Shown one piece after another: positions 1-64,000 of a stretch of 64,000 nucleotides of DNA. The translations under genes were made by a program, and so were the position numbers. Source of the DNA: Candidatus Levyibacteriota bacterium (GTDB lineage: Bacteria; Patescibacteriota; Microgenomatia; Levybacterales; UBA12049); contig JACPLF010000007.1 in the NCBI GenBank assembly GCA_016186645.1, forward strand, positions 126,651-190,650, in the 5' to 3' direction. The stretch's first letter is position 1. Every line of letters begins with the position of its first letter. The notes under the pieces are model-generated. The model saw only the letters and a list, made by a program, of their open reading frames with translations. It was not told where the DNA came from and searched no databases.

Positions 1-299
1 CAATTTACTATTGCTAATATATCTTCCTGGCTAACTAATGTCCACTCTTCGCTATCAACTTTTACTTCATTTCCTCCCCATTTTTTATACATTACTTTAT
101 CTCCTGCTTTAACAACCATGGGCTCTTTTTTTCCATCTTTATCCATTTTTCCAGCACCAACAGCCATAACAGTTCCTATTTGTGGTTTTTCTTTAGCAGA
201 GTCAGGAAGAATTATTCCGCTTGCTGTTTTTGATTGAACCTCCAAAGGTTTTATTAAAACATTATCGAACAGTGGCTTTAGGTTTTGCTTGCTTGCCAT
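1..299 (-). CDS. groES: co-chaperonin GroES (10 kDa chaperonin), 3' end cut by window edge
   Basis: Reverse-strand translation from ATG at 297-299 reads MASKQNLKPLFDNVLIKPLEVQSKTASGIILPDSAKEKPQIGTVMAVGAGKMDKDGKK...VKAGDKVMYKKWGGNEV..., the canonical GroES mobile loop and length. Absent from the ORF track because it runs off the window. Confidence 0.8.
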   Translation of the reverse strand, partial: MASKQNLKPLFDNVLIKPLEVQSKTASGIILPDSAKEKPQIGTVMAVGAGKMDKDGKKEPMVVKAGDKVMYKKWGGNEVKVDSEEWTLVSQEDILAIVN

Positions 300-394
300 A
301 ATAAATTATCACCTTTAAATAAGTAACTGACAAAATATACACTAAAACCAAAAAACTGTCAAGAGTTAAATGTCAAAAGCTTAAAGAAAGGGTT

Positions 395-421
395 GACACA
401 GATTCATTTCTTCTATACCAT
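395..421 (+). promoter_or_regulatory. possible sigma70-type promoter (TTGACA ... TATACC) upstream of surface-protein gene
   Basis: TTGACA at 395-400 followed about 15 nt later by TATACC, about 20 nt upstream of the ATG at 440; spacing is short, so weak. Confidence 0.25.
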
Positions 422-439
422 GAATTTGTAGGGATTTAT

Positions 440-1315
440 ATGTCCATTTTTTCGTCATACAAAAAAATATTCTTGTTGGGTTTTATCATCATAATCCTTA
501 TTGCAATTCCGTTTTCCGTATATATTGCCCAACAACGTCAGAGAACAACTACCAAAGCTGCCGCTTCTACTACTCTATCTTTTGATCCCGCATCGACAGG
601 AGGAGCTCCTGTTGCTACAAAAGTAGGCGAGACACTGACTTTGAACGTTGTTCTTGATCCTTCAGCCGGCACTCCTGCAAACCAGGTTTCTTTTGTGAAA
701 TTGTCCATCACTTTTGATTCATCCAAATTTACAGCTGAAAGTTTTAAGCCAAGTACAGACCCGAAGAATACCCTTACTTCCGTATTGGAAGAAGCTAGCT
801 TAACCTCCGGCAGAGCAACTATATCTTTATCTATTGGAGCTGATCCGACAAAAGTTGTAACGACAAAAACTAAAATTGCAATTCTAAAACTTAAAGCTCT
901 ATCTGTAACAACGCCTGGCAATCCAAGCAGTGTTACTTTTGGTTCTGACACGCAAGTCTTATCAATCGCTTCCTCCGATCAAACAAGCGAAAATGTTTTG
1001 TCAACAACTAGTCCTGCGATAGTAACTATTAACTCTGCATCTGTTTCAGCGTCGCCCACTCCAACAACTGCAATTCTTACAATTACTCCTACATCTCTTC
1101 CAGGTAATGCCCCATCACCTACGCTCTCGCCTTCAGGAGGAAATGCAGCTTTGATTATTGCTACTTCAGCACCTACTCTTCAGCCTCTTCCAACGCCAAC
1201 ATTCTTTCCGCAAGTAATACTTCCTCCAACAGGACCTTCGGAAAATATATTGGGAATCGGAATTGTCGGAATGATATTTACAATTATCGGAGGGATTCTC
1301 TTTTTACTTCTTTAA
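440..1315 (+). CDS. LPXTG-anchored cell-surface protein (sortase substrate) with Pro/Thr-rich linker
   Basis: N-terminal signal/TM segment; C-terminus ...VILPPTGPSENILGIGIVGMIFTIIGGILFLLL is LPPTG plus a hydrophobic tail; PTPT-rich stalk. Confidence 0.55.
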   Translation: MSIFSSYKKIFLLGFIIIILIAIPFSVYIAQQRQRTTTKAAASTTLSFDPASTGGAPVATKVGETLTLNVVLDPSAGTPANQVSFVKLSITFDSSKFTAESFKPSTDPKNTLTSVLEEASLTSGRATISLSIGADPTKVVTTKTKIAILKLKALSVTTPGNPSSVTFGSDTQVLSIASSDQTSENVLSTTSPAIVTINSASVSASPTPTTAILTITPTSLPGNAPSPTLSPSGGNAALIIATSAPTLQPLPTPTFFPQVILPPTGPSENILGIGIVGMIFTIIGGILFLLL

Positions 1316-3060
1316 TTATTTTCTTCAATAATTGACAGAAGTGCTTCTTGAGGAATAGAGATTTTTGCCTGAGAGATCATTCGGGATTTTCCTTTTTTTT
1401 GAGCTTCCAATAATTTATCTTTTCTTCTTCTGTCCCCGCCACTCATCTTAGCTAAAACATCTTTTCTAAAAGGCGGGGTTTCTTCCCGAGTTACAATGTT
1501 TCCGTCTACAACTCCTTGGATAATTTGTCTGAATTGCTGGCGCGGCAGCGAGTTTTTAAGTCTTTCTGCTTTTTGTCTTGCTACATGAATTGCCTCATCT
1601 TTATATGCAAGCTCTGATAAAATATCAATTGCAATATCATTTACTTTTAGCTCAATTTTCGCCAAATCTGCAACTTTGTAAGAAGTCAATTCGTAATCTA
1701 GACTTGCATAGCCTTTGGATTTGGATTTCAGATCGGATGAAATTCCCCTAATAAACATGCTAAAAGGCATATCATAAGAGAGCGCTGCATAACTTTCATG
1801 ATAATTTAGGTCTAATAAGCTTCCTTTTCGGCTCTGGCAGATGTTCATAATCGGACCTACATAATCTTTAGGCGTATAAACTATCAATTTCATATAAGGC
1901 TCTAGTATTGTTCCATCCTCTCTCTTTTCATATAAGACGTGGGGCATAGTTAATAAAATTTCCAAATTAAATTCCTGCTTTATTCTTTCTTTGACAATCT
2001 GAGCATGTAAAAGTCCCAAAAATCCTACCCTAAAACCGGATCCTAAATAAGACGAATATTCTTCCGTATAAGTTAGGGCAGTGTCGTTAAGAGTCAATTT
2101 TGCAAGCGATTCTTTTAAATAGGCATAATCATTTGTACTTTTTGGATAGACTCCAAAAAACACCATCGGTTTGGGAATCTTGTATCCGGGCAGCGGTTCA
2201 AACTCCGAACTCTGAGCTCCGAACTCTGAACTCCGGACAGTGTCTCCGACACGCACTTTTCGGATATCTTTAACTCCTGTAATAACGTAACCAATTTCAC
2301 CTGTTGTTATTTCATTTGAAGAAACTAAATGGGGGGAGAAATATCCCAAATCTGTAATTTCTGACTCGATATTATTTTGATAAAACTCGATTTTTTCTCC
2401 TTTTTTTACTTGCCCATCAACTATTCTCACATACGCAACTACCCCGCGGAATTCATCATAAACAGCATCAAAAATAAGACCGCGCAGGGTCTTATCTTTT
2501 TCCCCTTTTGGCGCAGGAAGTCTCTTTACAACAGCTTCCAAAAGACTTTCTATATTTTTTCCTGTTTTTGCCGAAATATAAATTATTTCTTCTTCTTTAA
2601 ATCCAAATGTTCCAGCTAATTCTTTGCTTGTTGATTCAATCTGTGCGCTCGGCAAATCTATCTTGTTAACAACAGGTATCATGACTAAATTTTGTTTTTT
2701 GGCTTCTCTGAAATGCGCGACAGTTTGGGCTTGAATTCCCTGAGTTGCATCTACTAATAATATTGCCCCCTCACAAGCCGCCAACGTTCGGGAAACTTCA
2801 TAAGAAAAATCAACATGACCCGGAGTATCTATCAAATTCAGAATGTATAATTCAGAATTAAGAATATATTTCATTCTTACCGGGGCGAGCTTGATTGTTA
2901 TTCCCCGGCGTCTGCTGATTGGATTTTGGTCCAAAAACTGTTCTGTTATTTTTTCCTTGGGGATTGTTTTTGTAATTTCCAAAAGTCTGTCTGCAAGAGT
3001 GGATTTGCCATGATCTACATGAGCAATAATCGCAAAATTCCTAATATTTTTCTGTTCCAT
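1312..3060 (-). CDS. lepA: elongation factor 4 (LepA), translational GTPase
   Basis: N-terminus MEQKNIRNFAIIAHVDHGKSTLADRLLE (G1 motif AHVDHGKST), DTPGHVDF, NKID motifs; about 582 aa. Confidence 0.9.
   Translation of the reverse strand: MEQKNIRNFAIIAHVDHGKSTLADRLLEITKTIPKEKITEQFLDQNPISRRRGITIKLAPVRMKYILNSELYILNLIDTPGHVDFSYEVSRTLAACEGAILLVDATQGIQAQTVAHFREAKKQNLVMIPVVNKIDLPSAQIESTSKELAGTFGFKEEEIIYISAKTGKNIESLLEAVVKRLPAPKGEKDKTLRGLIFDAVYDEFRGVVAYVRIVDGQVKKGEKIEFYQNNIESEITDLGYFSPHLVSSNEITTGEIGYVITGVKDIRKVRVGDTVRSSEFGAQSSEFEPLPGYKIPKPMVFFGVYPKSTNDYAYLKESLAKLTLNDTALTYTEEYSSYLGSGFRVGFLGLLHAQIVKERIKQEFNLEILLTMPHVLYEKREDGTILEPYMKLIVYTPKDYVGPIMNICQSRKGSLLDLNYHESYAALSYDMPFSMFIRGISSDLKSKSKGYASLDYELTSYKVADLAKIELKVNDIAIDILSELAYKDEAIHVARQKAERLKNSLPRQQFRQIIQGVVDGNIVTREETPPFRKDVLAKMSGGDRRRKDKLLEAQKKGKSRMISQAKISIPQEALLSIIEENN
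2202..2237. repeat. 14-nt tandem repeat (ctccgaactctga x2 plus partial) in-frame inside lepA
   Basis: Direct tandem copies at 2202-2216, 2217-2230 and partial 2231-2237; encodes SSEFGAQSSEFEP on the minus strand without breaking the ORF. Confidence 0.7.
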
Positions 3061-3081
3061 TGGGGAATATTATACTATTTT

Positions 3082-4749
3082 CTATGGATTAATGCGGGTG
3101 ACATCAATTGCTTCGTCTCTTTTGCTAAGGATTTCTTTCCAATTTCCTATTTTCTTAAAAATTAACAAAAATGTTGTTGCTTCTTTGACGTTGAAAAGCC
3201 AGGTTAAAAAAAGATAAAAAGAGAGTCCAATTAAACTTGATATTCCGGTCAGAAATATTAAATTTATTGTTCGTGTAGTATCAAAAACTAACTGATCTAA
3301 TAATTTTACAGGAACATATAAGGCAATACCTGTAAAAAAAGTCGCTAAGAAGATTTTAAGCGGAGAGAGAAATAATAAACCCCTAGGGAATCCTTGGACT
3401 TTTTTATTCAGAACAATAATAAGAGTGATTAATTGAAGAATATTGGTTAAGGTAAACGCGAATGCGATACTTTCAATGTTCATCTGCTTGATAATAACAA
3501 AATAATATCCAAGTATTATAAGTAATGTCGTAGAAAAGCCGCTGACAATAAGAGGAATTAACGAGTTGTGTAATGCATAAAATGCGCGATAGAAAAGAAC
3601 AATTAGAGCTTGCGCAAAAATAGAAATAGATAAGAAGGCTAAAATATGACCGGTTAGAACTGTTGCTGGCCAATCAAATTTATCTGCTCCGAAAGCCAGA
3701 CGCACGATTGGTATTCTAAGAACAAGTATAAGAATCGAGATTGGAAGAATAAGATATAGCATTTGATTGAAGCTCGTAATAAAGGTTATTTTAAAATCAT
3801 TAAGATTATTTTTTTCTCGTGAAAGAACAGGAAAAGCTGCCTGGGCAATACTGAATCCAACCAAAGAAATTGGAGCAAACATAAGCGTCTTTGCCGCATT
3901 AAAGAGTAAATGTGTGCGTCCAGGCTCAATCATAAATGCTATAATTGCAGCAAGAATAATTGTCCCTATTTGCTGTACAGCTACTTGAATCGTGCGTGGC
4001 CACATAAGCGTAAATATCTTATTGAGTCCTTTTGATTTGATAAAATTGATTGTCGGTCTAAAAGAAAATCCGACTTTTCTGGCAAGTGGAATTTGAAACA
4101 AAACAAAAATCACAGCACCCAAAACAACCCCAAGGGGAATAGCATAAATTCCGAAAAACTGATTGAATAACAAAATACCAAATATTATTCCTACATTGTA
4201 AAATGCCGCCGCAATTCCAGGTATAAAAAAATGGTTGTATGATTGCAGCATTGCGCTAAAAAAAGTACCAATTATATAGATAAGCTGGCCAACGACAATT
4301 ATCCGCATTAGATTAGCCATTAATTGCATGTCGCCGCTGGAAAAATTATGTCCACCATTAAAAATAGCAAGTAGTTGAGAAGCAAATATAGCAAGAGTTA
4401 GAGAAAGAATAATGAAAATAGCAAGCCCGACAGAAAGAAGCGTTGATGCCATTTCATGCGCAGATTTTTCCTCCCCTTTTACCAAATACTCAGAAAAAAC
4501 CGGTATAAATGCAGATGTAAGCGCTGCTGCAATAGTTAACTGAAAGATAGTGTCAGGAAGAATTGACGCATAATCGTAAATTCCTAAAGTGTTTGATGGG
4601 CCAAAAATAGAGAATGATAACCTCGTGCGGATAAGACCCAGAATATGAGACAAAACAACAGTTGTCATAATAATAAAAGCGGCGGAGAGAATATTGGTTT
4701 GACGAGTAAGAAGTATATTGATACTTTTCTTTAAAAAGTTCTGGGCCAT
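3082..4749 (-). CDS. murJ: lipid II flippase MurJ (MviN family)
   Basis: 555 aa, about 14 predicted TM helices; MurJ-like N-terminal region and conserved Arg/Asp positions; adjacent to cell-envelope genes. Confidence 0.8.
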   Translation of the reverse strand: MAQNFLKKSINILLTRQTNILSAAFIIMTTVVLSHILGLIRTRLSFSIFGPSNTLGIYDYASILPDTIFQLTIAAALTSAFIPVFSEYLVKGEEKSAHEMASTLLSVGLAIFIILSLTLAIFASQLLAIFNGGHNFSSGDMQLMANLMRIIVVGQLIYIIGTFFSAMLQSYNHFFIPGIAAAFYNVGIIFGILLFNQFFGIYAIPLGVVLGAVIFVLFQIPLARKVGFSFRPTINFIKSKGLNKIFTLMWPRTIQVAVQQIGTIILAAIIAFMIEPGRTHLLFNAAKTLMFAPISLVGFSIAQAAFPVLSREKNNLNDFKITFITSFNQMLYLILPISILILVLRIPIVRLAFGADKFDWPATVLTGHILAFLSISIFAQALIVLFYRAFYALHNSLIPLIVSGFSTTLLIILGYYFVIIKQMNIESIAFAFTLTNILQLITLIIVLNKKVQGFPRGLLFLSPLKIFLATFFTGIALYVPVKLLDQLVFDTTRTINLIFLTGISSLIGLSFYLFLTWLFNVKEATTFLLIFKKIGNWKEILSKRDEAIDVTRINP

Positions 4750-4786
4750 GATTGTATTTTATAGTATAGCATGCTAAAATAACCCA

Positions 4787-5050
4787 ATGCCAGTAATAAG
4801 AAGTGCCAAGAAAAAATTAAGAGTTGACAAAAAAAGAGAGGCTGCCAACAAAAAAATTAAGGCTTTTGTTAATTTGGTCGTTAAAAAGGCCCAAAGAAAA
4901 CCGACTCCGGCAAGCATACAAGCAGCTTTTAGAGCAATCGATAAAGCTGTTAAGAAAGATATATTTCACAAAAATAAAGCTGCGAGACTAAAGTCAAGAT
5001 TATCAAAACTCCTCCCAAAAACTCCAAAAAGCAAAACTATCAAAAAATAG
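4787..5050 (+). CDS. rpsT: 30S ribosomal protein S20
   Basis: MPVIRSAKKKLRVDKKREAANKKIKAF..., 87 aa, highly basic; typical S20. Confidence 0.85.
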   Translation: MPVIRSAKKKLRVDKKREAANKKIKAFVNLVVKKAQRKPTPASIQAAFRAIDKAVKKDIFHKNKAARLKSRLSKLLPKTPKSKTIKK

Positions 5051-5094
5051 CTCCTAAGTGCTTTGACAAAAAGATCAAATTCCCCTAGACTAAA

Positions 5095-5631
5095 TTGGCT
5101 ATGCCAAATAATCTGTCCTCTATAAATCTTATCAAAAATAAACAGATTCCTCTTTTTGATAAGTTTATGAACTGGGCCCTAACAGTAGGCCGCTTGATTG
5201 TAATATTTACAGAAATAGTAGCAGTTTCAGCTTTTATTTATAGATTTTCCCTGGATGAGAGACTTATTGACCTTCACTCTGCGATCAAACAAAAACAGGC
5301 TTTGATCTCACTTTTAAAGCAAGATGAAACTAAATATAGAAATTTACAGAATCGTATCGCCCTAGCGTCTACGCTTTCTGAAAAAAATGAAAAAACTAAC
5401 AAGATAGTTTTAAATATTACAGACTTAATACCCCAGGGAGTAAGAATCAGTAATTTGACTTTCAATCAAGACAAAATAACCATAAACGCAAATGTAAATT
5501 CCGTATCATCATTAACGGATTTCATAAATACCCTTAGAGATTACCCAGATGTTAAATCTATAAGTATAGCCAACATCGAAAATAAGCCTTTGGTCGGCCT
5601 TTCGGTCACTGTTACAACAACACTTAAATAA
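5095..5631 (+). CDS. pilN: type IV pilus assembly protein PilN-like (single N-terminal TM)
   Basis: About 178 aa, short cytoplasmic N-terminus, one TM helix, periplasmic coiled-coil; followed by a PilO-like gene. Confidence 0.5.
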   Translation: MAMPNNLSSINLIKNKQIPLFDKFMNWALTVGRLIVIFTEIVAVSAFIYRFSLDERLIDLHSAIKQKQALISLLKQDETKYRNLQNRIALASTLSEKNEKTNKIVLNITDLIPQGVRISNLTFNQDKITINANVNSVSSLTDFINTLRDYPDVKSISIANIENKPLVGLSVTVTTTLK

Positions 5632-5634
5632 AAT

Positions 5635-6252
5635 ATGCAAGATATAGCTCAAGAAATAGCAAAAATTAAATATTTCCCAAAACTTCCATATTTAAGTGAA
5701 GAAAGAAGTCACAAGTTCCTTACTATAGCATTAACTCTTCTTGCTTTGTCGTTTTTTGGACTTTTTGCTATAAATCCAACCGTCTCAACTATCTTAAAAT
5801 TGAAAAAAGAACTTTCAGATAGTGAATTCATCCATAGAGAGCTGGAAACTAAAATAAAAAATTTAGGTATACTTAGAAATCAGTACAATAATATACAAAC
5901 TGATTTGCCAATTGTTACAGATGCTATAACCACGCAGCCGGATGTTCATATCCTCTTTGCCCAAGTGCAAGCCGCCAGCCAAAGATCAAATGTAAAGATA
6001 AAAAAACTTCAAAATTTCGAAGTAGAAGTCATCAAAAATGAAAAGACACTGAATAAAGATTATTATTCCTATTCTTTTGCGATCGCGGGTAGCGGCGCTT
6101 TTGAAGATATATCTGATTTCGTCACAACCATTACAAATATGCAAAGAGTTATTGATATTGATGTGTTCTCTATAAGCAGCGCAACTACACAAGCTAGTCA
6201 GTCTTTGGAATTCAACATTCAGGCAACAGCTTTTTTCAAGGATAATTTATGA
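5635..6252 (+). CDS. pilO: type IV pilus assembly protein PilO-like
   Basis: 205 aa, N-terminal TM helix, coiled-coil then alpha/beta C-terminal region; gene order pilN-pilO. Confidence 0.45.
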   Translation: MQDIAQEIAKIKYFPKLPYLSEERSHKFLTIALTLLALSFFGLFAINPTVSTILKLKKELSDSEFIHRELETKIKNLGILRNQYNNIQTDLPIVTDAITTQPDVHILFAQVQAASQRSNVKIKKLQNFEVEVIKNEKTLNKDYYSYSFAIAGSGAFEDISDFVTTITNMQRVIDIDVFSISSATTQASQSLEFNIQATAFFKDNL

Positions 6253-6545
6253 AACGAAAAGATTTTTTGATAATTCTGGTTCTTCTTTTTATTTTTGTTA
6301 TTGCCTGGATAGCAGGAAATATTTATCACAGTATCGCCACTTCAACGATATCTAATACAACAAATCAGGATATATCTCCAATTAGTCCTGCCTTTGACAC
6401 AAAGACTGTTGATAAGCTTAGGCAGAGACAAAAAGTAAATCCCGTTTTTGAGTTGAGCAATACCGCCCCAACTCCTACCCCTTTCCCTCTTGAGATATTA
6501 TCTCCTCCAGAATCATCTGAAGAAGCAAGATTAATATTGCCATGA
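6249..6545 (+). CDS. small membrane-anchored protein (PilP-like?) with PTPTP tail
   Basis: 98 aa, N-terminal TM helix, Pro/Thr-rich C-terminus; 4-nt overlap with upstream and downstream genes. Confidence 0.3.
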   Translation: MKRKDFLIILVLLFIFVIAWIAGNIYHSIATSTISNTTNQDISPISPAFDTKTVDKLRQRQKVNPVFELSNTAPTPTPFPLEILSPPESSEEARLILP

Positions 6546-7858
6546 AAAATCAATTACTTAATAAACGCATCCCCACCATCTTTGTTGTTGGGTTAATATT
6601 ATTAGGCATAGTCTTAACAACGCTTATTGTAAGAATGCAGACAAATCTCAAGAGCAATGCATCAAATTCGGAAGAACCGAAAAATGTAAAGATTACAAAT
6701 CTATCAGATAAATCTTTTACCATAACTTACCAAACGCAAGCGCTCACCACTGGGTCTGTAAGTTACGGCAACAGTAAACAGCTGGGAAATACAGAAGTGG
6801 AAGATCTTAATCCTAAAAATATTCACAGTATCAGTATACAAAAACTTGATCCTTCAACGAGATATTATCTTGTTGTAATTTCTGGTCAAAACACCTTTTT
6901 AAATAATGGCTCCCCCTTTGAGATTTCAACAGGACCTAATATCTCTTCTCCTTCTGCAGTACAGACAGCTATAAAAGGAAAGGTTCTTTTACCTGATGGG
7001 AAAGCACCTACGCAAGCACTTGTATATTTAAGCTCAGATAGTTCGCAGGTTTTGTCTACAACTGTCCAAAAAGATGGGGAATTTAGTTTTTCTCTAAAAG
7101 AACTTCGGACAAATAACCTTTCTTCATACTTTGGATTCAACGAGAATACGGTTTTTGAACTTTTGGCTGTAGATAATTCCTTAAAATCAAAAGTCTCATT
7201 TTCTTTAAATGAGACAGGTTCACTTCCCACAATTACATTGTCCAATGATTATGATTTTACTAAAGATTTTGTATCAGATGCTTCAAGTTCTGCGCAAGTC
7301 GGTTTCCCCTCTACGGCAGTCAGTTCTGAAAATTTGAAACCAGAGATATTAACTCCAAAAAAAGATCAGTCTTTCACCGATCAAAAACCGCAATTTCGCG
7401 GAACAAGTTTGCCAAATGAAGATGTGGAAATAGTAATTCATTCTGATGAAAATATACAAACTCAAGTAACAGCAGACAGTAATGGCAACTGGACATATCG
7501 TCCTCCCAATAATCTTTCTCCGGGACCTCATACGATAACAGTTAAAACTCGTGATTCATCCGGCATATTAACAACCATAATGCAGTCTTTTATTGTATTC
7601 GCACAGGGTTCCCAAGTATCAGAATCTGCTACCCCTTCCGCTGCTCCCACTCAACAGATCACGCCAACTTTGATCCCTACACTCACCCCAACACCCTTTC
7701 CATCCCCAACAATTACTCCTACTCCGTTACCAGTCTTTGTAGAGACCAAGGGTGGTTTGCCGCCAACAGGAGATTCTTCAATCCTGTTAATTATGGGAGG
7801 GGTTGTTAGTACAATTTTTGGGATCGCATTATTCCTGCTAACACGCACCGCCTTATGA
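6542..7858 (+). CDS. LPXTG-anchored surface protein with Ig-like/FN3-like beta domains
   Basis: Signal/TM at N-terminus; C-terminal ...TKGGLPPTGDSSILLIMGGVVSTIFGIALFLLTRTAL is LPPTG + TM + basic tail; PT-rich linker. Confidence 0.55.
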   Translation: MKNQLLNKRIPTIFVVGLILLGIVLTTLIVRMQTNLKSNASNSEEPKNVKITNLSDKSFTITYQTQALTTGSVSYGNSKQLGNTEVEDLNPKNIHSISIQKLDPSTRYYLVVISGQNTFLNNGSPFEISTGPNISSPSAVQTAIKGKVLLPDGKAPTQALVYLSSDSSQVLSTTVQKDGEFSFSLKELRTNNLSSYFGFNENTVFELLAVDNSLKSKVSFSLNETGSLPTITLSNDYDFTKDFVSDASSSAQVGFPSTAVSSENLKPEILTPKKDQSFTDQKPQFRGTSLPNEDVEIVIHSDENIQTQVTADSNGNWTYRPPNNLSPGPHTITVKTRDSSGILTTIMQSFIVFAQGSQVSESATPSAAPTQQITPTLIPTLTPTPFPSPTITPTPLPVFVETKGGLPPTGDSSILLIMGGVVSTIFGIALFLLTRTAL

Positions 7859-9402
7859 TGGTGTTTTTATTGATTTTAATTGGCGGATTTTTTCGCTTTT
7901 ACAATTTGGATTGGGGCAGCCCTTTTTATTTTCACCCTGATGAAAGAAATATTGCATCTTCTGTATTACAGATCAATTTCCCCAATCAGATGAACCCTCA
8001 TTTTTTTGCTTATGGATCTTTTCCTATATATTTAATTTATTTTACAGCTTTTTTTTTAAATTTAGTTAGCAAATCCCAACTGACTTTTGAACAAGCGCTT
8101 ATTATCAGCCGGTTCTATTCTGCAATTTTATCCGTACTTCTTATTCCCTCCATTTATTACATAGGAAGCAAATTAGCAAATAAAAACGTTGGGCTTATTG
8201 CAGCAGTATTTTGTACTTTTAGTGTTGGTCTGATTCAATTTTCTCATTTTGGAACATTTGAAATTTGGCTTACTTTTTTAGGTCTTTGGCTCTTTTATTT
8301 TTCCCTAAAATTATTAAAACAATTAGATTTTAAAGATATCATTACGGTTGGACTAATATCCGGACTTCTTGCAGCAACAAAGATTTCCTCTCTACCTCTT
8401 CTGATGATCCCTATGTTTTCTATATTAATAAGTTATTTATCACACAATAAATTATTCAAACATATCTTATATGGCTTGTCGCTAATATTTATCTCCTGCA
8501 TCTTATTTTACGCTGTTTCTCCTTATGTTTTTCTGGATACTTCTTCTTTTATAGCAAGCATGAGGCATGAGTCTTCTGTTGCTTTGGGAACATTATCTGT
8601 TTTTTATACGGGTGGCTTTTTCAATTCTATTCCTGTTATTTTCCAGTTTACGAAAATTTATCCATTTTTACTTAATCCAGCCTTGACTATCTTATTTATT
8701 CCTTCCCTAATTTATGTTATTTATTTTTTTCTGAAAAAACGGCATTATCCTCAATTACTTGTAGTCGCTTGTTTTTTATTACTTTTTTTCTCCCAAGCTT
8801 TTCTTTTTGCCAAATGGACAAGATATATATTGCCCACTTTGCCATTTGTATATTTAATAATTGCAATTTTTATAGATAAATTTATCAATAAAAAAATATT
8901 GCAAATCATATTTCTTATTTGCATAGTTTTTTCATGTTCTTATTTTATTGACAGTTTTGCAAGAAAGGATACCCGTATCCAGGCAAGTCTTTGGGCAAAA
9001 GAAAATATTCCTTCCAGCTCACGAGTATTAAGTGAGGTTTATGATTTGGGAATAGTCCCATTTAATCAATATCTGCCAAATATTTCCTTATTCAATTTTT
9101 ATGACTTAGATCAAACCCCCGACAAACCCTTGGAGCTTGATAAATTCTTATTAGAAAGTGGATATATTATTTTACCTAGTCAGAGAATTATACAAACTCG
9201 TATGATGAATAAAGACGAATTTCCCAATGGATATAAGTTTTACAATGAACTTATAAATGAGAAATTGGGATATAAAAAGGTTTACGAAACTTCTTGTGAT
9301 CTATTCTGCAAAATAATATATCTTGGAGATCCGGTTTTTTCATTCGAGGAAACTGCAAATGTTTTCGACCGCCCTACTGTTTTTATCTTTAAAAGAATGT
9401 GA
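7855..9402 (+). CDS. GT-C fold membrane glycosyltransferase (GT39/PMT_2-like, HPDER loop motif)
   Basis: 515 aa polytopic membrane protein; N-terminal loop FYNLDWGSPFYFHPDERNIASS; paralogous to the next gene. Confidence 0.55.
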   Translation: MMVFLLILIGGFFRFYNLDWGSPFYFHPDERNIASSVLQINFPNQMNPHFFAYGSFPIYLIYFTAFFLNLVSKSQLTFEQALIISRFYSAILSVLLIPSIYYIGSKLANKNVGLIAAVFCTFSVGLIQFSHFGTFEIWLTFLGLWLFYFSLKLLKQLDFKDIITVGLISGLLAATKISSLPLLMIPMFSILISYLSHNKLFKHILYGLSLIFISCILFYAVSPYVFLDTSSFIASMRHESSVALGTLSVFYTGGFFNSIPVIFQFTKIYPFLLNPALTILFIPSLIYVIYFFLKKRHYPQLLVVACFLLLFFSQAFLFAKWTRYILPTLPFVYLIIAIFIDKFINKKILQIIFLICIVFSCSYFIDSFARKDTRIQASLWAKENIPSSSRVLSEVYDLGIVPFNQYLPNISLFNFYDLDQTPDKPLELDKFLLESGYIILPSQRIIQTRMMNKDEFPNGYKFYNELINEKLGYKKVYETSCDLFCKIIYLGDPVFSFEETANVFDRPTVFIFKRM

Positions 9403-11147
9403 AATATCTACCATTATTTTTAATTTTAATTCTTGCTTTTATCTTGAGGGTATACGGACTAAATTGGGATCAAGGATTTCATTTGCACCCTGATGAACGG
9501 GCAATTGTAATTGCCTCTATACCCTTACAACTTCCTACCAATATTTCGGAACTTTTATCTGTCCAAAGCCCTTTAAATCCTCACTTTTTTGCATATGGGA
9601 GTTTACCAATGTATCTTCTTAAAGGGGTTGCTGTTCTCTTAACACCTTTTTATCCTCTTGCCTCATCATATGATCATATTAATTTAGTCGGACGTTTCCT
9701 CTCTGTTATTTTCGACATGGGAACTATTCTTATTATTTTTCTTCTGGGACAAAAACTTTTTTCAAGAAAAGTTGGACTAATAGCTGTATTTTTTTATACT
9801 ATAAGTGTTTTCCCTATCCAAGCTGCGCATTTTTATGCTGTTGATACCCCTCTTACTTTCTTTATTTTAGCAACTCTTTATATGCTTATTAGTTTCTATG
9901 AAAATCCTACAAAGAAAAAAGCTCTTTTTGTGGGGATATTATTTGGAATGTCTCTTGCAACGAAAACAAGTGCTTTAGTTCTGATAATGTCAATTGGAGC
10001 AGCATTAATTTCAGATTTTGTTTTGATATTTCTAAGAATTCCCCACCGACCTCATATTTGGTTTCCTCACATCCCTAAACTCATAAAAAAACTTTTAATA
10101 GAAGGTTTAATTATTTTAATATCAACAGTTATTTCTTTTATTATTTTTGAACCTTATGCTCTTTTGGATTTTAAGGAATTCTCAAGACAAACTCTGGAGC
10201 AATCGCAAATGACACATAATCCTTTCGCTTTCCCTTTTACCCTTCAGTACGTTGGAAAAATTCCATATTTCTATGAATTAAAAAATATTTTCTTTTGGGG
10301 TCAAGGACCGATTATTGCGACAATTTCTTTTTTGGGAACACTGTATATTAGTTTTCACCTAATAAAGAGACACCTCGGATGGTGGCGAAGCAACGACTTC
10401 GACTCCTCCGAGGTGGACAAGAGATGGGCACAAGAACTTATTCTTTTAATTTTTTTCTTAAGTTATTTTATTGTGGTTGGAAAATTTGCAGTCGGCTGGA
10501 TGCGCTACATGCTCCCTCTCTATCCTCTCCTTTCTCTTTTCGCAGCAGTTCTTGCTTATAAACTTCTAATTTTAATTAAGCGCAAATTTGGTTATTGGTA
10601 TTTATTTGTAGTATTGGTATTTATTTGTAGTATTTTATACTGGCCTTTATCTTTCGTGAATATTTATACAAAACCAAACACTCGCGTTTTGGCATCTGAG
10701 TGGATTAATCAAAATATTCCAGTAGGACCAACTCTTGCAATAGAACACTGGGATGATTCCCTTCCCTTGTTTGGCCAAGAAAAATATAAAATGCTTACAC
10801 TTCCGCTTTATGATCCCGATACTTCTGAAAAATGGAAAACAATAAATCAGGAATTATCAAAAACCGATTACATTATTATTGCTTCCAATCGACTTTATAC
10901 GCCACTTATGCGTTTGACAGATTGCAAAAAATTACCGGTGGGAAGATGCTATACGCAAACTTCTGAATATTATAAAAAACTATTTAGCGGATCTCTGGGT
11001 TTTAAGAAAGTAGCTGAATTCACATCGTATCCTAAATTTAGCTTCCCACTTGTCAAGTGGGAGCACGAAATAAATGATTCCTCAGCAGATGAATCTTTTA
11101 CGGTATACGATCATCCAAAAGTCCTAATTTTTCAGAAAATTCCTTGA
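9399..11147 (+). CDS. GT-C fold membrane glycosyltransferase (GT39/PMT_2-like), tandem paralog
   Basis: 582 aa; VYGLNWDQGFHLHPDERAIVIAS loop motif; ATGA start/stop overlap with the upstream paralog. Confidence 0.55.
   Translation: MKYLPLFLILILAFILRVYGLNWDQGFHLHPDERAIVIASIPLQLPTNISELLSVQSPLNPHFFAYGSLPMYLLKGVAVLLTPFYPLASSYDHINLVGRFLSVIFDMGTILIIFLLGQKLFSRKVGLIAVFFYTISVFPIQAAHFYAVDTPLTFFILATLYMLISFYENPTKKKALFVGILFGMSLATKTSALVLIMSIGAALISDFVLIFLRIPHRPHIWFPHIPKLIKKLLIEGLIILISTVISFIIFEPYALLDFKEFSRQTLEQSQMTHNPFAFPFTLQYVGKIPYFYELKNIFFWGQGPIIATISFLGTLYISFHLIKRHLGWWRSNDFDSSEVDKRWAQELILLIFFLSYFIVVGKFAVGWMRYMLPLYPLLSLFAAVLAYKLLILIKRKFGYWYLFVVLVFICSILYWPLSFVNIYTKPNTRVLASEWINQNIPVGPTLAIEHWDDSLPLFGQEKYKMLTLPLYDPDTSEKWKTINQELSKTDYIIIASNRLYTPLMRLTDCKKLPVGRCYTQTSEYYKKLFSGSLGFKKVAEFTSYPKFSFPLVKWEHEINDSSADESFTVYDHPKVLIFQKIP
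10374..10413. repeat. hairpin element (cctcgga ... tccgagg) in-frame within the GT-C gene
   Basis: 7-bp inverted repeat flanking cgacttcgactcc, a core shared with the uvrD/guaA element family; encodes ...LGWWRSNDFDSSEVDK.... Confidence 0.5.
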
Positions 11148-11178
11148 TCCACACCCTTGCCGGTGTTAGAATAGCCTA

Positions 11179-12222
11179 ATGACAAAAAAGGAAGTTTTAA
11201 TTACGGGAGGTTGTGGCTTCTTAGGAGTACATCTTGCAAGAAAGCTCCTTAGAGAAAATTATGAAGTAACTCTTTTTGATATTGTGAGTCCTGATGCAAA
11301 AGATCTGATTGAGAAAGTTAAATATATACAAGGGGATGTGCGAAACAAAAAAGCTATTGAGAATGCATTAAAAAACCAGGATTACGTTGTCCACGCAGCT
11401 GCAGCTTTACCAATTTTAAGAGAGAAAAAAATAATTTTCGACATAAATATAAACGGCACTGAAAATGTTTTGAGTTCTGCTTTGCAGAATAAAATAAAAA
11501 GATTAGTTTTCATTTCATCAACCGCAGTTTATGGAATTCCTAGACATCTTCCAGAAACAGAAACAAATCCTCTTGATCCAATTGGATATTATGGAGAATC
11601 AAAAGTTGCGGGAGAAAAATTGTGTTTGGAATATTTCAAAAAAGGACTATCTGTGAATATACTTCGCCCAAAATCATTTTTAGGCCCTGAGAGATTAGGT
11701 ATTTTTGAATTATGGTTTGAAGCGATATATAGAGATAAAAGCGTGTTCATTCTGGGTAACGGCAATAACAAATATCAACTCTTGGCAGTATCTGATGTGG
11801 TTGATGCAATAATAAGGGCAATGGAAAGTGAAATTGATGGAGAAATTTTCAACATTGGAGCAAAAGAGTTCCAGACTTGGAATAAAGATCTGGGATCTGT
11901 AATGAGATATGCAAAGTCCAAATCCAAAATAGTAAAACTCCCTACTCTACCTTCCCAGGTTATTTTAAGTATCTTAGAAAAATTGAATCTTTCCCCAATT
12001 GCTGCCTGGCATTATAAAACTATGCCTGTCGACTCATATATATCTATAAAAAAAGCAGAAAAATTATTAAATTGGGAGCCTGAAAAATCCAATGAGGAAT
12101 TATTAATTGAAAGTTATGACTGGTATAAAAAACACAGAAGTGAAATAATAAATAAAGTCGGGATTACCCACAGAGTCGGCTGGAATTTCAAGCTTATAAA
12201 TCTTATTAAGAATATATTTTAA
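11179..12222 (+). CDS. NAD-dependent sugar epimerase/dehydratase (SDR family)
   Basis: VLITGGCGFLGVHLARKLL Rossmann motif; YxxxK (YGESK) catalytic motif; 347 aa. Confidence 0.8.
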   Translation: MTKKEVLITGGCGFLGVHLARKLLRENYEVTLFDIVSPDAKDLIEKVKYIQGDVRNKKAIENALKNQDYVVHAAAALPILREKKIIFDININGTENVLSSALQNKIKRLVFISSTAVYGIPRHLPETETNPLDPIGYYGESKVAGEKLCLEYFKKGLSVNILRPKSFLGPERLGIFELWFEAIYRDKSVFILGNGNNKYQLLAVSDVVDAIIRAMESEIDGEIFNIGAKEFQTWNKDLGSVMRYAKSKSKIVKLPTLPSQVILSILEKLNLSPIAAWHYKTMPVDSYISIKKAEKLLNWEPEKSNEELLIESYDWYKKHRSEIINKVGITHRVGWNFKLINLIKNIF

Positions 12223-12224
12223 AG

Positions 12225-12791
12225 ATGAATATTGGATTTGATTTAGATAAAATATTTATTAATTATCCTCCTTTTGTTCCATCAAAAATTATTGATTTAT
12301 TATATAAAGGAAAACCGCGTGCGGAATTGGAATATCGTATACCGTCAAGATTGGAGCAGATTATTAGAATATTCAGCCACCACCCTATATTTAGATCTCC
12401 TATAGCTGAAAACATGAATTATGTTAAAGACTTAGCTTTACAGAATGAAAATAAATATTATCTTATTTCCAGTAGATTCAGCTTTTTGGAGAAAAAAACA
12501 ACAGAACTTATAAAGCGTCTCAGCCTAGATAAAATATTTAATGCGATGTATTTCAACTACAATAATGAACAGCCTCATCTTTTTAAAAACGGAGTGCTAA
12601 AGAAGTTAAAACTTGATATGTACATTGACGATGATTTGCAACTTTTGGAATATCTAGGGAATAAAAATCCTAAAATCAAATTTTTCTGGTTGAATAAGAA
12701 GTTTAGCAGATCATTGAAAAAAAATTTATTTGCTATAAAAAACATTTCGGAAATGTTCACCCCGCACCAAAATGGTGCAGGGTTCAAATAA
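12225..12791 (+). CDS. hypothetical protein, possibly degenerate HAD-like (NT5C-type) hydrolase
   Basis: MNIGFDLDKIF resembles HAD motif I (DxD); YIDDDL resembles motif IV; weak. Confidence 0.3.
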   Translation: MNIGFDLDKIFINYPPFVPSKIIDLLYKGKPRAELEYRIPSRLEQIIRIFSHHPIFRSPIAENMNYVKDLALQNENKYYLISSRFSFLEKKTTELIKRLSLDKIFNAMYFNYNNEQPHLFKNGVLKKLKLDMYIDDDLQLLEYLGNKNPKIKFFWLNKKFSRSLKKNLFAIKNISEMFTPHQNGAGFK

Positions 12792-15069
12792 TATGCTCCT
12801 CTCGGATTTGCTTAATATTTTCCAATGGTGGGCAACATTTTTTTTTGCTGGCGTTATCTTTATTCCCATAACAACTTTGATCTTTCCCAACTTTTTCGAT
12901 AAGGGTTATATTTTTGCGAAAGTTATAGGAATAGCATTAATAAGTTATACAATTTTTGTTTTAGGGTTTTTAAAACTACTTCCTTTTGAAACGCAAAATC
13001 TCTACATAATTCTAGGATTGTTTATTCCTATCAATTTATTGATTGGGAGAAAAAGTAAACTCAATTTCAAGCAGATACTCCCAATAATTATTATAGAAGA
13101 ATTTTTATTCGCAGCAATTCTTTTGTTTTGGTCTTTTATCCATGCCCACCAACCGGACATTCATGGGCTGGAAAAATATATGGATTATGGATTTATAAAT
13201 TCTATTTTAAGAGCTAAGTATTTTCCTCCTTTAGATATGTGGCTTACACCCTACCCTATTAACTATTATTATTTTGGGCATTTAGTAACTGCTGTTTTGA
13301 CAAAGCTTTCATTTCTTTCGTCATCAATTACTTTCAATTTAACGCTTTCAACAATCGCTGCATTTACTTTTACAGGTGCATTTTCAATTGGCGCAAATCT
13401 CCTATATTTTTTAAACAAAAACGGTAAAAATTCGAAATTACCAATAATCGGAGGCATTCTTACTGGACTTATACTAGGTTTTGCAGGAAACCTGCATACA
13501 GTTTATTTATTTTTCAAGCCTTATGAAAATGAAAATCCTGTACCTTTTTGGCAGTTAATCTTTTCTCCTAATACATTTCCAAATAGCTATTGGTATCCAA
13601 ATGCAACGCGCTTCATCGAAAACACTATTCACGAATTTCCAATCTATTCCTCTGTTGTTTCCGATCTGCATGGCCACGTTCTAGACATACCTTTTGTACT
13701 GCTAACAATAGCTATTCTTTTATCAATATTTTTTAGATTTAATAATCAATCCTCAATTCAAAATTTAAAATTCAAAATTCAAAGTGACAATTCAAAATTC
13801 AAAATCTTAAACTTTGAGTTTCCGTTTTTAACTTTTAACTTTTCACTTTTAACTTTGCTAGCATTTTTGCTAGCAATTATGTATATGATCAATGCTTGGG
13901 ACGGAATAATATATTTCTTATTGACAGCAATCGTAATTGCCTATGTCAAGCTAAAGTCAATAATACAAATTTCTCCCCACCAAAGTATTAAGTATTATGT
14001 ATCAAGTATTAAACAATCAAAGTACCTAATACCTACTACTTTATACTTAATACTTATTTTTGTTGGGTTTTTCCTTTTTACTTTACCTTTTAATCTTAAT
14101 TTCAAGCCTTTTGCTTCGGGGATTGGCGTACTTTGTGCGCCAAAATTTCTAACAGACATAGGACAATTTGGACCTTTCCTTTTTGAGCCAGACCATTGCC
14201 AACATTCACCTTTATGGCAATTATTTATTCTATATGGCTTTTTCTATTTTTGGATTTTTGGATTTTTAGTTTTTAAAATTAGAAATTTTTCTCCACCCGA
14301 TATCTTTGTATTGATTCTAATCCTGTTATCCGCTCTTCTTATTATCATTCCTGAATTTATATATGTAAAAGATATTTATCCTGCACACTACAGAGCAAAC
14401 ACCATGTTCAAACTTGTATATCAGTCATTCATGATGCTTTCTATCTCCTCGGGCTATATAATGGTTAGGCTAGTATCAAGTATTAAGTATTACGTATTAA
14501 GTATCGAGAAAAAAATTCTTTATGTCTTATACTTTATACCTGCTACCTTATACTTAATACTGGTATTCTTTTATCCTTATTTTGCGATTAATTCCTACTT
14601 TGGAAATTTAAAAACTTACCATGGTCTTGATGGAACAAGTTATCTTAAGCCACTTTATCCAAATGACTATGAAGCCATTTTGTGGATTAATAAAAACATT
14701 AAAGGACAACCAATTATTCTTGAAGCGCAGGGAGATTCGTATACCGACTATGGTCGCGTATCAGCCAATACCGGACTACCAACTGTTTTAGGATGGACTG
14801 TTCATGAATGGCTTTGGCGCGGAACCTATGATATTCCTTCCCCTCGGATCGAAGAAGTTGCAAAAATGTACGAATCCGATAATTCGAAAGAGATAGAATC
14901 CTTGTTAAAAAAATATAAAGTTTCGCTTATATTTATTGGTGAGTTAGAAAGACAAAAATATCCAAATCTTAATGAGGAAAAATTTCAGCTTTTAGGAAAA
15001 ACTATTTATCAAAAAGGCGATACAAGGATATTCCAGTCGATCACTGAAGAGGACAATCGCCAATTTTAA
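12772..15069 (+). CDS. large polytopic membrane protein (possible GT-C/DUF2298-like), carrying in-frame repeat insertions
   Basis: 765 aa, many TM helices, C-terminal soluble domain; internal tandem repeats and two inverted-repeat insertions (see repeat features). Confidence 0.45.
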   Translation: MVQGSNNMLLSDLLNIFQWWATFFFAGVIFIPITTLIFPNFFDKGYIFAKVIGIALISYTIFVLGFLKLLPFETQNLYIILGLFIPINLLIGRKSKLNFKQILPIIIIEEFLFAAILLFWSFIHAHQPDIHGLEKYMDYGFINSILRAKYFPPLDMWLTPYPINYYYFGHLVTAVLTKLSFLSSSITFNLTLSTIAAFTFTGAFSIGANLLYFLNKNGKNSKLPIIGGILTGLILGFAGNLHTVYLFFKPYENENPVPFWQLIFSPNTFPNSYWYPNATRFIENTIHEFPIYSSVVSDLHGHVLDIPFVLLTIAILLSIFFRFNNQSSIQNLKFKIQSDNSKFKILNFEFPFLTFNFSLLTLLAFLLAIMYMINAWDGIIYFLLTAIVIAYVKLKSIIQISPHQSIKYYVSSIKQSKYLIPTTLYLILIFVGFFLFTLPFNLNFKPFASGIGVLCAPKFLTDIGQFGPFLFEPDHCQHSPLWQLFILYGFFYFWIFGFLVFKIRNFSPPDIFVLILILLSALLIIIPEFIYVKDIYPAHYRANTMFKLVYQSFMMLSISSGYIMVRLVSSIKYYVLSIEKKILYVLYFIPATLYLILVFFYPYFAINSYFGNLKTYHGLDGTSYLKPLYPNDYEAILWINKNIKGQPIILEAQGDSYTDYGRVSANTGLPTVLGWTVHEWLWRGTYDIPSPRIEEVAKMYESDNSKEIESLLKKYKVSLIFIGELERQKYPNLNEEKFQLLGKTIYQKGDTRIFQSITEEDNRQF
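13755..13855. repeat. tandem simple repeats (aattcaaa)n then (ttttaac)n in-frame within CDS
   Basis: aattcaaaatttaaaattcaaaattcaaagtgacaattcaaaattcaaaatc ... ttttaacttttaacttttcacttttaacttt; encodes QNLKFKIQSDNSKFKILNFEFPFLTFNFSLLTL. Confidence 0.7.
13984..14055. repeat. inverted-repeat element (agtattaagtat ... atacttaatact) inserted in-frame, copy 1
   Basis: Termini agtattaagtatt and atacttaatact are reverse complements; a diverged second copy lies at 14472-14562 in the same gene. Confidence 0.55.
14472..14562. repeat. inverted-repeat element (agtatcaagtattaagtatt ... tacttaatact), copy 2
   Basis: Same terminal inverted repeats as copy 1; encodes VSSIKYYVLSIEKK...ATLYLIL paralleling ISPHQSIKYYVSSIKQ...TTLYLIL. 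Confidence 0.55.
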
Positions 15070-16183
15070 TCTCGCACTCGACATGCCTCTGAACTTCTGA
15101 AAAATCCTCTCTTCCTCTTCGGGGGATTAAAACCCATTGATTATTATAGACGGGAGATTCAGGTGGATTAATAAAAATACCTTGTTTTTCCGAATAGGGA
15201 TCTGAGTAGAAAAAAACTACACTATTGACTTGAACATCTTTAACTTTCATGGCAAGTTTTGCAAAATCATCATATTCCTGAGCTTGTATGTTGGTATGAA
15301 TACTATCCTGAAAAACATTATATAAGTTCATAAGTTTTCCAGGGTTAAGTAAGGTATTCAAAGAAAATACTTTATCTTTAAATGCTTCTATTACTATTTC
15401 TTGGCGTCTGGATCTTGCAAAATCTGTGCCTTCTGTTCCTTTCGCATGGCGTGACCGAACAAACTTAAGCGCTTTTTCTCCGTCCATGTGCTGGACCCCA
15501 TCTTTAAAAACTAAGTGTTCATAGCGGCATGGAAATACCTCGAAGATAGCTGATGATGTTGCTCTTTTTTCGAATTCTTCTCCTGTAAATCCACATGGAT
15601 CTGTTTCTTTCCCGGCAATTGGATATTCCAAATCTTCAAATCCTTTCTGAACGCTTACATCTATCCCTCCAACCATATCTATTGCCTTTATAAATCCATT
15701 GAAATCGATACGCAGAACATAGTCGACAGGTTGATTGAAAATTTTCTCAACCACTGCTTTTGTCAAAAGGAGTCCTCCATCTTTTTTTCTCGCCTCTCCA
15801 GAAGAGTAAGCGGTATTGATTTTTGATTTCAGATCTGTGATCCATAAATCTCGGGGGATAGAAATAAGCGTTACTTTTTGGAATTCTGGGTCAATGCTTA
15901 CATAAATCAGAGTATCTGTGAGAAGCGGACCATCGTGTTTTCCTCCTCCAATGCCTAGAAATAATACATTCACCCTATCTTCTGTCTTTTTTAGATCAAT
16001 CTCCTTATGGAAAAAATATTGGAAAATAACAGGAGACCATTTAGCTCCCTCGACAAGAAGCCGTCCAAAAAGTCCAACAAAAAGAAATACCAATGCTATT
16101 ATTATCGCCTTCTTATGCGTTTTTAATGATTGCGTAAAATTCTTGAGCATCAAGACTTGCCCCCCCAACCAAGACTCCGTCAA
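15041..16183 (-). CDS. LytR-CpsA-Psr (LCP) family cell-envelope phosphotransferase
   Basis: N-terminal TM anchor then LCP domain (VNVLFLGIGGGKHDGPLLTDTLIYVSIDPEFQKVTLISIPRDL); true start probably an internal Met, since the first 70 nt overlap tpiA. Confidence 0.7.
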   Translation of the reverse strand: MTESWLGGQVLMLKNFTQSLKTHKKAIIIALVFLFVGLFGRLLVEGAKWSPVIFQYFFHKEIDLKKTEDRVNVLFLGIGGGKHDGPLLTDTLIYVSIDPEFQKVTLISIPRDLWITDLKSKINTAYSSGEARKKDGGLLLTKAVVEKIFNQPVDYVLRIDFNGFIKAIDMVGGIDVSVQKGFEDLEYPIAGKETDPCGFTGEEFEKRATSSAIFEVFPCRYEHLVFKDGVQHMDGEKALKFVRSRHAKGTEGTDFARSRRQEIVIEAFKDKVFSLNTLLNPGKLMNLYNVFQDSIHTNIQAQEYDDFAKLAMKVKDVQVNSVVFFYSDPYSEKQGIFINPPESPVYNNQWVLIPRRGREDFSEVQRHVECEIKIGDCPLQ

Positions 16184-16781
16184 TATTCGACATTTGAGTA
16201 AACTTTTTTACATTCTCCGATGTTACACTTCCTCCATAAAGAACATATTGGACTTTGTAATTTTTTTTGAAAAATGCAGCAACTTCTTGTGCACTTTCCG
16301 CAGTATCAGGGCGTCCTGTTCCTATTGCATTAATAGGTTCATATGCGACTATAGCGATATCCGAAGGAATCTTTGTCTCGATTCCCTGGACACAAAAAAT
16401 TGGGGCCAAACCATGCTGCTTTGATAACTCCGCTTTTTTAAACAATATTTCATCATTTTCATTAAAATTCGTTCTTCTTTCAGAATGACCAATGAGGACG
16501 TAGTCTGCAAATTCTTTAATCTGCCTTGCAGATACCTCTCCAGTATAGGCACCTTCATCAAAAGGGGAAACATTTTGCGCCCCAATCTTAAATCCTAATT
16601 CATAATTCTTGATTACCGATTCAATTTCAGAAAGAAGAGTAAAAGACGGACATATAATTATCTCCTTATTCATAATTCGTAAATCATAATTCTTAAATCT
16701 CTGAAACCAAAAATCAGCTTCAGAACTCGTGAAATTCGACTTCCAATTAGCCACAATAAAGGTCTTTTTCATATGGTACAA
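16113..16781 (-). CDS. tpiA: triosephosphate isomerase
   Basis: IVANWKSN..., AYEPINAIGTG, LYGGSV motifs; 222 aa. Confidence 0.8.
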   Translation of the reverse strand: MYHMKKTFIVANWKSNFTSSEADFWFQRFKNYDLRIMNKEIIICPSFTLLSEIESVIKNYELGFKIGAQNVSPFDEGAYTGEVSARQIKEFADYVLIGHSERRTNFNENDEILFKKAELSKQHGLAPIFCVQGIETKIPSDIAIVAYEPINAIGTGRPDTAESAQEVAAFFKKNYKVQYVLYGGSVTSENVKKFTQMSNIDGVLVGGASLDAQEFYAIIKNA

Positions 16782-18677
16782 TTACAACATTATACTATGG
16801 ATCAAGACTTTCTAAAAGACTTAAATCAGGAACAACAAAAAGCAGTTTTGCAGACTGATGGTCCGGTAATCATTCTGGCAGGAGCAGGATCTGGAAAAAC
16901 AAGAGTGTTAACGTATAAAGTCATGTATTTAATACAAGATATGAAAATTGATCCCTTCAATATTCTAATGGTAACCTTTACCAATAAAGCTGCTAATGAA
17001 ATGAAAGAACGTGTCCAAAAAATGGGTGCAATTCCGACCGTTGCTACTTTTCATTCTTTATGCGCCAAAATTCTGAGGATTGAAGGAAAACATATAAACC
17101 TTCCTTCGCAATTCGCAATATATGATACGCAAGATAGTCTGGAGGCTATAAAAGAAGCAATGAAAAGGCTGAATATTTCTATAAAAGATTACAAACCGTC
17201 CTCTATTCTGGCGAATATATCGCAGGCAAAAAATGAACTTATCAATGATTCCGAATATTTAAAATATGCAAGAGGGAATTTCCAGGAAAAAGTTGCAAAG
17301 ATTTATCCTGTGTATCAAAAAATTTTAGCAGAAAACCATGCTCTTGATTTTGACGATCTTCTTTCTAAAACCGTGTTATTGTTTGAAGAAAATTTAACAA
17401 TTCTTGAAAAATATCAAGATCGTTTTCGTTATATCTTGATAGATGAGTACCAGGATACAAATCGAGCCCAATATATCTTGACTAAAAAATTAGCCAAAAA
17501 GTGGAATAATGTGTGTATTGTTGGAGATTTTTCCCAAAGCATATATAGCTGGAGAGGTGCGGATTTTACCAATCTATCCCGTTTCAAGGAGGATTTTAAA
17601 AATACAAAAACTTTTTCTCTTTCCCAAAACTATCGATCTACACAAAAAATTTTGGATAGCGCCTCATCGGTAATATCCAAAAATACAACTCACCCAGTAT
17701 TAAATCTTTGGACGGAAAATCCGAACGGTGATGAAGTTGTTATTTTTGAAGCACAAAATGAGCAGCAAGAAATAGAATTCGTAGTAAATACAATAGGAGA
17801 ATTTAGACTACAAGAAAAGAAAGATTTTAAATTTTCCAATAATGCTGTCCTGTATAGGACTAACGCTCAATCGCGAGTTTTGGAAGAAGTTTTTTTACAT
17901 AATAGTATTCCGTATGTCCTAATTGGGGGTACACGGTTCTACGAAAGAAAAGAAATAAAAGACGTACTCGCTTATTTGAGAGCATTGGATAACAAAAAGG
18001 ATAAGATATCTTTAAAGCGCATTGAAAAAATTGGAAAAAGAAAAATGGAGAAATTTCTAGAATTTCAAGAGAAAGTAAACGTCACTCTGGGGAGGTCGAC
18101 GCTTCGACCGACTCCAAAATCCGATTCTGGACAAGCCAGAATGACAACATTAGAACTTCTGGACAAAGTGCTAAATGTAACCGATTACCTATCTTTATAT
18201 GATGACCGTGACGAAGAAGATAGACAAAGACTGGAAAATATTAAGGAACTTCGTTCTGTAGCTTTTGAATTTTCCGATCTTACTAATTTTTTAGAAAATG
18301 TCTCCCTTGTTGAACAAGAATATATGCCGGATCCTTCGGCAAGCTCAGGACAAGCAAAGAAAGATGCTGTAACTCTTATGACACTACATGCAGCTAAAGG
18401 TCTTGAATTCCCATACGTATTTATGATCGGCATGGAAGAAGGACTTTTTCCACACTCTCGCTCATTAATGGAGAAGAATGAACTTGAGGAAGAAAGAAGA
18501 CTCTGCTATGTAGGAATGACTAGGGCTCGGAAAAGGCTCTTTTTAACCTATGCTAGAAGAAGAATATTCTTTGGTCAAAAAATTTCAAATATCGTTTCCA
18601 GATTTATTTTGGAACTTCCTGAAAATGTAATTGAACAAAATATTTCCTTAACTAACAATTATGAAAGCCTTAACTAA
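16773..18677 (+). CDS. uvrD: ATP-dependent DNA helicase UvrD/PcrA
   Basis: Walker A LAGAGSGKTRVLT, DEYQDTN, helicase motifs throughout; 634 aa; contains two in-frame hairpin-repeat insertions. Confidence 0.85.
   Translation: MVQLQHYTMDQDFLKDLNQEQQKAVLQTDGPVIILAGAGSGKTRVLTYKVMYLIQDMKIDPFNILMVTFTNKAANEMKERVQKMGAIPTVATFHSLCAKILRIEGKHINLPSQFAIYDTQDSLEAIKEAMKRLNISIKDYKPSSILANISQAKNELINDSEYLKYARGNFQEKVAKIYPVYQKILAENHALDFDDLLSKTVLLFEENLTILEKYQDRFRYILIDEYQDTNRAQYILTKKLAKKWNNVCIVGDFSQSIYSWRGADFTNLSRFKEDFKNTKTFSLSQNYRSTQKILDSASSVISKNTTHPVLNLWTENPNGDEVVIFEAQNEQQEIEFVVNTIGEFRLQEKKDFKFSNNAVLYRTNAQSRVLEEVFLHNSIPYVLIGGTRFYERKEIKDVLAYLRALDNKKDKISLKRIEKIGKRKMEKFLEFQEKVNVTLGRSTLRPTPKSDSGQARMTTLELLDKVLNVTDYLSLYDDRDEEDRQRLENIKELRSVAFEFSDLTNFLENVSLVEQEYMPDPSASSGQAKKDAVTLMTLHAAKGLEFPYVFMIGMEEGLFPHSRSLMEKNELEEERRLCYVGMTRARKRLFLTYARRRIFFGQKISNIVSRFILELPENVIEQNISLTNNYESLN
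18086..18146. repeat. hairpin repeat element family A (ggtcgacgcttcgacc + gattctggacaagccagaatgaca) in-frame in uvrD
   Basis: Near-identical to 54802-54858 in guaA (shared gactccRaaatcgattctggacaagccagaatgacaa); two stem-loops; encodes GRSTLRPTPKSDSGQARMTT. Confidence 0.7.
18329..18356. repeat. repeat element family B (ggatccttcggcaagctcaggacaagca) in-frame in uvrD
   Basis: 29-nt near match, about 3 mismatches, to the dnaG copy at 50347-50376 in reverse orientation; encodes PDPSASSGQAKK. Confidence 0.6.
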
Positions 18678-19662
18678 TCACCCATTACAATCTGCTGCGT
18701 GGGGTGAATTTAGAAAAAAAACTGGAATAAAAGTAATAAAAATTAATAGAACCCAAATAACAATTCACAAGGTTCCTCACACACCCTGGACAATTGGCTA
18801 TGTCCCAAAAGGTCCGCTTCCAGACAAAGAAATGATTTCAGAACTTAAGAGAATCGGGAGAGAGAAAAAATGTGTGTTTATTCAGCTGGAACCAAATGTA
18901 TTAATTGAAAATTCTAAATTGAAAATTGAAAATTTAGGTCTTAAGCCAGCCGCTCATCCTTTGTTTACAAAATATACTTTTGTGTTGGATTTAACAAAGT
19001 CCGAAGTGGAATTGCTGAAAGAAATGCATCCAAAGACTAGATACAACATAAAAGTAGCGCTCAAACACGGTGTTAAAATTGTTCAGGATAATTCGAATGA
19101 AGCTTTTGAAACCTATTTAAAATTGACAGAAGAGACAACAAGAAGACAAGGTTTTTATGCGCATACAGAAAAATACCATAGGCTAATGTGGGAAACATTA
19201 AAAAATGAAAAATTAAAAATGAAAAATGAAAAATTGGATACTGATAAACTTACTGCTCATCTCTTATTGGCTAAGTATAGTCCAAACTCTCAACTCTCAA
19301 CTTTCAATTCTCAACTCGTTCTGGCTGCTTGGATTTTGTTTGTTTATAAAGATACCCTTTATTATCCATATGGCGCATCAAGCAGTTTACATCGGGAAAC
19401 AATGGCATCAAATCTAATAATGTGGGAAGCAATAAAGTTTGGAAAAGAATTAGGTCTTAAAAAATTTGACATGTGGGGAGCCTTAGGGCATGATCCTTCT
19501 ACAAATGACCCTTGGTATGGATTCCACAAATTCAAACAAGGATATGGGCCAAAACTTACTGAATTTGTTGGAAGTTTCGATCTGGTAATAAATCCGTTTT
19601 TTTATGAGATGTATAAAATAGCAGACAAAATTAGGTGGGCACTTCTGAAAATTAAAAAATGA
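18661..19662 (+). CDS. FemAB-family peptidyltransferase (peptidoglycan interpeptide bridge formation)
   Basis: 333 aa, FemABX/GNAT-like fold signatures (...YYPYGASSS...MWEAIKFGKELGLKKFDMWG); carries three in-frame simple tandem repeats. Confidence 0.55.
   Translation: MKALTNHPLQSAAWGEFRKKTGIKVIKINRTQITIHKVPHTPWTIGYVPKGPLPDKEMISELKRIGREKKCVFIQLEPNVLIENSKLKIENLGLKPAAHPLFTKYTFVLDLTKSEVELLKEMHPKTRYNIKVALKHGVKIVQDNSNEAFETYLKLTEETTRRQGFYAHTEKYHRLMWETLKNEKLKMKNEKLDTDKLTAHLLLAKYSPNSQLSTFNSQLVLAAWILFVYKDTLYYPYGASSSLHRETMASNLIMWEAIKFGKELGLKKFDMWGALGHDPSTNDPWYGFHKFKQGYGPKLTEFVGSFDLVINPFFYEMYKIADKIRWALLKIKK
19201..19235. repeat. (gaaaaat)n tandem repeat in-frame in FemAB gene
   Basis: aaaaatgaaaaattaaaaatgaaaaatgaaaaatt encodes KNEKLKMKNEKL; related (ttgaaaa)n tracts at 18916-18935 and 33526-33562 and in intergenic DNA at 45826-45856 and 53825-53856. 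Confidence 0.65.
19286..19317. repeat. (ctctcaa)n tandem repeat in-frame in FemAB gene
   Basis: aactctcaactctcaactttcaattctcaactc encodes NSQLSTFNSQLV. Confidence 0.65.
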
Positions 19663-21023
19663 AAAAGCTTATTCCTCTTGCCCTTTTTATATTATTTTTT
19701 CTTTTATTAAAAGTGGACAGCAATTCCATAAGATTATCCGATACGAATATCTATTTCAATATTGCATACCAAATCTTCAATGGAAAATTATTGTATAAAG
19801 ACATTTTTTTCTCTAATTTTCCCTTTTTTTCATATGTATCTTCTTTATATTATTTAATAACGGGAAAAAATATAGAACTTTTTTATTTTACTTCTTCTTT
19901 GGAAATTGCGATAATTACAACTTTTATATATCTGGTAGTTTACAAAAAAACAAAAGATTATATTATCTCAATAATTAGTGTAGTCTTATATATTTTTTCT
20001 TTTATTGTGCTGTCTACATCCGATCACCAAACAGGAATTTTTACGGCATCCTTATTTGCAATATTGGGATTTTATTTTCTAAAGGAAAAAGCGTTATTGT
20101 CCGGAGTCTTCCTTGCAGCATCATTTTTAACCAAAGCATATTTTCTCCCCATAGTCCTTGCTTTTTATGGCTATCTCCTTCTACAAAAAGACAAAGAGAA
20201 AATAATTAAATTTAGTATTGGATTTATTTTAGTATCGTTATTTATTCTATTGCCTTTTTTACTGCTTGCTCCAAAAGAATTTCTCTCCGATATTTTTGGC
20301 TTTTCTCTTACCCGCCCGGTAGGTCTCTCAAAATTAAATATTATGTGGTTTTTTATAACAAAAGATTTTCTGCTTTTTATTCTGTTGATCTTTAACCTAT
20401 TAAATATTAGAAAAAATATTTTATTTGGCATAATGTCTATGTTCTCCATAATTTTCTTCTTTGGATACCAAGATATATATTATCTATATCTAAATTTTTT
20501 ACCACCATTCCTTTGTATTTCCCTCTATGAATTTGTTTTCTTTTTAAAAAATAAGTTTAATCTTCAAAAACTAGTTATCCCAACCATAATTTCTTTTTTT
20601 ATTTTGCTTAACCTATTTACTTATGTTTCCTCCTATCGAAATCTAGGAAAAATCGAAGATGTAAGCAAAATCACGGAAATAATAAAGAAAGAGAAACCTG
20701 ATTATTTGTATGGCGTTAATGACATTACTCCGGCATTAATAGCTATTACGAAAATTCCTGCATTAGAAAATGTTAATGATGCGCATGAATATTTTTTTAC
20801 AAGAGGAGTCTATGATAAAAATATATTAACAGATAAAGCAATTAAAACTAAAACAATAATTGTTACTCATGGAGCAGATTATCCGGACTACGATATTAAA
20901 CAAGACATTTTAGACAACATTTTTGTAAAAGAGGCCATTTATAAAAATTGCAAAAAAATTTTAAGTGTTCCTGCGATATCCGAAGGAGACGCTAATAGGA
21001 TAAATTTATTTAAGTGTTATTAA
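19659..21023 (+). CDS. polytopic membrane protein, probable GT-C glycosyltransferase (ArnT/PMT-like)
   Basis: 454 aa, at least 10 TM helices, C-terminal soluble domain; same architecture as other GT-C genes in the window. Confidence 0.4.
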   Translation: MKKLIPLALFILFFLLLKVDSNSIRLSDTNIYFNIAYQIFNGKLLYKDIFFSNFPFFSYVSSLYYLITGKNIELFYFTSSLEIAIITTFIYLVVYKKTKDYIISIISVVLYIFSFIVLSTSDHQTGIFTASLFAILGFYFLKEKALLSGVFLAASFLTKAYFLPIVLAFYGYLLLQKDKEKIIKFSIGFILVSLFILLPFLLLAPKEFLSDIFGFSLTRPVGLSKLNIMWFFITKDFLLFILLIFNLLNIRKNILFGIMSMFSIIFFFGYQDIYYLYLNFLPPFLCISLYEFVFFLKNKFNLQKLVIPTIISFFILLNLFTYVSSYRNLGKIEDVSKITEIIKKEKPDYLYGVNDITPALIAITKIPALENVNDAHEYFFTRGVYDKNILTDKAIKTKTIIVTHGADYPDYDIKQDILDNIFVKEAIYKNCKKILSVPAISEGDANRINLFKCY

Positions 21024-21546
21024 TTTTGTATAAATATATATTGTTTGCCCTGTCGTAAGAAGAAAGCGGTAAGCTAATTTTGTATCTGTAGCTTACAACT
21101 CGCGTTCCAGGCTTTAATTCTTTCAAAAATTTTGGTTTTAATCTTTCCAGCGCTTTTGGCACCAGATAAACAAATATTACAGTAGCATTGGAAAGATCAA
21201 CATTAAAAAAATTCTTTTTTTTAATTATTATTTTATCCCGCACTTTAGCGCTATGTAGCGCTAAAGTAGATATAACTGCTCGTAATGGATCTATTTCTAT
21301 CCCAACTCCCCTTGCACCAAACTCTTTTGCTGCTATGAGGAGTAAGGTTCCTGTTCCCGATCCCAGATCATAAATGACATCCTTTTTACTTATTTTCGCC
21401 AGACGGCACATCGCGCGGGCCGTCCTTTTATTGGTTCTCCACCATGGCGCCCAAGGGCTGTCTGGTGGCCAAAACATAGATAAGAGTAAAAGAAGAAAAA
21501 AAATAATTATAAGCAAGATAATATTTATAGACCACCACAAAAACAT
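21010..21546 (-). CDS. class I SAM-dependent methyltransferase with N-terminal TM
   Basis: VIYDLGSGTGTLLLIAAKEFGARGVGIEID SAM-binding motif I. Confidence 0.7.
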   Translation of the reverse strand: MFLWWSINIILLIIIFFLLLLLSMFWPPDSPWAPWWRTNKRTARAMCRLAKISKKDVIYDLGSGTGTLLLIAAKEFGARGVGIEIDPLRAVISTLALHSAKVRDKIIIKKKNFFNVDLSNATVIFVYLVPKALERLKPKFLKELKPGTRVVSYRYKISLPLSSYDRANNIYLYKINNT

Positions 21547-21549
21547 ATT

Positions 21550-21837
21550 TTAGATTTTAAATATTACTTTTCCAACAATTTCTTTTTTAGAAACCCAACC
21601 GATTTCCAAACTATCCTTATCATTATCTCCCCTTACAAAATAACTTTCTGTACCAGCTGATGGATTTGCTTGAAGGATTCTCTTGATCAATATTTTTTTA
21701 TTTTTTTTCAATGCTATTATATCTCCAACTTTAGGTTTGAAAATTAAAAAAGGAATACTGCTTACTAATACCTTATCGCCCATAGATATAGTTGGTTCCA
21801 TACTATGGCCAACAATCTTAAAACTAGAAAGAAGCAT
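21550..21837 (-). CDS. sodX: Ni-SOD maturation peptidase SodX (S26 signal-peptidase-like)
   Basis: GHSMEPTI (catalytic Ser motif of S24/S26) and KR general base; sits immediately downstream of sodN, as in characterised sodN-sodX operons. Confidence 0.65.
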   Translation of the reverse strand: MLLSSFKIVGHSMEPTISMGDKVLVSSIPFLIFKPKVGDIIALKKNKKILIKRILQANPSAGTESYFVRGDNDKDSLEIGWVSKKEIVGKVIFKI

Positions 21838-22325
21838 TATTTATAAACAACAATTTCTCGCTGCGTTGGATAAGGGGACTTTACGCGAATAGGAACAAGG
21901 TTCTTTGTTTTATAAAATATTTCAGAAATCTTTAAAACCGTCTCAAGTAACTGCTCTGCCGATGCCATATCTATAGTCTGGCGTGTTTTGGCTGAAAGTT
22001 TTACTGCGCTTGCAATTAACTCTTTCAATTTAGGGTATTCCTTAAAATGCTCTTCCTTAAAATAATCATTTTCTAATGTCCCCAGTTCCTCCTCAATCAT
22101 ATTGCCATGATCATCTTTCACATGAGTGATCCTTGCAACATCATGCTCTGCTTTTGTTTCATCTACTCTTTTTAACTCGCTTAGTAATTGGGTCATACGT
22201 ATAACGGTATGAGCTCCAACTTGTGCAGCATGAGGATCGTAAATACCACAGGGGATATCGCAGTGGGCATAAGCTATCTGCGTTGGAAGAATCCTGGAAA
22301 TTGCAATAAACAAGCTTGCCATCAT
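21837..22325 (-). CDS. sodN: nickel superoxide dismutase precursor SodN
   Basis: 20-aa propeptide then HCDIPCGIYDP, the Ni-hook motif His-Cys-x-x-Pro-Cys-Gly-x-Tyr that becomes the mature N-terminus. Confidence 0.85.
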   Translation of the reverse strand: MMASLFIAISRILPTQIAYAHCDIPCGIYDPHAAQVGAHTVIRMTQLLSELKRVDETKAEHDVARITHVKDDHGNMIEEELGTLENDYFKEEHFKEYPKLKELIASAVKLSAKTRQTIDMASAEQLLETVLKISEIFYKTKNLVPIRVKSPYPTQREIVVYK

Positions 22326-22380
22326 AATAAAGCCAATATAATCCTTTTGAAAATATCTGTCAATAAGTCAACATACAGTT

Positions 22381-23466
22381 TTAAATATTAAGGTCTTTTT
22401 CAAACCTTATAAATCGTTTTATTGCTTTAAATAAAGGCAAAATTTCGAGAAGATACTTAAAAAGAATAAGCTGCTGAAGAATGTATGCAAAGATACCCGA
22501 TATATGAAATCTACCCATGGCAAAAGTTGCAAAATGACTACCTAAAGGAACTAAGTATCCTGTATTATGATACGTATAAGCTGAAAGTGGCCTTCCTTCA
22601 ATCTGTCTTAAAATATTTTCTGAAGATATTTTCCCCATGGTTATGGCGCGACGAGCCATGCCTGGACTTATAACGTCTCCTGCGGCAAAAATATTTTTAT
22701 CGTCAGTCAGTTGAAGGCTGTCATTAACCTCAATTTTACCTAAAAGATCATTTGGCTTAACTCCACCTGTCCAAATAAAAACATCATAAGGAAATATTTT
22801 ACCTTTTTCCGATTCAATCGATTCCTTTGAAGCTTTTTTTATATGCTCTCCCAATATTAAACGGACATTTGCTTTTTCTAACCTTTTTTTAGCAAGTTCT
22901 GAGCTTGATCCGCCTATTTCTTTTAATAAAATATGTGATCCTTGAATAAGAGTTATATCCATATAGCTTTTGTGGGTCGAAAGCTCACAGGCAATTTCTG
23001 TTCCTGAAAATCCTCCTCCTCCAACGACTACTTTTTTTGCGTTTTTTAAAGCATTTTTAATTTGTACTGCATTCTGAAGAGTTTTTAGCGGAATCGAGTA
23101 TTCTTTGATTCCTGGAATTCCGAAATCAGCTGTATCGCTACCTAGCGCAAAAATTAAATAATCGTATATAAATACTGTCCCACCATCTAATAAAACCTTT
23201 TTATTCTTGACGTCTATCTTCTCAACATTTCCCTGCTTAAACTCAATATCATTACCGAATATTTCCTTGAATGGAATAGTTACATTTCTTTGTGGTTCTT
23301 CCGCGGCAGCAAGTTCATATAAGGATGGCGAGAATGTATGGAAACTATTGCGATCAACCAGGGTTACTTTTATATCTTTTAAATTCCTGCTTTTAAAAAT
23401 CAAACCAGCCTTTACTCCAGCAAAACCTCCACCCAAAATAACTATATTTAGCATATCTGTATTCAC
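22381..23466 (-). CDS. ndh: type II NADH:quinone oxidoreductase (NDH-2) / FAD-dependent pyridine nucleotide-disulfide oxidoreductase
   Basis: IVILGGGFAGVKAG FAD motif; second dinucleotide motif VVGGGGFSGTE; 361 aa. Confidence 0.75.
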   Translation of the reverse strand: MNTDMLNIVILGGGFAGVKAGLIFKSRNLKDIKVTLVDRNSFHTFSPSLYELAAAEEPQRNVTIPFKEIFGNDIEFKQGNVEKIDVKNKKVLLDGGTVFIYDYLIFALGSDTADFGIPGIKEYSIPLKTLQNAVQIKNALKNAKKVVVGGGGFSGTEIACELSTHKSYMDITLIQGSHILLKEIGGSSSELAKKRLEKANVRLILGEHIKKASKESIESEKGKIFPYDVFIWTGGVKPNDLLGKIEVNDSLQLTDDKNIFAAGDVISPGMARRAITMGKISSENILRQIEGRPLSAYTYHNTGYLVPLGSHFATFAMGRFHISGIFAYILQQLILFKYLLEILPLFKAIKRFIRFEKDLNI

Positions 23467-23498
23467 CTATCTTATCTATTCCATAAACTTTTCTCAAG

Positions 23499-23906
23499 GT
23501 GTATACTGAATATATGAGCCTACCTTTCCCTCGCTTTGCTATTTTTGTAATATATTTCTGGTTTGGATTTTTAAAGTTAATAGATTCAAGTCCTGCTAAT
23601 CCTTTGGTTGAATCATTGCTAAATAAGACTTTGCCTTTTATTAGTTTTAGCCAATTCATAATATTCTTAGGACTTTGGGAGATGATTATAGGGACAATTT
23701 TTTTGATCCCCAAATTAGAAAGGGTCGCGATTACTATTCTTGTTTTGCATATGGCAACAACGTTTATGCCATTGTTTATACTCCCGTCCATCGCTTGGAC
23801 TGGTTTCTTGGTTCCTACCCTTGAAGGTCAGTATATGATAAAAAACATAATTACTCTGGCACTTGCTGTCAATATAGTTTCCCAAGCAAAATCAAATAAT
23901 AAATAA
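23499..23906 (+). CDS. small integral membrane protein (DoxX-like?)
   Basis: 135 aa, 4 predicted TM helices. Confidence 0.35.
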   Translation: MYTEYMSLPFPRFAIFVIYFWFGFLKLIDSSPANPLVESLLNKTLPFISFSQFIIFLGLWEMIIGTIFLIPKLERVAITILVLHMATTFMPLFILPSIAWTGFLVPTLEGQYMIKNIITLALAVNIVSQAKSNNK

Positions 23907-23907
23907 T

Positions 23908-24846
23908 ATGACGCCTCAGACTTTTGATGTTGTATGTATTGGTAATGCAAAAATCGATACCTTTCTGACTTTGCATGAGGCAAATCAACATCTACGATTA
24001 ATTGAAAAGACTAATGAGCTTTGCATTAAGTTTGGCGATAAAATAACGGTTGATAAAGCAGAAATTTTGGTTGGCGGAAACGCCGCAAATGTTGCAGTAG
24101 GTACTTCCCGGCTTGGATTACATACTGGAATCGTTGCAGAAATAGGAAAAGACGAATTTGCTCAGAAAATAATAAATACTCTATCCTTTGAAAAAGTTGA
24201 CACATCTAACGTAAGACAAACAGAAGGACAACAATCTTCTTTTTCGGTAATTTTAAATTTTAAAAAAGAGAGAACTATTTTTTCAGAACACGTAAAAAGA
24301 TCGCATAATTTTGAATTTGGAAATATCACGACGAAATGGGTCTATCTGACTTCTCTTGGAAATGAGTGGAAAAATGCATATAATAAAACTGTAGATTTTA
24401 TCAAAAAATCTAAAGTGCGTCTTGCTTTTAATCCTGGAACATTGCAAATTCAAAGTGGAAGAAACAATATAGAAAATGTATTGCTCGCTACAGATGTTCT
24501 TTTTGTAAACAAAGAGGAAGGAGAAGCTTTGTTAGGACATACGCAAGGACGACAAAGCATTGAGGATATCGCTTCAAATTTACAGAAATTTGGACCAAGA
24601 GTCGTAATAATAACAGATGGGGAAAATGGCTCTTTTGCAATCGATGACAAAGGAAATATTTCAAAAAAAGGAGCTATTGAAACACAGGTCGTAGAAAAAA
24701 CCGGAGCAGGAGATGCATATTCATCAGGCTTTCTTTCTGCCTTAATAAACAATAAGCCTATTCCCGAAGCTATGGAATGGGGGACAAAAAATTCTGCATC
24801 CGTAATTGGAAAAGTTGGTGCCCAAGCCGGACTTCTATATGTTTAA
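23908..24846 (+). CDS. PfkB-family carbohydrate kinase (ribokinase-like)
   Basis: N-terminal VVCIGNAKIDTF; GG motif; C-terminal TGAGDAYSSGF (PfkB signature 2). Confidence 0.75.
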   Translation: MTPQTFDVVCIGNAKIDTFLTLHEANQHLRLIEKTNELCIKFGDKITVDKAEILVGGNAANVAVGTSRLGLHTGIVAEIGKDEFAQKIINTLSFEKVDTSNVRQTEGQQSSFSVILNFKKERTIFSEHVKRSHNFEFGNITTKWVYLTSLGNEWKNAYNKTVDFIKKSKVRLAFNPGTLQIQSGRNNIENVLLATDVLFVNKEEGEALLGHTQGRQSIEDIASNLQKFGPRVVIITDGENGSFAIDDKGNISKKGAIETQVVEKTGAGDAYSSGFLSALINNKPIPEAMEWGTKNSASVIGKVGAQAGLLYV

Positions 24847-25750
24847 TACTTTGGGTTATAAAAAAAATCTTTTCATACTCCCTTTTGATCACCGGTCTTC
24901 TTTTGCTAAATTGTTCGGATTTACAAATCCCGAGTTGAGTAGTGACGAAAAAAATATTATTACTTCTGCAAAAGAAACCATTTTCATGGCTTTTGAAAAG
25001 GCGTTATTGAAAGGAGTACCAAAAGAACTGGGAGCGATTCTGATCGACGAGGAATATGGAGACAAAATTATCCGTGATGCGATAGGCAAAAAATATAACG
25101 TTATTCTTACCACAGAAAAAAGCGGACAAAAAGAATTTACTTTTGAATATGGAGATGAATTTGGCAAACACATAGAAAAATATAAACCCACATTTGTAAA
25201 AGCCCTCGTTCATTACAACCCAAATGATGATCCTTTATCTAAAATGCGTCAGCAGCAAAAATTGGAAGTATTAAGTAATTACTGTCATCAAAATTCTTAT
25301 AAATTTCTGTTTGAGATTCTTGTTCCGCCAACAGAATCACAACTTAGAAATGTTAGCGGAAATATTCAAAGGTATGATACTGAGGTAAGACCAAATCTGA
25401 CTGCAAAAGCAATAGAAGAATTACAAAATGTAAATGTTAAGCCGGATATTTGGAAGATCGAAGGGATGGAAGAAGAAGATAGCTATAAAATTGTTTCCTT
25501 GCAAGTACAAAAAGGTGGGGACAATGTTGGAATTGTTATTTTGGGACGTGCCGAAAACCAAGATAAAGTTGAGCAGTGGATAAAGGCTGGTAACAAAATC
25601 AAAGGAGTGGTAGGATTTGCTGTTGGAAGAACAGTGTTTTGGGAGCCTCTTACCCAATACAAAAATGGTACTATAGACAGAGATACGACTATAGAGCAAA
25701 TTAGTAATAATTTTTTGCATTTCTATAATATTTTTACAAATAAAGAATAA
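24838..25750 (+). CDS. class I aldolase-like protein (LacD/DUF2090-like), co-operonic with PfkB kinase
   Basis: Likely start at the ATG at 24838 (MFNTLGYKK...), overlapping the kinase stop; ILPFDHRSSF resembles the LacD/DUF2090 motif. Weak. Confidence 0.35.
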
Positions 25751-26199
25751 TGAAAATTTATTTAGGAACAGACCATGCGGGATTTGAATTTAAAGAAAAA
25801 ATTAAAGAGTTCCTTCTTATTTTAAAGTACGATGTTGTCGATTGTGGCGCTCATGTGTATGATAAAAACGATGATTATCCGGACTTTATCAGTAAAGTTG
25901 CAGATAGCGTTTCTAAGGATACAAATTCACGAGGTATTGTTCTGGGCAAATCGGGGGCCGGAGAATGCATTGTCGCAAATAAATATAAAGGTGTTAGAGC
26001 ATTTCTCGCAGTGAATGATAGAAATGTAAGGCTTGCAAGAGAACATAATAACGCAAACATTATGTCTTTAGGATCAGAGATTGTTGCGCTTGAAAAGGCA
26101 AAAGATCTTGTAAAGCTCTTTCTTGAAATACCATTTTCCGCAGAAGAAAGACACATTAGGAGAATTAATGAAATTAAAGAAATTGAAGACAAATGTTAA
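25750..26199 (+). CDS. rpiB: ribose-5-phosphate isomerase B
   Basis: MKIYLGTDHAGFEFKEKIKEFL..., GxGxGxxIxANK; 149 aa. Confidence 0.85.
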   Translation: MKIYLGTDHAGFEFKEKIKEFLLILKYDVVDCGAHVYDKNDDYPDFISKVADSVSKDTNSRGIVLGKSGAGECIVANKYKGVRAFLAVNDRNVRLAREHNNANIMSLGSEIVALEKAKDLVKLFLEIPFSAEERHIRRINEIKEIEDKC

Positions 26200-27470
26200 T
26201 TAAAAATTTTGATGCTTTAAACAAAACCCCTCAAAGGAAAATTTGTCTGGATTTAATAGAGTCGGCCCTTTTATCAATTCAACCCGAAAATATAATTCAA
26301 AAAAATATTTCTTTAAAAGAAAGTATTTTAACTATCCAAAATAAAACTTTTGATCTTAAAAATTTTGATAGAATTTTTCTAATTGGCTTTGGAAAAGGGT
26401 CTGCAGATATTTCTAAAAAAATAGAAACCTTACTTAAAGATCGATTAACAGATGGCTATGTTATTGATACAACAAAAGAAGAATTTTCAAAAATAAAATT
26501 TACTTTGGGAACCCATCCATTACCATCTCAGGAAAACTTTGATTTTACCCACAATGTCATTTCAAAATTTTCTAACCTTACGGGAAAAGATTTAGTTTTG
26601 GTTGTAATATCCGGCGGAGGATCTGCAATGCTGGTTCATCCCCATAACATAACGCTTGATGAAAAAATAAAAGTTGATAATGCATTACTTAAGTCAGGTG
26701 CCGATATTATAGAGATAAATATTGTAAGACAACATCTGTCAGACGTAAAAGGAGGAGGTCTTGCTCAAATATTATATCCTTCAACAGTAATTAGTCTTAT
26801 TTTCTCCGACGTGCCTGGAAATGATATTTCATATGTTGCATCCGGGCCAACAGTAAAAGATCATACAACAGTTTCGGATGCAATTAATATTATCAAAAAA
26901 TATAATCTCGAAAAAGAGCTTAACTTATCCTACGAAGCATTTGCAGAAAATCCCAAAGAAGATAAATACTTTGAAAAAGTTAAAAACATAATAGTATTGA
27001 GCAATTTAACAGCCCTGCAGGCTATGAAAGAAAAAGCAAAAGAACTGGGAATAAATGCAGCAATTTTTACAGACAGATTTCAGGGAGAAGCAAAATTGGC
27101 CGGAAAAAAGTTAATTAATAAAGCTCCAAATAATCAGATCCTTTTGGTAGGAGGAGAAACAACTGTAAAAGTTTTAAATCAAAATGGAAAAGGAGGAAGA
27201 AACCAAGAGCTGGTTCTGGGGGCATTACAGTATATAGACAACGATACGACAATTGCGTCTTTTGCAACGGACGGATGGGACAATACGGAAGCGGCCGGTG
27301 CAATTGGAGACTTTCTAACAATTCAAAAAGCAAAAGAACAAAATCTTGATCCGGGAAGCTTCTTGCAAGAAAATAATAGCTTTTACTTTTTTGAAAAAAC
27401 AGGAGACGGAATAATTACCGGCCGCCTCCCCTCCAACGTCTCCGACCTCATGATTGTATTAAAAAAATAA
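26193..27470 (+). CDS. glycerate kinase (MOFRL / DUF4147 family glycerate 2-kinase)
   Basis: 425 aa; N-terminal DUF4147-like and C-terminal MOFRL-like regions (VVISGGGSAMLV, LVGGETTVKV). Confidence 0.65.
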   Translation: MLIKNFDALNKTPQRKICLDLIESALLSIQPENIIQKNISLKESILTIQNKTFDLKNFDRIFLIGFGKGSADISKKIETLLKDRLTDGYVIDTTKEEFSKIKFTLGTHPLPSQENFDFTHNVISKFSNLTGKDLVLVVISGGGSAMLVHPHNITLDEKIKVDNALLKSGADIIEINIVRQHLSDVKGGGLAQILYPSTVISLIFSDVPGNDISYVASGPTVKDHTTVSDAINIIKKYNLEKELNLSYEAFAENPKEDKYFEKVKNIIVLSNLTALQAMKEKAKELGINAAIFTDRFQGEAKLAGKKLINKAPNNQILLVGGETTVKVLNQNGKGGRNQELVLGALQYIDNDTTIASFATDGWDNTEAAGAIGDFLTIQKAKEQNLDPGSFLQENNSFYFFEKTGDGIITGRLPSNVSDLMIVLKK

Positions 27471-27545
27471 ATGATTTTAAATCCTAAAATACGTCAAGTT
27501 TGGGCAGATAAGACGTTTGAATTTACCAACAACACTTGATTTACT

Positions 27546-27662
27546 ATGAAAATTGATTCTTTAACACTATATCTTATCGGCATAATAATTATTCTTTCTA
27601 TAGTAGGGTTCATTGGTTATTTAGATACAAAAAGTAATGTTAAAAAATCAAACAAAAAATAA
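27546..27662 (+). CDS. possible 38-aa single-TM micro-protein
   Basis: MKIDSLTLYLIGIIIILSIVGFIGYLDTKSNVKKSNKK*; not in ORF track (under 60 aa); hydrophobic core plus basic tail. Confidence 0.25.
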   Translation: MKIDSLTLYLIGIIIILSIVGFIGYLDTKSNVKKSNKK

Positions 27663-27717
27663 CCCCTTTTTATTCTCAAGCCAAAACCAAATTTGATTCT
27701 AAAGACAGGGTGTCAAG

Positions 27718-28530
27718 CTAGACCGCCTCGAGGGTGGACGAGGGTGGGCTTTTTTTCATTTCTTCAAAACGACCACCTATATACCTAGGAGATTTCGGCG
27801 GAAGCGAACGCGTAGAGCCCAGGAAGCTACCATCCAACGATAATCTGTAAGAGACATAAAACCCATAACAAATGAGACGAGAACCAAGCCATGACCATGT
27901 ATTTACATCGAAACGTTCTCCCCTTAAAACTCTACTTGCTTCAGAGGCGAGGATATATGTATTTTCTCGTTGCGGAACGTATCCTTGTCTTATGGAGTGT
28001 TTCTTCAGATCTCTTCGAGTAGTACCAAGATTTGGAGCATCAAGAGTTGCTTCTACTTTAACCCATACGCCTTTTGTATTAGTATCAGATCTATCCTGCA
28101 CATTAGCACCTTTTTGAACTGAAGAATTTTGTATACTCGGACTAAGATACATTTGTTTCAATTTTGCTAGTCCTTCTTGTCCCATAAGCTCGCCTGGAAT
28201 ATAGACCAACATCGAAGGAACCGCGTTGCCTCCCGTGTCTTTCATTGGCAATCTTATTTCTTCTTCTGTCCAGTTGCAGTCGGGCACAGAAATCTCAAGT
28301 CCTACTCTTTTACCATCTACTTGCAATTTTACCCGCCAATAATTAGTAAGAGCTTCTGGAGAAAAGGGATTTGCTTTAAGTTCTGCAATTGCTTCGCCCA
28401 AAACATCAGATGGCAAAGGGTTTGTCTCATCTGGGACTACTGCTTTGGGCACAGAAGATTCTGGTACGCCTCGCATTCCTGGAATATTACCTTTAAATCT
28501 TCGTGCTAATATCTCTAGAATTGCTGGCAT
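27718..28530 (-). CDS. hypothetical protein, compositionally atypical (noticeably higher GC than neighbours)
   Basis: 270-aa ORF with balanced amino-acid composition and no recognisable motifs; sits between glycerate kinase and tkt. Confidence 0.35.
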   Translation of the reverse strand: MPAILEILARRFKGNIPGMRGVPESSVPKAVVPDETNPLPSDVLGEAIAELKANPFSPEALTNYWRVKLQVDGKRVGLEISVPDCNWTEEEIRLPMKDTGGNAVPSMLVYIPGELMGQEGLAKLKQMYLSPSIQNSSVQKGANVQDRSDTNTKGVWVKVEATLDAPNLGTTRRDLKKHSIRQGYVPQRENTYILASEASRVLRGERFDVNTWSWLGSRLICYGFYVSYRLSLDGSFLGSTRSLPPKSPRYIGGRFEEMKKSPPSSTLEAV

Positions 28531-28608
28531 ATTAAAAAAATACTATTATAATTATAAAACTATAAGTTAGCTGTTGTCAAGTTTTTTTGTACGTGTTACT
28601 ATAAATAA

Positions 28609-29466
28609 ATGGTAGATTTAACTTCGGAAAAATTAAAAGATTTAGAAAACAAAGCAAATAAGATAAGACAGATGATTATTGAAATGCTTGTTGAGGCGGG
28701 ATCAGGACATTCAGGAGGACCGCTCGGAATGGCAGATATTTTTACGAGTTTTTATTTTCATATTTTAAATCACGACCCAAAAAATCCAAGTTTGCCTGAC
28801 CGAGACAGACTAGTTTTGTCCAATGGACATATTTGTCCTGTTCAATATGCCACAATGGCTTTGGCCGGATACTTTCCGATTGATGAACTAAAAACTTTAA
28901 GAAAAATAAATTCCCGTTTGCAAGGACATCCTCATAGAAGCTCTCTTCCCGGCGTCGAAACAACTTCAGGGCCTTTGGGTGAAGGATTGTCTCAGGCAAT
29001 TGGAATAGCATTAGCCGGAAAGATGGACAAAAAAAACTATCGTGTTTACTGTCTGACATCTGACGGAGAACATGAGGAAGGAAATACATGGGAAGCAGTT
29101 ATGTTTGCGGCAAAAAATAAATTGAATAATTTAATTCAGGTTATAGACCGCAATTATATTCAAATAGATGGCAGAACAGAAAATGTTATGCCTCTTGATC
29201 CTTTAAAAGAAAAGTATGAATCTTTTAATTGGAATGCAATAGAGGTAGATGGAAATGATATTAAGAGTTTTATTGTGGCTATTGAAAAAGCCAAATCAAT
29301 GTTGGATAAACCAACTATTATAATTGCGAAAACAATTCCGGGAAAAGGTGTGAGTTTTATGGAAAATGATTATCATTGGCACGGCAAGCCGCCAAATAAA
29401 GAAGAAGCCGAGAAAGCTCTAGTTGAACTACAAGCATTGAGAGAAAAAATTATAAAAGGAGAGTAA
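28609..29466 (+). CDS. tkt: transketolase, N-terminal (TPP-binding) subunit
   Basis: GSGHSGGPLGMADI TPP motif; 285 aa; partner C-terminal subunit at 29944. Confidence 0.85.
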   Translation: MVDLTSEKLKDLENKANKIRQMIIEMLVEAGSGHSGGPLGMADIFTSFYFHILNHDPKNPSLPDRDRLVLSNGHICPVQYATMALAGYFPIDELKTLRKINSRLQGHPHRSSLPGVETTSGPLGEGLSQAIGIALAGKMDKKNYRVYCLTSDGEHEEGNTWEAVMFAAKNKLNNLIQVIDRNYIQIDGRTENVMPLDPLKEKYESFNWNAIEVDGNDIKSFIVAIEKAKSMLDKPTIIIAKTIPGKGVSFMENDYHWHGKPPNKEEAEKALVELQALREKIIKGE

Positions 29467-29943
29467 CGATTCTAATATACGAATGTATACTAATAATACG
29501 AATAGAAAAATAAATAAAGACAAACTGATATTTCCCGAACTTTCTTATATGTTAACGGGAATTTGTTTTGACGTCCATAACGCTCTGGGCAGATTCTCTA
29601 AAGAAAAACAATACTGTGATGTGCTGGAAGAAAAATTAAAAAACTCTAACATTCCTTATGAAAGAGAATTAAGAGTAAAAAATACAGGCAACATATTGGA
29701 TTTTCTAATAGATAATAAAATTATAGTGGAAATAAAGGCCAAAAGGATACTTCTAAAAGAAGACTATTATCAATTACAGCGTTATCTTCAAGTACTAAAC
29801 ATGAAACTTGGTTTATTAATAAACTTTCGGAACCGCTACTTAAAACCCGCAAGAATTATCAAAATAGACACAGATGCAAGAAAAAAATTCGTACAACAGT
29901 AGTATTAGTATAATTAGTATGCATTAGTATATTCGTATCGCTT
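29467..29943 (+). mobile_element. small inverted-repeat-flanked element carrying a PD-(D/E)xK (GxxExxY/PDDEXK_3-like) gene, inserted between the tkt subunit genes
   Basis: Left end cgattctaatatacgaatgtatactaataatacgaat and right end cattagtatattcgtatcg match the two halves of the 71-nt palindromic element at 30939-31009. Confidence 0.5.
29483..29902 (+). CDS. PD-(D/E)xK nuclease-fold protein, GxxExxY (PDDEXK_3) family
   Basis: ELSYMLTGICFDVHNALG ... ILDFLIDNKIIVEIKAKRIL ... LQRYLQVLNMKLGLLINF matches the family pattern (ELSY..IG.A..VH..LG; DLLV..KIIVELK; LNYLK..GLKLGLLINF); D-x(n)-E-x-K core. Confidence 0.7.
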   Translation: MYTNNTNRKINKDKLIFPELSYMLTGICFDVHNALGRFSKEKQYCDVLEEKLKNSNIPYERELRVKNTGNILDFLIDNKIIVEIKAKRILLKEDYYQLQRYLQVLNMKLGLLINFRNRYLKPARIIKIDTDARKKFVQQ

Positions 29944-30933
29944 ATGCTTAATCCTGATTTAAAACTCAATCAAAAATTATTTGATCAAGACGTAGAAGTC
30001 AAACCCACTCGCGCGGGCTATGGCGAAGGACTTTTGGCACTTGGAGAAAAAAATCCCAATGTTGTGGCTCTTAGTGCGGACCTGACCGAGTCAACATACG
30101 CTCATCTTTTCGCAGAAAAATATCCTGATAGATTTTTTCAATGCGGTGTTGCCGAACAGAATATGGCAGCAATTGCTGCGGGTCTTGCAGTTAGCGGAAA
30201 AATTCCGTTTATCTCCTCCTACTCAACTTTTTCTCCCGGTAAAAACTGGGAAACTATTCGAACAACTATTATTTATAACAACGCCAATGTAAAAATGGCA
30301 GGCCATCATGCGGGAATAATGACAGGACCCGATGGCGCGACTCACCAGGCAACTGAAGATATTGCAAGCGTGAGAAGCTGGCCAAACATAAAAATTCTTG
30401 TTCCTTGTGACAGTATCGAGGGGAAAAAAGCAACAATTAGCGCTTCCGAAATAACAGGCCCCATCTATCTTCGTTTTTCTCGAGATAAAACGCCAATTAT
30501 AACAACCCCTGAGACTCCATTTGAGGTAGGCAAAATTCAAACTTTTTGGACAACGGAAAATCCTGTTGCCACTATTTTTGCAACAGGGTACATGCTTTAC
30601 TATTCAATTTTGGCCGCGAAAGAATTAGAGATAGATGGAATAAAAGTATTAGTCGCAAATGTCTCAGCAATAAAACCAATGGATCAAGAAGCTGTACTTT
30701 CTTATGCTAAGAATACTAAAGCATTTGTTACTGTTGAAGATCATCAAATAACAGGCGGGCTTGGCGGTGCAATTGCAGAATTTCTAGCTAAATTTATTCC
30801 AACGCCAATGGAATTTATCGGACTAAAAGACACATTTGCAGAATCGGGCGCACCAAAAGAGCTGATTGAAAAATATGGGATGGGGAAAGAAAGTATAAAA
30901 GAAGCAGTAAGAAAAGTGATTGGAAGAAAATGA
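29944..30933 (+). CDS. tkt: transketolase, C-terminal (pyrimidine-binding) subunit
   Basis: 329 aa; Pyr domain and C-terminal domain motifs (FQCGVAEQNM, GPDGATHQ). Confidence 0.85.
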   Translation: MLNPDLKLNQKLFDQDVEVKPTRAGYGEGLLALGEKNPNVVALSADLTESTYAHLFAEKYPDRFFQCGVAEQNMAAIAAGLAVSGKIPFISSYSTFSPGKNWETIRTTIIYNNANVKMAGHHAGIMTGPDGATHQATEDIASVRSWPNIKILVPCDSIEGKKATISASEITGPIYLRFSRDKTPIITTPETPFEVGKIQTFWTTENPVATIFATGYMLYYSILAAKELEIDGIKVLVANVSAIKPMDQEAVLSYAKNTKAFVTVEDHQITGGLGGAIAEFLAKFIPTPMEFIGLKDTFAESGAPKELIEKYGMGKESIKEAVRKVIGRK

Positions 30934-30938
30934 TTATG

Positions 30939-31009
30939 CGATGCTAATATACTAATTCGTACCAATAATACGAATTTGTATCATTAGTAACATTCGTATA
31001 TTGGCATCG
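30939..31009. repeat. 71-nt nested palindromic element (cargo-less copy of the GxxExxY element ends)
   Basis: cgatgctaatatac ... gtatattggcatcg terminal inverted repeats, 1 mismatch; inner aattcgta/tacgaatt pair; fills the whole tkt-FAD oxidase intergenic space. Confidence 0.6.
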
Positions 31010-31014
31010 ATTTT

Positions 31015-32667
31015 ATGAATGACAATCTCGCACAACAACTTAAAGCCGTCATCAAAGGTGATATTTTATCAGATGAAAAAACACTTACCGAGTATAGTCA
31101 TGATGCAAGTCTTTTTGAAGTAAAACCTCAAGTAGTTGTAAATCCAAAAGATGTATGTGACTTAAAAGCATTAGTAAAATTTGTCAGTGAAAATAAGAAA
31201 AATAATCCTTCTTTCTCTTTAACTGCAAGATCCGGCGGAACAGATATGGGCGGAGGGGCAATAAACGATTCTATTGTTGTTGCTTTTCAAAAATACTTTA
31301 ATCATATGAAACCTATAAATAACAATATTGCCAGCGTAGAGCCCGGTGTATTTTATAGAGAATTTGAAGAGCAAACTCTAAAACAGGGTCTTATTTTTCC
31401 ATCTTATCCTGCATCTAAGGAAATCTGTTGCCTGGGAGGAATTGTAAATAATAATGCCGGAGGAGAAAAATCACTTAAGTATGGAACAACAGGACAGTAT
31501 GTTAAAAGAGTAAGGGTAGTTCTTTCCGATGGCAACGAATACGAGTTCAAACCCCTTTTTGAAAATGAATTAAATGAAAAAATGAAACAGGAAAATTTTG
31601 AAGGAGAAATATATAGAAAAATGTATAGACTTATTATTGATAATTATGCCGAAATTATAAAAGCCAAACCTGATGTATCCAAAAACTCCGCAGGATATTA
31701 TTTATGGAATGTGTGGGACAAAGAAAAACGAATTTTCGATTTAACAAAGTTATGGGTTGGCGCTCAAGGAACATTGGGCTTACTTGTTGAGGCAGACATT
31801 CAACTTGTGCCTATTCGCAAACACCGCGACATGATGATTATTTTTTTACATGACTTGTCCCACCTAAGTCAGATTGTTAAAGAAGTCTTATCTTTTAATC
31901 CTGAAAGTTTTGAAGCATATGATGATAGTACTTTAAAGCTTGCGCTAAGATTTTTCCCCGAATTTGCTAAATTATTAGGAACAAAAGGAATTATTCAAAC
32001 AGCCCTTAGTTTTCTCCCGGAATTTTTTATGATCATGTTTGGAGGTTTGCCTAAATTAGTTCTTCAGGTTGATTTTACCGGAGACAATATTGAAGACTTG
32101 CAGAACAAAATCAAAAAACTTAAAGAAAGATTAAAACCTCTTCATCTGCAAATAAGAATTGCTCAAGAAAATCAGGAAGAAAAATATTGGGCAATAAGAC
32201 GCGAAAGCTTTAACTTGCTTCGTAAAAAAGTACGCAATAAACACACAGCTCCTTTTATAGATGACTTTATTGTTAAGCCGGAATATTTATCAAAAATTTT
32301 GCCGCAGGTAGTAAAGATTATCAAAAAACATCCGGAATTTATGTATACAATTGCAGGGCACGTTGGAGATGGGAATTTCCATATTATACCACTGGTTGAT
32401 ATTGCTAATCCTAATGTAAGAAAAAATATTCCAATTATTGCAGATCAAATTTACGATTTGGTTATTAAATATAAGGGCTCTATAACAGGAGAACATAACG
32501 ACGGACTTATTCGCACTCCCTATCTAAAACGAATGTATGGTCAAAAAATAATTTCTCTTTTTGAAGAGACCAAAAACGTTTTTGATTCCCAGAACATATT
32601 TAACCCGCGAAAAAAAGTCTTTGGAGATATCAATTTTGCAATGAACCACATCCGACAAAATTGGTAA
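31015..32667 (+). CDS. FAD-binding oxidoreductase (GlcD/D-lactate dehydrogenase-like, PCMH-type FAD domain)
   Basis: ARSGGTDMGGGA FAD-binding motif; 550 aa. Confidence 0.7.
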   Translation: MNDNLAQQLKAVIKGDILSDEKTLTEYSHDASLFEVKPQVVVNPKDVCDLKALVKFVSENKKNNPSFSLTARSGGTDMGGGAINDSIVVAFQKYFNHMKPINNNIASVEPGVFYREFEEQTLKQGLIFPSYPASKEICCLGGIVNNNAGGEKSLKYGTTGQYVKRVRVVLSDGNEYEFKPLFENELNEKMKQENFEGEIYRKMYRLIIDNYAEIIKAKPDVSKNSAGYYLWNVWDKEKRIFDLTKLWVGAQGTLGLLVEADIQLVPIRKHRDMMIIFLHDLSHLSQIVKEVLSFNPESFEAYDDSTLKLALRFFPEFAKLLGTKGIIQTALSFLPEFFMIMFGGLPKLVLQVDFTGDNIEDLQNKIKKLKERLKPLHLQIRIAQENQEEKYWAIRRESFNLLRKKVRNKHTAPFIDDFIVKPEYLSKILPQVVKIIKKHPEFMYTIAGHVGDGNFHIIPLVDIANPNVRKNIPIIADQIYDLVIKYKGSITGEHNDGLIRTPYLKRMYGQKIISLFEETKNVFDSQNIFNPRKKVFGDINFAMNHIRQNW

Positions 32668-32670
32668 ATT

Positions 32671-33222
32671 ATGGGAACTGTAACTTTAGGCGGAGGGCCT
32701 GCCCGCTATGCCACGGCAACCCTGGCAGGCGGGTGTTTCTGGTGCACAGAGGCTTTGTTCAAACGATTAAAAGGAGTTTTGTCTGTTGTTTCAGGATACA
32801 GCGGAGGGGAAACGGATAATCCATCTTATGACAAAGTCTCTCAGGGTACCACAGGACATGCTGAAGCGATCCAGATTGAGTTTGATCCGTCTATAATTTC
32901 TTATGAAAAGATTCTTAAGGTTTTTTGGGCTACTCACGACCCAACCACTTTAAATCGGCAAGGAGCTGACGTTGGCACACAATACAGATCTGTTATTTTC
33001 TATCATAATGAAAAACAAAAAGAACTAGCTGAGAAATCCAAACAGCCTTCTTTTGTAACCCAAATTCTGCCATTTGATAAGTTTTATAAAGCAGAAGATT
33101 ACCACCAAAATTTCTATGACAAAAATAAATCATATCCCTATTGTCAGATTGTGATAAATCCAAAAATCCAAAAACTCTTGGAACAATTTAAAAAGGACGT
33201 AAAAGAAGATGCAAATAATTAA
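32671..33222 (+). CDS. msrA: peptide methionine sulfoxide reductase MsrA
   Basis: ATLAGGCFWCTEALF catalytic motif. Confidence 0.85.
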   Translation: MGTVTLGGGPARYATATLAGGCFWCTEALFKRLKGVLSVVSGYSGGETDNPSYDKVSQGTTGHAEAIQIEFDPSIISYEKILKVFWATHDPTTLNRQGADVGTQYRSVIFYHNEKQKELAEKSKQPSFVTQILPFDKFYKAEDYHQNFYDKNKSYPYCQIVINPKIQKLLEQFKKDVKEDANN

Positions 33223-33847
33223 GCCTCATACAGTATTGGAAGAAAAGCTTTGGAAGAAAGGTTTTATTAATGTTGTGGGCATTGATGAAGCGGGAAAGGG
33301 ACCATGGGCCGGGCCGGTAACTGCTGGCGCTGTACTTATTCATTCTAAAAAACAGGTTGTAAAAACTGTTCGCGACAGTAAGCTGATGACGAAGTTACAA
33401 AGAGAAAAAGCTTTTGAAAAAATTATTAAAAAATCTTCAGGATTCGGAATTGGAATTGTCAGCGAACAAGAAATAGATAAGATTGGTATTCAAAAAGCAG
33501 TAAAAAAAGCAATGTTAATCGCTTTAAAAAACTTAAAATTGAAATTTAAAATTAAAATATCCTATCTTCTCGTCGATGGATCCAAGACTATACCCCTTAG
33601 AAAAAAGAATGCTAAAAGAATTTTAAGAGGAGGGCTTTATCATTATTCTATATCCGCAGCATCGGTTCTCGCAAAAGTAACGAGGGACGAATTAATGAAA
33701 AAAATGTCTAAGCAATATCCGAACTACGGATTTGAAAGACATGTAGGATATGGAACAAAACTGCATATGGAAAAACTTAAGACGCATGGGTTTTCCCCTA
33801 TTCATAGAAAGTCCTTTGCTCCAATAAAAAACATGCTCAATGTCTGA
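33209..33847 (+). CDS. rnhB: ribonuclease HII
   Basis: GIDEAGKGPWAGPV active-site motif; contains an in-frame (ttgaaaa)-type repeat at 33526-33562. Confidence 0.85.
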   Translation: MQIIKPHTVLEEKLWKKGFINVVGIDEAGKGPWAGPVTAGAVLIHSKKQVVKTVRDSKLMTKLQREKAFEKIIKKSSGFGIGIVSEQEIDKIGIQKAVKKAMLIALKNLKLKFKIKISYLLVDGSKTIPLRKKNAKRILRGGLYHYSISAASVLAKVTRDELMKKMSKQYPNYGFERHVGYGTKLHMEKLKTHGFSPIHRKSFAPIKNMLNV

Positions 33848-33934
33848 AGAATTATTTATTTTTGATAAGAAGGTGCTGAGTAATCCATTGAAGATTTATT
33901 ATATCAAAATAGTTAAGATGTCCATACTTCCTAA

Positions 33935-34573
33935 TTAATTTCTCTTTAAATGTTCTGGTTCTGTTGTTCCTCTTCGTTTTGCGTATAAAAGATAAGGAAT
34001 TATGCTTAATAAATTTGTAGTTGCTGCCAGATAAAATAAAAACGTAAAGCCATAACTACTAGCAACAAAACCGCCAATGGTTGCAGACATTGCCATTCCC
34101 ATAAAAACAAATCCGTCGTAAATACTCCACTCCGTAACTTCTTTATTTTTATCTAGATGCATAGAAAACAAAGAATTTTTTGCAGGGGTGGCAATTCCCA
34201 GTCCCATTCCAATTACGCTATAGAAAATAAATATCGAAGTAACGCTGGTCGTCATAGCAAATCCTAAATAACCGATACTAATAAGAATAATTCCGGCAAT
34301 AGATATTATGAATTTTTTCATTTCCTTTGATTTGGATAAATATCGGCCGCTAATCAATTCAAAAATAACTCTAACAATCAAATAGCAGCTAAAGGAAGAG
34401 GCGGCAATTTCTGTACTGCCCCCCGGTATTTTGGTAGCTGCAAAAATGGCAAAGATTGGAATAATCGCGTTCCAAGAAGACCAAAGAAATATCTCAGAGA
34501 TTATAAATGCTTTAACGACTCCATTCATGTGGAAATCTGAAGGTTTTCTCCCAATAAAAATTTCTTTTATCAT
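33935..34573 (-). CDS. integral membrane protein (6 TM, transporter-like fragment)
   Basis: 212 aa, hydrophobic throughout. Confidence 0.35.
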   Translation of the reverse strand: MIKEIFIGRKPSDFHMNGVVKAFIISEIFLWSSWNAIIPIFAIFAATKIPGGSTEIAASSFSCYLIVRVIFELISGRYLSKSKEMKKFIISIAGIILISIGYLGFAMTTSVTSIFIFYSVIGMGLGIATPAKNSLFSMHLDKNKEVTEWSIYDGFVFMGMAMSATIGGFVASSYGFTFLFYLAATTNLLSIIPYLLYAKRRGTTEPEHLKRN

Positions 34574-34636
34574 TACTTTAGCATAACAAATTAAAGCAGT
34601 ATTGCAAATTTAGATTAAAGCTGTTAATCTTGATCC

Positions 34637-35788
34637 GTGAATTCTTATCACAAGCTCCTACGTTCAATTGGACTTATCATAGTATTAATAATAGTAGGGA
34701 CTATTTTAACTAAGTATGCTCCTATAAAAACTGCTACTATCCCCATATCCGTAACTACTCAGGATGTTCCGGAAATGGCAGATATTTTAGATCCTAGTAA
34801 TCAAGAAAAAAGATTAAAAGCAGCAAGAAAATTAGTAGAAAGAGTTGATGTCGAACAGGCTTTGGAGATTTTGGAACACTCTAGCCTACCGCATACCGGA
34901 GAAGGTCATTTGGTTGTACATCAAATTGGATTTTATGCTTACAAAAAATATGGGGTGGATTCAATTCTAAAATGCAAAGATTACTTTCTTTATGCTTGCT
35001 ATCATGGGACAATAATTGAAGCAGCGTCCAACGAGGGTTTTGAAGCGATTAAAAAAATGACGGATAAATGTAAAGCATCTCCTGTCAGATATTTCCAGTG
35101 CGTTCATGCTGCGGGCCATTCAATTCTCGCCATGTGGAATTATGATATGCCCAAAGCATTAGAAACTTGCGATTCGATTTATGAAAAAGAAACGGAATTT
35201 CCAGAGGCCTTATCATCTTGTCATAATGGCTCTTTTATGGAAAACCTTTTCGGAGTACATGATTGGGGCAGTGGCAAAGAACCCGTAAGAGATTGGCTGT
35301 CTGATGATCCGTATTTTCCCTGCAACTATTTTGGAGAAAAATATCAAAGGGGATGTTGGCTCAACCAAGCAGCTAGGATTTATCAGATGAACAAAGGAGA
35401 CATGGTTAAAACTTCTCAAATTTGCCAGGAAGCTGGCAATTCAGAATACGTGGCCTGGTGTATGGACAATGTAGCAAGACAAATTCATCCATTAACTCTG
35501 GGAGATCCTGCCAAATCTTTTGAACTTTGTCAGCAAGAAGGAGTCGATTGGTATGATAATTGCCTGGTAGTAAATGCCGGATCATTTTATTCGGTTGGAG
35601 GACGCGACCAGGCAATATTTATCTGTCAAAATGTACCCCCGCATTTAAAGAATGAATGCTACCAAAGAGTAATTGGGCAAATTGTTTCTGACCCAATTGA
35701 TGTCGGACAAAAACAAGCTCTTTGTCAAAAACTTGAGCAGCCGTTCAATAATCATTGCTTCGCAGGCCTGACCCCTGTAAATTTTTAA
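34637..35788 (+). CDS. membrane-anchored extracytoplasmic Cys-paired repeat protein (paralog of the repeats in 39605..42115)
   Basis: N-terminal TM anchor; about 18 Cys in pairs; motifs CYHGTIIEAAS, CVHAAGHSILAMW, PYFPCNYFGEKYQRGCW, shared with the downstream 836-aa protein. Confidence 0.5.
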   Translation: MNSYHKLLRSIGLIIVLIIVGTILTKYAPIKTATIPISVTTQDVPEMADILDPSNQEKRLKAARKLVERVDVEQALEILEHSSLPHTGEGHLVVHQIGFYAYKKYGVDSILKCKDYFLYACYHGTIIEAASNEGFEAIKKMTDKCKASPVRYFQCVHAAGHSILAMWNYDMPKALETCDSIYEKETEFPEALSSCHNGSFMENLFGVHDWGSGKEPVRDWLSDDPYFPCNYFGEKYQRGCWLNQAARIYQMNKGDMVKTSQICQEAGNSEYVAWCMDNVARQIHPLTLGDPAKSFELCQQEGVDWYDNCLVVNAGSFYSVGGRDQAIFICQNVPPHLKNECYQRVIGQIVSDPIDVGQKQALCQKLEQPFNNHCFAGLTPVNF

Positions 35789-35798
35789 GGTTAATATT

Positions 35799-36446
35799 AT
35801 GGAACCAGAAATCCAGAAATTATTGCATTCGTTTTTTGACAAATTTGAGTTGAAATTATTTGACAAAGGAAAAACGATTATAGGACCCACGAATGATAAG
35901 ATATTTTTTTTGACCAAGGGAGTAGTAAAAATGCTTGGCCTTTCAAAAAAAGGAAAGGATCTAACTCTAAATATATATAAGGCATATTCATTATTTCCTA
36001 TATCTTTGATTTTTAATATGCGAAATAAATATATATTTAAATCATTAACGGAAACGCAGGGATATTTCGCCCCTAAAAAAAAATTAGATCTGTTCATCAG
36101 CAAAAATCCAATTGTGCTTTTCGATCTATTAAAAAGAGTTTATCAGGGTTTAGACGGATTTTTTATGCTTTGGGAAGCTCTGCTTTCAGGAAATTCTCTC
36201 TATAAAGTATTGACTCAGTTAATTATTTACGCGAAGCGGTTTGGTCAAAGAAATCACAACACAATTACTTTTGATTGGCATCTTACCCACGGTCAATTAG
36301 CTTCTCAAACAGGCCTTGCCCGAGAATCAGTCACCAGGCAAATTAAAAAACTTCAGAATAAAGGCTTGATTGGTTACTCCGGCAAAAAGATATTTATTTA
36401 CGACCTTTCTAAATTGGAAAAAGAACATTCTTCCTTGTCTAAATGA
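35799..36446 (+). CDS. Crp/Fnr-family transcriptional regulator
   Basis: cNMP-binding-like beta-barrel region then C-terminal HTH (LTHGQLASQTGLARESVTRQIKKLQNKGLI). Confidence 0.7.
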   Translation: MEPEIQKLLHSFFDKFELKLFDKGKTIIGPTNDKIFFLTKGVVKMLGLSKKGKDLTLNIYKAYSLFPISLIFNMRNKYIFKSLTETQGYFAPKKKLDLFISKNPIVLFDLLKRVYQGLDGFFMLWEALLSGNSLYKVLTQLIIYAKRFGQRNHNTITFDWHLTHGQLASQTGLARESVTRQIKKLQNKGLIGYSGKKIFIYDLSKLEKEHSSLSK

Positions 36447-36480
36447 AATTCCAAATTACCTCTTGACAAACGATAAGAAT

Positions 36481-36496
36481 TGTGACCAAAATTACA
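36481..36496. promoter_or_regulatory. candidate Crp-type binding site TGTGA-N6-TTACA
   Basis: tgtgaccaaaattaca, one mismatch from TGTGA-N6-TCACA; lies between the Crp/Fnr gene and the start (36507) of the small-TM/giant-protein operon. Confidence 0.3.
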
Positions 36497-36506
36497 ATAG
36501 GGGAAA

Positions 36507-36785
36507 ATGGATAATCAAAATAAAATAACATCTATCTTATTTCTTCTTAAAAAAAAGAAAATACTTATTGGAGTACCATTGCTTCTGCTTTCTGTCGGAG
36601 TAATTTATGTTGGGCTAGTGCGATTTGGAGTTATCAAAGATCCTTTCCCTCTTCCTAATATACCTTTTCTTCAAACAGTCCCACAAGTTTCTATAAAAAC
36701 AGAATACAAAAATCCTTTTGATAAAAAAACCCAGTACGTAAATCCATTTGACACTTATAAAAATCCTTTTGTAATTGCAAAATAA
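36507..36785 (+). CDS. small membrane protein with C-terminal NPFD repeats, coupled to the giant protein
   Basis: 92 aa; one TM; C-terminus KNPFDKKTQYVNPFDTYKNPF; TAATG overlap with the next gene. Confidence 0.35.
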   Translation: MDNQNKITSILFLLKKKKILIGVPLLLLSVGVIYVGLVRFGVIKDPFPLPNIPFLQTVPQVSIKTEYKNPFDKKTQYVNPFDTYKNPFVIAK

Positions 36786-39553
36786 TGATAATAAGTAAAA
36801 TTTTAACATTGAACCCTATTAAGACATTACTTCTGGCATTGGCTGCGATGTTTTTATTATTTCTCGTAACAACTTCTGTTTTTTCACAAAGCCCAACAAT
36901 CCAACCAACAACTGCTACAGGACCGTCTCTTAACCTTGCTTTTCCCATAGAAGAATTGGGCGCATGCAAGAGTCTGGAAGAATGTAGCAATTATTGTCAG
37001 GATCCTGTTCACCAAAACAGTTGTACTAATTTTGCAAAGAAAAATGGATTCTATCAGGATGACCAAACAGCCTATGGAGATGATAAATTTTATCAGGATG
37101 TAAAAGAGGAATTAGGATGCGATACGCACGAATCTTGTTTTAACTTTTGTTCAGAGCCTGCGAATTTTGACACATGCGAATCCTATGCCAAAAGAAATGA
37201 AATACCAGGCGGCTATGTCGGAGAACCGGATAAGCCTGAATATTTAACCATTGCTAAGCAAGTTTTAGGTTGTGATTCACCTGTAAGCTGCTCAAATTTC
37301 TGCGATGATCCCGCAAATGCTGATAAATGTTCTAGCTTTGCTGATCAAGTAGGACTTTTAGGCGGAAATACTCAAGAAGGTCCTGGTGGATGTCAGACTC
37401 CCGGCACTTGCGGAGCATATTGTTCTGATCCTGCAAATTATGTGGAATGTTCTAAATTTGCTCCGGGAGGGGGTAATTTTGCAGGACCAGGCGGGTGTAA
37501 TAGTGAAGCAACATGTCGAAGTTATTGCGATCAAAATCCTGCTAATTGCCGAAGTTATGCTCCCGGCTCAAGTGGGGCATATGGGACTTTTAATTGTGTC
37601 GAAGGTCAGACTCATGGACCAGGCGGACTTTGTACCAATGTGAACGTTATGGCTTTGGCTGCTGCCTGCGTTGGAGCTGGTAAATTTTGGGATGGAACTT
37701 CCTGTCAGGATACCGCTCCTGTAGGTATATCTCCAGAACTGCCAAGTGCGCATTTTGAACAAAGACCGGAAATGGGCAATTGCTCAACTCCTGGTCAATG
37801 TTATGATTATTGTAAGGATAATCTTGTGAATGGTGCGAGCGTTTGTCCGGGATTCGATGCTACAGCATCCCGTCCAACCGACAGCTATACACCATATCTA
37901 TATTATACTCCCGGAACTGAGGTTAAATTTGAACCAAAGCCGGAGATGGGTAACTGTGATTCTCCTGGCGCTTGTTATGACTATTGTAAAGAAAATCCCG
38001 ATAAATGCGAAGGATTTGATCCTAAGGCTCCAGTACCAATAGACATTTGGATTCCAAATACTTACTACACTCCTCCTACAGATGGTATCTATTCTACTCC
38101 GCCAACAACCAATTTCTACACAACGCCAATGTACTACACTCCGCCAGTCGGCTCTACTTATACTACTCCTCAATACTACACGCCTGGCACATATTCTACT
38201 CCAAGTTACTATACACCGCCTATAGGATCGAACTATACTACGCCTAACTACTATACTCCTTGGACTAATTATGCGACACCAACCGGAGAGTATCCGACTC
38301 CGACTTATTCAACACCAACTTACTACACTCCTCCTGGTGGATCTAATTACACAACGCCTTACTATTACACTCCCCCTCATTACACAACGCCTTACTATTA
38401 CACTCCCGGCCAAGGTGGCTATGCGTCTAATTACACAACTCCTCCTGCCTATTCAACTCCTCCGCCATATGTAACTCCTCAGTATTACACGCCTTACACC
38501 GGCGGCGGTTATACAACTCCTGTTTACTATACACCGCCTGTTTACACAACCCCAACTTACTACACTCCTCCTGCAGGCTCGAACTACACCAGCCCAAGTT
38601 ATTACACGCCTCCTCCTCCTTATACAACACCAAATTACTATACTCCTGGCACTTACCCAACACCTCCTACTTATACATCTCCTACGGCTTATACGACGCC
38701 TAACTATCCAACTCCTCCATTAGGCAGTAACTATACCTCCCCTAGCTATTATTCGCCAGCAAGCTATCCAACACCAACTTATTACACACCAGGTTTTTAC
38801 CCAACACCTTATTATTACACGCCTTATTCAACACCCTCCTATCACACTCCTCCTGAAGGATCAACCTATACCAGCCCGACTTACTACACACCATATTCAA
38901 CGCCAAATTACTTTACGCCAACGTACTATTCACCTTCTTACTACACGCCTGGCGGAACCTACACAAGTCCTTATTATACTCCTGGAAGCGGTTACACATC
39001 CCCAACCTCAAATTATACAACTCCATCAACTAGCTATACTTCTCCATACTACAGTCCTTACGCAAGTCCATCATATTACACACCCTCAGACCCGAATTAT
39101 ACAACGCCGTCTTATCCAACGCCTTATTCCTATCCTACTCCGGGATCAACAACTTCTTATCCATACCCGACTCCTGGAACAGGATATTCTTACCCAACGC
39201 CAAGCGGCTATTATTACCCAACCCCATCAGACACTAGTTATCCTTCTCCATATACCGGCTATGCTTATCCAACGCCTGGAACTAGTTATTCTTACCCTTC
39301 GCCAACATACGGCACGCCTTCGGGAAGCTATTATTACCCAACACCCGGATCCGGATCTTATGGCACGCCATCATACGGCACCCCTGAATATCACACACCA
39401 AGCTATGGAACACCTTCAGAAAGCTACGGAACACCGAGTTATGGAACGCCATCGTATGGCACTCCTTCTGATTACCCAACCCCTCCCTTGGGAGTTTCCA
39501 CCTTCAATCCCGGATTATTACAGAATATCTGGAGCTTCCTTATCGGCAGATAA
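36785..39553 (+). CDS. giant secreted protein: seven 4-Cys modules followed by about 500 aa of Tyr/Thr/Pro-rich repeats
   Basis: Signal/TM at N-terminus; repeats of G-C-x4-C-x2-[YF]-C-x2-P-x-N-x2-3-C-x2-[FY]-A; then YYTPP / GSNYT[TS]P repeats; hydrophobic C-terminus. Confidence 0.6.
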   Translation: MIISKILTLNPIKTLLLALAAMFLLFLVTTSVFSQSPTIQPTTATGPSLNLAFPIEELGACKSLEECSNYCQDPVHQNSCTNFAKKNGFYQDDQTAYGDDKFYQDVKEELGCDTHESCFNFCSEPANFDTCESYAKRNEIPGGYVGEPDKPEYLTIAKQVLGCDSPVSCSNFCDDPANADKCSSFADQVGLLGGNTQEGPGGCQTPGTCGAYCSDPANYVECSKFAPGGGNFAGPGGCNSEATCRSYCDQNPANCRSYAPGSSGAYGTFNCVEGQTHGPGGLCTNVNVMALAAACVGAGKFWDGTSCQDTAPVGISPELPSAHFEQRPEMGNCSTPGQCYDYCKDNLVNGASVCPGFDATASRPTDSYTPYLYYTPGTEVKFEPKPEMGNCDSPGACYDYCKENPDKCEGFDPKAPVPIDIWIPNTYYTPPTDGIYSTPPTTNFYTTPMYYTPPVGSTYTTPQYYTPGTYSTPSYYTPPIGSNYTTPNYYTPWTNYATPTGEYPTPTYSTPTYYTPPGGSNYTTPYYYTPPHYTTPYYYTPGQGGYASNYTTPPAYSTPPPYVTPQYYTPYTGGGYTTPVYYTPPVYTTPTYYTPPAGSNYTSPSYYTPPPPYTTPNYYTPGTYPTPPTYTSPTAYTTPNYPTPPLGSNYTSPSYYSPASYPTPTYYTPGFYPTPYYYTPYSTPSYHTPPEGSTYTSPTYYTPYSTPNYFTPTYYSPSYYTPGGTYTSPYYTPGSGYTSPTSNYTTPSTSYTSPYYSPYASPSYYTPSDPNYTTPSYPTPYSYPTPGSTTSYPYPTPGTGYSYPTPSGYYYPTPSDTSYPSPYTGYAYPTPGTSYSYPSPTYGTPSGSYYYPTPGSGSYGTPSYGTPEYHTPSYGTPSESYGTPSYGTPSYGTPSDYPTPPLGVSTFNPGLLQNIWSFLIGR

Positions 39554-39604
39554 ACCGCGGCTATTTTTAAACTTTCCTCTGCCTAATTTAGTATAATTAT
39601 AAAT

Positions 39605-42115
39605 ATGTTCAAATTCTTCGCGTTACTCTTATTTCTCATTTTTCATTTTCCTGCCTCGCCGCCAGGCGGGTCTTTTTTCATTTCTCCTGTTTCTGCTCAT
39701 TCAGAAGTTGCGGTTATAGAAATGGTGCCTTATGGCTTTGTTCCTTCTGAAACAACTATTGATGTAAATTCAAGTGTAATTTTCATCAATAAAGATAGTC
39801 AACCAAGATGGCCTGCCAGCAATGTCCATCCGACTCATAATATATATCCCGAATTTGATCCAAAAAAACCAATTGAGCCCGGAGAATCATGGGCATTCAA
39901 GCCTAAAAGAATAGGAGAATGGAAATTTCACGATCATAATTTCCCCCATATGAGAGGAGTTTTAACTGTCGTTGATGAAGAAGGTTTTACTTCAGAGGAA
40001 AAAATAGAGTCCCCTTCTTTTGTTACTAAGTTTAAAAATGCAATTAACAATTTCTTTAATCAGATTAAAAACTTATTCGCTAAAAAAGCATTAAATCAAC
40101 AGGTACAATTACCTGATAAAGAAGGGTTCAAAAAACTATCTTATGATGCTCAATCTAAAATACTAGAAAAAATTGCGAGAAACAATGGTGCTTCAAAAGC
40201 TTGGGAATATGTGAAAGATGTTTTCAAAGGAGAAGGAGGATCTTCCGGCAACATTCATGATTTGGCGCATTTATCAGGTCTTTTGATATATGAAAAGAAT
40301 GGCTTTGAAGGAATTAAAGACTGCACTAGTAATTTTGCTTTTGGCTGTTATCATGGTTTTTTAGATACTGCTTTTGCCAAAAATTTGGACCATCTTTTGG
40401 ATGCAGAGAATGCTTGTTTGAAATTAGGCCCTACTAATTCCGGACCTGTTGCAAGCTGCATACACGGAATTGGACATGGAGTTGCTTCTTTTTATTCAAC
40501 GCAGGATTTGGAAAAATCTCTTGTTACCTGCAGGAAATTAAACCAAGGCAATGAATACTGTTTTGATGGAGTATTTATGGAATTTGTCCGCTCCGCGCCC
40601 GATTCATTTTTTAAAAGTAACGATCCCTACTACCCTTGCAACAGCTTGGAGGAAAAATATGGATATTCTTATTCATCTGCCTGCGGAAGAAATCAATCTT
40701 CCCTTTTAATGAGTAGATTTAATATGGGATTTGACGAAGTGGTTGGAATTTGTCTTTCTTCAACATCAAAACCTTTTAAAGAAAGTTGTTTCGACGCTCT
40801 AGGATTTTCTCTTGCTTCTTCTGGAGATGTTAACCAAATAATAGTAGGGTGTCAAAAGATGCAGATATCTGAATATATTAATAAGTGCGCAAAAGCTGCC
40901 GCAGGAGAGTTAGTTTTTCAGGAAATACCCGGATGGCCGGAAAAATCAAAAGAAGTTTGTAATGCATTTGAAAAAAGCGAAGAGTGTTTGCAAAACGTAG
41001 ATAGACTTATTAAGGAATATAACCTTCAAGTCCAAATCAACTTTACCCCAAAAGAACTCAATGAAGATATTAATTTATATGTAAGAAGCCAGATGAAAAA
41101 ATGTTATGAAACGGATGGCAGGGACGGATGCTACAAAGCCGTTGCTGACATATTGTATAGTCAGTTTGGTTTAGCCAAAACTCTTAATGTTTTTAAAGAA
41201 AACGAAGGATATGTAGAAATTTATGCAAGATGTCATGAGACAACTCATTATCTTTCCCGGCTGGAATATGAGAAGCAAAAGAGTATTGCCAAAGTTTATG
41301 CTCAATGTGATTCAACATGTCATGGAGGATGTTACCACGGAACACTTGAGGCATATCTTAAAGAAAAGACAAATGAGACTGGATTTAATCTAGTGAGTCG
41401 ATTTGCTAAAGTTTGCGGAAAACAAAGCGATTATCAGAAGCCTATCGAGTTTAATGAATGTCTTCATGGCATGGGACACGCAGCAATGTTTGTCACAGAT
41501 ATGGAACTTAAACAATCTTTAAAGCTTTGCGATACTATTGCTGATCAAGCGCATAAAGAAAGATGTTATACCGGAGTATTTATGGAAAATTCCTCATCCT
41601 CTACTTCTTTTGATCATGCAAGTATATACATTAAAAAAGATGATCCATTTTATCCATGCAATTCTTTAGAGGAAAAATATTTATCTTTGTGCTGGCAGTA
41701 TCAAAGTTCGTATTTTTCCATTATCAGTCACCAGGATTGGAAAAAAGTAGCAAGTCTTTGCCTGCAAATTCCTAATCAGTATCAAGATCGATGCTTTAGG
41801 ACTATCGGAACAAACCAAGTTGGTTTTACTCAATCTTTAGAAACCATGAAAAAAGATTGTGATCTTATGCCCTCTGAAAATTTTAAAGACATTTGTATTG
41901 CAGGCGTTGTTTCCTCTCTTTCCTATCGTTTTGTCGGAGACATGCGAAAAATGATTGACTTTTGCTCTCTTGTCTCTTCACAAAATAGAGAAAGCTGTTA
42001 CAAACAAATTGGTAATGGAGTTTCTGATTGGGATAGCAACAAAGATGTGGCAAAAAACCAATGTCAAAAAATTCCCGACCCCCAAGGCCAATCTTGGTGC
42101 CTGAGCGCAATATGA
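39605..42115 (+). CDS. secreted protein: N-terminal cupredoxin-like domain (Cys ligand replaced) plus two tandem Cys-paired repeat domains
   Basis: Signal peptide; EWKFHDHNFPHMRGVLTVVDE aligns to the amicyanin/pseudoazurin loop Y-x-C-T-P-H-P-F-M-R-G-K-V-V-V-E with Cys replaced; then two repeat units with CYHGF, CIHGIGHG, YPCNSLEEKY motifs. Confidence 0.55.
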   Translation: MFKFFALLLFLIFHFPASPPGGSFFISPVSAHSEVAVIEMVPYGFVPSETTIDVNSSVIFINKDSQPRWPASNVHPTHNIYPEFDPKKPIEPGESWAFKPKRIGEWKFHDHNFPHMRGVLTVVDEEGFTSEEKIESPSFVTKFKNAINNFFNQIKNLFAKKALNQQVQLPDKEGFKKLSYDAQSKILEKIARNNGASKAWEYVKDVFKGEGGSSGNIHDLAHLSGLLIYEKNGFEGIKDCTSNFAFGCYHGFLDTAFAKNLDHLLDAENACLKLGPTNSGPVASCIHGIGHGVASFYSTQDLEKSLVTCRKLNQGNEYCFDGVFMEFVRSAPDSFFKSNDPYYPCNSLEEKYGYSYSSACGRNQSSLLMSRFNMGFDEVVGICLSSTSKPFKESCFDALGFSLASSGDVNQIIVGCQKMQISEYINKCAKAAAGELVFQEIPGWPEKSKEVCNAFEKSEECLQNVDRLIKEYNLQVQINFTPKELNEDINLYVRSQMKKCYETDGRDGCYKAVADILYSQFGLAKTLNVFKENEGYVEIYARCHETTHYLSRLEYEKQKSIAKVYAQCDSTCHGGCYHGTLEAYLKEKTNETGFNLVSRFAKVCGKQSDYQKPIEFNECLHGMGHAAMFVTDMELKQSLKLCDTIADQAHKERCYTGVFMENSSSSTSFDHASIYIKKDDPFYPCNSLEEKYLSLCWQYQSSYFSIISHQDWKKVASLCLQIPNQYQDRCFRTIGTNQVGFTQSLETMKKDCDLMPSENFKDICIAGVVSSLSYRFVGDMRKMIDFCSLVSSQNRESCYKQIGNGVSDWDSNKDVAKNQCQKIPDPQGQSWCLSAI

Positions 42116-42145
42116 CTCCTTGCAACCCTAATAAGATGCACGTGA

Positions 42146-42454
42146 CTATTTAAATTGAACCTGGAGAGTAACATCCAAAGCGGCTGCTAGTCTTTTGAGC
42201 AAAGAAATAGAAGGGCTTGTATTGCCTTGCTCAACCCTGGAAATAACTGATTGAGTAGTATTCATTTTTTTAGCCAACTCTTTTTGAGTTATTTTATTTT
42301 TAATTCTGGCACGGATAATAGCCTTAGCAATTTCAAACTCAGGTTGAGATTCCTCGTAGAGCTTTTTAAACTCAGAGTCTTTTAGCATTTCTTTTTTTAG
42401 CACACTCCAGTCTTTCATAGATGTATTGTATCGCAAATTTGCGATATCTGTCAA
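42146..42454 (-). CDS. higA: HigA-type antitoxin, XRE-family HTH
   Basis: KITQKELAKKMNTTQSVISRVEQGNTSPSISLLKRLAAALDV (HTH_XRE); 4-nt overlap with the upstream toxin gene. Confidence 0.75.
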   Translation of the reverse strand: MTDIANLRYNTSMKDWSVLKKEMLKDSEFKKLYEESQPEFEIAKAIIRARIKNKITQKELAKKMNTTQSVISRVEQGNTSPSISLLKRLAAALDVTLQVQFK

Positions 42455-42810
42455 CTCCCCAATTTTCTTGATTGGTATTCCTTTAGTCTCTCCTCAGCTA
42501 TTTTTATCTCTTTCGGAGGAGTCTTTTGTTTTTTCTTTTTAAACCCATGTAGTAGTAGGAATATTTTCCCAGTTATGGTGATATAGAAAATTCTGATGCT
42601 ATCTGTTCCCAATATACGAAGTTCCCAAAGCGAGGTACCAACCAGTTTTTTAACATGAGGATATGCTCCTTCCAATCCAAATTCCTCTAAGAGATCAAGA
42701 GTTCTGGAAACCTTTAACCGTGTCTTCTTTTCTAAGGATTTAATAAATTCCTCAACTGGTATGTCGCCCCTGAGAGATTCATAAGCCTTAACTTTCCATT
42801 TATCATCCAT
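42451..42810 (-). CDS. higB: HigB-like toxin (RelE/ParE superfamily, phage Gp49-like family)
   Basis: LWELRILGTDSIRIFYITITGKIFLLLHGFKKKKQKTPPKEIKIAEERLKEY matches the Gp49-like pattern (ELR...R..Y......LLHGFKKKTQKTP..EI..A); toxin-first order typical of higBA. Confidence 0.7.
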   Translation of the reverse strand: MDDKWKVKAYESLRGDIPVEEFIKSLEKKTRLKVSRTLDLLEEFGLEGAYPHVKKLVGTSLWELRILGTDSIRIFYITITGKIFLLLHGFKKKKQKTPPKEIKIAEERLKEYQSRKLGS

Positions 42811-42910
42811 AAAAACAGTTTAGCATAAAAGAAATGGCTTCAAAAAGCGGAACTAAAAGCACCCTCTGCACCCCTAAATCTTCTCCCTCCAAAAACTCTA
42901 AATGTTAAAA

Positions 42911-43846
42911 TTAGTGGATTAGAAATTCATCAAGATATTTGTTCAATTCTTCATTAGGTTGCGAAAAAATGCCTACTAAATCTTCATCAAATATTTTCTG
43001 TAAAGATCTTCTAGCAATATCTTCTGCATCTCGTATTATTTCATTTGCACTCAAAGGATTACTCAAGACTCTTCTAGGAAGACTCGCTCCATGAACTGCA
43101 GATGATCTCAGCTCGTAAATAGTCTTAATCTTCTGAATTATAGATTTTTTTTCCGTTATACTCTGGCCAAGAAAAGCGGCACACCGCATTCTTAATGAAT
43201 ATCCTACTTCTGATTCCGAGGTATTAAATAGAGATTCCAGGGTAATTGCAAAAGGAACAGTTCTGAGTTTTGCATAATGAGTTAAATACCCTAGCTGAAA
43301 AAAATTAAAAGCATTAAGAACTCGATTGTATGAACCCTGATATTTTGCAAATAATTCTGACACACAATAGTAATATCTCTGAATTTTCTTTTCTTCCCCA
43401 GCCTGAAAATGTGATGATCCAAGAGGCTCACCATAGATCAAAAAAATTGCATTTGTTTTCTGACTTGCACCTTCGGGACTCAGATTTCCATTATGATCTA
43501 AACTAAATAAGAATGTTGAACTTGCTGCTCTAGTTGGACGCACAACACGTAAGCTTTCAATTATATGGTGAATTTTCTTCTGAGCTTTATCTGAATCTTC
43601 TACAGATGAATCGAATTCATATACGGCATAAAATCTACAATTTTTTAACTCATCTATCTCATATTTAGCATAAATGTCTTGAAATGAGTCAACTATTATT
43701 GCGATTAAGTCGTTTAGTTTGTCATCTTTTCTCCTCAAGCTCAATGCATCCTCTAATTTTATTTCATCAGGAAGACGATCCCTTGGATCATCATAAAAGA
43801 AGTGTATCGGGGCAATAATTCTAAGTTTGCTCATATTTTCAAACAA
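42911..43846 (-). CDS. hypothetical protein with C-terminal Rx4HG (HEPN-like) motif; possible abortive-infection-type RNase
   Basis: 311 aa, soluble; ...IYELRSSAVHGASL contains R-x4-H-G, the HEPN catalytic signature; adjacent to the TA pair. Confidence 0.35.
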   Translation of the reverse strand: MFENMSKLRIIAPIHFFYDDPRDRLPDEIKLEDALSLRRKDDKLNDLIAIIVDSFQDIYAKYEIDELKNCRFYAVYEFDSSVEDSDKAQKKIHHIIESLRVVRPTRAASSTFLFSLDHNGNLSPEGASQKTNAIFLIYGEPLGSSHFQAGEEKKIQRYYYCVSELFAKYQGSYNRVLNAFNFFQLGYLTHYAKLRTVPFAITLESLFNTSESEVGYSLRMRCAAFLGQSITEKKSIIQKIKTIYELRSSAVHGASLPRRVLSNPLSANEIIRDAEDIARRSLQKIFDEDLVGIFSQPNEELNKYLDEFLIH

Positions 43847-43935
43847 ATTTTAGGACTATTTAATATCATCCCATCTATCAAGATACTTATTTAAAATTAC
43901 ATCTTTGAAAGTAATGGAATCTTTCATACCTTTGA

Positions 43936-44133
43936 TTAATTTGATGACTTTTTGAAGGATTTAAGTGATTTATCCCGCTGATTAGTTGAATTCTTTGATA
44001 AATCTATGGCTTTTGTCTGCAGTGGACTCGAAAGCGTAATTATTCCATTACTTTGTTTACCTCTTGCCACTTCGATTTTCTTACCACCACCAAAATGAAT
44101 GGTCAAATTCTTAATGAGGCTAAACTCAAACAC
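43936..44133 (-). CDS. hypothetical small protein
   Basis: 65-aa ORF overlapping the upstream ORF by 8 nt; no motifs. Confidence 0.2.
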   Translation of the reverse strand: MFEFSLIKNLTIHFGGGKKIEVARGKQSNGIITLSSPLQTKAIDLSKNSTNQRDKSLKSFKKSSN

Positions 44134-44446
44134 TTATTGTACCTCCTGCTATAGTTGTAAGCATATGTAGGAATGTTTTTGAATCTTCTCGGTGTGCTTG
44201 TCTCAAATCTGGATCTATTAGTTCCCAATTAAACTGTCTTCCATCTCTCCCGAATGGTTGAATAATTCCATTTCTTTCCAAAGCAGAGACAGTTCCTCCT
44301 AATGCATTTCCCTGTAAACCTGAAGCTGTAGATATATAAGTTCCTGGGACCACAAAATTTGCATAGGGGACAGACACCATAGCTTGTATCACCTTTGCCT
44401 GATTTTGTGTTAATTTTCTCACTTTTAGTTCTGCCATTGTTCCCAT
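44126..44446 (-). CDS. hypothetical small protein (possible winged-helix)
   Basis: 106 aa; LTQNQAKVIQAMV ... ALERNGIIQPFGRDGRQ suggests a helix-turn-helix plus wing; speculative. Confidence 0.25.
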   Translation of the reverse strand: MGTMAELKVRKLTQNQAKVIQAMVSVPYANFVVPGTYISTASGLQGNALGGTVSALERNGIIQPFGRDGRQFNWELIDPDLRQAHREDSKTFLHMLTTIAGGTISV

Positions 44447-44750
44447 ATATTCTAATTATACCACACTACGCCAACTATTGCAAGTATCATTTGAAAGTAG
44501 AGCATTACGACTACTTTAAAAGCAAATTTTACCAACTTCTCTCAGGACAAGTCTTTTTTGTGGGGAATTTCCAGATTTAAAAAATTTTACCATTTACGAA
44601 GCTCAATTTAAATAATTCTTCCTTGCTCGCCAGCCAAGCGGGACGATTTCCGCTATCCTCTCACACTTCCTTTTTTATTTGGGGTTTCAAACGTTTTCGC
44701 ATCATCATTGTGAGGTTTTAAGTCGCTCCATAATTTGCCTATTTTTATCT

Positions 44751-45524
44751 TTACCCTTCGATTGGGTTTAGTGTCAGGCAGCCGGGAACTGAGTAAGATG
44801 ATTCATTGTAAATAGTTTTTCCTTTATAATTATTCCATGCTCTATAAAAAGCCCGAAGTTTTGCATAAATATCTTCCTTAATTGATGGATCCAAATACAA
44901 AAATGGACAGACATGATATGGCGTGTTACCACCTTTTAAAATTCCGATTTCAACTACACCAAATCCGGCCGGCGCATTATTACCAAAATTACCTACTTCT
45001 GCTATAATTTGGCCTGCCTGCACCTTATCTCCTACTTTAACTTTTGGATTTCTAACATGTTCTGTCTCATAAATCCATTTTTCCATTTTGCCATTGGCAG
45101 TTACCTGAATAGAATAATCCCCACTCCAAAGCGTTGGAATAGCAATTACTATTCCATCCACCAAAGAACGTGCAGGCGTTCCTAAGGGTACAATAAAAGT
45201 AGGCTGAGGATTGGATTTATCACCACCCGCACTGCTAGCCGGAATTACAAAACCATAATTCATAAATAAACTATCAAACTCAAGTCTTTCTTTTGTAAAA
45301 ACGAAATCTCCTGCTTTATTTGTTTTCGGATCATAATAATCAAGATTTACACCAATACTTTTTAAAAGAAGAGGGGGCAAATCATCTGTTGCTCTGGAAA
45401 CAGATTTTTGAGTTGATTGATTTTTGCTATTTGTCAGTAAGAATCCAACAATTGCAAGAGTAATCCCAAAAGAAACAATTACAAAACCAATAGAAAAAGT
45501 TTTCAGCCAAGAATTATCTTTCAT
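44751..45524 (-). CDS. M23-family peptidase-like protein (membrane anchored)
   Basis: N-terminal TM; C-terminal ...VRNPKVKVGDKVQAGQIIAEVGNFGN... resembles the M23/LytM beta-barrel region; canonical HxH not evident. Confidence 0.45.
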   Translation of the reverse strand: MKDNSWLKTFSIGFVIVSFGITLAIVGFLLTNSKNQSTQKSVSRATDDLPPLLLKSIGVNLDYYDPKTNKAGDFVFTKERLEFDSLFMNYGFVIPASSAGGDKSNPQPTFIVPLGTPARSLVDGIVIAIPTLWSGDYSIQVTANGKMEKWIYETEHVRNPKVKVGDKVQAGQIIAEVGNFGNNAPAGFGVVEIGILKGGNTPYHVCPFLYLDPSIKEDIYAKLRAFYRAWNNYKGKTIYNESSYSVPGCLTLNPIEG

Positions 45525-45547
45525 ATTAAAACATTTTCCCGCTTATC

Positions 45548-45745
45548 TTACTTTGAAAATTTGAAAGCGCTGTATGCTAAAAAACCGCCCAAGGCTACTC
45601 CTACGAAACTTAGCCAAACAGGCAGCTGCCAACCTCCCAAAATTACGTCCCAACCAAGAATAAGTCTCAAAACATGAAGAATAGTAACTACGGAAAAAAT
45701 AATCCCCGTTACCTTTATATACGCTTCTTGCTTCATTTTCTTCAC
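45548..45745 (-). CDS. small two-TM membrane protein
   Basis: 65 aa, two hydrophobic helices. Confidence 0.3.
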   Translation of the reverse strand: MKKMKQEAYIKVTGIIFSVVTILHVLRLILGWDVILGGWQLPVWLSFVGVALGGFLAYSAFKFSK

Positions 45746-45862
45746 CTCCTCCCTCTTACAAAACCACAGGATAATTATATCAAAAGCTAGATTTATAAGT
45801 GTTTTAATGATAAAATTATAGCCAGAAATTAATTTTTAACTTTTAATTTTTAATTTCGTTTA

Positions 45863-45937
45863 TTCCTCTGTAGCTCAATGGTAGAGCGGCGCCCTGTTAA
45901 GGCGAAGGTTAGAGGTCCGAGTCCTCTCGGGGGAGCC
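45863..45937 (+). tRNA. tRNA-Asn (anticodon GTT)
   Basis: tcctctgtagctcaatggtagagcggcgccctgttaaggcga...agaggtccgagtcctctcggggga-g-cca; 5' half matches E. coli tRNA-Asn (UCCUCUGUAG...CUGUUAA); cloverleaf folds with 7-bp acceptor (2 GU), T-stem agagg/cctct; encoded CCA. Confidence 0.8.
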
Positions 45938-45960
45938 AAGGTTGTCTCTCAACTCCGCCC

Positions 45961-47034
45961 CTATTTCTCCTCAAAATTTGATTTAGGAAAATATTGATTT
46001 TCTTCTAGTTGATTTTCTTCAACAGTTTTAGTAGGTTTTTTGTGAGTTTTCCAACAGACAAAACCCATACCTCCCAATATAAAAATTGATATAAAAATAT
46101 AAGGCAAAAGTGTTATTTTTGAAATGCCTTCAATAAGAGTTTGCTTGGGAGGGTTAGAAGTTAAAGTTGGAGCGGAGGCCTTTGCAGATGCTGAGGCAGA
46201 TTGACTGATAGGCGTGGAGCGGACGAGCGAAGCGACGGAGCTCGCCTGCTTGACAGGCGTGGATATTAAAGTTAGAGTTGGAGTTGGGGTTTTTATCATC
46301 ACGCCTACTTTGGCAAAAAGTTCATTGGAATAATTCCCAGGAGCGCATCCATTGCCTGCCCTCACAACAAAATAATAAGTTTTTCCATCCACTAGCTTAT
46401 CAATCGTATATGAGGTTGTATTTGGTCCGCCAACATTCGGATTCCCATAAATATATTTTTTCGATTCAGTTCCGTAAGAAACAAGATAATAACTAACAGA
46501 TCCTGCGGCTTTTGTCCAAGTTAAGGTTATTTGACTTCCTGAACTGGAAACTGCAGATTTCAATACCGGTGCGGTGTCCGGTGCTTTGTCTTTGCAGGAA
46601 TCATCCGGCACTAAAGGGGAAGCAGTAAACTTGATCCAAACGCTGCCAAGAGTAACGGCTGGATTGCTGCTAACATCTGTAACAGTAAATGTATTTGTGC
46701 TTGGACTTAAGTTTTTTGATTTTACAGTAAAATCAACCTTTCCATTTGAATCTGTTGAGGCAGTGTGATTGCCTGCGCCAACAGCGCCATCATTAATAAT
46801 AAGTCCCGGGTCGCTTGTGCTTGTTAAAGTAATGTGGTCTCCTCCTAAACTATTTTTTTGCGCATCTTTTACGGTAACAGAAATAGTGGCAGTTGTTTTT
46901 CCATCCGCTGGTATAGAATCAGTGCTTTTTGTAATACTTGAGTTAACAGGATCCGCGTTATCTGCAAAAACAAAAGATGGAGAAATGTAGAAAAGGAAGA
47001 AAAGAACTAGAAGCAAGATTTTTATTTTTTGCAT
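45961..47034 (-). CDS. secreted, C-terminally membrane-anchored protein with Ig-like/FN3-like domains
   Basis: Signal peptide; FN3-like segment (SQITLTWTKAAGSVSYYLVSYG...YYFVVRAGN); C-terminal TM + basic tail. Confidence 0.5.
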   Translation of the reverse strand: MQKIKILLLVLFFLFYISPSFVFADNADPVNSSITKSTDSIPADGKTTATISVTVKDAQKNSLGGDHITLTSTSDPGLIINDGAVGAGNHTASTDSNGKVDFTVKSKNLSPSTNTFTVTDVSSNPAVTLGSVWIKFTASPLVPDDSCKDKAPDTAPVLKSAVSSSGSQITLTWTKAAGSVSYYLVSYGTESKKYIYGNPNVGGPNTTSYTIDKLVDGKTYYFVVRAGNGCAPGNYSNELFAKVGVMIKTPTPTLTLISTPVKQASSVASLVRSTPISQSASASAKASAPTLTSNPPKQTLIEGISKITLLPYIFISIFILGGMGFVCWKTHKKPTKTVEENQLEENQYFPKSNFEEK

Positions 47035-47270
47035 ACCTCTTTAGTATAGTATTTGCCTTGATAATTGTAAAAAGTTTAATTCCCACTCAAAGCTATGGAG
47101 AATTATTTAGCTTGACACCTTAAAGGCTTCGGCCGTGTCTTCGACTCTGAGGGATGAACCCTCAGGCTCAGACTCGAATGAGAGCTCAGCCGAATCGGTG
47201 GGATCGTATATCGTAACTACGAAATATAAAAAAAACTATTCTGGAAATTCCCCGCAAATGGCTTGGGTAA

Positions 47271-47298
47271 TTGTTCCGTTGTCTAGACAACGGAACAA
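47271..47298. promoter_or_regulatory. 28-bp perfect palindrome ttgttccgttgtctagacaacggaacaa (operator-like) in a divergent intergenic region
   Basis: Exact reverse-complement symmetry over 28 nt, in the 524-bp gap between divergent genes 45961..47034(-) and 47559..47945(+). Confidence 0.4.
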
Positions 47299-47519
47299 AT
47301 TAAAGTAAATCAACTATAGCCAATCTTCCCTCAAAGTCCTAAAACTTGCCAATTGGTCACCGCTTCTAAGCCTAAAAAAATGGACAAAATTTCCCGATCG
47401 GAGAAATTTGTCAAGAATCTAATGCTGGAAATTACCCACAAAAAAGAGTAAAATTGGGTTCAAATACTTGATGAAGAAGTGATTATTGACGTAGAAATGC
47501 CCAACATGTAAGAAAAGGG

Positions 47520-47552
47520 GGGTTGTTCACGAAGTCGAGAGTCTGATATAAT
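47520..47552 (+). promoter_or_regulatory. possible promoter (TTGTTC-18-TATAAT) giving a near-leaderless transcript for the SRPBCC gene
   Basis: tataat at 47547-47552, 6 nt before the GTG start at 47559. Confidence 0.25.
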
Positions 47553-47558
47553 TGGCTT

Positions 47559-47945
47559 GTGAAAACGATTAGGCAAACATATCGCGTACATTCTTCTCTT
47601 GCGGAAGTTTGGAAAGCTCTCACCGATCCAAAATACATTGACGCTTGGGGCGGGGGTCCTGCAAAAATGAATGATAAAGGTGGGACTAAATTTGAATTTT
47701 GGGGAGGAGATATTTTTGGAAAAAATATCGAAGCTGTTCCTTTGAGAAAAATAAAACAGGAATGGTTTGCCGGCAAATGGGACAAGCCTTCTATTGTTAC
47801 CCTTACTCTTACAAAAGAAAGCCACGCGGTAAATATTGAACTTTTACACACAGACATACCAGATAATGAAGCAAAAGATATTGGTGAGGGATGGAAAGAA
47901 TATTACTTAGGCCCTCTTAAAGAATATCTCGAAAATAAATCTTAG
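47559..47945 (+). CDS. SRPBCC/AHSA1-domain protein (activator of Hsp90 ATPase homolog-like)
   Basis: [48 protein letters not shown] typical of AHSA1/SRPBCC; GTG start. Confidence 0.65.
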
Positions 47946-49081
47946 TCTCCAAGATAATCACGGAGTTTGTTTCCTCGGGATGGATGGCGAAGTTTTCTTA
48001 AAGCCTTTGCTTCGATTTGCCTAATACGTTCTCTAGTAACTGCAAACATGCGGCCCACCTCTTCCAAAGTTTTTGGCTTTCCATCCTTAAGACCAAAACG
48101 TTCTTCCAAAACTCTTCTTTCTCTATCAGATAAAGTGAGCAATACTCCTTCTACTTGTTCTTTCAAAAGCTCACGAGATGCGGAGTCAAAAAGAGTTGGT
48201 GCTGCAGCATCATGAATAAAATCTCCGAGTCTTGAATCATCTTCATCTCCGACAGGAGTTTCCAAAGAGGCCGGTTCCTGAGAAATTTTGATAATTTCCA
48301 AAGCCTTATCTGACTCAATCCCCAATACTTTTGCAACTTCTTCAGGCGTTGGTTCGCGTCCCAATTCCTGCATTAATTTTCTGGAAGTTCTAAGAAATCT
48401 ATTTATGTTCTCGACCATGTGGACGGGGATTCTAATAGTTCTTGCCTGATCGGCAATTGCACGAGTGATACTTTGTCTAATCCACCACGTGGCATAAGTT
48501 GAAAATTTAAAACCTCTTCTCCAGTCGTATTTCTCAACAGCTCTGATTAATCCCTGGTTTCCCTCCTGAATCAAATCCAATAAAGTCAAGCCTCGTCCTA
48601 CATATTTTTTCGCAATTGATACTACCAAACGAAGATTTGAAGTGGTAAGCATTTTTTTTGCAGCCTTGTCTCCCTTCTCAACCTTTTTGGCCAGTGTTAT
48701 TTCCTGATCAAATTTAAGAAGAGGAATTCTTCCAATTTCTTTAAGATACATCCTCACAGGATCTGAAACCGTACCCTCGGTCAATACAGTCAAAGCTTCA
48801 AGTTCTTTTTCCAATGCCTCCATTGGCTTGTTGTCTCCATCCTGATCTTTTACAACAGATTCAAAAACGTCAATATCTGATTCCAAAAGTCTGTTATACA
48901 GATGATCCAACTCAACTAAATGCTCTTCTGGCCTTGGGAAGATGGATAAAATTTCCTCCTGAGTGATATATCCTCTTTTTTTTGCAGACAAAACAATATC
49001 TGAGAGTATATCTGGTGCTTTTTCTTTATGATTCTTCATAATATCCTTTGAACCTCTATCCAGCACCTTTGAAAATCTCAA
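47942..49081 (-). CDS. rpoD: RNA polymerase sigma factor RpoD (sigma-70)
   Basis: Regions 1.2-4 present: [37 protein letters not shown]-terminal [29 protein letters not shown]. Confidence 0.9.
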
Positions 49082-49136
49082 TTTACCAATGGATAAACAC
49101 TACCCATTAAAAGGTGCTGGATCTATTTTACCACAT

Positions 49137-50960
49137 TTAAGCTTTGGAGAGGAGGCTAATCGTTGAGGCTAGTTCTTTTTCTAAATCGCCCACTTTTTTA
49201 ACATCTGCATCCCTATCTCCTGTCTTAAGCTTTAAGGAAATTTTTTTTATTCTTTCTTTCAAAAATAACGTTCTTAATTCAGCTGCGACCTTTTCTGATT
49301 CTAAAATATATTTCTCCTCATCTTCAAATTTAGGTAAAGGAAATAGATACTGAGTGTCAAAAGCGGTTTCCAATTCTTTAGGGAGGACCTTTAAGAAAAT
49401 TTTGGGATTAAATGTATTACTAGACTTGAAATAGTCAACTAAAAAATTTATTATTTTTTCATATGAAACTGTCTTAAACTCATAATTTTTGAGAATTGCC
49501 AAGCATCTATCTAAAATTTTCTTGGCATTGCCATTCTGAAGAATCAGAGCCAATAAATAATCCTCCAAGACTTCTTTTCTCTCTTTTTTTTCTATTTTCG
49601 CCTCTTTGATTTCTTCCTTTATAACCTCTTTCTTTTCTATTTTTTCTACCTCTTTTGCAATAGCATCCAAAGATATATCAAGATCAAGACTTAATTTTTT
49701 TAGATAGTGCTCTTTTACTATTTCATTTGAGATCTTTGTAAAGATAGGCAACAACTCTTCGCTTATTTTTCTTTTTCCATAAATTTTATCTTTTTCAAAG
49801 GCAGAAAACGTTTTTGAAAAAATAAAATCATATATTGGAACATCTTTTTTGATAGCCTTTTTAAAAGATATAGGATCTTTTTTTATGGCTTCGTCAGCGT
49901 CTTTACTTTCTTCAAAAATACAAGTTGTTATATTCATTCCTTTTTTTTCTAAAACAAGCAAACTTCTTTTCGCAGCTTCATAACCAGCATCGTCTTTATC
50001 AAAACAAAGACAAATATTATTTGTAAATCGGCTAATGAGAGCAACTTGATTCTCAGTAAGAGCAGTTCCTTTTACCGCCACGACATTTTTAACGCCAATA
50101 CTAAAACAAGAAATAACGTCCAATTCTCCTTCTACAATAATTGCTTTGTCTAGTTTTTTTATTTCTTCTTTTGCAGTATTTAAACCAAAAAACATACTGC
50201 CTTTGTGATAAACGAGTGTATCTCGAGTGTTAATATACTTTCCGCCGCTGTATGGCTCCAGAATTGCACGTCCTGAGAATCCTACAACATTATCCCTATG
50301 ATCAAAAAGCGGAAACATTACTCTTCCTCTAAAAAAATCAAGCACGCCTGCTTGTCCTGAGCCTGTCGAAGGACCCCTTCCATAAAACGCTAATCCTGCT
50401 TCTATCAAATCTTCCTTTTTATATTTTTTCTTGTTGATTAGATAATTGGACAGATCAACGCCATCTTTTGGAGAAAATCCAATCATAAAAGTCTCGATGA
50501 GTCTTTCGTCTAACTTTCTTTCTTCTACTAAGTAACCGAGTGCTTTTTTCCCGGCTTTGTGTTTGGTTAAAACATAATGATAAAAATCCAGGGCGGCTTT
50601 ATTTATTTTATAAATCATTTCTTTTTTCCCGGAAACACCCGCCTGGAAATCTGATTGTCTAAGCTGTATCCCTGTTCTTTTTGCCAAAATCCTCAAGGCT
50701 TCAACAAATTCCAAATTCTCATACTCCATGAGAAATGTATATACGTCTCCGCCCTTGCTGCAGCCTCCAAAACAGTGCCAAATCTGGCGCTCAGGAGAAA
50801 CAACAAAAGACGGAGTTTTTTCGTTATGAAAAGGGCAAATTGCCTTAAAATTGCGGCCCATTTTCTTAAGAGGAATATATTCCGATATAAAAGAAACTAT
50901 ATCTATTCTTTCTCGTATTTGCGCAACCTCATCCATCCCGTTAGAAAACCCTCCTTTCAA
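49137..50960 (-). CDS. dnaG: DNA primase DnaG
   Basis: Zinc-ribbon CPFHNEKTPSFVV...HCFGGCSKGGD, TOPRIM EGELDV...DKDDAG; contains the family-B repeat element in-frame at 50347-50376. Confidence 0.85.
   Translation of the reverse strand: MKGGFSNGMDEVAQIRERIDIVSFISEYIPLKKMGRNFKAICPFHNEKTPSFVVSPERQIWHCFGGCSKGGDVYTFLMEYENLEFVEALRILAKRTGIQLRQSDFQAGVSGKKEMIYKINKAALDFYHYVLTKHKAGKKALGYLVEERKLDERLIETFMIGFSPKDGVDLSNYLINKKKYKKEDLIEAGLAFYGRGPSTGSGQAGVLDFFRGRVMFPLFDHRDNVVGFSGRAILEPYSGGKYINTRDTLVYHKGSMFFGLNTAKEEIKKLDKAIIVEGELDVISCFSIGVKNVVAVKGTALTENQVALISRFTNNICLCFDKDDAGYEAAKRSLLVLEKKGMNITTCIFEESKDADEAIKKDPISFKKAIKKDVPIYDFIFSKTFSAFEKDKIYGKRKISEELLPIFTKISNEIVKEHYLKKLSLDLDISLDAIAKEVEKIEKKEVIKEEIKEAKIEKKERKEVLEDYLLALILQNGNAKKILDRCLAILKNYEFKTVSYEKIINFLVDYFKSSNTFNPKIFLKVLPKELETAFDTQYLFPLPKFEDEEKYILESEKVAAELRTLFLKERIKKISLKLKTGDRDADVKKVGDLEKELASTISLLSKA
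50347..50376. repeat. repeat element family B (reverse orientation) in-frame in dnaG
   Basis: Reverse complement ggtccttcgacaggctcaggacaagcagg resembles uvrD 18329-18356; encodes GPSTGSGQAGV in DnaG. Confidence 0.6.
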
Positions 50961-51172
50961 AGTTAATTTGTTGAATGTATGTCGACTCTTCTAATGTGTA
51001 TTTTCTAACGGGATCCATAGTGCTCGTATTCTATACCCCTTCGCTTTCAAAATACAAGTAGTATAAGTGCCTAACGAAGCTTTGATTTTGAAAGCTACGG
51101 AGGTATATGCAATTTATAATCAAATCGTAGTGGCATATCACTTTAATGATTGATTTTTCTAGATTCCTTTAA

Positions 51173-52468
<1,296 letters not shown>

Positions 52469-52480
52469 TATAATATAATT

Positions 52481-53818
52481 ATGCCACTACCAGAAAGATA
52501 CGCCAGAGAAGTTCCTAAGATGGTTAAGATTTGGGAACCAGCAGGATATTTTGACGCTCAATCAAGAATTTGGTTAGCTCAAAGTGAAGCTCGACACGAA
52601 TTATATGGCAAACCCACAGCAGAACAATTAAAAGAAATTCGTGCTGCATTAGCATTAAATCCAGAAGATGTCGATGCTTTAAATGAAGCAAAAGGACATG
52701 AAACAAATAAATTACTTAGAAAAGTTCAGGGAAAACTTTCTCCAGAGGCGGGAAATTTTATTCATTTGGGAAATACAAGTAGTGACGTTCTGGATACAAG
52801 TCTTTCTTTACAAATAATTGAGTCTTTAGGGGTAATAAAGAGTGACTTCGATAAATTAGGAGAATCATTAGCATCTCTTGCTCTAAAACACAGAGGGACA
52901 TTGCAAGTAGCAAGAACACACACTCAACATGGAATTCCTCAAACTTTTGGTCGTCAAGTTCTTGGATGGTATGAAGAAGTACAAAGAGGAATTGAAAGAA
53001 CTGCTCGAGCAAAACAAACTATATCATTTGGAAAAACTTCCGGAGAAGTTGGAACTAATGTTTTTATTGAACCTGAAGTAGAAGAATTAGCCTTATCTAA
53101 ATTAGGACTCAAACCAGATTCTGCACCGACTCAAATCATAAGCCGAGACAGGCATGCTGAAGTTGTAGCTTTAATGGCAGTTAATGGTACGACTCTTGCT
53201 CGTATTGCAACAAATATACGTCTCTTAGGAAGTACAGATATAGGAGAAGTACGTGAGCCTTTCGATCCAGAAACTCAACAGGGATCAAGCGCAATGCCTC
53301 ATAAAAGAAATACAGAATTGACAGAAAGAGTTGTAGGATTAAATCGAAGAATAAGATCTACTGTTGGAGAAGAATTAGATGCAGCCATAACATGGCTTGA
53401 AAGAGACATAAGTCATTCATCAACTGAAAGATTAACTCTTCCTGATCTTTTTGGTTGTTTGTCTTATATAGCTAAATTAACGACATTTGTTACAGATGGA
53501 TTAGTAGTAAATGCAGATACAATGCTTAAAAATATGGACAAAACACATGGAAGTATTTATAGCTCCCGTTTATTAAATGCTTTATTAGAGACAGGACAGA
53601 TATCTCGAACAGAAGCTTATGAATTGGTAAAAGGACTTTCTCAAACAGCAATGGATACAGAAACTCCATTACTCAAACTTGCATCGGATAATCCGACAAT
53701 TGCAAAGCTTTTAAAACCAGACCAGCTTCCTGAACTTTTTGATCCAGGTTTCTATCTTAGAAATATTGATGTTGCTTTCAAAAGAGCAGGATTAATTTTC
53801 TCCAAAGATAAAAAGTAG
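52481..53818 (+). CDS. purB: adenylosuccinate lyase (fumarate lyase family)
   Basis: Fumarate-lyase signature GSSAMPHKRN; 445 aa. Confidence 0.85.
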   Translation: MPLPERYAREVPKMVKIWEPAGYFDAQSRIWLAQSEARHELYGKPTAEQLKEIRAALALNPEDVDALNEAKGHETNKLLRKVQGKLSPEAGNFIHLGNTSSDVLDTSLSLQIIESLGVIKSDFDKLGESLASLALKHRGTLQVARTHTQHGIPQTFGRQVLGWYEEVQRGIERTARAKQTISFGKTSGEVGTNVFIEPEVEELALSKLGLKPDSAPTQIISRDRHAEVVALMAVNGTTLARIATNIRLLGSTDIGEVREPFDPETQQGSSAMPHKRNTELTERVVGLNRRIRSTVGEELDAAITWLERDISHSSTERLTLPDLFGCLSYIAKLTTFVTDGLVVNADTMLKNMDKTHGSIYSSRLLNALLETGQISRTEAYELVKGLSQTAMDTETPLLKLASDNPTIAKLLKPDQLPELFDPGFYLRNIDVAFKRAGLIFSKDKK

Positions 53819-53865
53819 TATTGTCGTTCAATTTTTCACTTTTCATTTTTCATTTTTAGTTTATG

Positions 53866-55446
53866 TCATTCCCATTCCATTGTTGCTGGAGGCTTGGTAG
53901 TAATGTCGTAGACAACTCTTGAGACGCCTGGAACTTCGTTAACTATTCTTGAAGAAATTTTCTGTAAAAGATCATAGGGGAGCCGGGCCCAAGTTGTAGT
54001 CATAAGATCTTTTGACTCAATCACCCGAAGAGCTACAACCTCTCCAAACTGCCTCCCATCTCCTTTAACTGCAGTTGAATATGCATCTGTCATAACCGGA
54101 AAAGACATGAAGATATTTGGAATTCCCGATTTTTCAAGCTCTGAAAGAACAATCTCATCTGCCATTTTCTCCATTTCCAATCTTTCTTTTGTAACTTCCC
54201 CTCTAATTCTGACTGCGTATCCCGGACCGGGAAAAGTCTGCTTGCTAACAAATTCCTCAGGCAGTCCTAATTTTCTTCCAATTTTTCTCACTTCATCTTT
54301 ATAAAAATCCCGCATTGGTTCCAAAAGTTTTAATTTCATTTTTTTTGGCAATCCGCCAACATTGTGATGTGACTTAATTTTAGCCGAATGTTTTGTGCCT
54401 TGAGATTCTATAACATCCGAATAAATCGTGCCTTGAAGAAGAAACTTTACAGGTATTTTTTTCTTTAACAATTTTCTCCTAACACTTTCAAAAATCTCTA
54501 TGTAAAAATTGCCAATAATTTTTCTTTTCTTCTCGCTATCTGTAATTTTTTTAAGGCGGGACATGGTCTCCCCTGTCACATTTACTACTACAGGCTTAAT
54601 GCCAATTTTCTTAAATATTTTTATTACATGCTCCTCTGTTCCCTTCCTCATTAATCCATTGTCAATAAAAACAGGGACAAATCTTTTCCCTATCGCTTTT
54701 GCTGTTAAAGTCGCAGCAACTGTAGAATCAACTCCTCCCGATACTGCTCCGATTACATAACTCTCCCCGACAGTTTTTTGAATTTCTGAAATTATCCTCT
54801 CTGTCATTCTGGGGAACGAAGTGACTCCAGAATCGATTCTGGACAAGCCAGAATGACAAATACCAATAAAGTTTTCCAAGATTTGTAAGCCAAATTGCGT
54901 GTGTTCCACTTCCGGATGAAATTGAAGCCCGTATATTTTTTTATACTTGTTTTCAACAAATGCAAAAGGAACCCCAACGGACGAACCTACTGTTTGAAAA
55001 CCTTTAGGCAATCTAACCACCTCATCTCCATGACTCATCCAGACAATAAATTGCCGCGGCAATTTAGATGAGAATTGAGAAATGAGAGATGGGAAATTTT
55101 TATTTCTCATTTCTGACCTCTCATCTTTCATTTCCAGTGTCGTTGGTCCATATTCTTTTTTTCCTGCAATAACTCTTCCGCCTAATAAATGTGCTGTTAA
55201 TTGCAAACCATAACAAATTCCCAAAATTGGAATTTTCAAACTAAAGATCTTCACGTCGATAGTTGGTGCGCCTTTTTCGTAAACAGAAGATGGGCCTCCA
55301 GACAAAACTATTCCTTGGGGTTTCTTCTTTTTTATTTTTTCAAGGGCATCATCCGGATTAGCTATTAATACCTGTACACCAATTTCTTTAAGACGGCGTG
55401 CAATAAGATGTGTCGTCTGAGACCCAAAATCAACAATTATAATCAT
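53866..55446 (-). CDS. guaA: GMP synthase (glutamine-hydrolysing)
   Basis: GATase (GICYGLQ, HPEV) plus ATP-PPase SGGVDS motif; contains the family-A repeat element in-frame in the inter-domain linker. Confidence 0.9.
   Translation of the reverse strand: MIIIVDFGSQTTHLIARRLKEIGVQVLIANPDDALEKIKKKKPQGIVLSGGPSSVYEKGAPTIDVKIFSLKIPILGICYGLQLTAHLLGGRVIAGKKEYGPTTLEMKDERSEMRNKNFPSLISQFSSKLPRQFIVWMSHGDEVVRLPKGFQTVGSSVGVPFAFVENKYKKIYGLQFHPEVEHTQFGLQILENFIGICHSGLSRIDSGVTSFPRMTERIISEIQKTVGESYVIGAVSGGVDSTVAATLTAKAIGKRFVPVFIDNGLMRKGTEEHVIKIFKKIGIKPVVVNVTGETMSRLKKITDSEKKRKIIGNFYIEIFESVRRKLLKKKIPVKFLLQGTIYSDVIESQGTKHSAKIKSHHNVGGLPKKMKLKLLEPMRDFYKDEVRKIGRKLGLPEEFVSKQTFPGPGYAVRIRGEVTKERLEMEKMADEIVLSELEKSGIPNIFMSFPVMTDAYSTAVKGDGRQFGEVVALRVIESKDLMTTTWARLPYDLLQKISSRIVNEVPGVSRVVYDITTKPPATMEWE
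54802..54858. repeat. hairpin repeat element family A in-frame in guaA (tgtcattctgg ... ccagaatgaca terminal inverted repeats)
   Basis: tgtcattctggggaacgaagtgactccagaatcgattctggacaagccagaatgaca; 38-nt core nearly identical to uvrD 18109-18146; encodes CHSGLSRIDSGVTSFPRMT, a linker about 7 aa longer than E. coli GuaA. Confidence 0.7.
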
Positions 55447-56621
55447 GAATAGCTTTTCCCCGGATTGGTAACAAAAATATCATGAGGATGACTTTCTGTT
55501 AATGATGCCTGAGTAATTTTGATAAATTTTGCTTTTTTCCACAGTTCCCTTATATTTTTTGCTCCAATATAGTACATCCCTGATTTTATTCCGCCAATTG
55601 CCTGGCCAACCAAATCTTTAACAGATCCCCTTATTGGCACGAGTCCTTCCACTCCTTCTGCAATCAGCACTCTATCTTTGTAATTTTTTCCATGGAATTC
55701 ATCTTCTGATTTTATCAAAGCTCCTTTTTTCATCGCTCCCTCTGACCCCATTCCCCTATATTCTTTGAATTGATAATGTTTTTTTATATTAGAAATTCTT
55801 TGAAACCGAGAGGGAATTTCATTTCGACCAAATGTTACAACTTTTCCCGGAGATTCGAGAGATTGAGCAAAATAACTCCCCATCATAACCGTTGAAGCGC
55901 CGGCAGCCAAAGCCTTCACCATGTCACCTGAATATTTGATTCCTCCATCTGCAATAACCGGAACCCCGAGTTTTTTTGCAATTCTTACACTTTCTAGTAT
56001 TGCTGTTATTTGCGGCACTCCCATTCCGGAAATTATTCTTGTTGTGCAAATCGCTCCGGGCCCCATCCCTACCCGCAGCCCATCCGCTCCAGCTTTGATC
56101 AGTGCTCTTGCTCCATCCGCAGTTGCGATATTGCCTGCAATAACATCGATATTTTTGTAATTTTTTTTGATAAATTTTACAGCGTCTATTACTCCTTTGG
56201 AAAATCCGTGAGCAGAATCAACAACAACTACATCCGCTTCCCCATTTGCCAGAGCTTTTATTCTTTCTTCAAATCCTTTGCTCGCTCCAACTGCCCCACC
56301 AACGAGCAGAGCTCGCCCTGAGGCGGGCGTTTGGGTTTTTTTCACCTTTTTAACTTCAGACGCTTGATTTTCTACAGACAAATTTCTATGAATAATTCCA
56401 ATTCCGCCTAATTTTGCCAGTTCAATTGCAAGTTCAGACTCGGTAACCGTATCCATTGGGGCTGAAACAAGAGGAATAGAAATTTTTATTCTTTTTGTTA
56501 ATTGAGTTGATAAATTTATGTCCTTACGAAGAAAATCACTATAGCCGGGAAGAAGAAGAACATCGTCAAAAGTCAATCCAAATTTAAAGTTTGCCCTGAG
56601 CTTGCCGAAGGGTGGCTCCAT
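55443..56621 (-). CDS. guaB: IMP dehydrogenase-family protein (GuaB-like, no CBS pair)
   Basis: 392 aa TIM-barrel; catalytic-loop region [15 protein letters not shown] (Cys) and GGIKYSGD phosphate-binding motif. Confidence 0.8.
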
Positions 56622-56695
56622 AATTCACTTTACACCATTTGCCCCTTCTCGTCAATCCATTGCTTAAATTATAATCCTGTAGTAAAATAGTCGCC

Positions 56696-57979
56696 ATGAC
56701 TGAAAGGGAAAGGGGCATACAGCTTGAATTAACGGGATTTGAGATGGAAGGAGAAACCTATGGCTTCTTACCCAGCTCTGATTTAAAAAGATGGACAGAG
56801 GAGGACGATCCTTACGAAAAGGCGTTTCGACGTCTTCCCCTAGGAAGATTAGATGGCGTAAAAGCCTTAAGTTTTTTATCTTACATAGGTCCTGCCGCAA
56901 AAGATCAAATTTTTCTACCATATACTCATACCAGATTCGATCATTCATTTGTGGTTGGGCTTGTCATAGAAGCTATAATGAGACAAAATGGATTTGATCA
57001 AGAAGATATAAATGTAGGGATTGTGGCAGGATTAATTCATGATATTGCAACTCCTGCACACGGGGATGCGACCAAAAAAGTTGACCCAAAAGCTTTGGAC
57101 GAAGAACAATTTTGGTGGGAAGCATTAGGAGAAAATGGACAAGTTTTTGTTACTCAAGAACTTAACATACCGCAAAAAAGATTAGATGCAATTATTAAAA
57201 ACCAAGGAATAATAGGTCAAGTGTTGGATATAGCAGATAGAATTACCTACACTATGAAAGACCTTAACGAAATTGTTGCAGTAGATCAAAATAATGCTTG
57301 GTCTTGGGTTTTTCAAAATCCTTATCTGCAAGAACTTCATGATTTTACCATGATCAATCCCAAAATCGGAAATATCTATAAAGAGGTCGGGGTTGATAGA
57401 AAAAAGAACGAAGTATTTTTCAATGATCCAAGAAACCTTGGCATATTTCTTTTATTAAGAGCTCGCCTTCATAAAACTCTTTATATGAATCCAGTCAGTC
57501 AGGGAAGAGATCTTTTCATAGCTTCCCTTATTAAGAGATTATACTCAAGAGACGGAAGGAGGCCCCTTTCTCCCAAGAGCCTAAGAGGGATGACAGATGA
57601 AAATCTTATCGAGGTTTTGCAAAAGTATTACAAACCGGAATATGGAGATTTTTCACAAAAGCTATATCACGACTTAACAAGTTGGTATCCGTATTTTGAA
57701 AGATTTACAACTAAAGAAGAAGCAATAGAGCGAATAAAAGAATTAAAAAAAGACAAGGATATTTTAATTATAGGCATGAGTCAATGTAAAGGATTTGATC
57801 CGGGAACATCGTACAAAGTAACCAACGAAAAAGGACAGACAGTACCATTTAGAGAATTTGATCCTGTCATCGCATCGGAAATAGAAAGGGTCATGGACGA
57901 AACAAAAGGTTTTTTCGTTTTCTTTGTGAATATTTCTGAAAGAAATTCCATCAATTCTTTCCTCCGAAAACATTCCTAA
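56696..57979 (+). CDS. HD-domain phosphohydrolase
   Basis: H...HD motif (HSFVV...GLIHDIATPAHGD). Confidence 0.6.
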   Translation: MTERERGIQLELTGFEMEGETYGFLPSSDLKRWTEEDDPYEKAFRRLPLGRLDGVKALSFLSYIGPAAKDQIFLPYTHTRFDHSFVVGLVIEAIMRQNGFDQEDINVGIVAGLIHDIATPAHGDATKKVDPKALDEEQFWWEALGENGQVFVTQELNIPQKRLDAIIKNQGIIGQVLDIADRITYTMKDLNEIVAVDQNNAWSWVFQNPYLQELHDFTMINPKIGNIYKEVGVDRKKNEVFFNDPRNLGIFLLLRARLHKTLYMNPVSQGRDLFIASLIKRLYSRDGRRPLSPKSLRGMTDENLIEVLQKYYKPEYGDFSQKLYHDLTSWYPYFERFTTKEEAIERIKELKKDKDILIIGMSQCKGFDPGTSYKVTNEKGQTVPFREFDPVIASEIERVMDETKGFFVFFVNISERNSINSFLRKHS

Positions 57980-57989
57980 AAACTTAGAC

Positions 57990-59876
57990 TTAGGATTTTA
58001 CTGGAACGAGAGCTTTTTTGGGGCCGAGGAGTTTTGCAAAACTATCCGCGTCAATTGTTTCTTTACTCAAAAGTTCTGCCGCTATAATATCAAGCTCTTT
58101 TTTTAATTTTGCCAAAATCGCAACAGCAGACTTGTAACCCGCGTCTGTAATTTTTTTAATCTGGTCGTCAATTTTTGAAGCCATAACAGGAGAGATAGTT
58201 TTCTGATCATAAAAAGTTTTCTGTTGCGAATCCAAATTAATTGGGCCTAAATCGCTCATGCCATACTCAACTACCATAGTTCTTGCAACTTCTGTTGCTT
58301 TTGCAATATCATCAGACGCTCCTGTTGTCATTTCTTTGAAAATCATGTTCTCGGCAGCGCGTCCTCCAAGCATCACCGCAATTTGCTCAATTAATCTTGT
58401 TTTCGTTTCATGAACATGTTCTGTTGGCTCCATCATTGTATGTCCGAGGCTCATTCCGCGGCTCACAATTGAGATTCTGTGAATTGGATCCATGTGAGGC
58501 ATTTCCCAAGAAACAATAGCGTGTCCCGCCTCATGATATGCGGTCATTTTCCTATCTTCCTCAGATTGCAGTCTTTTTTTCTCAGGACCCAATTTTACTT
58601 TTGTGGCTGCCTCTTCCAAATCCTTCATGTCAATTGCTTTTTTCCCTAAGCGGGCTGCCAAAATTGCTGCTTCATTAAGCATGTTTTCCAAATCTGCGCC
58701 GGAAAATCCGACTGTTCTTTTTGCAGCTTTTTTCCAATCAACGCTAGGAGCAAATGGCTTACCGCGGGCATGAATTGCCAGAATTGCTTCCCTGCCTACA
58801 ACATCAGGCATATCCAAAGCCACTCTCCTATCAAATCTTCCCGGCCTAATTAATGCCGGATCAAGCACGTCAGGACGATTTGTAGCCGCCATGACCACCA
58901 GCTGTTCTGTTGGGGAAAACCCATCCATCTCAACCAAGATTTGATTTAAAGTCTGCTCTCTTTCATCATGGCCTCCCATGAAGCCTGCTCCGCGCTGTCT
59001 GCCAATCGCATCAATTTCATCTATGAAAATAATTGCGGGCTGAGATTTTTTGGCAGTATTAAATAAATCACGCACGCGACTTGCTCCCACACCTACCAGC
59101 ATTTCCATAAATTCAGATCCTGCCATTGAGAAAAACTGCACATTTGCTTCTCCAGCTGTTGCCCGAGCCAAAAGTGTTTTTCCGGTTCCGGAAGGACCAA
59201 TCATTAAAACTCCTTTAGGAGTACGAGCGCCCATTGCCTTATACTTTCCAGGATTCTTCAAGAAATCTACAATTTCTGTTAATTCTTGTTTTGCCTCATC
59301 TACTCCTGCTACATTTGCAAAACTGATTTTTGGAGTATCTTTGCTAAAAAGTTTTGCCGAAGATTTTCCAAAAGAAAAAATGCTTTCCTGAGCACCCCTT
59401 GCCTGACGAAAAATAAAGTAAAAAAATGCGACCATCAAAAGAATTGGAAGAACTGAAGAGATAATACTCAGCCAATTATTAAGACTTGTCTCATCCTTTA
59501 TGACGACTTTTGTTTTGTCTAATTGTACGCCTGCATCTTTAAATATCTGGTAGACGTTTGCTCCTGATTCCTTAAAACTCTGCAAAGTCTCTTTCCCTTT
59601 TCTAATTACGAGCTTATTCTCCAAAACTTCTATTTCTGAAACTTTGCCCGCATTTACGTCTGAAATAACTTGAGAAAGAGGAACTGTTTTTGTGTCTTCA
59701 AAAGACTGTTGATTGTTAACGCCCAAGAAGAGAAACATAGCAAAAAGAAACAAAAATACATAAATCAAGACATTTTTCCACGATGCCTTAATCTTCATTT
59801 TCACGATTTTTTGATGTCTATGATTCTTGTGATTCTGCATTGCAGAACGATTGTAGTTTTTACCGTTTGCTGGCAT
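57990..59876 (-). CDS. ftsH: ATP-dependent zinc metalloprotease FtsH
   Basis: TM anchor, AAA Walker A GPSGTGKT, Walker [13 protein letters not shown], zinc motif HEAGHA. Confidence 0.9.
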
Positions 59877-60117
59877 AACTTAGTTTGGAGTATATCACAA
59901 AAAAGAGGCTAAGCCAACCCCGATTTAATCGGAGCCAAACCCATTTTTCCGCGGACTTCTTACATTATTTCTTTGTCCACTAAGGTAGAATGCAACATCC
60001 TCTTTAGAGCGAGCATTTCTATTTTGTCAAGTAGTAGTTTATCCTATCAAATCAAGCTAAACGAATATATATATTATATAGATAATAAAGGGTATATAAT
60101 CCTCAAACCTAAATCAT

Positions 60118-61848
60118 ATGGCAATGAGTCATGACTTTGAAGTATTTGTCCAAAACGACAAGATTACAAGAGAAGATTGGCGCAAACTAATACTCAAGAT
60201 ACAAACCTACGAAGGGAATTTCGTAGTTGAGGTTCGTTTTGAAACAAATAACGTAGAGTTTTATATTTATTCTCAAAAGGATCTCTCATCTTTGGGAGAT
60301 AAACTTGAAGGGTTTATTGTTAAACCTATTGATAGAGGGATGGTAAAAAAGCCAGAGTTCCAAAAGCACATAAATTTTAAGCTTTCTTCAAATAAAAATA
60401 TACTCGAGATTAGAGAAAAAGAACAAATCAAAAACCAAAGAACCATAAGTAATGTATTTATCCGTTTTAAAAGAATAGTTAAGGCTAACGTTCATTTTGT
60501 CACCATATTGTTAAGTGATAGTAAAAATAATAGGTATTACTCAAGTTATTTTAGCCTTCTTAATCCCCTCCTTAGCTTTGATTTTGATTTTAACAGTAAT
60601 ATAAAAATAACCAAAAAATCCGTTCCTTTATTTCTTAAAATCGATGAAGCAACTAAATTATTCACTCAAGACTACAAGAATGACTTACTGGAGGTTGTTG
60701 GATTTCCTCAATTTTCAACACCCACCTATTTTCCTTTAAGAAATTTTGAGTTTGGAATGCACAGCCTTGTTGTAGGACAAACAGGGGTCGGGAAAACTAA
60801 ATTCATAGAGCTTTTCGTCAAAAATATCGCAAAATACTCTCCCAGCGAATATGTAATAGTAACCATCGACCCTCACTCTCAGCTATACTCTCAATTTTTG
60901 AATATTAATGAAAATAAAGTTAATTTTGATTTTATAAAAAATTCATGCGAGCTTTTTCCTGCATTTTCAGAACCAAAAATTGCCACGGAATTAACAATTC
61001 TTCTTTTTAAAACATTGTTAAAGGATCAGTTTAACGCCAAAATGGAAAGAGCACTTAAGTACGCCTTATACGTATTGTTTCTTCGAAATAACATGTCTTT
61101 GGACGCCTTAAAAAAATTTCTTACCAGTCTTGAGTTTAGAAGGCAAATTTTAGAATCTTTAGGAGGCGACTACGATTACCTAATTCAATTTTTCGGCACT
61201 GAATTTGTCGAATTCCAAACAAAGTTTTACGAAGTATCTATTATGCCTATCTTGGTACTTATAGATGAATTGAGCTTTATTCCTGCCTTCTTTAATAATA
61301 AAACTACCAACAATTTAGAGTCAGCACTCAAGGAGAATTTTTCGGTAACGTTTTCTCTAAACAGGATATTTTTAGGAGAAAAGGCGACAAGACTTATTGC
61401 AGGTCTTATAATTCAGCAGCTATTTCTTATTGCCCAAAAAGGCGGAATAAACAAAAAAATAATTCTTATAATTGATGAAGTTTCCACCGTTGAGAATGAA
61501 GGCCTGGTAAATATACTTTCAGAATCAAGAAAATTTGGATTGTCACTTTTTCTTTCCCAGCAATACCTAACCCAAATTACCCCAAACCTTCTAAAAGGCA
61601 TCCTGTCAAACGTCTACAATTATTTTGTCTTTAAGGTTTCTGACGAGGACGCAAAAATTATAGTAAAAAACCTGGATATATCTTTTCCGGACGAAATTTT
61701 GGTTAGGGAAAAATCTAAAGGGCTTGAGGATGAAGATCTGAAAAGAAATTTACTGGTAACTTTAAATCCCAGAGAATGCCTGGTCAGAGCTTTTGCAAAC
61801 GGTAAATTTTTTCCATGTTTTAAAGCAAAAACTATTGATGTAAACTAA
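60118..61848 (+). CDS. FtsK/HerA/VirB4-superfamily P-loop ATPase (orphan) with about 200-aa unknown N-terminal domain
   Basis: Walker A HSLVVGQTGVGKTKF, Walker B KIILIIDEVSTV, superfamily Arg/Gln motif SESRKFGLSLFLSQQYLTQI; no TM segments. Confidence 0.6.
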   Translation: MAMSHDFEVFVQNDKITREDWRKLILKIQTYEGNFVVEVRFETNNVEFYIYSQKDLSSLGDKLEGFIVKPIDRGMVKKPEFQKHINFKLSSNKNILEIREKEQIKNQRTISNVFIRFKRIVKANVHFVTILLSDSKNNRYYSSYFSLLNPLLSFDFDFNSNIKITKKSVPLFLKIDEATKLFTQDYKNDLLEVVGFPQFSTPTYFPLRNFEFGMHSLVVGQTGVGKTKFIELFVKNIAKYSPSEYVIVTIDPHSQLYSQFLNINENKVNFDFIKNSCELFPAFSEPKIATELTILLFKTLLKDQFNAKMERALKYALYVLFLRNNMSLDALKKFLTSLEFRRQILESLGGDYDYLIQFFGTEFVEFQTKFYEVSIMPILVLIDELSFIPAFFNNKTTNNLESALKENFSVTFSLNRIFLGEKATRLIAGLIIQQLFLIAQKGGINKKIILIIDEVSTVENEGLVNILSESRKFGLSLFLSQQYLTQITPNLLKGILSNVYNYFVFKVSDEDAKIIVKNLDISFPDEILVREKSKGLEDEDLKRNLLVTLNPRECLVRAFANGKFFPCFKAKTIDVN

Positions 61849-61852
61849 GATT

Positions 61853-62545
61853 ATGGACACAACAAAAGCAAAACAAATAACAGATTACATATTCAAGGAC
61901 GTCTTTGGGATGGAAAACCCTTTTTCTTTAGGCGAGCTCCAAAGAAGATTTGCGATGGATATTCCTTTACCTCAAAAAGTAGTCTCTGCTTTGTCGAAAA
62001 AAGATACATGGACAAATTCATCAGTAGAAAAAATTGCTTCTCAAGAAGAGATAGGAGATAGATTTAAAAAGGATGAGTGGACAGTCAAGAAGAAGCCTCT
62101 CCGCTCTATTCAGGATATTTTAAAAGCCTGGGAAGAAATAAACTATTTGACAGGAGAAAAGTATATAAATTCTAGAGATATAATCGAATCTGACAGCGTA
62201 TATAACAGCTCTGATGTCTACCGTAGCATGTCAATATTTGATTCCAAAAATATCGTATTTTCCTATAAACTTTTTGACTCAAATTACATGCTTGCTTCAA
62301 GAGATAATTCTTCCTGTACTCTTGGAATAAGGGTTAAGGAAGCTATCTTCTGCTCGTCGGGATTTGAAATTTCTTGGTCTAATAAAGTTTCAAAAAGTAT
62401 GTATATCCATGACTCTTTTGATTTATTCGAGTGTCTTTTCTGCTCGCATCTCCGATCCAAAAAATATTGCATAGCCAACATGCAGTTTGAAAAAGAGGAA
62501 TATTTTGAACTCAAAAAACAGGTTGTTGATTGGATTTTAAAGTAG
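61853..62545 (+). CDS. hypothetical protein with C-terminal Cys cluster, co-operonic with the ATPase
   Basis: 230 aa; 4-nt gap after the ATPase gene; C-terminal CTLG...CSSG...ECLFCSHLRSKKYC Cys pattern. Confidence 0.3.
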   Translation: MDTTKAKQITDYIFKDVFGMENPFSLGELQRRFAMDIPLPQKVVSALSKKDTWTNSSVEKIASQEEIGDRFKKDEWTVKKKPLRSIQDILKAWEEINYLTGEKYINSRDIIESDSVYNSSDVYRSMSIFDSKNIVFSYKLFDSNYMLASRDNSSCTLGIRVKEAIFCSSGFEISWSNKVSKSMYIHDSFDLFECLFCSHLRSKKYCIANMQFEKEEYFELKKQVVDWILK

Positions 62546-62588
62546 ACTTAGACCAAGCCCATTTTGGAGCGGATTTCTCTTTTGATTA

Positions 62589-63035
62589 TCAATTTATATC
62601 TTTTCTGAATCTAAGTTCAAAATATCCTTTGAATTTCTGGAAATCAAGTCTTGCAAAGTTAAATATACTGTCTTCCCCCAAAATACACGGCCAGATCAAT
62701 CGCTCGTTATCAATAACTGTAAACGGCAAATTAAAATCATACCCATAAATGTTAATGTCTATTGCGGGAAGTTGCCAAGATTTATATTCACCGCTCACCG
62801 AAATTCCTTTATCTGATGCTCCTAATTTTTCTAAATTAAACCCAAGAGCTTCGGCAACAAGTGGGTGAAGAATTGATTTATTAGCTCCTGAATCAACTAA
62901 AGCAATCAAGGGTTGAGGCAAACTTGTCTCACTATGTTTTAGTTTTACTTTTAAAATAGGCCACTTAACTCCAGGTCCTCCCGGAAGTATATCGTACCAA
63001 ATCTTTATCGGAGTCTGAAACTGATTTTGCTTCAT
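62589..63035 (-). CDS. retropepsin-like (clan AA) aspartic protease
   Basis: ALVDSGANKSILH contains the D-S-G-A catalytic motif; 148 aa, a single lobe. Confidence 0.6.
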   Translation of the reverse strand: MKQNQFQTPIKIWYDILPGGPGVKWPILKVKLKHSETSLPQPLIALVDSGANKSILHPLVAEALGFNLEKLGASDKGISVSGEYKSWQLPAIDINIYGYDFNLPFTVIDNERLIWPCILGEDSIFNFARLDFQKFKGYFELRFRKDIN

Positions 63036-63223
63036 TAGCCAACGTAGCTCGAGTAATCTTTTGCGGCAACCATAATAAATCCCTTAGGATTCCCCAAATG
63101 TTTAAGCCTTGCGAGTAGTTGTCGAAGGGTTTTTCCCTGAGCTATAATTTTTTTGTTGTCGTTTGAAACAGAAACCCACCCAATTTTTCCTTTTAATGTT
63201 TTCGTTAAATTAGTAACTGCCAT
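63035..63223 (-). CDS. small basic protein translationally coupled (TAATG) to the aspartic protease
   Basis: 62-aa ORF; stop overlaps the protease start codon by 1 nt. Confidence 0.3.
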   Translation of the reverse strand: MAVTNLTKTLKGKIGWVSVSNDNKKIIAQGKTLRQLLARLKHLGNPKGFIMVAAKDYSSYVG

Positions 63224-63251
63224 ACGTGCATATTTTAAAAGTCTTTAAACC

Positions 63252-64000
63252 TTATGTCAATCCCATCTTCTTCCTAACTTCTTTTATTGTTTGTTCTACA
63301 ATTTGAATGCATTTTTTCTGACCTTCAATAATTATTAAATCAACAAGTTTTGGGTTATTAATAAATTCTTTTCTTTTTGCCTGAAAGGGCTGTAATTCTT
63401 TGAAAATTGCTTCCGCTAAAACGTCTTTCAGTTCTGAATATCTGATTTTTTTATCTCTATAGTCTTGTTCAAATTTATTGTACTCTTTATCTAGTTTAAA
63501 TAGTTTTAACAGCTTAAATAAATTAGCAACACCACCTGTCTCTGGCACATTCCCGCCAATAAGACCACTGTCTGTTGGAGCATATGCTAAACGTTTACGA
63601 ATTGTTTTCAAATCATCTGTTAAATTGATAAAACTCCCATTTATTGACTTACTCATTTTTCCAGCTCCGACAAGAGACGGAACATAATCTCCATTGGTTT
63701 TAAACCTTTGGGGCTCTGGAAATGTTTGCCCGAACATTGAGTTAAACTTTCTGGCGATTTCACGCATTACTTCCAAATGAGGCTCCTGATCAATCCCAAC
63801 CGGAACCAATTCTCCTTTATACAAAAGCACATCTGCTGCCATAAGAACCGGGTAATATAAAAGCCCCATATTTATATATTTTGGATATTGAGCTTTTTTC
63901 TCTTTGTAGGTTGGCAAATCTTCAAGACGAGAAACCGGATAAATAGTTGAGAGAAGATAAGCAAGTTCTGTGTGCTGTGGCACCATTGATTGAATTTCAA
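63252..64000 (-). CDS. trpS: tryptophanyl-tRNA synthetase (class I), N-terminus beyond window end
   Basis: KMSKS motif (GAGKMSKS); reading frame continues past 64000 (HIGH region not in window). Confidence 0.8.
   Translation of the reverse strand, partial: EIQSMVPQHTELAYLLSTIYPVSRLEDLPTYKEKKAQYPKYINMGLLYYPVLMAADVLLYKGELVPVGIDQEPHLEVMREIARKFNSMFGQTFPEPQRFKTNGDYVPSLVGAGKMSKSINGSFINLTDDLKTIRKRLAYAPTDSGLIGGNVPETGGVANLFKLLKLFKLDKEYNKFEQDYRDKKIRYSELKDVLAEAIFKELQPFQAKRKEFINNPKLVDLIIIEGQKKCIQIVEQTIKEVRKKMGLT

Follow-up and report, generated by a model that had tools for sequence, protein, structure and literature searches.

What do the two overlapping genes at positions 36507 to 39553 of the window (the whole 64,000-nucleotide stretch of DNA that was analysed) encode, and might their products act together at the cell surface? 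The DNA is from an uncultured groundwater bacterium of the Candidate Phyla Radiation (CPR). The CPR, or Patescibacteria, comprise a large share of bacterial diversity, and for many of them a life attached to other cells is presumed; to our knowledge, almost nothing is known of their surface proteins. The gene pair looks like a previously unstudied cell-surface complex. All of its features described below lie on the plus strand.

The larger gene (36785–39553) encodes a protein of 922 aa, a reading frame given in the preliminary description and borne out by ORF calling and translation. The ORF was nucleotide-identical in two independent per-run assemblies, indicating that its repeat tract is not an assembly artefact. 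From the N-terminus, the large subunit comprises a signal peptide, seven 4-Cys modules with a 4-Cys insert, a 476-aa Tyr/Thr/Pro tract and a 22-aa tail. The signal peptide (residues 1 to ~34; 36785–36886) is of the Sec type, with a Kyte–Doolittle 19-residue maximum of 2.55 and a probable signal peptidase I site between VFS and QS; no twin-arginine motif was found in it. An AxA-Q-like cleavage motif occurred in 151 of the 191 complete family members. The protein is thus secreted, as had been proposed, and it contains neither a transmembrane nor an LPXTG-type anchor.

The small partner gene (36507–36785) encodes a 92-aa protein that was 100% identical to NCBI HYW62_03835 from 'Candidatus Levybacteria bacterium' and for which no Pfam or NCBIfam family was found. 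The protein is a single-pass membrane protein, predicted to be type II. Its transmembrane helix, ILIGVPLLLLSVGVIYVGLV (residues 19–38; 36561–36620), is preceded by KKKK and has a Kyte–Doolittle 19-residue maximum of 2.54; the positive-inside rule suggests an N-in orientation. The C-terminal peptide YKNPFDKKTQYVNPFDTYKNPFVIAK (36705–36782), which would be extracytoplasmic, carries three NPF motifs in the pattern Y-x-NPF-x7-QY-x-NPF-x4-NPF. All three motifs were invariant in 60 of 60 partner orthologs, with the 10/7 spacing kept in 53 of the 60 and a fixed distance to the C-terminus. The stop codon of the small gene overlaps the start codon of the large one in TAATG (36783–36787), in agreement with the translational coupling noted earlier. 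An AGGGGA Shine–Dalgarno-like motif lies upstream of the small gene at ~36499–36504. Just upstream of this gene is also a promoter-like site, TTGACA-18-CAAAAT (36463–36492; 10 of 12 matches), although such sites are no more numerous in the region than in shuffled sequence.

The pairing of the two genes is obligate. A small NPF gene of 75–130 aa lay directly upstream of the Cys-module gene in 57–59 of 67 related loci, mostly with a 4-nt overlap, and was the only neighbour conserved among them. At two loci, L001 and L043, the small and large genes were duplicated together as tandem paralog pairs. The pair was found across ~60 species-level genomes, and the large-subunit family of the Microgenomates, which appears to be lineage-restricted, numbers 1,819 clusters at 50% identity. 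We defined the family by four features: a signal peptide; at least 4–5 helical modules of the form C-x5-C-x3-C-x6-10-C bearing LGC/GPGGC; an amphipathic V-Q-G-x-S-T-x-R tail; and a gene with three NPF motifs immediately upstream. The gene pair of the window has all four.

The seven modules reported previously were located at residues 61–80, 112–131, 163–182, 203–222, 238–255, 333–354 and 391–408. The pattern C-x5-C-x3-C-x6-10-C fits all seven; the four-Cys repeat of the original pattern therefore stands, but its first spacing is C-x5-C and not C-x4-C, and its P-x-N and [FY]-A elements occur only in modules 2–4. In an alignment of 100 homologs, the four cysteines of the module were invariant, placing the modules far beyond chance. 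Family-wide conservation falls on Cys, Gly and the aromatic residues of the core, with the signatures LGC and GPGGC; none of these residues looks catalytic. Modules 1–5 form a core array (residues 61–255; 36965–37549) that is conserved family-wide. Modules 6 and 7 (residues 333–354 and 391–408; 37781–38008) are of the MGNC-x5-CYDYC type, found in a seven-module subclade and related forms. Between these groups lies the four-Cys insert (37595–37705), with Cys 271, 283, 295 and 307 spaced by 12 residues and a predicted β-hairpin plus helix. The preliminary description recorded neither this insert nor the conserved C-terminal tail.

The modules are helical. A 400-aa model contained three-helix units with block pLDDT values of 86–92 over modules 1–3 and 65–72 over modules 4–5, and prediction of module 3 singly gave a mean pLDDT of 86 and a pTM of 0.63. 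According to these models, the module is probably a compact, disulfide-stapled three-helix unit of ~45 residues. It had not been assigned to a known family, and comparisons with Pfam-A, NCBIfam and the PDB indicate that it lies outside those described. No Pfam family, EGF-like domains, carbohydrate-binding modules and other curated families included, matched the modules at E ≤ 1. In NCBIfam, the large subunit yielded only a chance match to an Fe–S subunit model (E = 0.14, with 10.8 bits where the cut-off is 349). No solved PDB chain resembled the module by sequence or structure, and ten distant family members had no domain match except Big_13 in two. Full-text literature searches found no description of the family; the only possible trace was a brief reference, for Roizmanbacteria, to 'a secreted cysteine-rich protein'.

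The conserved C-terminal tail, PLGVSTFNPGLLQNIWSFLIGR (39485–39550), is 21–22 aa long and was present in 88 of 121 family sequences. Its consensus begins with V-[Q/K]-G-[V/A/I]-[S/A]-T-x-R, after which come a short amphipathic helix and K/R. In the window protein, the tail reads P-L-G-V-S-T, contains no LPXTG-type pentapeptide and ends in R, most family members ending in K or R. Its Kyte–Doolittle 19-residue maximum was 0.94, as compared to 2.72 and 2.54 for the LPPTG proteins encoded at 440–1315 and 6542–7858; the tail is therefore not a transmembrane segment. When every ORF of 70 related loci (~760 kb) and of the window was searched with an HMM of the tail, only this family matched, and on that sample we rejected the tail as a general sorting signal.

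The arrangement that we favour, with confidence a little short of even, is that the pair encodes a two-subunit envelope complex of a monoderm, Microgenomates-type CPR bacterium, with a wall-crossing stalk, modules facing outward and non-covalent anchoring through the partner and the tail. The large subunit would be exported by Sec, lose its signal peptide and fold into successive small three-helix modules, with two disulfides holding each one together. The ~476-aa Y-x-T/S-P tract would cross the cell wall as an extended, non-globular stalk or spacer whose Thr and Ser residues may carry O-glycosylation. The tail, too polar to cross the membrane, would lie near it. The co-translated small subunit would show its triple-NPF peptide outside the cell and hold the large subunit at the membrane non-covalently, via the tail, the modules or both. 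This would leave the disulfide-stapled modules exposed on the cell surface as an array for binding or adhesion, with a presumed adhesive or structural role. Some observations count against this arrangement. A Rosetta-stone check of 254 family proteins found none in which the small and large genes are naturally fused. The tail of the window protein is only weakly amphipathic, with a hydrophobic moment of 0.19 versus 0.43–0.76 in typical family tails.

The V-Q-G-x-S-T-x-R motif also has the look of a site recognised by an enzyme, a feature that better fits a covalent sorting pathway. In such a pathway, a dedicated transpeptidase or protease would cut at or near the junction of V-Q-G and x-S-T and link the protein to the wall or a lipid, the NPF protein serving as an accessory or adaptor and not as the anchor. 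The sharp conservation of V-[Q/K]-G-[V/A/I]-[S/A]-T-x-R, the basic residues at the end and the position of the tail after a low-complexity tract like those that span walls are consistent with this possibility. So is the order of its elements: LPXTG, PEP-CTERM and PGF-CTERM signals likewise consist of a motif, a hydrophobic stretch and K/R. However, the hydrophobic stretch of the tail covers only ~11–13 residues, is broken by Q, D or N, and stays well below the 2.5–2.7 reached by the LPPTG proteins. Moreover, genuine sorting signals usually occur on several unrelated substrates, whereas in the 70 loci and the window this tail was confined to one family, and no sortase- or exosortase-like gene was among the conserved neighbours in the 67 loci. 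Overall, we consider covalent sorting unlikely.

The complex might also be oriented the other way round. The triple-NPF peptide would then dock on membrane-proximal modules, and the stalk would project the amphipathic tail helix as a putative host-membrane or host-contact probe suited to an episymbiotic lifestyle. In a comparison of distance matrices, divergence of the NPF block correlated more strongly with module divergence (r = 0.63; partial r = 0.57) than with tail divergence (r = 0.38), so the binding site of NPF could be on the modules and not on the tail, although these correlations are confounded by shared phylogeny and segment length. Conservation within the pair is also highest in the N-terminal modules and in the NPF block, and amphipathic helices can bind membranes. 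By contrast, the spacer is only 0–50 aa long in many members, from which the tail would project nowhere. We give this orientation little weight. We raise more tentatively, as a possible though doubtful reading, that the pair is a hitherto unrecognised, CPR-specific mount on the monoderm envelope. The triple-NPF peptide would be a non-covalent socket for the tail or the modules, the modules a new adhesion or recognition domain for host cells or minerals, and the Tyr stalk of the subclade a cross-linkable or adhesive spacer.

The stalk itself spans residues 425–900 (38057–39484) and consists of 23.5% Tyr, 23.1% Thr and 22.9% Pro. The richness in these residues was described correctly at the outset; the true repeat unit is Y-x-[T/S]-P, present in 75 degenerate copies with a terminal run of SYGTP. 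Autocorrelation peaked at lags of 5, 6, 11, 14, 17 and 25. The suggested likeness to YSPTSPS heptads did not hold, as there is no period of 7 and the lag-7 value, 0.14, is at background level; heptads like those of the RNA polymerase II CTD were rejected on this basis. At the DNA level, the tract contains only short, degenerate tandem arrays of 15–18 nt, indicating that it is neither a recent expansion nor a slippage artefact. The Tyr-rich form is confined to a subclade of ~11 species: the spacer is 257–519 aa of Y/T/P in measurable subclade members, as opposed to 0–170 aa rich in P/S/T/Q/E in others. In all cases the spacer lies between the modules and the tail, a layout as in a wall-spanning stalk. 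Homologs of the stalk were limited to the same family, except for one unrelated secreted cohesin/dockerin-like protein with six SYGTP copies in an interdomain linker.

The preliminary description had instead suggested that the large subunit is a fibre or matrix protein outside the cell, heavily N-glycosylated and possibly cross-linked through tyrosine, a model that we now regard as improbable. The high Tyr content of the 476-aa tract is compatible with this model, as are its N-Y-T triplets, described as many. There are only seven, however, all within a G-S-N-Y-T-[T/S]-P sub-repeat, and none conforms to the PglB-type extended sequon D/E-x-N-x-S/T: the residue at −2 is G, A or T in six and acidic in just one (S-D-P-N-Y-T), where Pro occupies −1. 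The GT-C (PMT_2) genes and LPPTG proteins to which the model appealed do exist in the window, but outside the locus, more than 15 kb from the gene. PMT_2 matches were obtained at 9399–11147 (52.7 bits) and 7855–9402 (29.5 bits), together with a third at 19659–21023 whose 25.8 bits fall just below the cut-off of 26.1; the same 64 kb contain a DUF2298 gene. No GT-C family was found among recurrent neighbour clusters 2–8 of the 67 loci (clusters 9–21, each with at most 6 loci, being left out). PMT-type enzymes are, moreover, O-mannosyltransferases and do not N-glycosylate. Their profile also takes in non-protein GT-C enzymes, and the Sec-exported large subunit does contain a Thr/Ser-Pro-rich, acceptor-like region. 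The cupredoxin-like protein encoded directly downstream could be cited for the model, but its match (19.7 bits) is under the Pfam cut-off of 27; cross-linking through Tyr is pure conjecture, and nothing indicated polymerisation. Finally, the Tyr tract is a subclade-specific, variable spacer between conserved modules and a conserved tail. Being missing from most family members, it cannot explain the conserved pair.

The cysteines of the modules bear on one further question, whether they form disulfides or metal centres. The Cys count was even in 186 of 191 complete family members, and 57 of the 191 had a count equal to 2 modulo 4. Family-wide, the pattern C-x(1-3)-NP-x(1-3)-C without a Cys at −4 was matched 154 times; some examples overlap ordinary modules, and many are free-standing two-Cys half-modules, FC-x-x-NP-x-x-C. 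This parity and these half-modules favour disulfides over metal centres. Each module probably contains two, the likely pairing being C1–C2 and C3–C4. In one relative, DsbB and DsbA genes lie ~5 kb from the gene pair, and MdbA-like oxidoreductases and VKOR are reported to be enriched in CPR (bioRxiv 10.1101/335083). That the modules are Cys4 metal or Fe–S centres, joined with the Tyr tract and with the cupredoxin-like, Cys/His-rich neighbours in a chain that handles electrons or metals outside the cell, is highly improbable: it can draw on the four invariant Cys, the flanking Cys/His-rich paralogs (one of them cupredoxin-like at its N-terminus), the upstream Crp/Fnr regulator and the chance-level Fe–S match, but Cys parity, the half-modules and a Sec-type signal without RR rule it out as the leading model, the modules contain no CxxC knuckle or ferredoxin motif (CxxCxxCxxxCP), the 100-homolog alignment no conserved His, Asp or Glu ligands, and the Cys/His-rich neighbours occur at only 12 of 67 loci.

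The triple-NPF block and the V-Q-G tail are two short, conserved peptides that are directly testable for binding. If the pair is indeed an anchoring and display system, it would represent a new mechanism of envelope attachment and offer a way to label or capture Microgenomates cells that are uncultured. The compact, disulfide-stapled module, for which no structural relative was found, could also interest protein engineers. If the large subunit is merely a generic wall protein, the value goes no further than annotating a large family of unknown function.

The large subunit resembles the sortase-anchored LPXTG surface proteins of Gram-positive bacteria in its N-terminal Sec signal, folded repeats, low-complexity Pro/Thr/Ser-rich and putatively wall-spanning region, and conserved C-terminus with a basic end. 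Unlike them, it has neither the LPXTG motif nor a hydrophobic segment of transmembrane length; its tail is limited to one family, and a dedicated small membrane partner is co-encoded. The tail is also reminiscent of the anchors of E. coli PBP5 and PBP6, short C-terminal amphipathic helices on exported proteins without a transmembrane segment. It differs from these in the V-Q-G-x-S-T-x-R preceding the helix, in the partner gene and in the low moment of the window protein. With respect to the stalk, Sec export, dozens of Thr-Pro and Ser-Pro and three PMT_2-type GT-C genes in the genome recall the Pmt-dependent O-mannosylated linkers of actinobacteria; here, however, the PMT_2 genes lie far from the pair and do not accompany it in other loci, and so much Tyr is untypical of those linkers. 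Plant extensins, mussel foot proteins and Tyr-rich spore-coat proteins are likewise built of short, degenerate repeats in which Tyr, Pro and hydroxy amino acids abound. By contrast, the stalk shows neither an SPPPP nor a decapeptide consensus, homology to these proteins was not detectable and no peroxidase or tyrosinase gene is adjacent, and the tract is a subclade-specific spacer instead of a conserved core.

The modules share with the twin-CX3C and CX9C proteins (small Tim, CHCH) a very small helical unit, probable stabilization by two disulfides and a CX3C pair on one helix. They have a single CX3C each, with flanking spacings of x5 and x6-10, which places them outside that class. Finally, although the modules have no EF-hand or EH signature or Pfam match, and the compartment and kingdom are different, the partner is analogous to the ligands in the EH-domain/NPF recognition of eukaryotic endocytosis: several closely spaced NPF tripeptides on a flexible tail, which may be read by small helical domains.

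The open reading frame at 36785..39553 on the forward strand is real and encodes a protein of 922 aa. Two per-run assemblies made independently of each other (Logan SRR12113430 and SRR12113420) carry the gene with 0 nucleotide differences, and gene calling in each yielded a 922-aa product. The long repeat tract that it contains is therefore not an assembly artefact. Sequence analysis confirmed the overall picture drawn in the preliminary description, with small corrections. The hydrophobic N-terminus is a signal peptide (aa 1 to ~34, ending VFS|QS). It is followed by seven modules of the form C-x5-C-x3-C-x6-10-C (aa 61-80, 112-131, 163-182, 203-222, 238-255, 333-354 and 391-408) and by a separate insert with four Cys at 12-residue spacing (aa 271-307). 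The number of four-Cys modules was thus as first described, but their first spacing is x5 rather than x4, and the strict pattern originally given fits modules 2-4 only. Downstream of the modules lies a Tyr-rich tract of 476 aa (aa 425-900; 23.5% Tyr, 23.1% Thr, 22.9% Pro and 12.4% Ser). The last 22 aa form a C-terminal tail, PLGVSTFNPGLLQNIWSFLIGR, on which the preliminary description did not comment.

At least 130 homologs of the N-terminal 400 aa were found, none with a Pfam domain and all titled 'hypothetical'; their informative source names were Daviesbacteria, Chisholmbacteria, Levybacteria, Roizmanbacteria and Microgenomates. When a profile was run exhaustively against 1.84 billion cluster representatives, 1,819 clusters passed an E-value threshold of 1e-3 and 1,045 a threshold of 1e-30. 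From the GTDB species representatives, 65 loci were recovered, and those with informative titles were all from Microgenomates-type CPR (Davies-, Roizman-, Levy-, Gottesman-, Woese- and Blackburnbacteria). Approximately half of the GTDB loci (L007, L008, L010-L012, L014 and others) are titled 'uncultured Gammaproteobacteria bacterium isolate binchicken_...'. Because these loci are syntenic with CPR loci and up to 63% identical to them, we treated this title as a placeholder; the Gammaproteobacteria label of these TPA records looks wrong or provisional. All informatively named sources of the family are Microgenomates-type CPR bacteria. Family-wide, the signal peptide has an AxA-Q-like site, the sequence K-Y-G-x-T-F-P-I-x-x-L-G-x-C leads into the modules, the five core modules bear L-G-C and G-P-G-G-C signatures, and a low-complexity spacer of variable make-up is present. 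The tail, V-[Q/K]-G-[V/A/I]-[S/A]-T-x-R followed by [L/I]-[L/F]-[Q/E/D]-x-[I/L]-[L/W/F]-[D/N]-[F/L]-[L/F] and K/R, occurs in 88 of 121 sequences, and those lacking it include visibly truncated fragments.

The module matched no known family, whether EGF-like, carbohydrate-binding or other, in line with the preliminary description, which could not assign it. The large protein had no match in Pfam-A at E <= 1 and only a single, chance-level match in NCBIfam, and a profile built from 100 homologs matched no PDB sequence at E <= 10. The AlphaFold2 model of aa 41-440, computed from the 100-homolog alignment, is a string of helical beads with a mean pLDDT of 76 and block values of 86-92 inside modules 1-3; its pTM was 0.36 because the linkers are flexible. 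One module with its leading helix (47 aa), modelled alone, formed three helices (pLDDT 86, pTM 0.63). In a Foldseek comparison with the PDB, the best match had an E-value of only 5.4. The large protein is a Sec-exported, modular, helical, Cys-rich member of a large undescribed family.

Directly upstream, at 36507..36785, lies a gene for a 92-aa membrane protein whose stop codon shares bases with the large-gene ATG (TAATG), which bears out the translational coupling proposed earlier. A tentative promoter-like site precedes it (36463-36492). At the loci of three distant homologs, the upstream gene encodes 80 aa and shares 4 nt with the large gene, and essentially all fetched loci with upstream sequence carry a same-strand ORF of 75-130 aa ending -30 to +120 nt from the large-gene start. 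Clustering of neighbouring genes at 67 loci gave only two general families, the large protein (59 loci) and the small one (57 loci); the next commonest families occurred at 12 loci each. Where the large gene is duplicated in tandem, as in L001, from a Daviesbacteria MAG, and in the related locus L043, each copy has its own small gene; both loci carry a second, paralogous pair nearby (L001 13360-15524; L043 5642-7899 and 7896-9544). No natural fusion of the two was present among 254 family proteins.

With its basic N-terminus and single transmembrane helix, the small protein is predicted, by the positive-inside rule, to be oriented N-in/C-out. Its C-terminus, Y-x-N-P-F-[D]-K-x-x-Q-Y-V-N-P-F-x-x-Y-K-N-P-F-D-x-L-K in consensus and YKNPFDKKTQYVNPFDTYKNPFVIAK in the window, carries three NPF motifs that are invariant in 60/60 orthologs. 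The 10/7 spacing of these motifs is kept in 53 of the 60, and in 45 the last NPF starts seven residues from the C-terminus. A protein with 100% identity to it, NCBI HYW62_03835, is encoded in a 'Candidatus Levybacteria bacterium' MAG, which points to where the window probably comes from; the ~178 database relatives of the small protein are all unnamed, and Pfam and NCBIfam contained no family that matched it. The large gene thus forms an obligate pair with that of a small type-II membrane protein bearing an invariant triple-NPF peptide. Given the obligate adjacency, translational coupling, co-duplication and invariant exposed peptide, a putative 1:1 physical complex is the most economical reading. 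In distance matrices, divergence of the NPF block correlated with that of the modules (r = 0.63) and of the tail (r = 0.38; partial r = 0.22), both comparisons being confounded by shared ancestry.

The conserved tail is neither transmembrane nor a conventional anchor. Two surface proteins in the window (440-1315 and 6542-7858, both on the forward strand) possess a C-terminal sorting signal with a genuine L-P-P-T-G and a hydrophobic segment, for which the Kyte-Doolittle values are 2.72 and 2.54; by contrast, the best 19-residue mean in the tail of the large protein is 0.94. Tails typical of the family are amphipathic, with a hydrophobic moment of 0.43-0.76, whereas that of the large protein itself is 0.19. 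From the protein features and the gene pairing, which are directly observed, we infer a mechanism in which the large and small proteins would form a complex of the cell envelope that is tethered to the membrane. The C-terminus of the large protein would be kept near the membrane by the tail and the NPF peptide, the Tyr-rich tract would span the cell wall, and the modules, each locked by two disulfides, would face outward as a binding or adhesion array. Taken jointly, these steps have, in our estimation, slightly less than an even chance of being correct.

The tail might instead be a novel covalent sorting signal. A tail HMM searched against ~760 kb of related loci and the whole window matched nothing outside the large-protein family; within that scope, this confinement argues against a general sorting signal, and we consider the proposal unlikely. 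The orientation could also be reversed, with the tail at the distal tip, an arrangement that we regard as improbable to a similar degree.

In the membrane-tethered arrangement, the Tyr-rich tract would serve as a stalk. Its repeat unit is Y-x-[T/S]-P, present in 75 copies with higher-order units of ~11, 14 and 25 residues; a 7-residue period is absent, contrary to the suggested likeness to YSPTSPS-type heptads. At the DNA level, tandem repeats are restricted to short, degenerate 15-18-nt arrays, so the stalk is an old, diverged repeat. Of the 60 family genes that were listed for the loci, only ten, all with seven modules and 773-966 aa long, have 48-80 such units. The L001 ortholog is an eleventh case; it is split inside the repeat into two ORFs (8001-9695 and 10230-10700), the first of which keeps 23 units; since the second bears the conserved tail, the split is probably an assembly gap or frameshift. 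In the remaining members listed, the stretch from the last Cys to the tail is P/S/T/Q/E-rich and 0-170 aa long. A search with the tract alone found matches only within the family, with one exception: P0279, a secreted, unrelated metagenome protein of 264 aa with a precomputed Dockerin_1 match (PF00404) and an N-terminal domain that looks cohesin-like by eye. In this protein, SYGTP x6 forms an interdomain linker, and the pentapeptide repeat is therefore a reusable linker in these communities. The position of the tract between the folded domains and the tail, its variability and the use of such a repeat as a linker elsewhere all speak for a stalk or spacer rather than the functional core.

The preliminary description instead envisaged a heavily glycosylated, possibly Tyr-cross-linked surface fibre or matrix protein, which we judge less probable again. 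The N-Y-T sequons on which it drew exist but are few (7 copies, always inside G-S-N-Y-T-[T/S]-P), and N-glycosylation at N-Y-T is not supported; cross-linking through Tyr is conjecture. In Actinobacteria, PMT-family enzymes add O-linked mannose to Ser/Thr where Sec substrates are rich in Pro, and by this analogy O-glycosylation of the stalk is plausible. The membrane glycosyltransferases and LPXTG proteins invoked as its surroundings do occur in the window: PMT_2-type GT-C candidates at 7855-9402, 9399-11147 and 19659-21023 (+) and a DUF2298 protein at 12772-15069 (+; E = 1e-96). However, these genes lie >15 kb from the large gene and cluster with the LPPTG proteins, of which one has a cohesin-like domain and the other Big_13, CarboxypepD_reg and other Ig-like domains. 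No GT-C family was among the recurrent neighbour clusters annotated for the 67 loci, namely clusters 2-8; clusters 9-21 occur at <= 6 loci each.

Closer to the pair, a Crp/Fnr-family regulator (35799-36446, +; HTH_Crp_2 E = 2.5e-13) lies directly upstream, and paralogous Cys/His-rich proteins (34637-35788 and 39605-42115, +; BLASTP E = 1e-22) flank the operon. The latter share recurring C-Y-H-G and C-x-H-G-x-G-H motifs and had no Pfam, NCBIfam or PDB-sequence match; the larger, of 836 aa, contains two copies of a ~300-aa unit and a sub-threshold cupredoxin-like N-terminus (Pfam 19.7 bits vs a cut-off of 27). They represent another uncharacterised exported family, possibly metal-binding. This arrangement is syntenic in the Daviesbacteria MAG, yet the regulator occurs at only 8 and the Cys/His-rich family at only 12 of the 67 loci. 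Beyond it, two small overlapping ORFs of 102 and 119 aa (42146-42810, -), the downstream one XRE-type HTH-like in translation, may be a toxin-antitoxin module. Elsewhere in the window, a nickel superoxide dismutase gene (21837-22325, -; Sod_Ni E = 6.7e-34) adjoins a 95-aa ORF (21550-21837, -) with a G-H-S-M-E-P-T motif, whose product, as read from the sequence alone, resembles an S26 signal-peptidase-type maturation protease.

The Cys content of the family bears on how its modules are held together. The number of Cys is even in 186 of 191 complete members, and in 57 of the 191 it is not a multiple of four. There were 154 matches to C-x(1-3)-NP-x(1-3)-C with no Cys at -4, an upper bound because some examples coincide in part with ordinary modules. 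Many of these matches are two-Cys half-modules that stand alone, FC[K/R]-x-NP-x-KC, equivalent to C3-C4 of the full module. This parity and the half-modules suggest disulfide pairs C3-C4 and C1-C2, and the half-modules and Cys counts are difficult to square with Cys4 metal sites. A metal or redox chain is very unlikely, as the signal is of the Sec type without twin arginine and the residues conserved family-wide are Cys, Gly and core aromatics, with no His/Asp/Glu constellation among them. In one groundwater relative (L002/L003), DsbB- and DsbA-family genes lie ~5 kb upstream of the pair (1936-3008). There, the small gene is directly preceded by a FemAB-family gene and a gene for a multi-pass membrane protein of 158-170 aa; at locus L004, a 149-aa protein of similar sequence takes this position. 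MdbA-like oxidoreductases and VKOR have been reported as CPR-enriched families (bioRxiv 10.1101/335083).

For the module domain, the tail and the obligate NPF partner, we found no description in searchable domain libraries or the literature. The family is a large, apparently lineage-restricted and experimentally tractable unknown, and CPR surface biology is a recognised open question. The general layout, in which a signal peptide, repeat domains, a low-complexity stalk and a C-terminal attachment element succeed one another on a monoderm surface, is already known.

What the first reader, a model, noticed from the sequence alone, without database searches (positions are those of the whole stretch)
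39605..42115. Cupredoxin-like domain with the Cys ligand replaced, fused to two Cys/His-paired repeat domains; paralog at 34637
Residues about 40-125 read like a small blue-copper fold: ...NVHPTHN... then EWKFHDHNFPHMRGVLTVVDE. This aligns with the amicyanin/pseudoazurin loop Y-x-C-T-P-H-P-F-M-R-G-K-V-V-V-E but has His/Asp where the Cys ligand belongs. Two about 270-aa repeats follow, each full of paired Cys and conserved CYHGx, CxHGxGH and P[YF]YPCN[SY][LF]EEKY motifs. The same repeat forms the whole 383-aa protein at 34637..35788. Three copies of an unrecognised extracytoplasmic Cys/His-rich domain around a Crp/Fnr regulator suggest a novel metal- or redox-handling surface system. That is inference.
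Basis: partly seen in the sequence, partly recalled or inferred. Interest (0 to 1): 0.65.

Follow-up and report, generated by a model that had tools for sequence, protein, structure and literature searches.

The report
Asp-for-Cys cupredoxin fused to new His/Cys domain
A secreted protein of a tiny CPR bacterium joins a copper-oxidase-like domain that has lost its key cysteine to two copies of a previously undescribed, disulfide-stapled, histidine-rich helical domain, and this widespread domain family travels with giant tyrosine-rich surface proteins, pointing to an uncharacterised metal-dependent cell-envelope system.

Summary
ORF 39605..42115 (836 aa) encodes a signal peptide, a cupredoxin-fold domain and two ~290-300-aa all-helical Cys/His domains. 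ORF 34637..35788 carries a third copy.

The cupredoxin is not a blue-copper site. Its invariant H-D-H-x-x-P-H aligns with the H-C-H-x-x-P-H motif of ascorbate oxidase, with Asp replacing the type-1 Cys. By textbook numbering the flanking His bind the trinuclear cluster, and they are kept.

The helical domain has no Pfam, NCBIfam or PDB match. It is a disulfide-stapled alpha-solenoid with five near-invariant His plus a Glu on four consecutive helices. It matches 6,210 cluster representatives in CPR bacteria and records labelled DPANN archaea.

The Crp/Fnr gene is an optional insertion. The conserved partners are a small NPF-motif membrane protein and a ~900-aa protein with a long Y-x-[TS]-P repeat tract (132 Tyr). 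This link recurs in distant lineages and as gene fusions.

Best reading (inferred): an extracytoplasmic copper-type metalloprotein module that acts on or assembles the Tyr-rich envelope protein. Metal identity and activity are untested.

The parts
39605..42115 (+). Gene A, 836 aa: signal peptide, cupredoxin variant, linker and two Cys/His helical domains
   Evidence: ORF. At least 388 homologues, with full-length orthologues at 54-84% identity in CPR Microgenomates.
39605..39697 (+). Predicted signal peptide (residues 1-31), ending ...V-S-A | H-S-E
   Evidence: Read from the sequence. The -3/-1 pattern [VI]-x-A is conserved, and His follows in 111/114 orthologues. Cleavage itself was not tested.
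39698..39979 (+). Cupredoxin-fold domain (residues 32-125) lacking the type-1 Cys
   Evidence: AF2 pLDDT 84.6 with 8 strands. Foldseek top hits are all cupredoxins. Subfamily profile against PDB: NirK 1.8e-9, amicyanin 2e-7.
39827..39838 (+). H75-P-T-H78, within the invariant W-P-A-S-N-x-H-P-T-H loop
   Evidence: H75 and H78 are 114/114 in orthologues and 44/45 in distant copies. This part of the model has low confidence (pLDDT about 61).
39929..39949 (+). H109-D110-H111-N-F-P114-H115, an MCO-type H-C-H-x-x-P-H motif with Cys replaced by Asp
   Evidence: Aligns with ascorbate oxidase 495-512 'FHCHIEPH' and 82-107 'YHGHL' (E 6.2e-7). H109 and D110 are 45/45, H111 is 44/45 and H115 is 27/45 in distant copies.
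40217..41074 (+). Cys/His helical domain, copy 1 (about residues 205-490)
   Evidence: Domain HMM E 3e-114. Alignment A3.
41186..42112 (+). Cys/His helical domain, copy 2 (about residues 528-836). Residues 491-836 were modelled.
   Evidence: Domain HMM E 2e-128. AF2 pLDDT 90.7, pTM 0.86, 19 helices. No structural relative.
34637..35788 (+). Gene B, 383 aa: N-terminal TM anchor, linker and one Cys/His domain (residues about 76-378)
   Evidence: 352 homologues, the best 120 at 70-89% identity, all unnamed or 'hypothetical'.
35799..36446 (+). Crp-family regulator, an optional insertion in the cluster
   Evidence: Pfam HTH_Crp_2 at 2.5e-13. Orthologues in 9 loci only, and 0 Cys.
36507..36785 (+). 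Small TM protein (92 aa) with three conserved NPF motifs (YKNPFDKKTQYVNPFDTYKNPF)
   Evidence: Syntenic in L001-L004. Found in 40 of 84 loci. No Pfam family above threshold.
36785..39553 (+). 922-aa secreted protein: about eight 4-Cys modules in the N-terminal ~420 aa, then a ~500-aa Tyr/Thr/Pro-rich tract (132 Tyr, 76 Y-x-[TS]-P motifs)
   Evidence: Syntenic orthologues in L001-L004. It is the only one of 237 window ORFs that passes the Tyr/Pro/Ser-Thr criterion.

Best explanation
Gene A encodes a secreted, disulfide-rich metalloprotein that belongs to a conserved four-gene envelope module: B, a small NPF-motif TM protein, a giant Y-x-[TS]-P-repeat protein, and A.

Shown:
- Residues 32-125 adopt a cupredoxin fold. 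Its invariant residues are H75, H78, H109, D110 and H111, plus H115 in this lineage.
- The H-D-H-x-x-P-H segment aligns with the multicopper-oxidase H-C-H-x-x-P-H motif. Asp stands where the type-1 Cys would be. By textbook numbering the two flanking His bind the trinuclear cluster at a domain interface, and both are retained.
- Each of the three ~300-aa helical domains is an ARM/HEAT-like alpha-solenoid stapled by 7-8 Cys pairs. Each carries five near-invariant His and a Glu on four consecutive helices (H-x3-H, CYHG, C-x-H-x2-G-H, G-x-F-M-E).
- The domain, the cupredoxin variant and Tyr-rich Y-x-[TS]-P proteins co-occur across CPR and records labelled DPANN. In a few proteins they are fused.

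Inferred:
- The cupredoxin binds copper in a non-blue, type-2-like site, possibly completed at an interface with a helical domain or another subunit.
- The His5-Glu cluster of each helical domain is a second metal site.
- The module uses these sites to oxidise tyrosines of the repeat protein, cross-linking them into a surface layer or fibre. The solenoid groove would hold the extended repeat.
- This would parallel laccase or peroxidase cross-linking of Tyr-rich coat and wall proteins.
For: Fold and site:
- cupredoxin fold.
- the His/Asp set is kept in 44-45 of 45 divergent copies, whatever the domain's position in the protein. Met116 is variable.
- one outlier (P0253) lost H75, H78 and H111 together.
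- ascorbate oxidase E 6.2e-7, with HDHxxPH aligned to HCHIEPH. A natural FHDH exists in two-domain laccase 2zwn.
- NirK and laccase domain-1 hits.

Helical domain:
- confident all-alpha model.
- the five His are 99-100% and the Glu 94% conserved in 181 copies.
- Cys columns are gained and lost in pairs (phi 1.0, 0.94, 0.86).

Coupling of the two domain types:
- 42 of the top 150 representatives fuse the same cupredoxin variant to the domain, in N-terminal, internal or C-terminal positions.

Link to the Tyr-rich partner:
- conserved four-gene synteny despite different flanking genes.
- 47 of 84 loci hold a Tyr/Pro/Ser-Thr-rich ORF.
- the window background is 1 of 237 ORFs. In a record labelled Aenigmatarchaeota the Tyr-rich gene lies 18 bp upstream of a Cup-Dom-Dom gene.
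- these partners share only the Y-x-[TS]-P repeats.
- fused tails occur in Methylocystis rosea, P0278 and P0362, against 0 of 1,500 shuffles.

Precedent for non-Cys cupredoxins binding Cu(II): FtrB Asp118/His121 and azurin Cys-to-Asp (PMC11966278).
Against: - No metal, redox or substrate data exist.
- Without the type-1 Cys, fast electron transfer as in true multicopper oxidases is unlikely.
- Only one cupredoxin domain and one H-x-H motif are present.
- The upstream W-P-A-S-N-x-H-P-T-H segment found no PDB match.
- Most family members (108 of the top 150) have the helical domain without any cupredoxin. The domain must therefore function alone.
- About 45% of loci show no Tyr-rich ORF within 6 kb. 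Many of those contigs are truncated, and my composition criterion is ad hoc.
- From general knowledge, CPR bacteria are mostly fermentative and often anoxic, which sits awkwardly with an O2-dependent oxidase.
Confidence: 0.33

Rival explanations
1. Non-catalytic scaffold or adhesin. The disulfide-stapled alpha-solenoid domains bind the extended Y-x-[TS]-P repeats, as armadillo and TPR solenoids bind extended peptides. They would anchor or polymerise the Tyr-rich protein on the cell surface. The His residues and any bound metal would then be structural only.
For: - The only structural neighbours are peptide-binding-type solenoids: designed armadillo and helical-repeat proteins and HEAT proteins.
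- Domain plus repeat-tail fusions would allow head-to-tail assembly.
- Multi-copy giants with up to 10 domains, and fusions to GH3, LRV/HEAT and Laminin_G_3, look like modular surface proteins.
- B is membrane-anchored.
- CPR genomes are known to encode large secreted Cys-rich proteins proposed to act in attachment (PMC4736985).
Against: - Five His plus a Glu conserved at 94-100% across copies that are about 20% identical is far stronger than usual for a binding groove. The i/i+4 spacing on adjacent helices is typical of a metal site.
- The recurrent fusion to a cupredoxin that keeps oxidase-type His ligands is unexplained by pure binding.
Confidence: 0.25
2. Metal acquisition or sequestration module, analogous to EfeO or FtrB. 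The Cys-less Cupredoxin_1-type domain handles or oxidises a metal ion (Cu or Fe). The His-rich helical domains and the conserved N-terminal His capture the ion for uptake or detoxification.
For: - The architecture parallels EfeO: an N-terminal Cup domain plus a helical metal-binding domain. FtrB uses Asp and His for Cu(II) and acts as a ferroxidase (PMC11966278).
- Orthologues are annotated PF13473.
- His immediately follows the predicted cleavage site in 111/114 orthologues and in 17/35 N-terminal copies, but in 0/10 internal copies. N-terminal His proteins are often Cu or Ni binders (PMC12537917).
- The only cultured carrier is a copper-dependent methanotroph.
Against: - No FTR1/EfeU-type permease or EfeB appears among the Pfam-annotated genes of L001-L004.
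- This reading does not explain the conserved linkage and fusions to Tyr-rich repeat proteins.
Confidence: 0.2
3. An ordinary blue-copper (type-1) electron carrier domain tethered to a structural repeat.
For: Cupredoxin fold, with best sequence matches to amicyanin and plastocyanin.
Against: The Cys ligand is Asp in every one of 114 orthologues and 45 distant copies. The axial Met position is variable (M 44, F 17, I 16, L 13, K 10), and the His95-equivalent is Phe.
Confidence: 0.02

Closest known systems
Multicopper oxidase / NirK cupredoxin domains (ascorbate oxidase domain 3, two-domain laccase 2zwn)
   Same: Cupredoxin fold. The segment G-x-W-x-F-H-D-H-x-x-P-H aligns residue-for-residue with ascorbate oxidase 'GVWAFHCHIEPH', and also with the domain-1 'YHGH' motif. 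2zwn contains a natural 'FHDH'.
   Different: A single cupredoxin domain per chain here. Asp replaces the type-1 Cys and there is no conserved axial Met. Only one H-x-H pair is present instead of four. The upstream motif has no PDB match. The partner domain is helical, not a second cupredoxin.
EfeO (Cup-I) and FtrB (Cup-II), Cys-less Cupredoxin_1-type proteins of iron uptake systems
   Same: Extracytoplasmic, Cupredoxin_1-like and lacking Cys. Asp and His are the proposed Cu(II) ligands. EfeO likewise couples the Cup domain to a helical metal-binding domain (PMC11966278).
   Different: No M75/imelysin domain and no FTR1/EfeU or EfeB neighbours. The ligand constellation differs (His4-Asp). The genomic partners are a Tyr-rich repeat protein and an NPF-motif protein.
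Amicyanin / plastocyanin (type-1 blue copper proteins)
   Same: Closest single-domain sequence and structure matches. The strand order and the C-terminal ...P-x-M-R-G-x-V-V-V segment align.
   Different: Cys92 is Asp, His95 is Phe and the Met98 position is not conserved. Extra invariant His residues are present (H78, H109, H111).
Helicobacter cysteine-rich proteins (Hcp) / Sel1-like repeats
   Same: The design principle, recalled from the literature: helical hairpin repeats of about 35 aa, each stapled by a Cys pair, in secreted proteins.
   Different: No Sel1 Pfam hit. Cys spacing is 8-15 residues (mostly 11-12) rather than 7. The N-terminal half carries an invariant His5-Glu cluster that is absent from Hcp.
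Histidine-brace / N-terminal-His metalloproteins (LPMO, CopC, PmoB CuB site, YcnI, 'anglerases')
   Same: His is the predicted first residue of the mature protein, on a beta-sandwich domain. It is conserved in 97% of orthologues (PMC12537917, PMC10952591).
   Different: His-1 is absent from internal and C-terminal copies and from half of the N-terminal copies. From the amicyanin alignment it should lie at the pole opposite the canonical copper site (inference). It is an accessory feature, not the core site.
Oxidative cross-linking of Tyr-rich structural proteins (CotA laccase with the Bacillus spore coat; extensin peroxidases)
   Same: A copper-oxidase-like protein is genetically linked to a very Tyr-rich, Pro/Thr-rich extracellular repeat protein. 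This is an analogy from general knowledge.
   Different: No activity has been shown. The enzyme candidates are not bona fide laccases or peroxidases. The organisms are CPR bacteria and DPANN archaea.

Membership tests
Type-1 blue copper proteins (plastocyanin/azurin/amicyanin) | Greek-key beta-sandwich cupredoxin fold | tested here: met
   AF2 model with 8 strands and pLDDT 84.6. 367 PDB matches at E<=1e-3, and the top 50 are all cupredoxins.
Type-1 blue copper proteins (plastocyanin/azurin/amicyanin) | His...Cys...His...Met ligand set | tested here: not met
   Cys is replaced by Asp110 in 114/114 and 45/45 sequences. The His95-equivalent is Phe113. The Met position is variable.
Pfam Cupredoxin_1 (PF13473) | HMM score at or above the gathering threshold (27 bits) | tested here: inconclusive
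   The window protein scores 19.7 bits, below the cutoff. Relatives with the same variant domain pass: P0249 67.5, P0275 37.8, P0294 32.7 and P0273 29.8 bits. Most orthologues carry a precomputed PF13473 hit.
Multicopper oxidases | Two or more cupredoxin domains per chain, forming an interdomain trinuclear site | tested here: not met
   Only one cupredoxin domain in gene A and in the whole window. Some relatives have two (P0244, P0249, P0269).
Multicopper oxidases | H-C-H-x3-H-x4-M motif containing the type-1 Cys | tested here: not met
   The motif is present as H-D-H-x-x-P-H, aligned to ascorbate oxidase residues 495-512. Cys is replaced and Met is not conserved.
Multicopper oxidases | Four H-x-H motifs supplying eight His to the trinuclear cluster | tested here: not met
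   One H-x-H (H109/H111) plus H-P-T-H (H75/H78). The upstream segment gives no PDB hit.
EfeO / FtrB-type iron-uptake cupredoxins | Cys-less Cupredoxin_1-type domain in an extracytoplasmic protein | tested here: met
   The signal peptide is read from the sequence.
EfeO / FtrB-type iron-uptake cupredoxins | Peptidase_M75/imelysin domain, and linkage to an FTR1/EfeU permease | tested here: not met
Histidine-brace copper proteins (LPMO, CopC, PmoB CuB) | His as residue 1 of the mature protein | tested here: inconclusive
   A|H-S at the predicted signal-peptidase site in 111/114 orthologues. Only 17/35 N-terminal and 0/10 internal copies in the wider family. Cleavage was not tested.
Histidine-brace copper proteins (LPMO, CopC, PmoB CuB) | T-shaped Cu coordination by the His-1 amine and imidazole plus a second His | not testable with these tools
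   No model coordinates or metal modelling were available.
Sel1-like / Hcp cysteine-rich repeats | Match to Sel1 repeat profiles, with Cys pairs 7 residues apart | tested here: not met
   No Pfam hit. Cys-pair spacing is 8-15 residues, mostly 11-12.
Sel1-like / Hcp cysteine-rich repeats | Helical hairpins of about 35 aa, each bridged by a Cys pair | tested here: met
   Predicted helices with Cys at the helix ends. Paired gain and loss of Cys columns. Disulfide chemistry itself is inferred.
ARM/HEAT alpha-solenoids | Significant structural superposition on ARM/HEAT repeats | tested here: inconclusive

The most novel reading that the evidence does not exclude
CPR bacteria and DPANN archaea possess a previously unrecognised class of copper oxidase. 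A single multicopper-oxidase-like cupredoxin half-site (H-P-x-H ... H-D-H) would pair with the His5-Glu cluster of a disulfide-stapled helical domain to build an interdomain copper centre. That centre would oxidatively cross-link giant Y-x-T-P-repeat proteins into an extensin-like cell envelope or fibre.
Probability: 0.12. Interest if true: 0.9.

Novelty: new variant of a known kind. Interest (0 to 1): 0.68.

Why it matters
CPR bacteria and DPANN archaea make up a large share of microbial diversity, yet most of their surface proteins have no assigned function. This work defines three things.

1. A very large unannotated extracellular domain family (6,210 cluster representatives). It has a confident predicted fold, a diagnostic His5-Glu plus Cys-pair signature, and no solved relative.
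2. A natural cupredoxin subfamily that keeps oxidase-type His ligands but replaces the type-1 Cys with Asp. This parallels the engineered azurin Cys-to-Asp variants.
3. A conserved genetic link of both to giant tyrosine-rich repeat proteins.

If the module is a metal-dependent cross-linking or assembly system, it would explain how these ultra-small, host-attached cells build or anchor part of their envelope. It would also add a new architecture to copper enzymology. The hypothesis is directly testable with recombinant proteins and short Y-x-T-P peptides. One cultured carrier, Methylocystis rosea, offers a possible genetic handle.

Tried and rejected
- PDB sequence searches with the full-length profile and the domain-only profile at E<=10 found nothing for the helical domain.
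- A short profile of the W-P-A-S-N-x-H-P-T-H segment gave no PDB hit. Its resemblance to the MCO 'H-P-x-H-x-H-G-H' motif therefore remains a recollection, not a result.
- Promoter and terminator scans were at chance level.
- Cluster look-ups returned no names or taxonomy.
- Literature searches found no description of the domain or the cluster.

Considered and rejected:
- Classic blue-copper carrier: the ligands are absent.
- Crp/Fnr-centred regulon: the gene is optional and has no Cys.
- Heme c attachment via C-x3-C-H in repeat 2: those Cys (profile columns 15 and 42) occur only as a perfectly co-varying pair, which fits an extra disulfide.
- Sel1/Hcp membership: no profile match and different Cys spacing.
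- His-32 as part of the canonical copper site: it is absent from internal copies, and the amicyanin alignment places it at the opposite pole.
Full report
OBSERVATION.

The window is low-GC (about 35%). Its best matches are Candidatus Levybacteria and other Microgenomates MAGs. ORF A (39605..42115, 836 aa) and ORF B (34637..35788, 383 aa) exist as described.

A begins with a hydrophobic leader ending V-S-A|H-S-E. Residues 18-122 give a sub-threshold Pfam Cupredoxin_1 hit (E 8.8e-4, 19.7 bits against a 27-bit cutoff). The rest of A, and all of B, match nothing in Pfam or NCBIfam.

BLASTP aligns B to A 214-434 (E 8e-18) and to A 544-826 (E 3e-24) at 25-27% identity. An HMM built from the three copies finds exactly three domains and one cupredoxin in all six frames of the window.

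THE CUPREDOXIN DOMAIN.

An AF2 model of residues 32-135, built with 59 homologues, is an eight-strand beta-sandwich (pLDDT 84.6, pTM 0.76). Foldseek against the PDB returns only cupredoxins at the top: B. anthracis Cupredoxin_1 4hcf, plastocyanins, amicyanin and the Nitrosopumilus purple cupredoxin, at E 3e-7 to 1e-5 and TM about 0.6-0.73.

D110 falls on Cys92, F113 on His95 and M116 on Met98.

- In 114 full-length orthologues H75, H78, H109, D110, H111 and H115 are invariant, along with W69, Y81, D85 and W96. Position 116 is M/F/I/L/K.
- In 45 much more divergent copies, taken from 42 of the top 150 domain-containing cluster representatives, W69, H75, H78, D85 and H111 are kept in 44/45. H109 and D110 are kept in 45/45, and H115 in only 27/45. 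This holds whether the domain is N-terminal (35 copies) or internal/C-terminal (10 copies).
- The single outlier, P0253, has lost H75, H78 and H111 together, all to Tyr. That suggests these three act as one site.

A profile of this subfamily hits NirK (1.8e-9), amicyanin (2e-7) and a series of laccase domain-1 segments. A 29-residue profile of the C-terminal half hits ascorbate oxidase at E 6.2e-7, in two places:
- 'AINPGETFFYNFTVDNPGTFFYHGHL' (residues 82-107);
- 'FVADNPGVWAFHCHIEPH' (residues 495-512).

The second aligns with the query consensus F-t-f-k-k-a-G-s-W-k-F-H-D-H-L-f-P-h. The two-domain laccase 2zwn even contains 'FIFHDH'.

By the textbook numbering of ascorbate oxidase (my own knowledge, not tested here), His506 and His508 bind the trinuclear cluster, and Cys507 and His512 bind the type-1 copper. 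The domain is thus best described as a multicopper-oxidase-type cupredoxin in which the type-1 Cys is replaced by Asp while the flanking cluster-binding His are retained.

Non-Cys cupredoxins that still bind Cu(II) are known: FtrB (Asp118/His121), the EfeO Cup domain and azurin Cys-to-Asp (PMC11966278). A short profile of the upstream W-P-A-S-N-x-H-P-T-H loop found nothing in the PDB. Its likeness to the oxidase 'H-P-x-H' motif is therefore only a lead.

THE N-TERMINAL HIS.

His32 follows the conserved -3/-1 signal-peptidase pattern in 111/114 orthologues. An [AGS]|H occurs in 17/35 N-terminal copies of the wider family, one of them (P0258) only loosely. It occurs in 0/10 internal copies.

N-terminal His residues are recognised metal chelators (PMC12537917, PMC10952591). 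From the amicyanin alignment, however, His32 precedes strand 1 at the pole opposite the canonical site (inference). It is an accessory feature and not part of the invariant core.

THE CYS/HIS DOMAIN.

The second refutation test ("a known annotated family") therefore also fails.

The three window copies and their orthologues are only 19-24% identical between paralogous copies, yet they share 30 invariant columns:
- H-x3-H;
- C...C-Y-H-G;
- C...C-x-H-x2-G-H;
- C...C-x2-G-x-F-M-E;
- D-P-x2-P-C, a Tyr and C-x3-Q;
- three to four further Cys pairs.

Mapped on the model, the His/Glu residues lie on four consecutive helices. Each Cys pair links the end of one helix to the first turn of the next, with spacing mostly 11-12 residues and a period of about 35 aa.

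In 181 near-complete copies from divergent proteins the five His are 99-100% conserved and the Glu 94%. The variable Cys columns are gained or lost strictly in pairs:
- columns 15/42: 75 both, 106 neither, 0 mixed;
- columns 38/46: phi 0.94;
- columns 283/294: phi 0.86.

That is what disulfide partners would do. I conclude that the paired Cys are structural staples of an alpha-solenoid. The His5-Glu cluster is the candidate functional, probably metal-binding, site. The spatial clustering itself could not be verified because model coordinates are not exposed.

DISTRIBUTION.

The domain profile matches 6,210 cluster representatives at E<=1e-3 among 1.84 billion. Of these, 4,577 are at <=1e-10 and 1,245 at <=1e-30. 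A single protein can carry up to ten copies.

Architectures include:
- single-domain B-like proteins;
- Cup plus one domain (about 450-530 aa);
- Cup plus two domains (A-like);
- Cup-domain-Cup-domain;
- fusions to GH3 with LRV/HEAT, and to Laminin_G_3.

In GTDB species genomes the domain occurs in Microgenomates, Parcubacteria and Saccharibacteria. It also occurs in records labelled as DPANN archaea (Aenigmatarchaeota, Woesearchaeota). One cultured bacterium carries it, the methanotroph Methylocystis rosea SV97. Many of these CPR-like MAG contigs carry 'uncultured Gammaproteobacteria' titles, which I take to be mislabels.

GENOMIC CONTEXT.

Orthologues at 55-80% identity sit in clusters B - small protein (77-97 aa) - ~860-930-aa protein - A. 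The flanking genes differ between loci. The Crp gene is present only in L003. Across the fetched loci, Crp orthologues follow B in 9 (8 distinct contigs). The protein has no Cys, so it is not an FNR-type sensor.

The small protein has a TM helix and a conserved YKNPFDKKTQYVNPFDTYKNPF tail. The large protein has a leader and about eight 4-Cys modules. It then has a ~500-aa Tyr/Thr/Pro tract with 132 Tyr and 76 Y-x-[TS]-P motifs.

The 84 loci include a few contigs fetched twice. Among them, 55 carry the cupredoxin variant, 47 carry a Tyr/Pro/Ser-Thr-rich ORF and 40 carry an NPF protein within about 6 kb. In the 64-kb window only the cluster's own gene passes that composition filter, 1 of 237 ORFs.

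In distant loci at 27-44% identity the Tyr-rich partners are not homologous at their N-termini. They share only YPTP, YGTP and YETP-type repeats. In the Aenigmatarchaeota-labelled chromosome a 1,143-aa, 149-Tyr gene lies 18 bp upstream of a Cup-Dom-Dom gene.

The Methylocystis protein and two representatives (P0278, P0362) carry such repeats fused to the domain's C-terminus. None of 1,500 shuffles do. This is independent, Rosetta-stone-type evidence of a functional link.

INTERPRETATION.

Shown:
- a secreted protein with a Cys-less, oxidase-type cupredoxin;
- three copies of a new disulfide-stapled solenoid domain with an invariant His5-Glu signature;
- a conserved four-gene envelope module, and a cross-phylum association with Y-x-[TS]-P repeat proteins.

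Inferred: copper (or another metal) binding at both kinds of site, and action on the Tyr-rich partner.

I rank the readings as follows:
1. Metal-dependent oxidation or cross-linking of the repeat protein: 0.33.
2. Non-catalytic binding or scaffolding of the repeats: 0.25.
3. EfeO-like metal capture: 0.20.

A classical blue-copper carrier is excluded.

The main weaknesses are the absence of any metal or activity data and the lack of coordinates. Many family members also lack the cupredoxin or a detectable Tyr-rich neighbour. The largely anaerobic lifestyle of CPR bacteria (general knowledge) is a further difficulty.

NOVELTY.

Searches of the held literature found only generic remarks on secreted Cys-rich CPR proteins. 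The cupredoxin is a new natural variant of a known kind. The helical domain is an undescribed family, and the module has no described counterpart.

I file the whole as 'new variant of a known kind' (extracytoplasmic cupredoxin-containing metalloproteins such as EfeO and the MCOs). I give 0.12 probability that it is a new class of copper oxidase system.

Noticed in passing
window 36507..36785 (+): A 92-aa TM protein with a triple NPF motif (YKNPFDKKTQYVNPFDTYKNPF). It is conserved between B and the Tyr-rich gene in the orthologous clusters and has no family assignment.
   Followed up: partly
window 36785..39553 (+): The 922-aa protein carries about eight repeats of a 4-Cys module (for example LGCDTHESCFNFCSEPANFDTCESYAKRN) ahead of the Tyr/Thr/Pro tract. 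The tract explains the local GC rise to 0.44 and the GC skew of -0.40. At DNA level it shows only weak 18-bp tandem repeats.
   Followed up: partly
L081 5926..7197 (Methylocystis rosea SV97, NZ_KB889963.1): This is the only cultured-organism homologue found (35% identity). It has a fused C-terminal TPYPTPYETPY... tail and a small secreted Cys-rich ORF downstream (7445..7693). It looks like a horizontal acquisition in a copper-dependent methanotroph.
   Followed up: partly
P0253 (781 aa representative): Its cupredoxin copy has H75, H78 and H111 all replaced by Tyr while H109 and D110 are kept. This coordinated loss hints at which residues form one site.
   Followed up: no
window 41229..41231 and 41316..41318 (C543 and C572 of gene A, repeat 2): An extra Cys pair, specific to repeat-2-type copies, co-varies perfectly: 75 copies have both and 106 have neither. 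It probably forms a non-adjacent disulfide next to the His cluster. It creates a C-x3-C-H string that could be mistaken for a heme c motif.
   Followed up: partly
P0241 (3,580 aa): A giant protein with ten copies of the Cys/His domain, plus a GH3 glycosidase domain and LRV/HEAT repeats, encoded on an 831-kb contig.
   Followed up: no
window 42146..42810 (-): A toxin-antitoxin-like pair immediately downstream of gene A: Gp49/DUF891 (HigB-like; E 4e-22) and an HTH_3 protein (E 5e-16).
   Followed up: partly
window 33935..34573 (-): A half-length MFS protein of 212 aa that matches only positions 3-176 of the 347-position MFS_1 model. It lies upstream of B, and a 208-aa counterpart sits at the same place in L001.
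   Followed up: no
window 31015..33222 (+): An FAD-linked oxidase (550 aa) and MsrA (peptide methionine sulfoxide reductase) lie just upstream of the cluster. MsrA is also adjacent in L001 but not in L002-L004.
   Followed up: no
L005, L007, L010 and many other loci: Many TPA MAG records titled 'uncultured Gammaproteobacteria bacterium' or 'uncultured Methanosarcinales archaeon' carry proteins 80-88% identical to Microgenomates orthologues. The record titles look taxonomically unreliable.
   Followed up: no
window 42911..43846 (-): A 311-aa ORF with no Pfam match.
   Followed up: no

Follow-up and report, generated by a model that had tools for sequence, protein, structure and literature searches.

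A candidate single-gene defence protein in a Candidatus Levyibacteriota genome: a predicted ApeA-type HEPN domain joined to a divergent alpha/beta domain

CPR bacteria (Patescibacteria) have tiny genomes and an episymbiotic lifestyle, their immunity is poorly understood, and very little of their defence biology has been characterised. The HEPN system that offers the closest described counterpart to the protein reported here is ApeA (Apea-like HEPN, PF18739), a single-gene anti-phage system that works by abortive infection and is represented by structures 9HXI to 9HXN. ApeA proteins are about 600 aa long and consist of an N-terminal domain, a Mid domain and a split HEPN_ApeA domain with insertions; they protect against phage, form HEPN dimers and doughnut-shaped oligomers, cleave tRNA at the anticodon, and are activated by a ligand, with deoxydinucleotides as activators (10.64898/2026.01.26.701840).

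In this work we describe a HEPN-family protein from the genome of a Candidatus Levyibacteriota bacterium, encoded within the window, a 64,000-nucleotide stretch of contig JACPLF010000007.1. An earlier, sequence-only reading had picked out an R-x4-H-G motif in a 311-aa ORF and had proposed that this ORF and two small upstream ORFs form an abortive-infection module next to a HigBA pair. The ORFs lie where that reading had placed them: five consecutive minus-strand ORFs of 106, 65, 311, 119 and 102 aa are present, including the overlap between the first two (Table 1). We give a somewhat better than even chance to the explanation that the 311-aa ORF encodes a standalone, self-regulated, sensor-fused HEPN RNase of the ApeA type with a role in abortive infection or some comparable conflict.

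Table 1. Features of the locus, in window coordinates; residue numbers follow the 311-aa numbering (TTG start at 43846).
Feature	Position	Strand	Remarks
Sigma-70-like promoter candidate	44455..44483	-	TTGCAA-17-TATAAT, extended TG; directly precedes the start codon of the wHTH gene
106-aa winged-helix (wHTH) protein gene	44126..44446	-	Family confined to Microgenomates-group CPR bacteria
65-aa ORF	43936..44133	-	GTG start; AGGAGG 8 nt upstream; 8-nt overlap with the 106-aa ORF
Mechanical 311-aa ORF (HEPN-family gene)	42911..43846	-	TTG start
HEPN-family gene, 307 aa, two domains	42911..43834	-	Likely ATG start at 43834; homologues, identical NCBI protein
N-terminal alpha/beta domain, residues 6-130	43457..43831	-	AF2 model
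C-terminal all-alpha HEPN domain, residues 152-311	42914..43393	-	AF2 model
E204, LESLF motif of helix 2	43235..43237	-	Invariant, 115/115; aligns with ALESL of Ec4ApeA
R247-x4-H252-G253 motif	43088..43108	-	R247 at 43106..43108; H252-G253 at 43088..43093
HigB-like toxin gene, 119 aa	42451..42810	-	Gp49/PF05973 4.2e-22; TIGR02683 8e-7
HigA-like Xre/HTH_3 antitoxin gene, 102 aa	42146..42454	-	Pfam HTH_3 4.9e-16
Intrinsic-terminator-like hairpin	42075..42091	-	Downstream of the HigA-like gene; the sole one in the region

Conservation, predicted fold and catalytic core

The true start of the HEPN-family gene is likely the ATG rather than the TTG at which the mechanical ORF opens, because all homologues and the NCBI record begin there (MSKL...). 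The R-x4-H-G signature was located as R247-x4-H252-G253, within the string KTIYELRSSAVHGASLPRR of the 311-aa ORF. Taken by itself the motif is weak evidence, as the sequence-only reading had cautioned: in a protein of this composition, chance would yield Rx4H about 0.5 times and the longer Rx4HG about 0.018 times. It does extend beyond chance, because none of 115 homologues, which share 17-65% identity with the query, departs from R247, H252, G253 or E204. These four are the sole invariant columns of that diverse alignment, in which R221, Y244 and S248 are conserved in at least 90% of members (S248 in 96%) and the family consensus reads aLEsLFsT ... R.a.FLg ... Y..RS.iVHG.

The family is large and uncurated. 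A word-indexed search returned 12 close relatives, none of known function, comprising a 100% identical 307-aa hypothetical protein of Candidatus Levybacteria and 11 close homologues, while an exhaustive HMMER search across 1.84 billion cluster representatives matched 1,052 with E<=1e-3, a number that falls to 54 at E<=1e-10 and to 5 at E<=1e-30. The matched representatives are mostly about 300 aa long, many align only across residues ~170-310, and the invariant and conserved columns given here come from an alignment of 115 of the 1,052. Searches of the 311-, 106- and 65-aa proteins with hmmscan against Pfam, NCBIfam and PADLOC gave no matches, and PDB sequences compared with the 311-aa protein by phmmer included no meaningful match. 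NCBI labels several relatives 'HEPN domain-containing protein', and we found no description of the family in the literature searched. PHROG 28161, a phage protein family without an assigned function or name, matches 99 of the 115 members (best E=8e-12); its match to the window protein (2.6e-7) spans residues 202-259, the catalytic core only. A tblastn search of deposited phage genomes gave no match, and a profile search of genome contigs and viral contigs with a narrow alignment gave no confirmed locus.

A very confident AF2 model built from the 115-homologue alignment (mean pLDDT 95.2, pTM 0.93) resolves two domains: residues 6-130 fold as alpha/beta and residues 152-310 as all-alpha. In the latter we propose, from the model, a HEPN helix assignment of H1 175-188, H2 192-207, an insert helix 214-226, H3 230-251 and H4 264-287. 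R247 falls inside helix 230-251 and H252 is the first residue of the following loop, which matches the HEPN definition that we used for the motif position (PMC3710099), and the structure prediction that had been suggested as a check of the four-helix fold accordingly places Rx4H canonically. [quoted passage not shown]

Two details of the active-site residues depart from the usual pattern. Helix 2 of HEPN domains carries a conserved acidic residue, typically within Ex3[KR], that lies close to the active site (PMC3710099). E204, within helix 192-207 of the model, is predicted to be this auxiliary acidic active-site residue; the position four residues further on is S, N or T and not K or R, so that the Ex3[KR] context is missing. 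The residue right after the conserved R of HEPN proteins is polar and mostly N, D or H (PMC3710099). Here position 248 is S in 110 of the 115 homologues, G in four and C in one, and serine, although polar, is atypical.

The N-terminal domain is built in the model from six strands (7-15, 28-32, 35-39, 72-79, 111-116 and 122-128) and three helices (42-54, 61-68 and 85-102), and it has diverged further than its partner, with a mean pairwise identity of 14% compared with 29% for the HEPN domain. We propose that it may serve as a sensor or regulatory domain, and this is by analogy only because the domain has no assigned fold. A Foldseek search of the PDB with the whole chain gave no significant match. 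Set beside the all-alpha domain of the model are HepT toxins (8xdj, 7ae2, 5yep), 4nqf, Csm6, TTHA0636, AbiA, the sacsin HEPN domain, Las1 and AbiV.

Comparison of family profiles points to ApeA. When the family profile was searched against PDB sequences, the only meaningful match was Ec4ApeA (9hxm, E=0.011), across helices 1-2 including aLEsL, and the Pfam HEPN_Apea model (PF18739) weakly matched one of the 115 members (E=0.0078). Against an alignment of 28 homologues of an Ec4ApeA-type gene from an Enterobacter plasmid, hhalign gave 80.3% probability for the whole family (E=1.4e-5, 142 columns) and 89.5% for the C-terminal domain alone. The alignment pairs E204/E381, R221/R419, Y244/Y505, R247/R508, S248/N509, H252/H513, G253/N514 and R279/R533 (family/Ec4ApeA-type). 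The homology between this HEPN domain and HEPN_ApeA is remote but consistent, and it brings the catalytic residues into register. The N-terminal domain showed no similarity to the N-terminal and Mid domains of ApeA (hhalign probability 0.1%), and the PADLOC ApeA models matched none of the 115 family members nor the window protein.

The accessory islet and the winged-helix gene pair

The HEPN gene shares a 2.3-kb accessory islet with the wHTH gene, the 65-aa gene and the HigBA-like pair. The islet is flanked by genes for an M23 peptidase and a large Cys-rich secreted protein, and genes for RpoD, DnaG and PurA lie farther out, so that the window copy sits among housekeeping genes. The possibility that the islet is a discrete integrated element was rejected for want of evidence: despite a tRNA-Asn 1.4 kb away, its boundaries carry neither att-like direct repeats nor a compositional break.

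The adjacent pair was rightly recognised as HigBA-like. Gp49/PF05973 HigB-like toxins belong to the RelE/ParE superfamily, and the toxin gene precedes and overlaps by 4 nt the HTH antitoxin gene, the arrangement expected of HigBA-type systems. The pair is a neighbouring module, separate from the HEPN gene. This bears on an explanation in which the HEPN protein is itself a conventional toxin, held in check by the HigA-like protein or, as happens in HEPN-MNT, RnlAB or AbiF, by a protein or RNA antitoxin that has escaped recognition. We consider this very unlikely, given that no Gp49/HTH_3 pair adjoins other HEPN-family genes, that the ten HEPN-family loci contain no MNT gene and no other conserved partner or small neighbour, and that a protein of ~300 aa with an extra domain resembles a self-regulated enzyme more than a minimal toxin. 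An RNA antitoxin, whether AbiF-like or type III, was considered in its own right and rejected: the flanking intergenic regions hold no Rfam family and no tandem repeats, and their folds are no more stable than those of shuffled sequence.

The two genes upstream of the HEPN gene turn out to belong to each other. The 106-aa protein had been called a possible winged-helix protein, and both its H1-S1-H2-H3-S2-wing-S3 topology and its structural likeness to known winged-helix domains agree with this assignment. The 65-aa ORF is a real, conserved small gene, and it is the partner of the wHTH gene, not of the HEPN gene: the two constitute a conserved pair because in seven or more further distinct loci a wHTH gene is followed at once by a 65-aa homologue (L008/L009, L013, L014, L015, L016, L017 and L019). 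What follows the pair varies. The HEPN gene comes next in this organism only, and elsewhere the following genes encode proteins of 178 and 120 aa without known function, an RHH and PIN toxin-antitoxin pair, GNATs or an alpha/beta hydrolase; where a wHTH gene lacks a recognisable 65-aa homologue, an NYN-domain gene or genes for unknown proteins of 133 and 225 aa come next. The 178-aa protein (EALFTT...RDTLVAH, at L008) was compared as a possible small HEPN relative, and hhalign gave a probability of 1.6%.

These observations weigh on the proposal that the three genes form an Abi-like or TA-like operon in which the wHTH protein, as regulator or antitoxin, and the 65-aa protein control a HEPN toxin. 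Such an operon would fit the shared strand of the three genes, the 8-nt overlap of the first two ORFs, the gap of 101 nt before the HEPN gene, and the location of the best promoter-like site upstream of the wHTH gene, with no terminator-like site until the end of the HigA-like gene. In addition, RNase-type genes follow other wHTH genes (NYN in L012 and L022, PIN in L015), and L004, whose HEPN homologue is 58% identical, has a distant wHTH-family ORF ~880 nt upstream (HMM E=1.6e-9). Two unrelated ORFs, however, separate that ORF from the HEPN gene, and what follows the wHTH gene at its loci can equally be a GNAT gene, a hydrolase gene or an unrelated unknown. The counts of promoter-like and terminator-like sites in the region are not above those in shuffled sequence, which makes the promoter candidate weak evidence; the window's wHTH, 65-aa and HEPN genes may be co-transcribed. 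A wHTH-like gene is absent from eight of the ten HEPN-family loci, being present in the window and L004 only, a 65-aa-like gene is absent from nine, being present in the window only, and none of ~16 distinct wHTH loci from other organisms contains a HEPN-family gene. The three-gene module of the sequence-only reading thus does not stand as a conserved unit, and we regard an operon of this kind as improbable. Since conservation binds the wHTH gene to the 65-aa gene and sets both apart from the HEPN gene, the HEPN protein most likely acts alone.

Genomic contexts of relatives and possible role

Relatives of the HEPN gene are distributed patchily across CPR, Bacteroidota, Bacillota and Proteobacteria, and their surroundings differ from locus to locus, for close homologues (L001 to L005) and for more distant members (L026, L028, L030 and L031) alike. 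Several copies occur in mobile or defence-type contexts, among them plasmid defence islands. For example, on an Exiguobacterium plasmid (L030) the gene, which encodes a full-length family member (257 bits), adjoins genes for a DUF4145 protein, an integrase and a MutH/Sau3AI endonuclease, and on a Cupriavidus plasmid (L031) a copy with the C-terminal domain only adjoins Wadjet JetABC and putAbiC. In a prophage-like element of Aureispira anguillae (L026) the gene has an integrase on one side and a GH19/amidase lysis module on the other; at L003 it comes directly after a type III-like R-M cluster composed of an N6_N4 methyltransferase, a ResIII helicase and a TnsA-like protein, and is adjoined by a gene for a T5orf172 protein. 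Other copies lie near a serine recombinase (L002), after the gene of an SNase-domain protein (L005) or, in L004, among small ORFs of a mobile-element kind. Two further copies, between an MFS transporter and YchF (L001) and between thiC and lnt (L028), sit like the window copy among ordinary chromosomal or housekeeping genes. An all-against-all comparison of the neighbours within 3 kb in the ten loci identified a putAbiC-like protein as the sole recurrent partner, found beside both plasmid copies.

The patchy spread, the mobile and defence contexts, the lack of a constant partner and the union of a conserved effector with a variable second domain are what one would expect of a conflict or defence gene that is complete in itself. 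The earlier suggestion of an abortive-infection module is therefore retained in part: a defence role is plausible from the contexts of the relatives, and the module of three genes is not. The same contexts can be set against a role outside defence, in which the protein would take part in housekeeping RNA processing or turnover, or would bind a nucleotide or other ligand non-catalytically, its accessory location being incidental. There is precedent for this in HEPN proteins that process RNA (Las1, Swt1) and in others that are non-catalytic (PMC3710099), and the ordinary chromosomal surroundings of L001, L028 and the window copy are in keeping with it. Yet the full catalytic constellation is invariant, the family is represented on plasmids, in a prophage and in PHROG as well as being scattered across the four groups named above, and its unconserved neighbourhoods and fast-evolving N-terminal domain are typical of conflict genes and not of housekeeping enzymes. 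On balance we judge a non-defence role unlikely.

For the reading we prefer, a standalone ApeA-type HEPN RNase fused to its own sensor, the following course of action can be envisaged. The protein would carry an intact metal-independent RNase site to which the end of helix 3 contributes R247 and H252, with the polar S248, and helix 2 contributes E204. HEPN superfamily RNases dimerise into a composite active site and, without a metal, leave 2',3'-cyclic phosphate ends; judging from ApeA and further HEPN defence enzymes that act as single proteins, this protein would probably dimerise through its HEPN domain in the same way. It would remain inactive until the N-terminal domain senses a cue of infection or stress; once triggered, it may cleave RNA of the cell or of the phage (characterised relatives cut tRNA anticodon loops), and this cleavage would stop growth or phage replication. 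The analysis establishes the fold, the conserved motif, the distant kinship with the ApeA HEPN domain, the lack of a constant partner gene and the mobile or defence-type surroundings of relatives; catalysis on RNA, dimer formation, sensing by the N-terminal domain and action against phage are inferred from these.

A more ambitious version, in which the family of about 1,050 cluster representatives is a 'mini-ApeA', an undescribed single-protein anti-phage system with a new, fast-evolving alpha/beta sensor, and the wHTH and 65-aa genes are in addition a portable cassette of Microgenomates-group CPR bacteria, seems to us tentative and on the doubtful side. Under that joint interpretation the N-terminal domain would recognise an infection signal different from that of ApeA, and the cassette would be regulatory or TA-like, marking or controlling variable genes (HEPN, NYN, PIN).

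Should the family prove to be a working defence enzyme, a compact (~300 aa) and widespread single-gene HEPN system, which PADLOC and Pfam at present overlook, would be added to the anti-phage repertoire. The gene would also join the few candidates for abortive infection identified in CPR genomes, and the coupling of an RNase core like that of ApeA to another small sensor would provide a natural comparison of how HEPN effectors are wired to different infection signals. Otherwise it would be one more uncharacterised HEPN protein, which would not surprise specialists. HEPN proteins are common in accessory regions, and this solid result, which provides CPR bacteria with a testable candidate defence gene, does not overturn current understanding.

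Comparison with known HEPN systems

The sequence-only reading had looked for kinship among AbiD/F, AbiU2 and AbiV, for which we found no sequence support; the closest known HEPN family is ApeA. Pfam and PADLOC models for AbiD/F (Abi_2), AbiU2, AbiV, DARNA/PD-T7-3, PrrC/RloC and RnlA/LsoA gave no match, and the architectures of several HEPN systems differ from the one described here. HEPN proteins of the HEPN-MNT (HepT/DUF86) and AF0298 types are single-domain proteins of 120-150 aa, about 130 aa in HepT-MntA, and are paired with the gene of a minimal nucleotidyltransferase (MNT) antitoxin, whereas the window protein has an extra N-terminal domain and neither an MNT gene nor any other conserved neighbour. 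DARNA (PD-T7-3), a single-protein HEPN tRNase, has the reverse domain order, with the HEPN domain N-terminal and a Pds5-like domain C-terminal. PrrC and RloC carry ABC ATPases, and RnlA carries TBP-like domains and is accompanied by an antitoxin, in both cases unlike the window protein.

ApeA and the window protein are alike in acting as one polypeptide whose C-terminal part is the HEPN domain, in which R..A..FF in H1, aLEsL with its invariant E in H2, an R in the insert helix and Y..R[S/N]..VH[G/N] in H3 recur, with additional helices ahead of H1 and past H4, and plasmid and defence-type contexts occur for both. They also differ: the window protein, at ~300 aa, does not match the three-domain, ~600-aa architecture of ApeA, an ~80-residue insertion between the insert helix and H3 of ApeA is absent here, and the residue after the conserved R is S instead of N. 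The effector domain is thus of the ApeA type, yet the protein itself is no ApeA, because it has half the length and a different N-terminal domain. By analogy, ApeA is the closest mechanistic model for the HEPN-family protein, in which a known effector domain and its logic are joined to a new N-terminal domain.

A two-gene unit with varying downstream genes

The 106-aa wHTH gene and the ~65-aa ORF that lie with the HEPN gene (a predicted ApeA-like RNase) in the accessory islet form a two-gene unit that is kept across Microgenomates-group CPR bacteria (window; L008, L012-L025), and the gene found 3' of this pair differs by locus, being a HEPN gene, RHH+PIN, GNAT, a hydrolase or unknown genes. 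At wHTH loci that do not carry the 65-aa gene, the position directly after the wHTH gene is taken by a gene with an NYN domain or by other unknown genes. The pair could be a cassette that marks variable regions, with a toxin-antitoxin-like or a regulatory role. Gp49/HigB-like + HTH_3 pairs resembling that of the window also lie a few kb from the wHTH + small-ORF pair in L008 and L018, in differing orientations, which suggests that the two pairs are repeatedly co-located in the same accessory regions.

Features of the window and of the compared loci (L-numbers)
Feature	Locus	Coordinates	Strand
wHTH (106 aa) + ~65-aa ORF pair	window	43936..44446	-
Gp49/HigB-like + HTH_3 pair	window	42146..42810	
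Gp49/HigB-like + HTH_3 pair	L008	2873..3523	
Gp49/HigB-like + HTH_3 pair	L018	5146..5874	
178-aa protein, 3' of wHTH + 66-aa pair	L008	5530..6066	
922-aa ORF	window	36785..39553	+
836-aa Cys-rich secreted protein	window	39605..42115	+
tRNA-Asn (GTT)	window	45864..45938	+
163-aa ORF, directly upstream of HEPN homologue P0007	L005	3677..4168	
N6_N4 methyltransferase + ResIII helicase + TnsA-like endonuclease cluster, then P0009	L003	76..4543	
putAbiC-type (PF16872) or putAbiC-like protein, adjoining HEPN-family gene	L030	6444..7460	
putAbiC-type (PF16872) or putAbiC-like protein, adjoining HEPN-family gene	L031	3003..4007	
Ec4ApeA-type gene	L032 (Enterobacter cloacae plasmid pCC32)	1463..5111	

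Surroundings of the islet

The tRNA-Asn gene lies 1.4 kb away from the islet, and no att-like direct repeats were found in window 41800-46200. Within the 922-aa ORF, which had no match in a Pfam search, positions 38000..39500 combine a strongly negative GC skew (-0.46 to -0.57) with a higher GC content (0.45-0.48); its product may be a surface protein with repeats or a biased composition. The 836-aa protein appears to be internally duplicated (DPYYPCNSLEEKY... and DPFYPCNSLEEKY...), and its N-terminus is weakly cupredoxin-like at E=9e-4, short of the Pfam cutoff.

HEPN-family genes and their neighbours elsewhere

The 178-aa protein of L008 contains EALFTT ... RDTLVAH, similar to the family motifs ESLFxT ... 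RSxxVHG; it had no Pfam match, and its hhalign probability against the HEPN family was just 1.6%. The 163-aa ORF of L005 contains RKFFSH (Rx4H), with nothing significant in Pfam.

The close homologue P0009, on a CPR-like metagenomic contig (L003), immediately follows the methyltransferase cluster and is flanked on the opposite side by a T5orf172 protein, a restriction-modification or defence-type context. The sole recurring neighbour among the ten HEPN-family loci compared is the putAbiC-type or putAbiC-like protein, whose two plasmid-borne representatives, from Exiguobacterium (L030) and Cupriavidus (L031), match each other in blastp (E=7e-6). Ec4ApeA belongs to ApeA, the closest known HEPN family. 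On many IncC-type Enterobacterales plasmids the Ec4ApeA-type gene bears just the label 'hypothetical protein' (71 records match a 37-aa Ec4ApeA fragment at >=99% identity), and it adjoins the anti-phage gene ppl.
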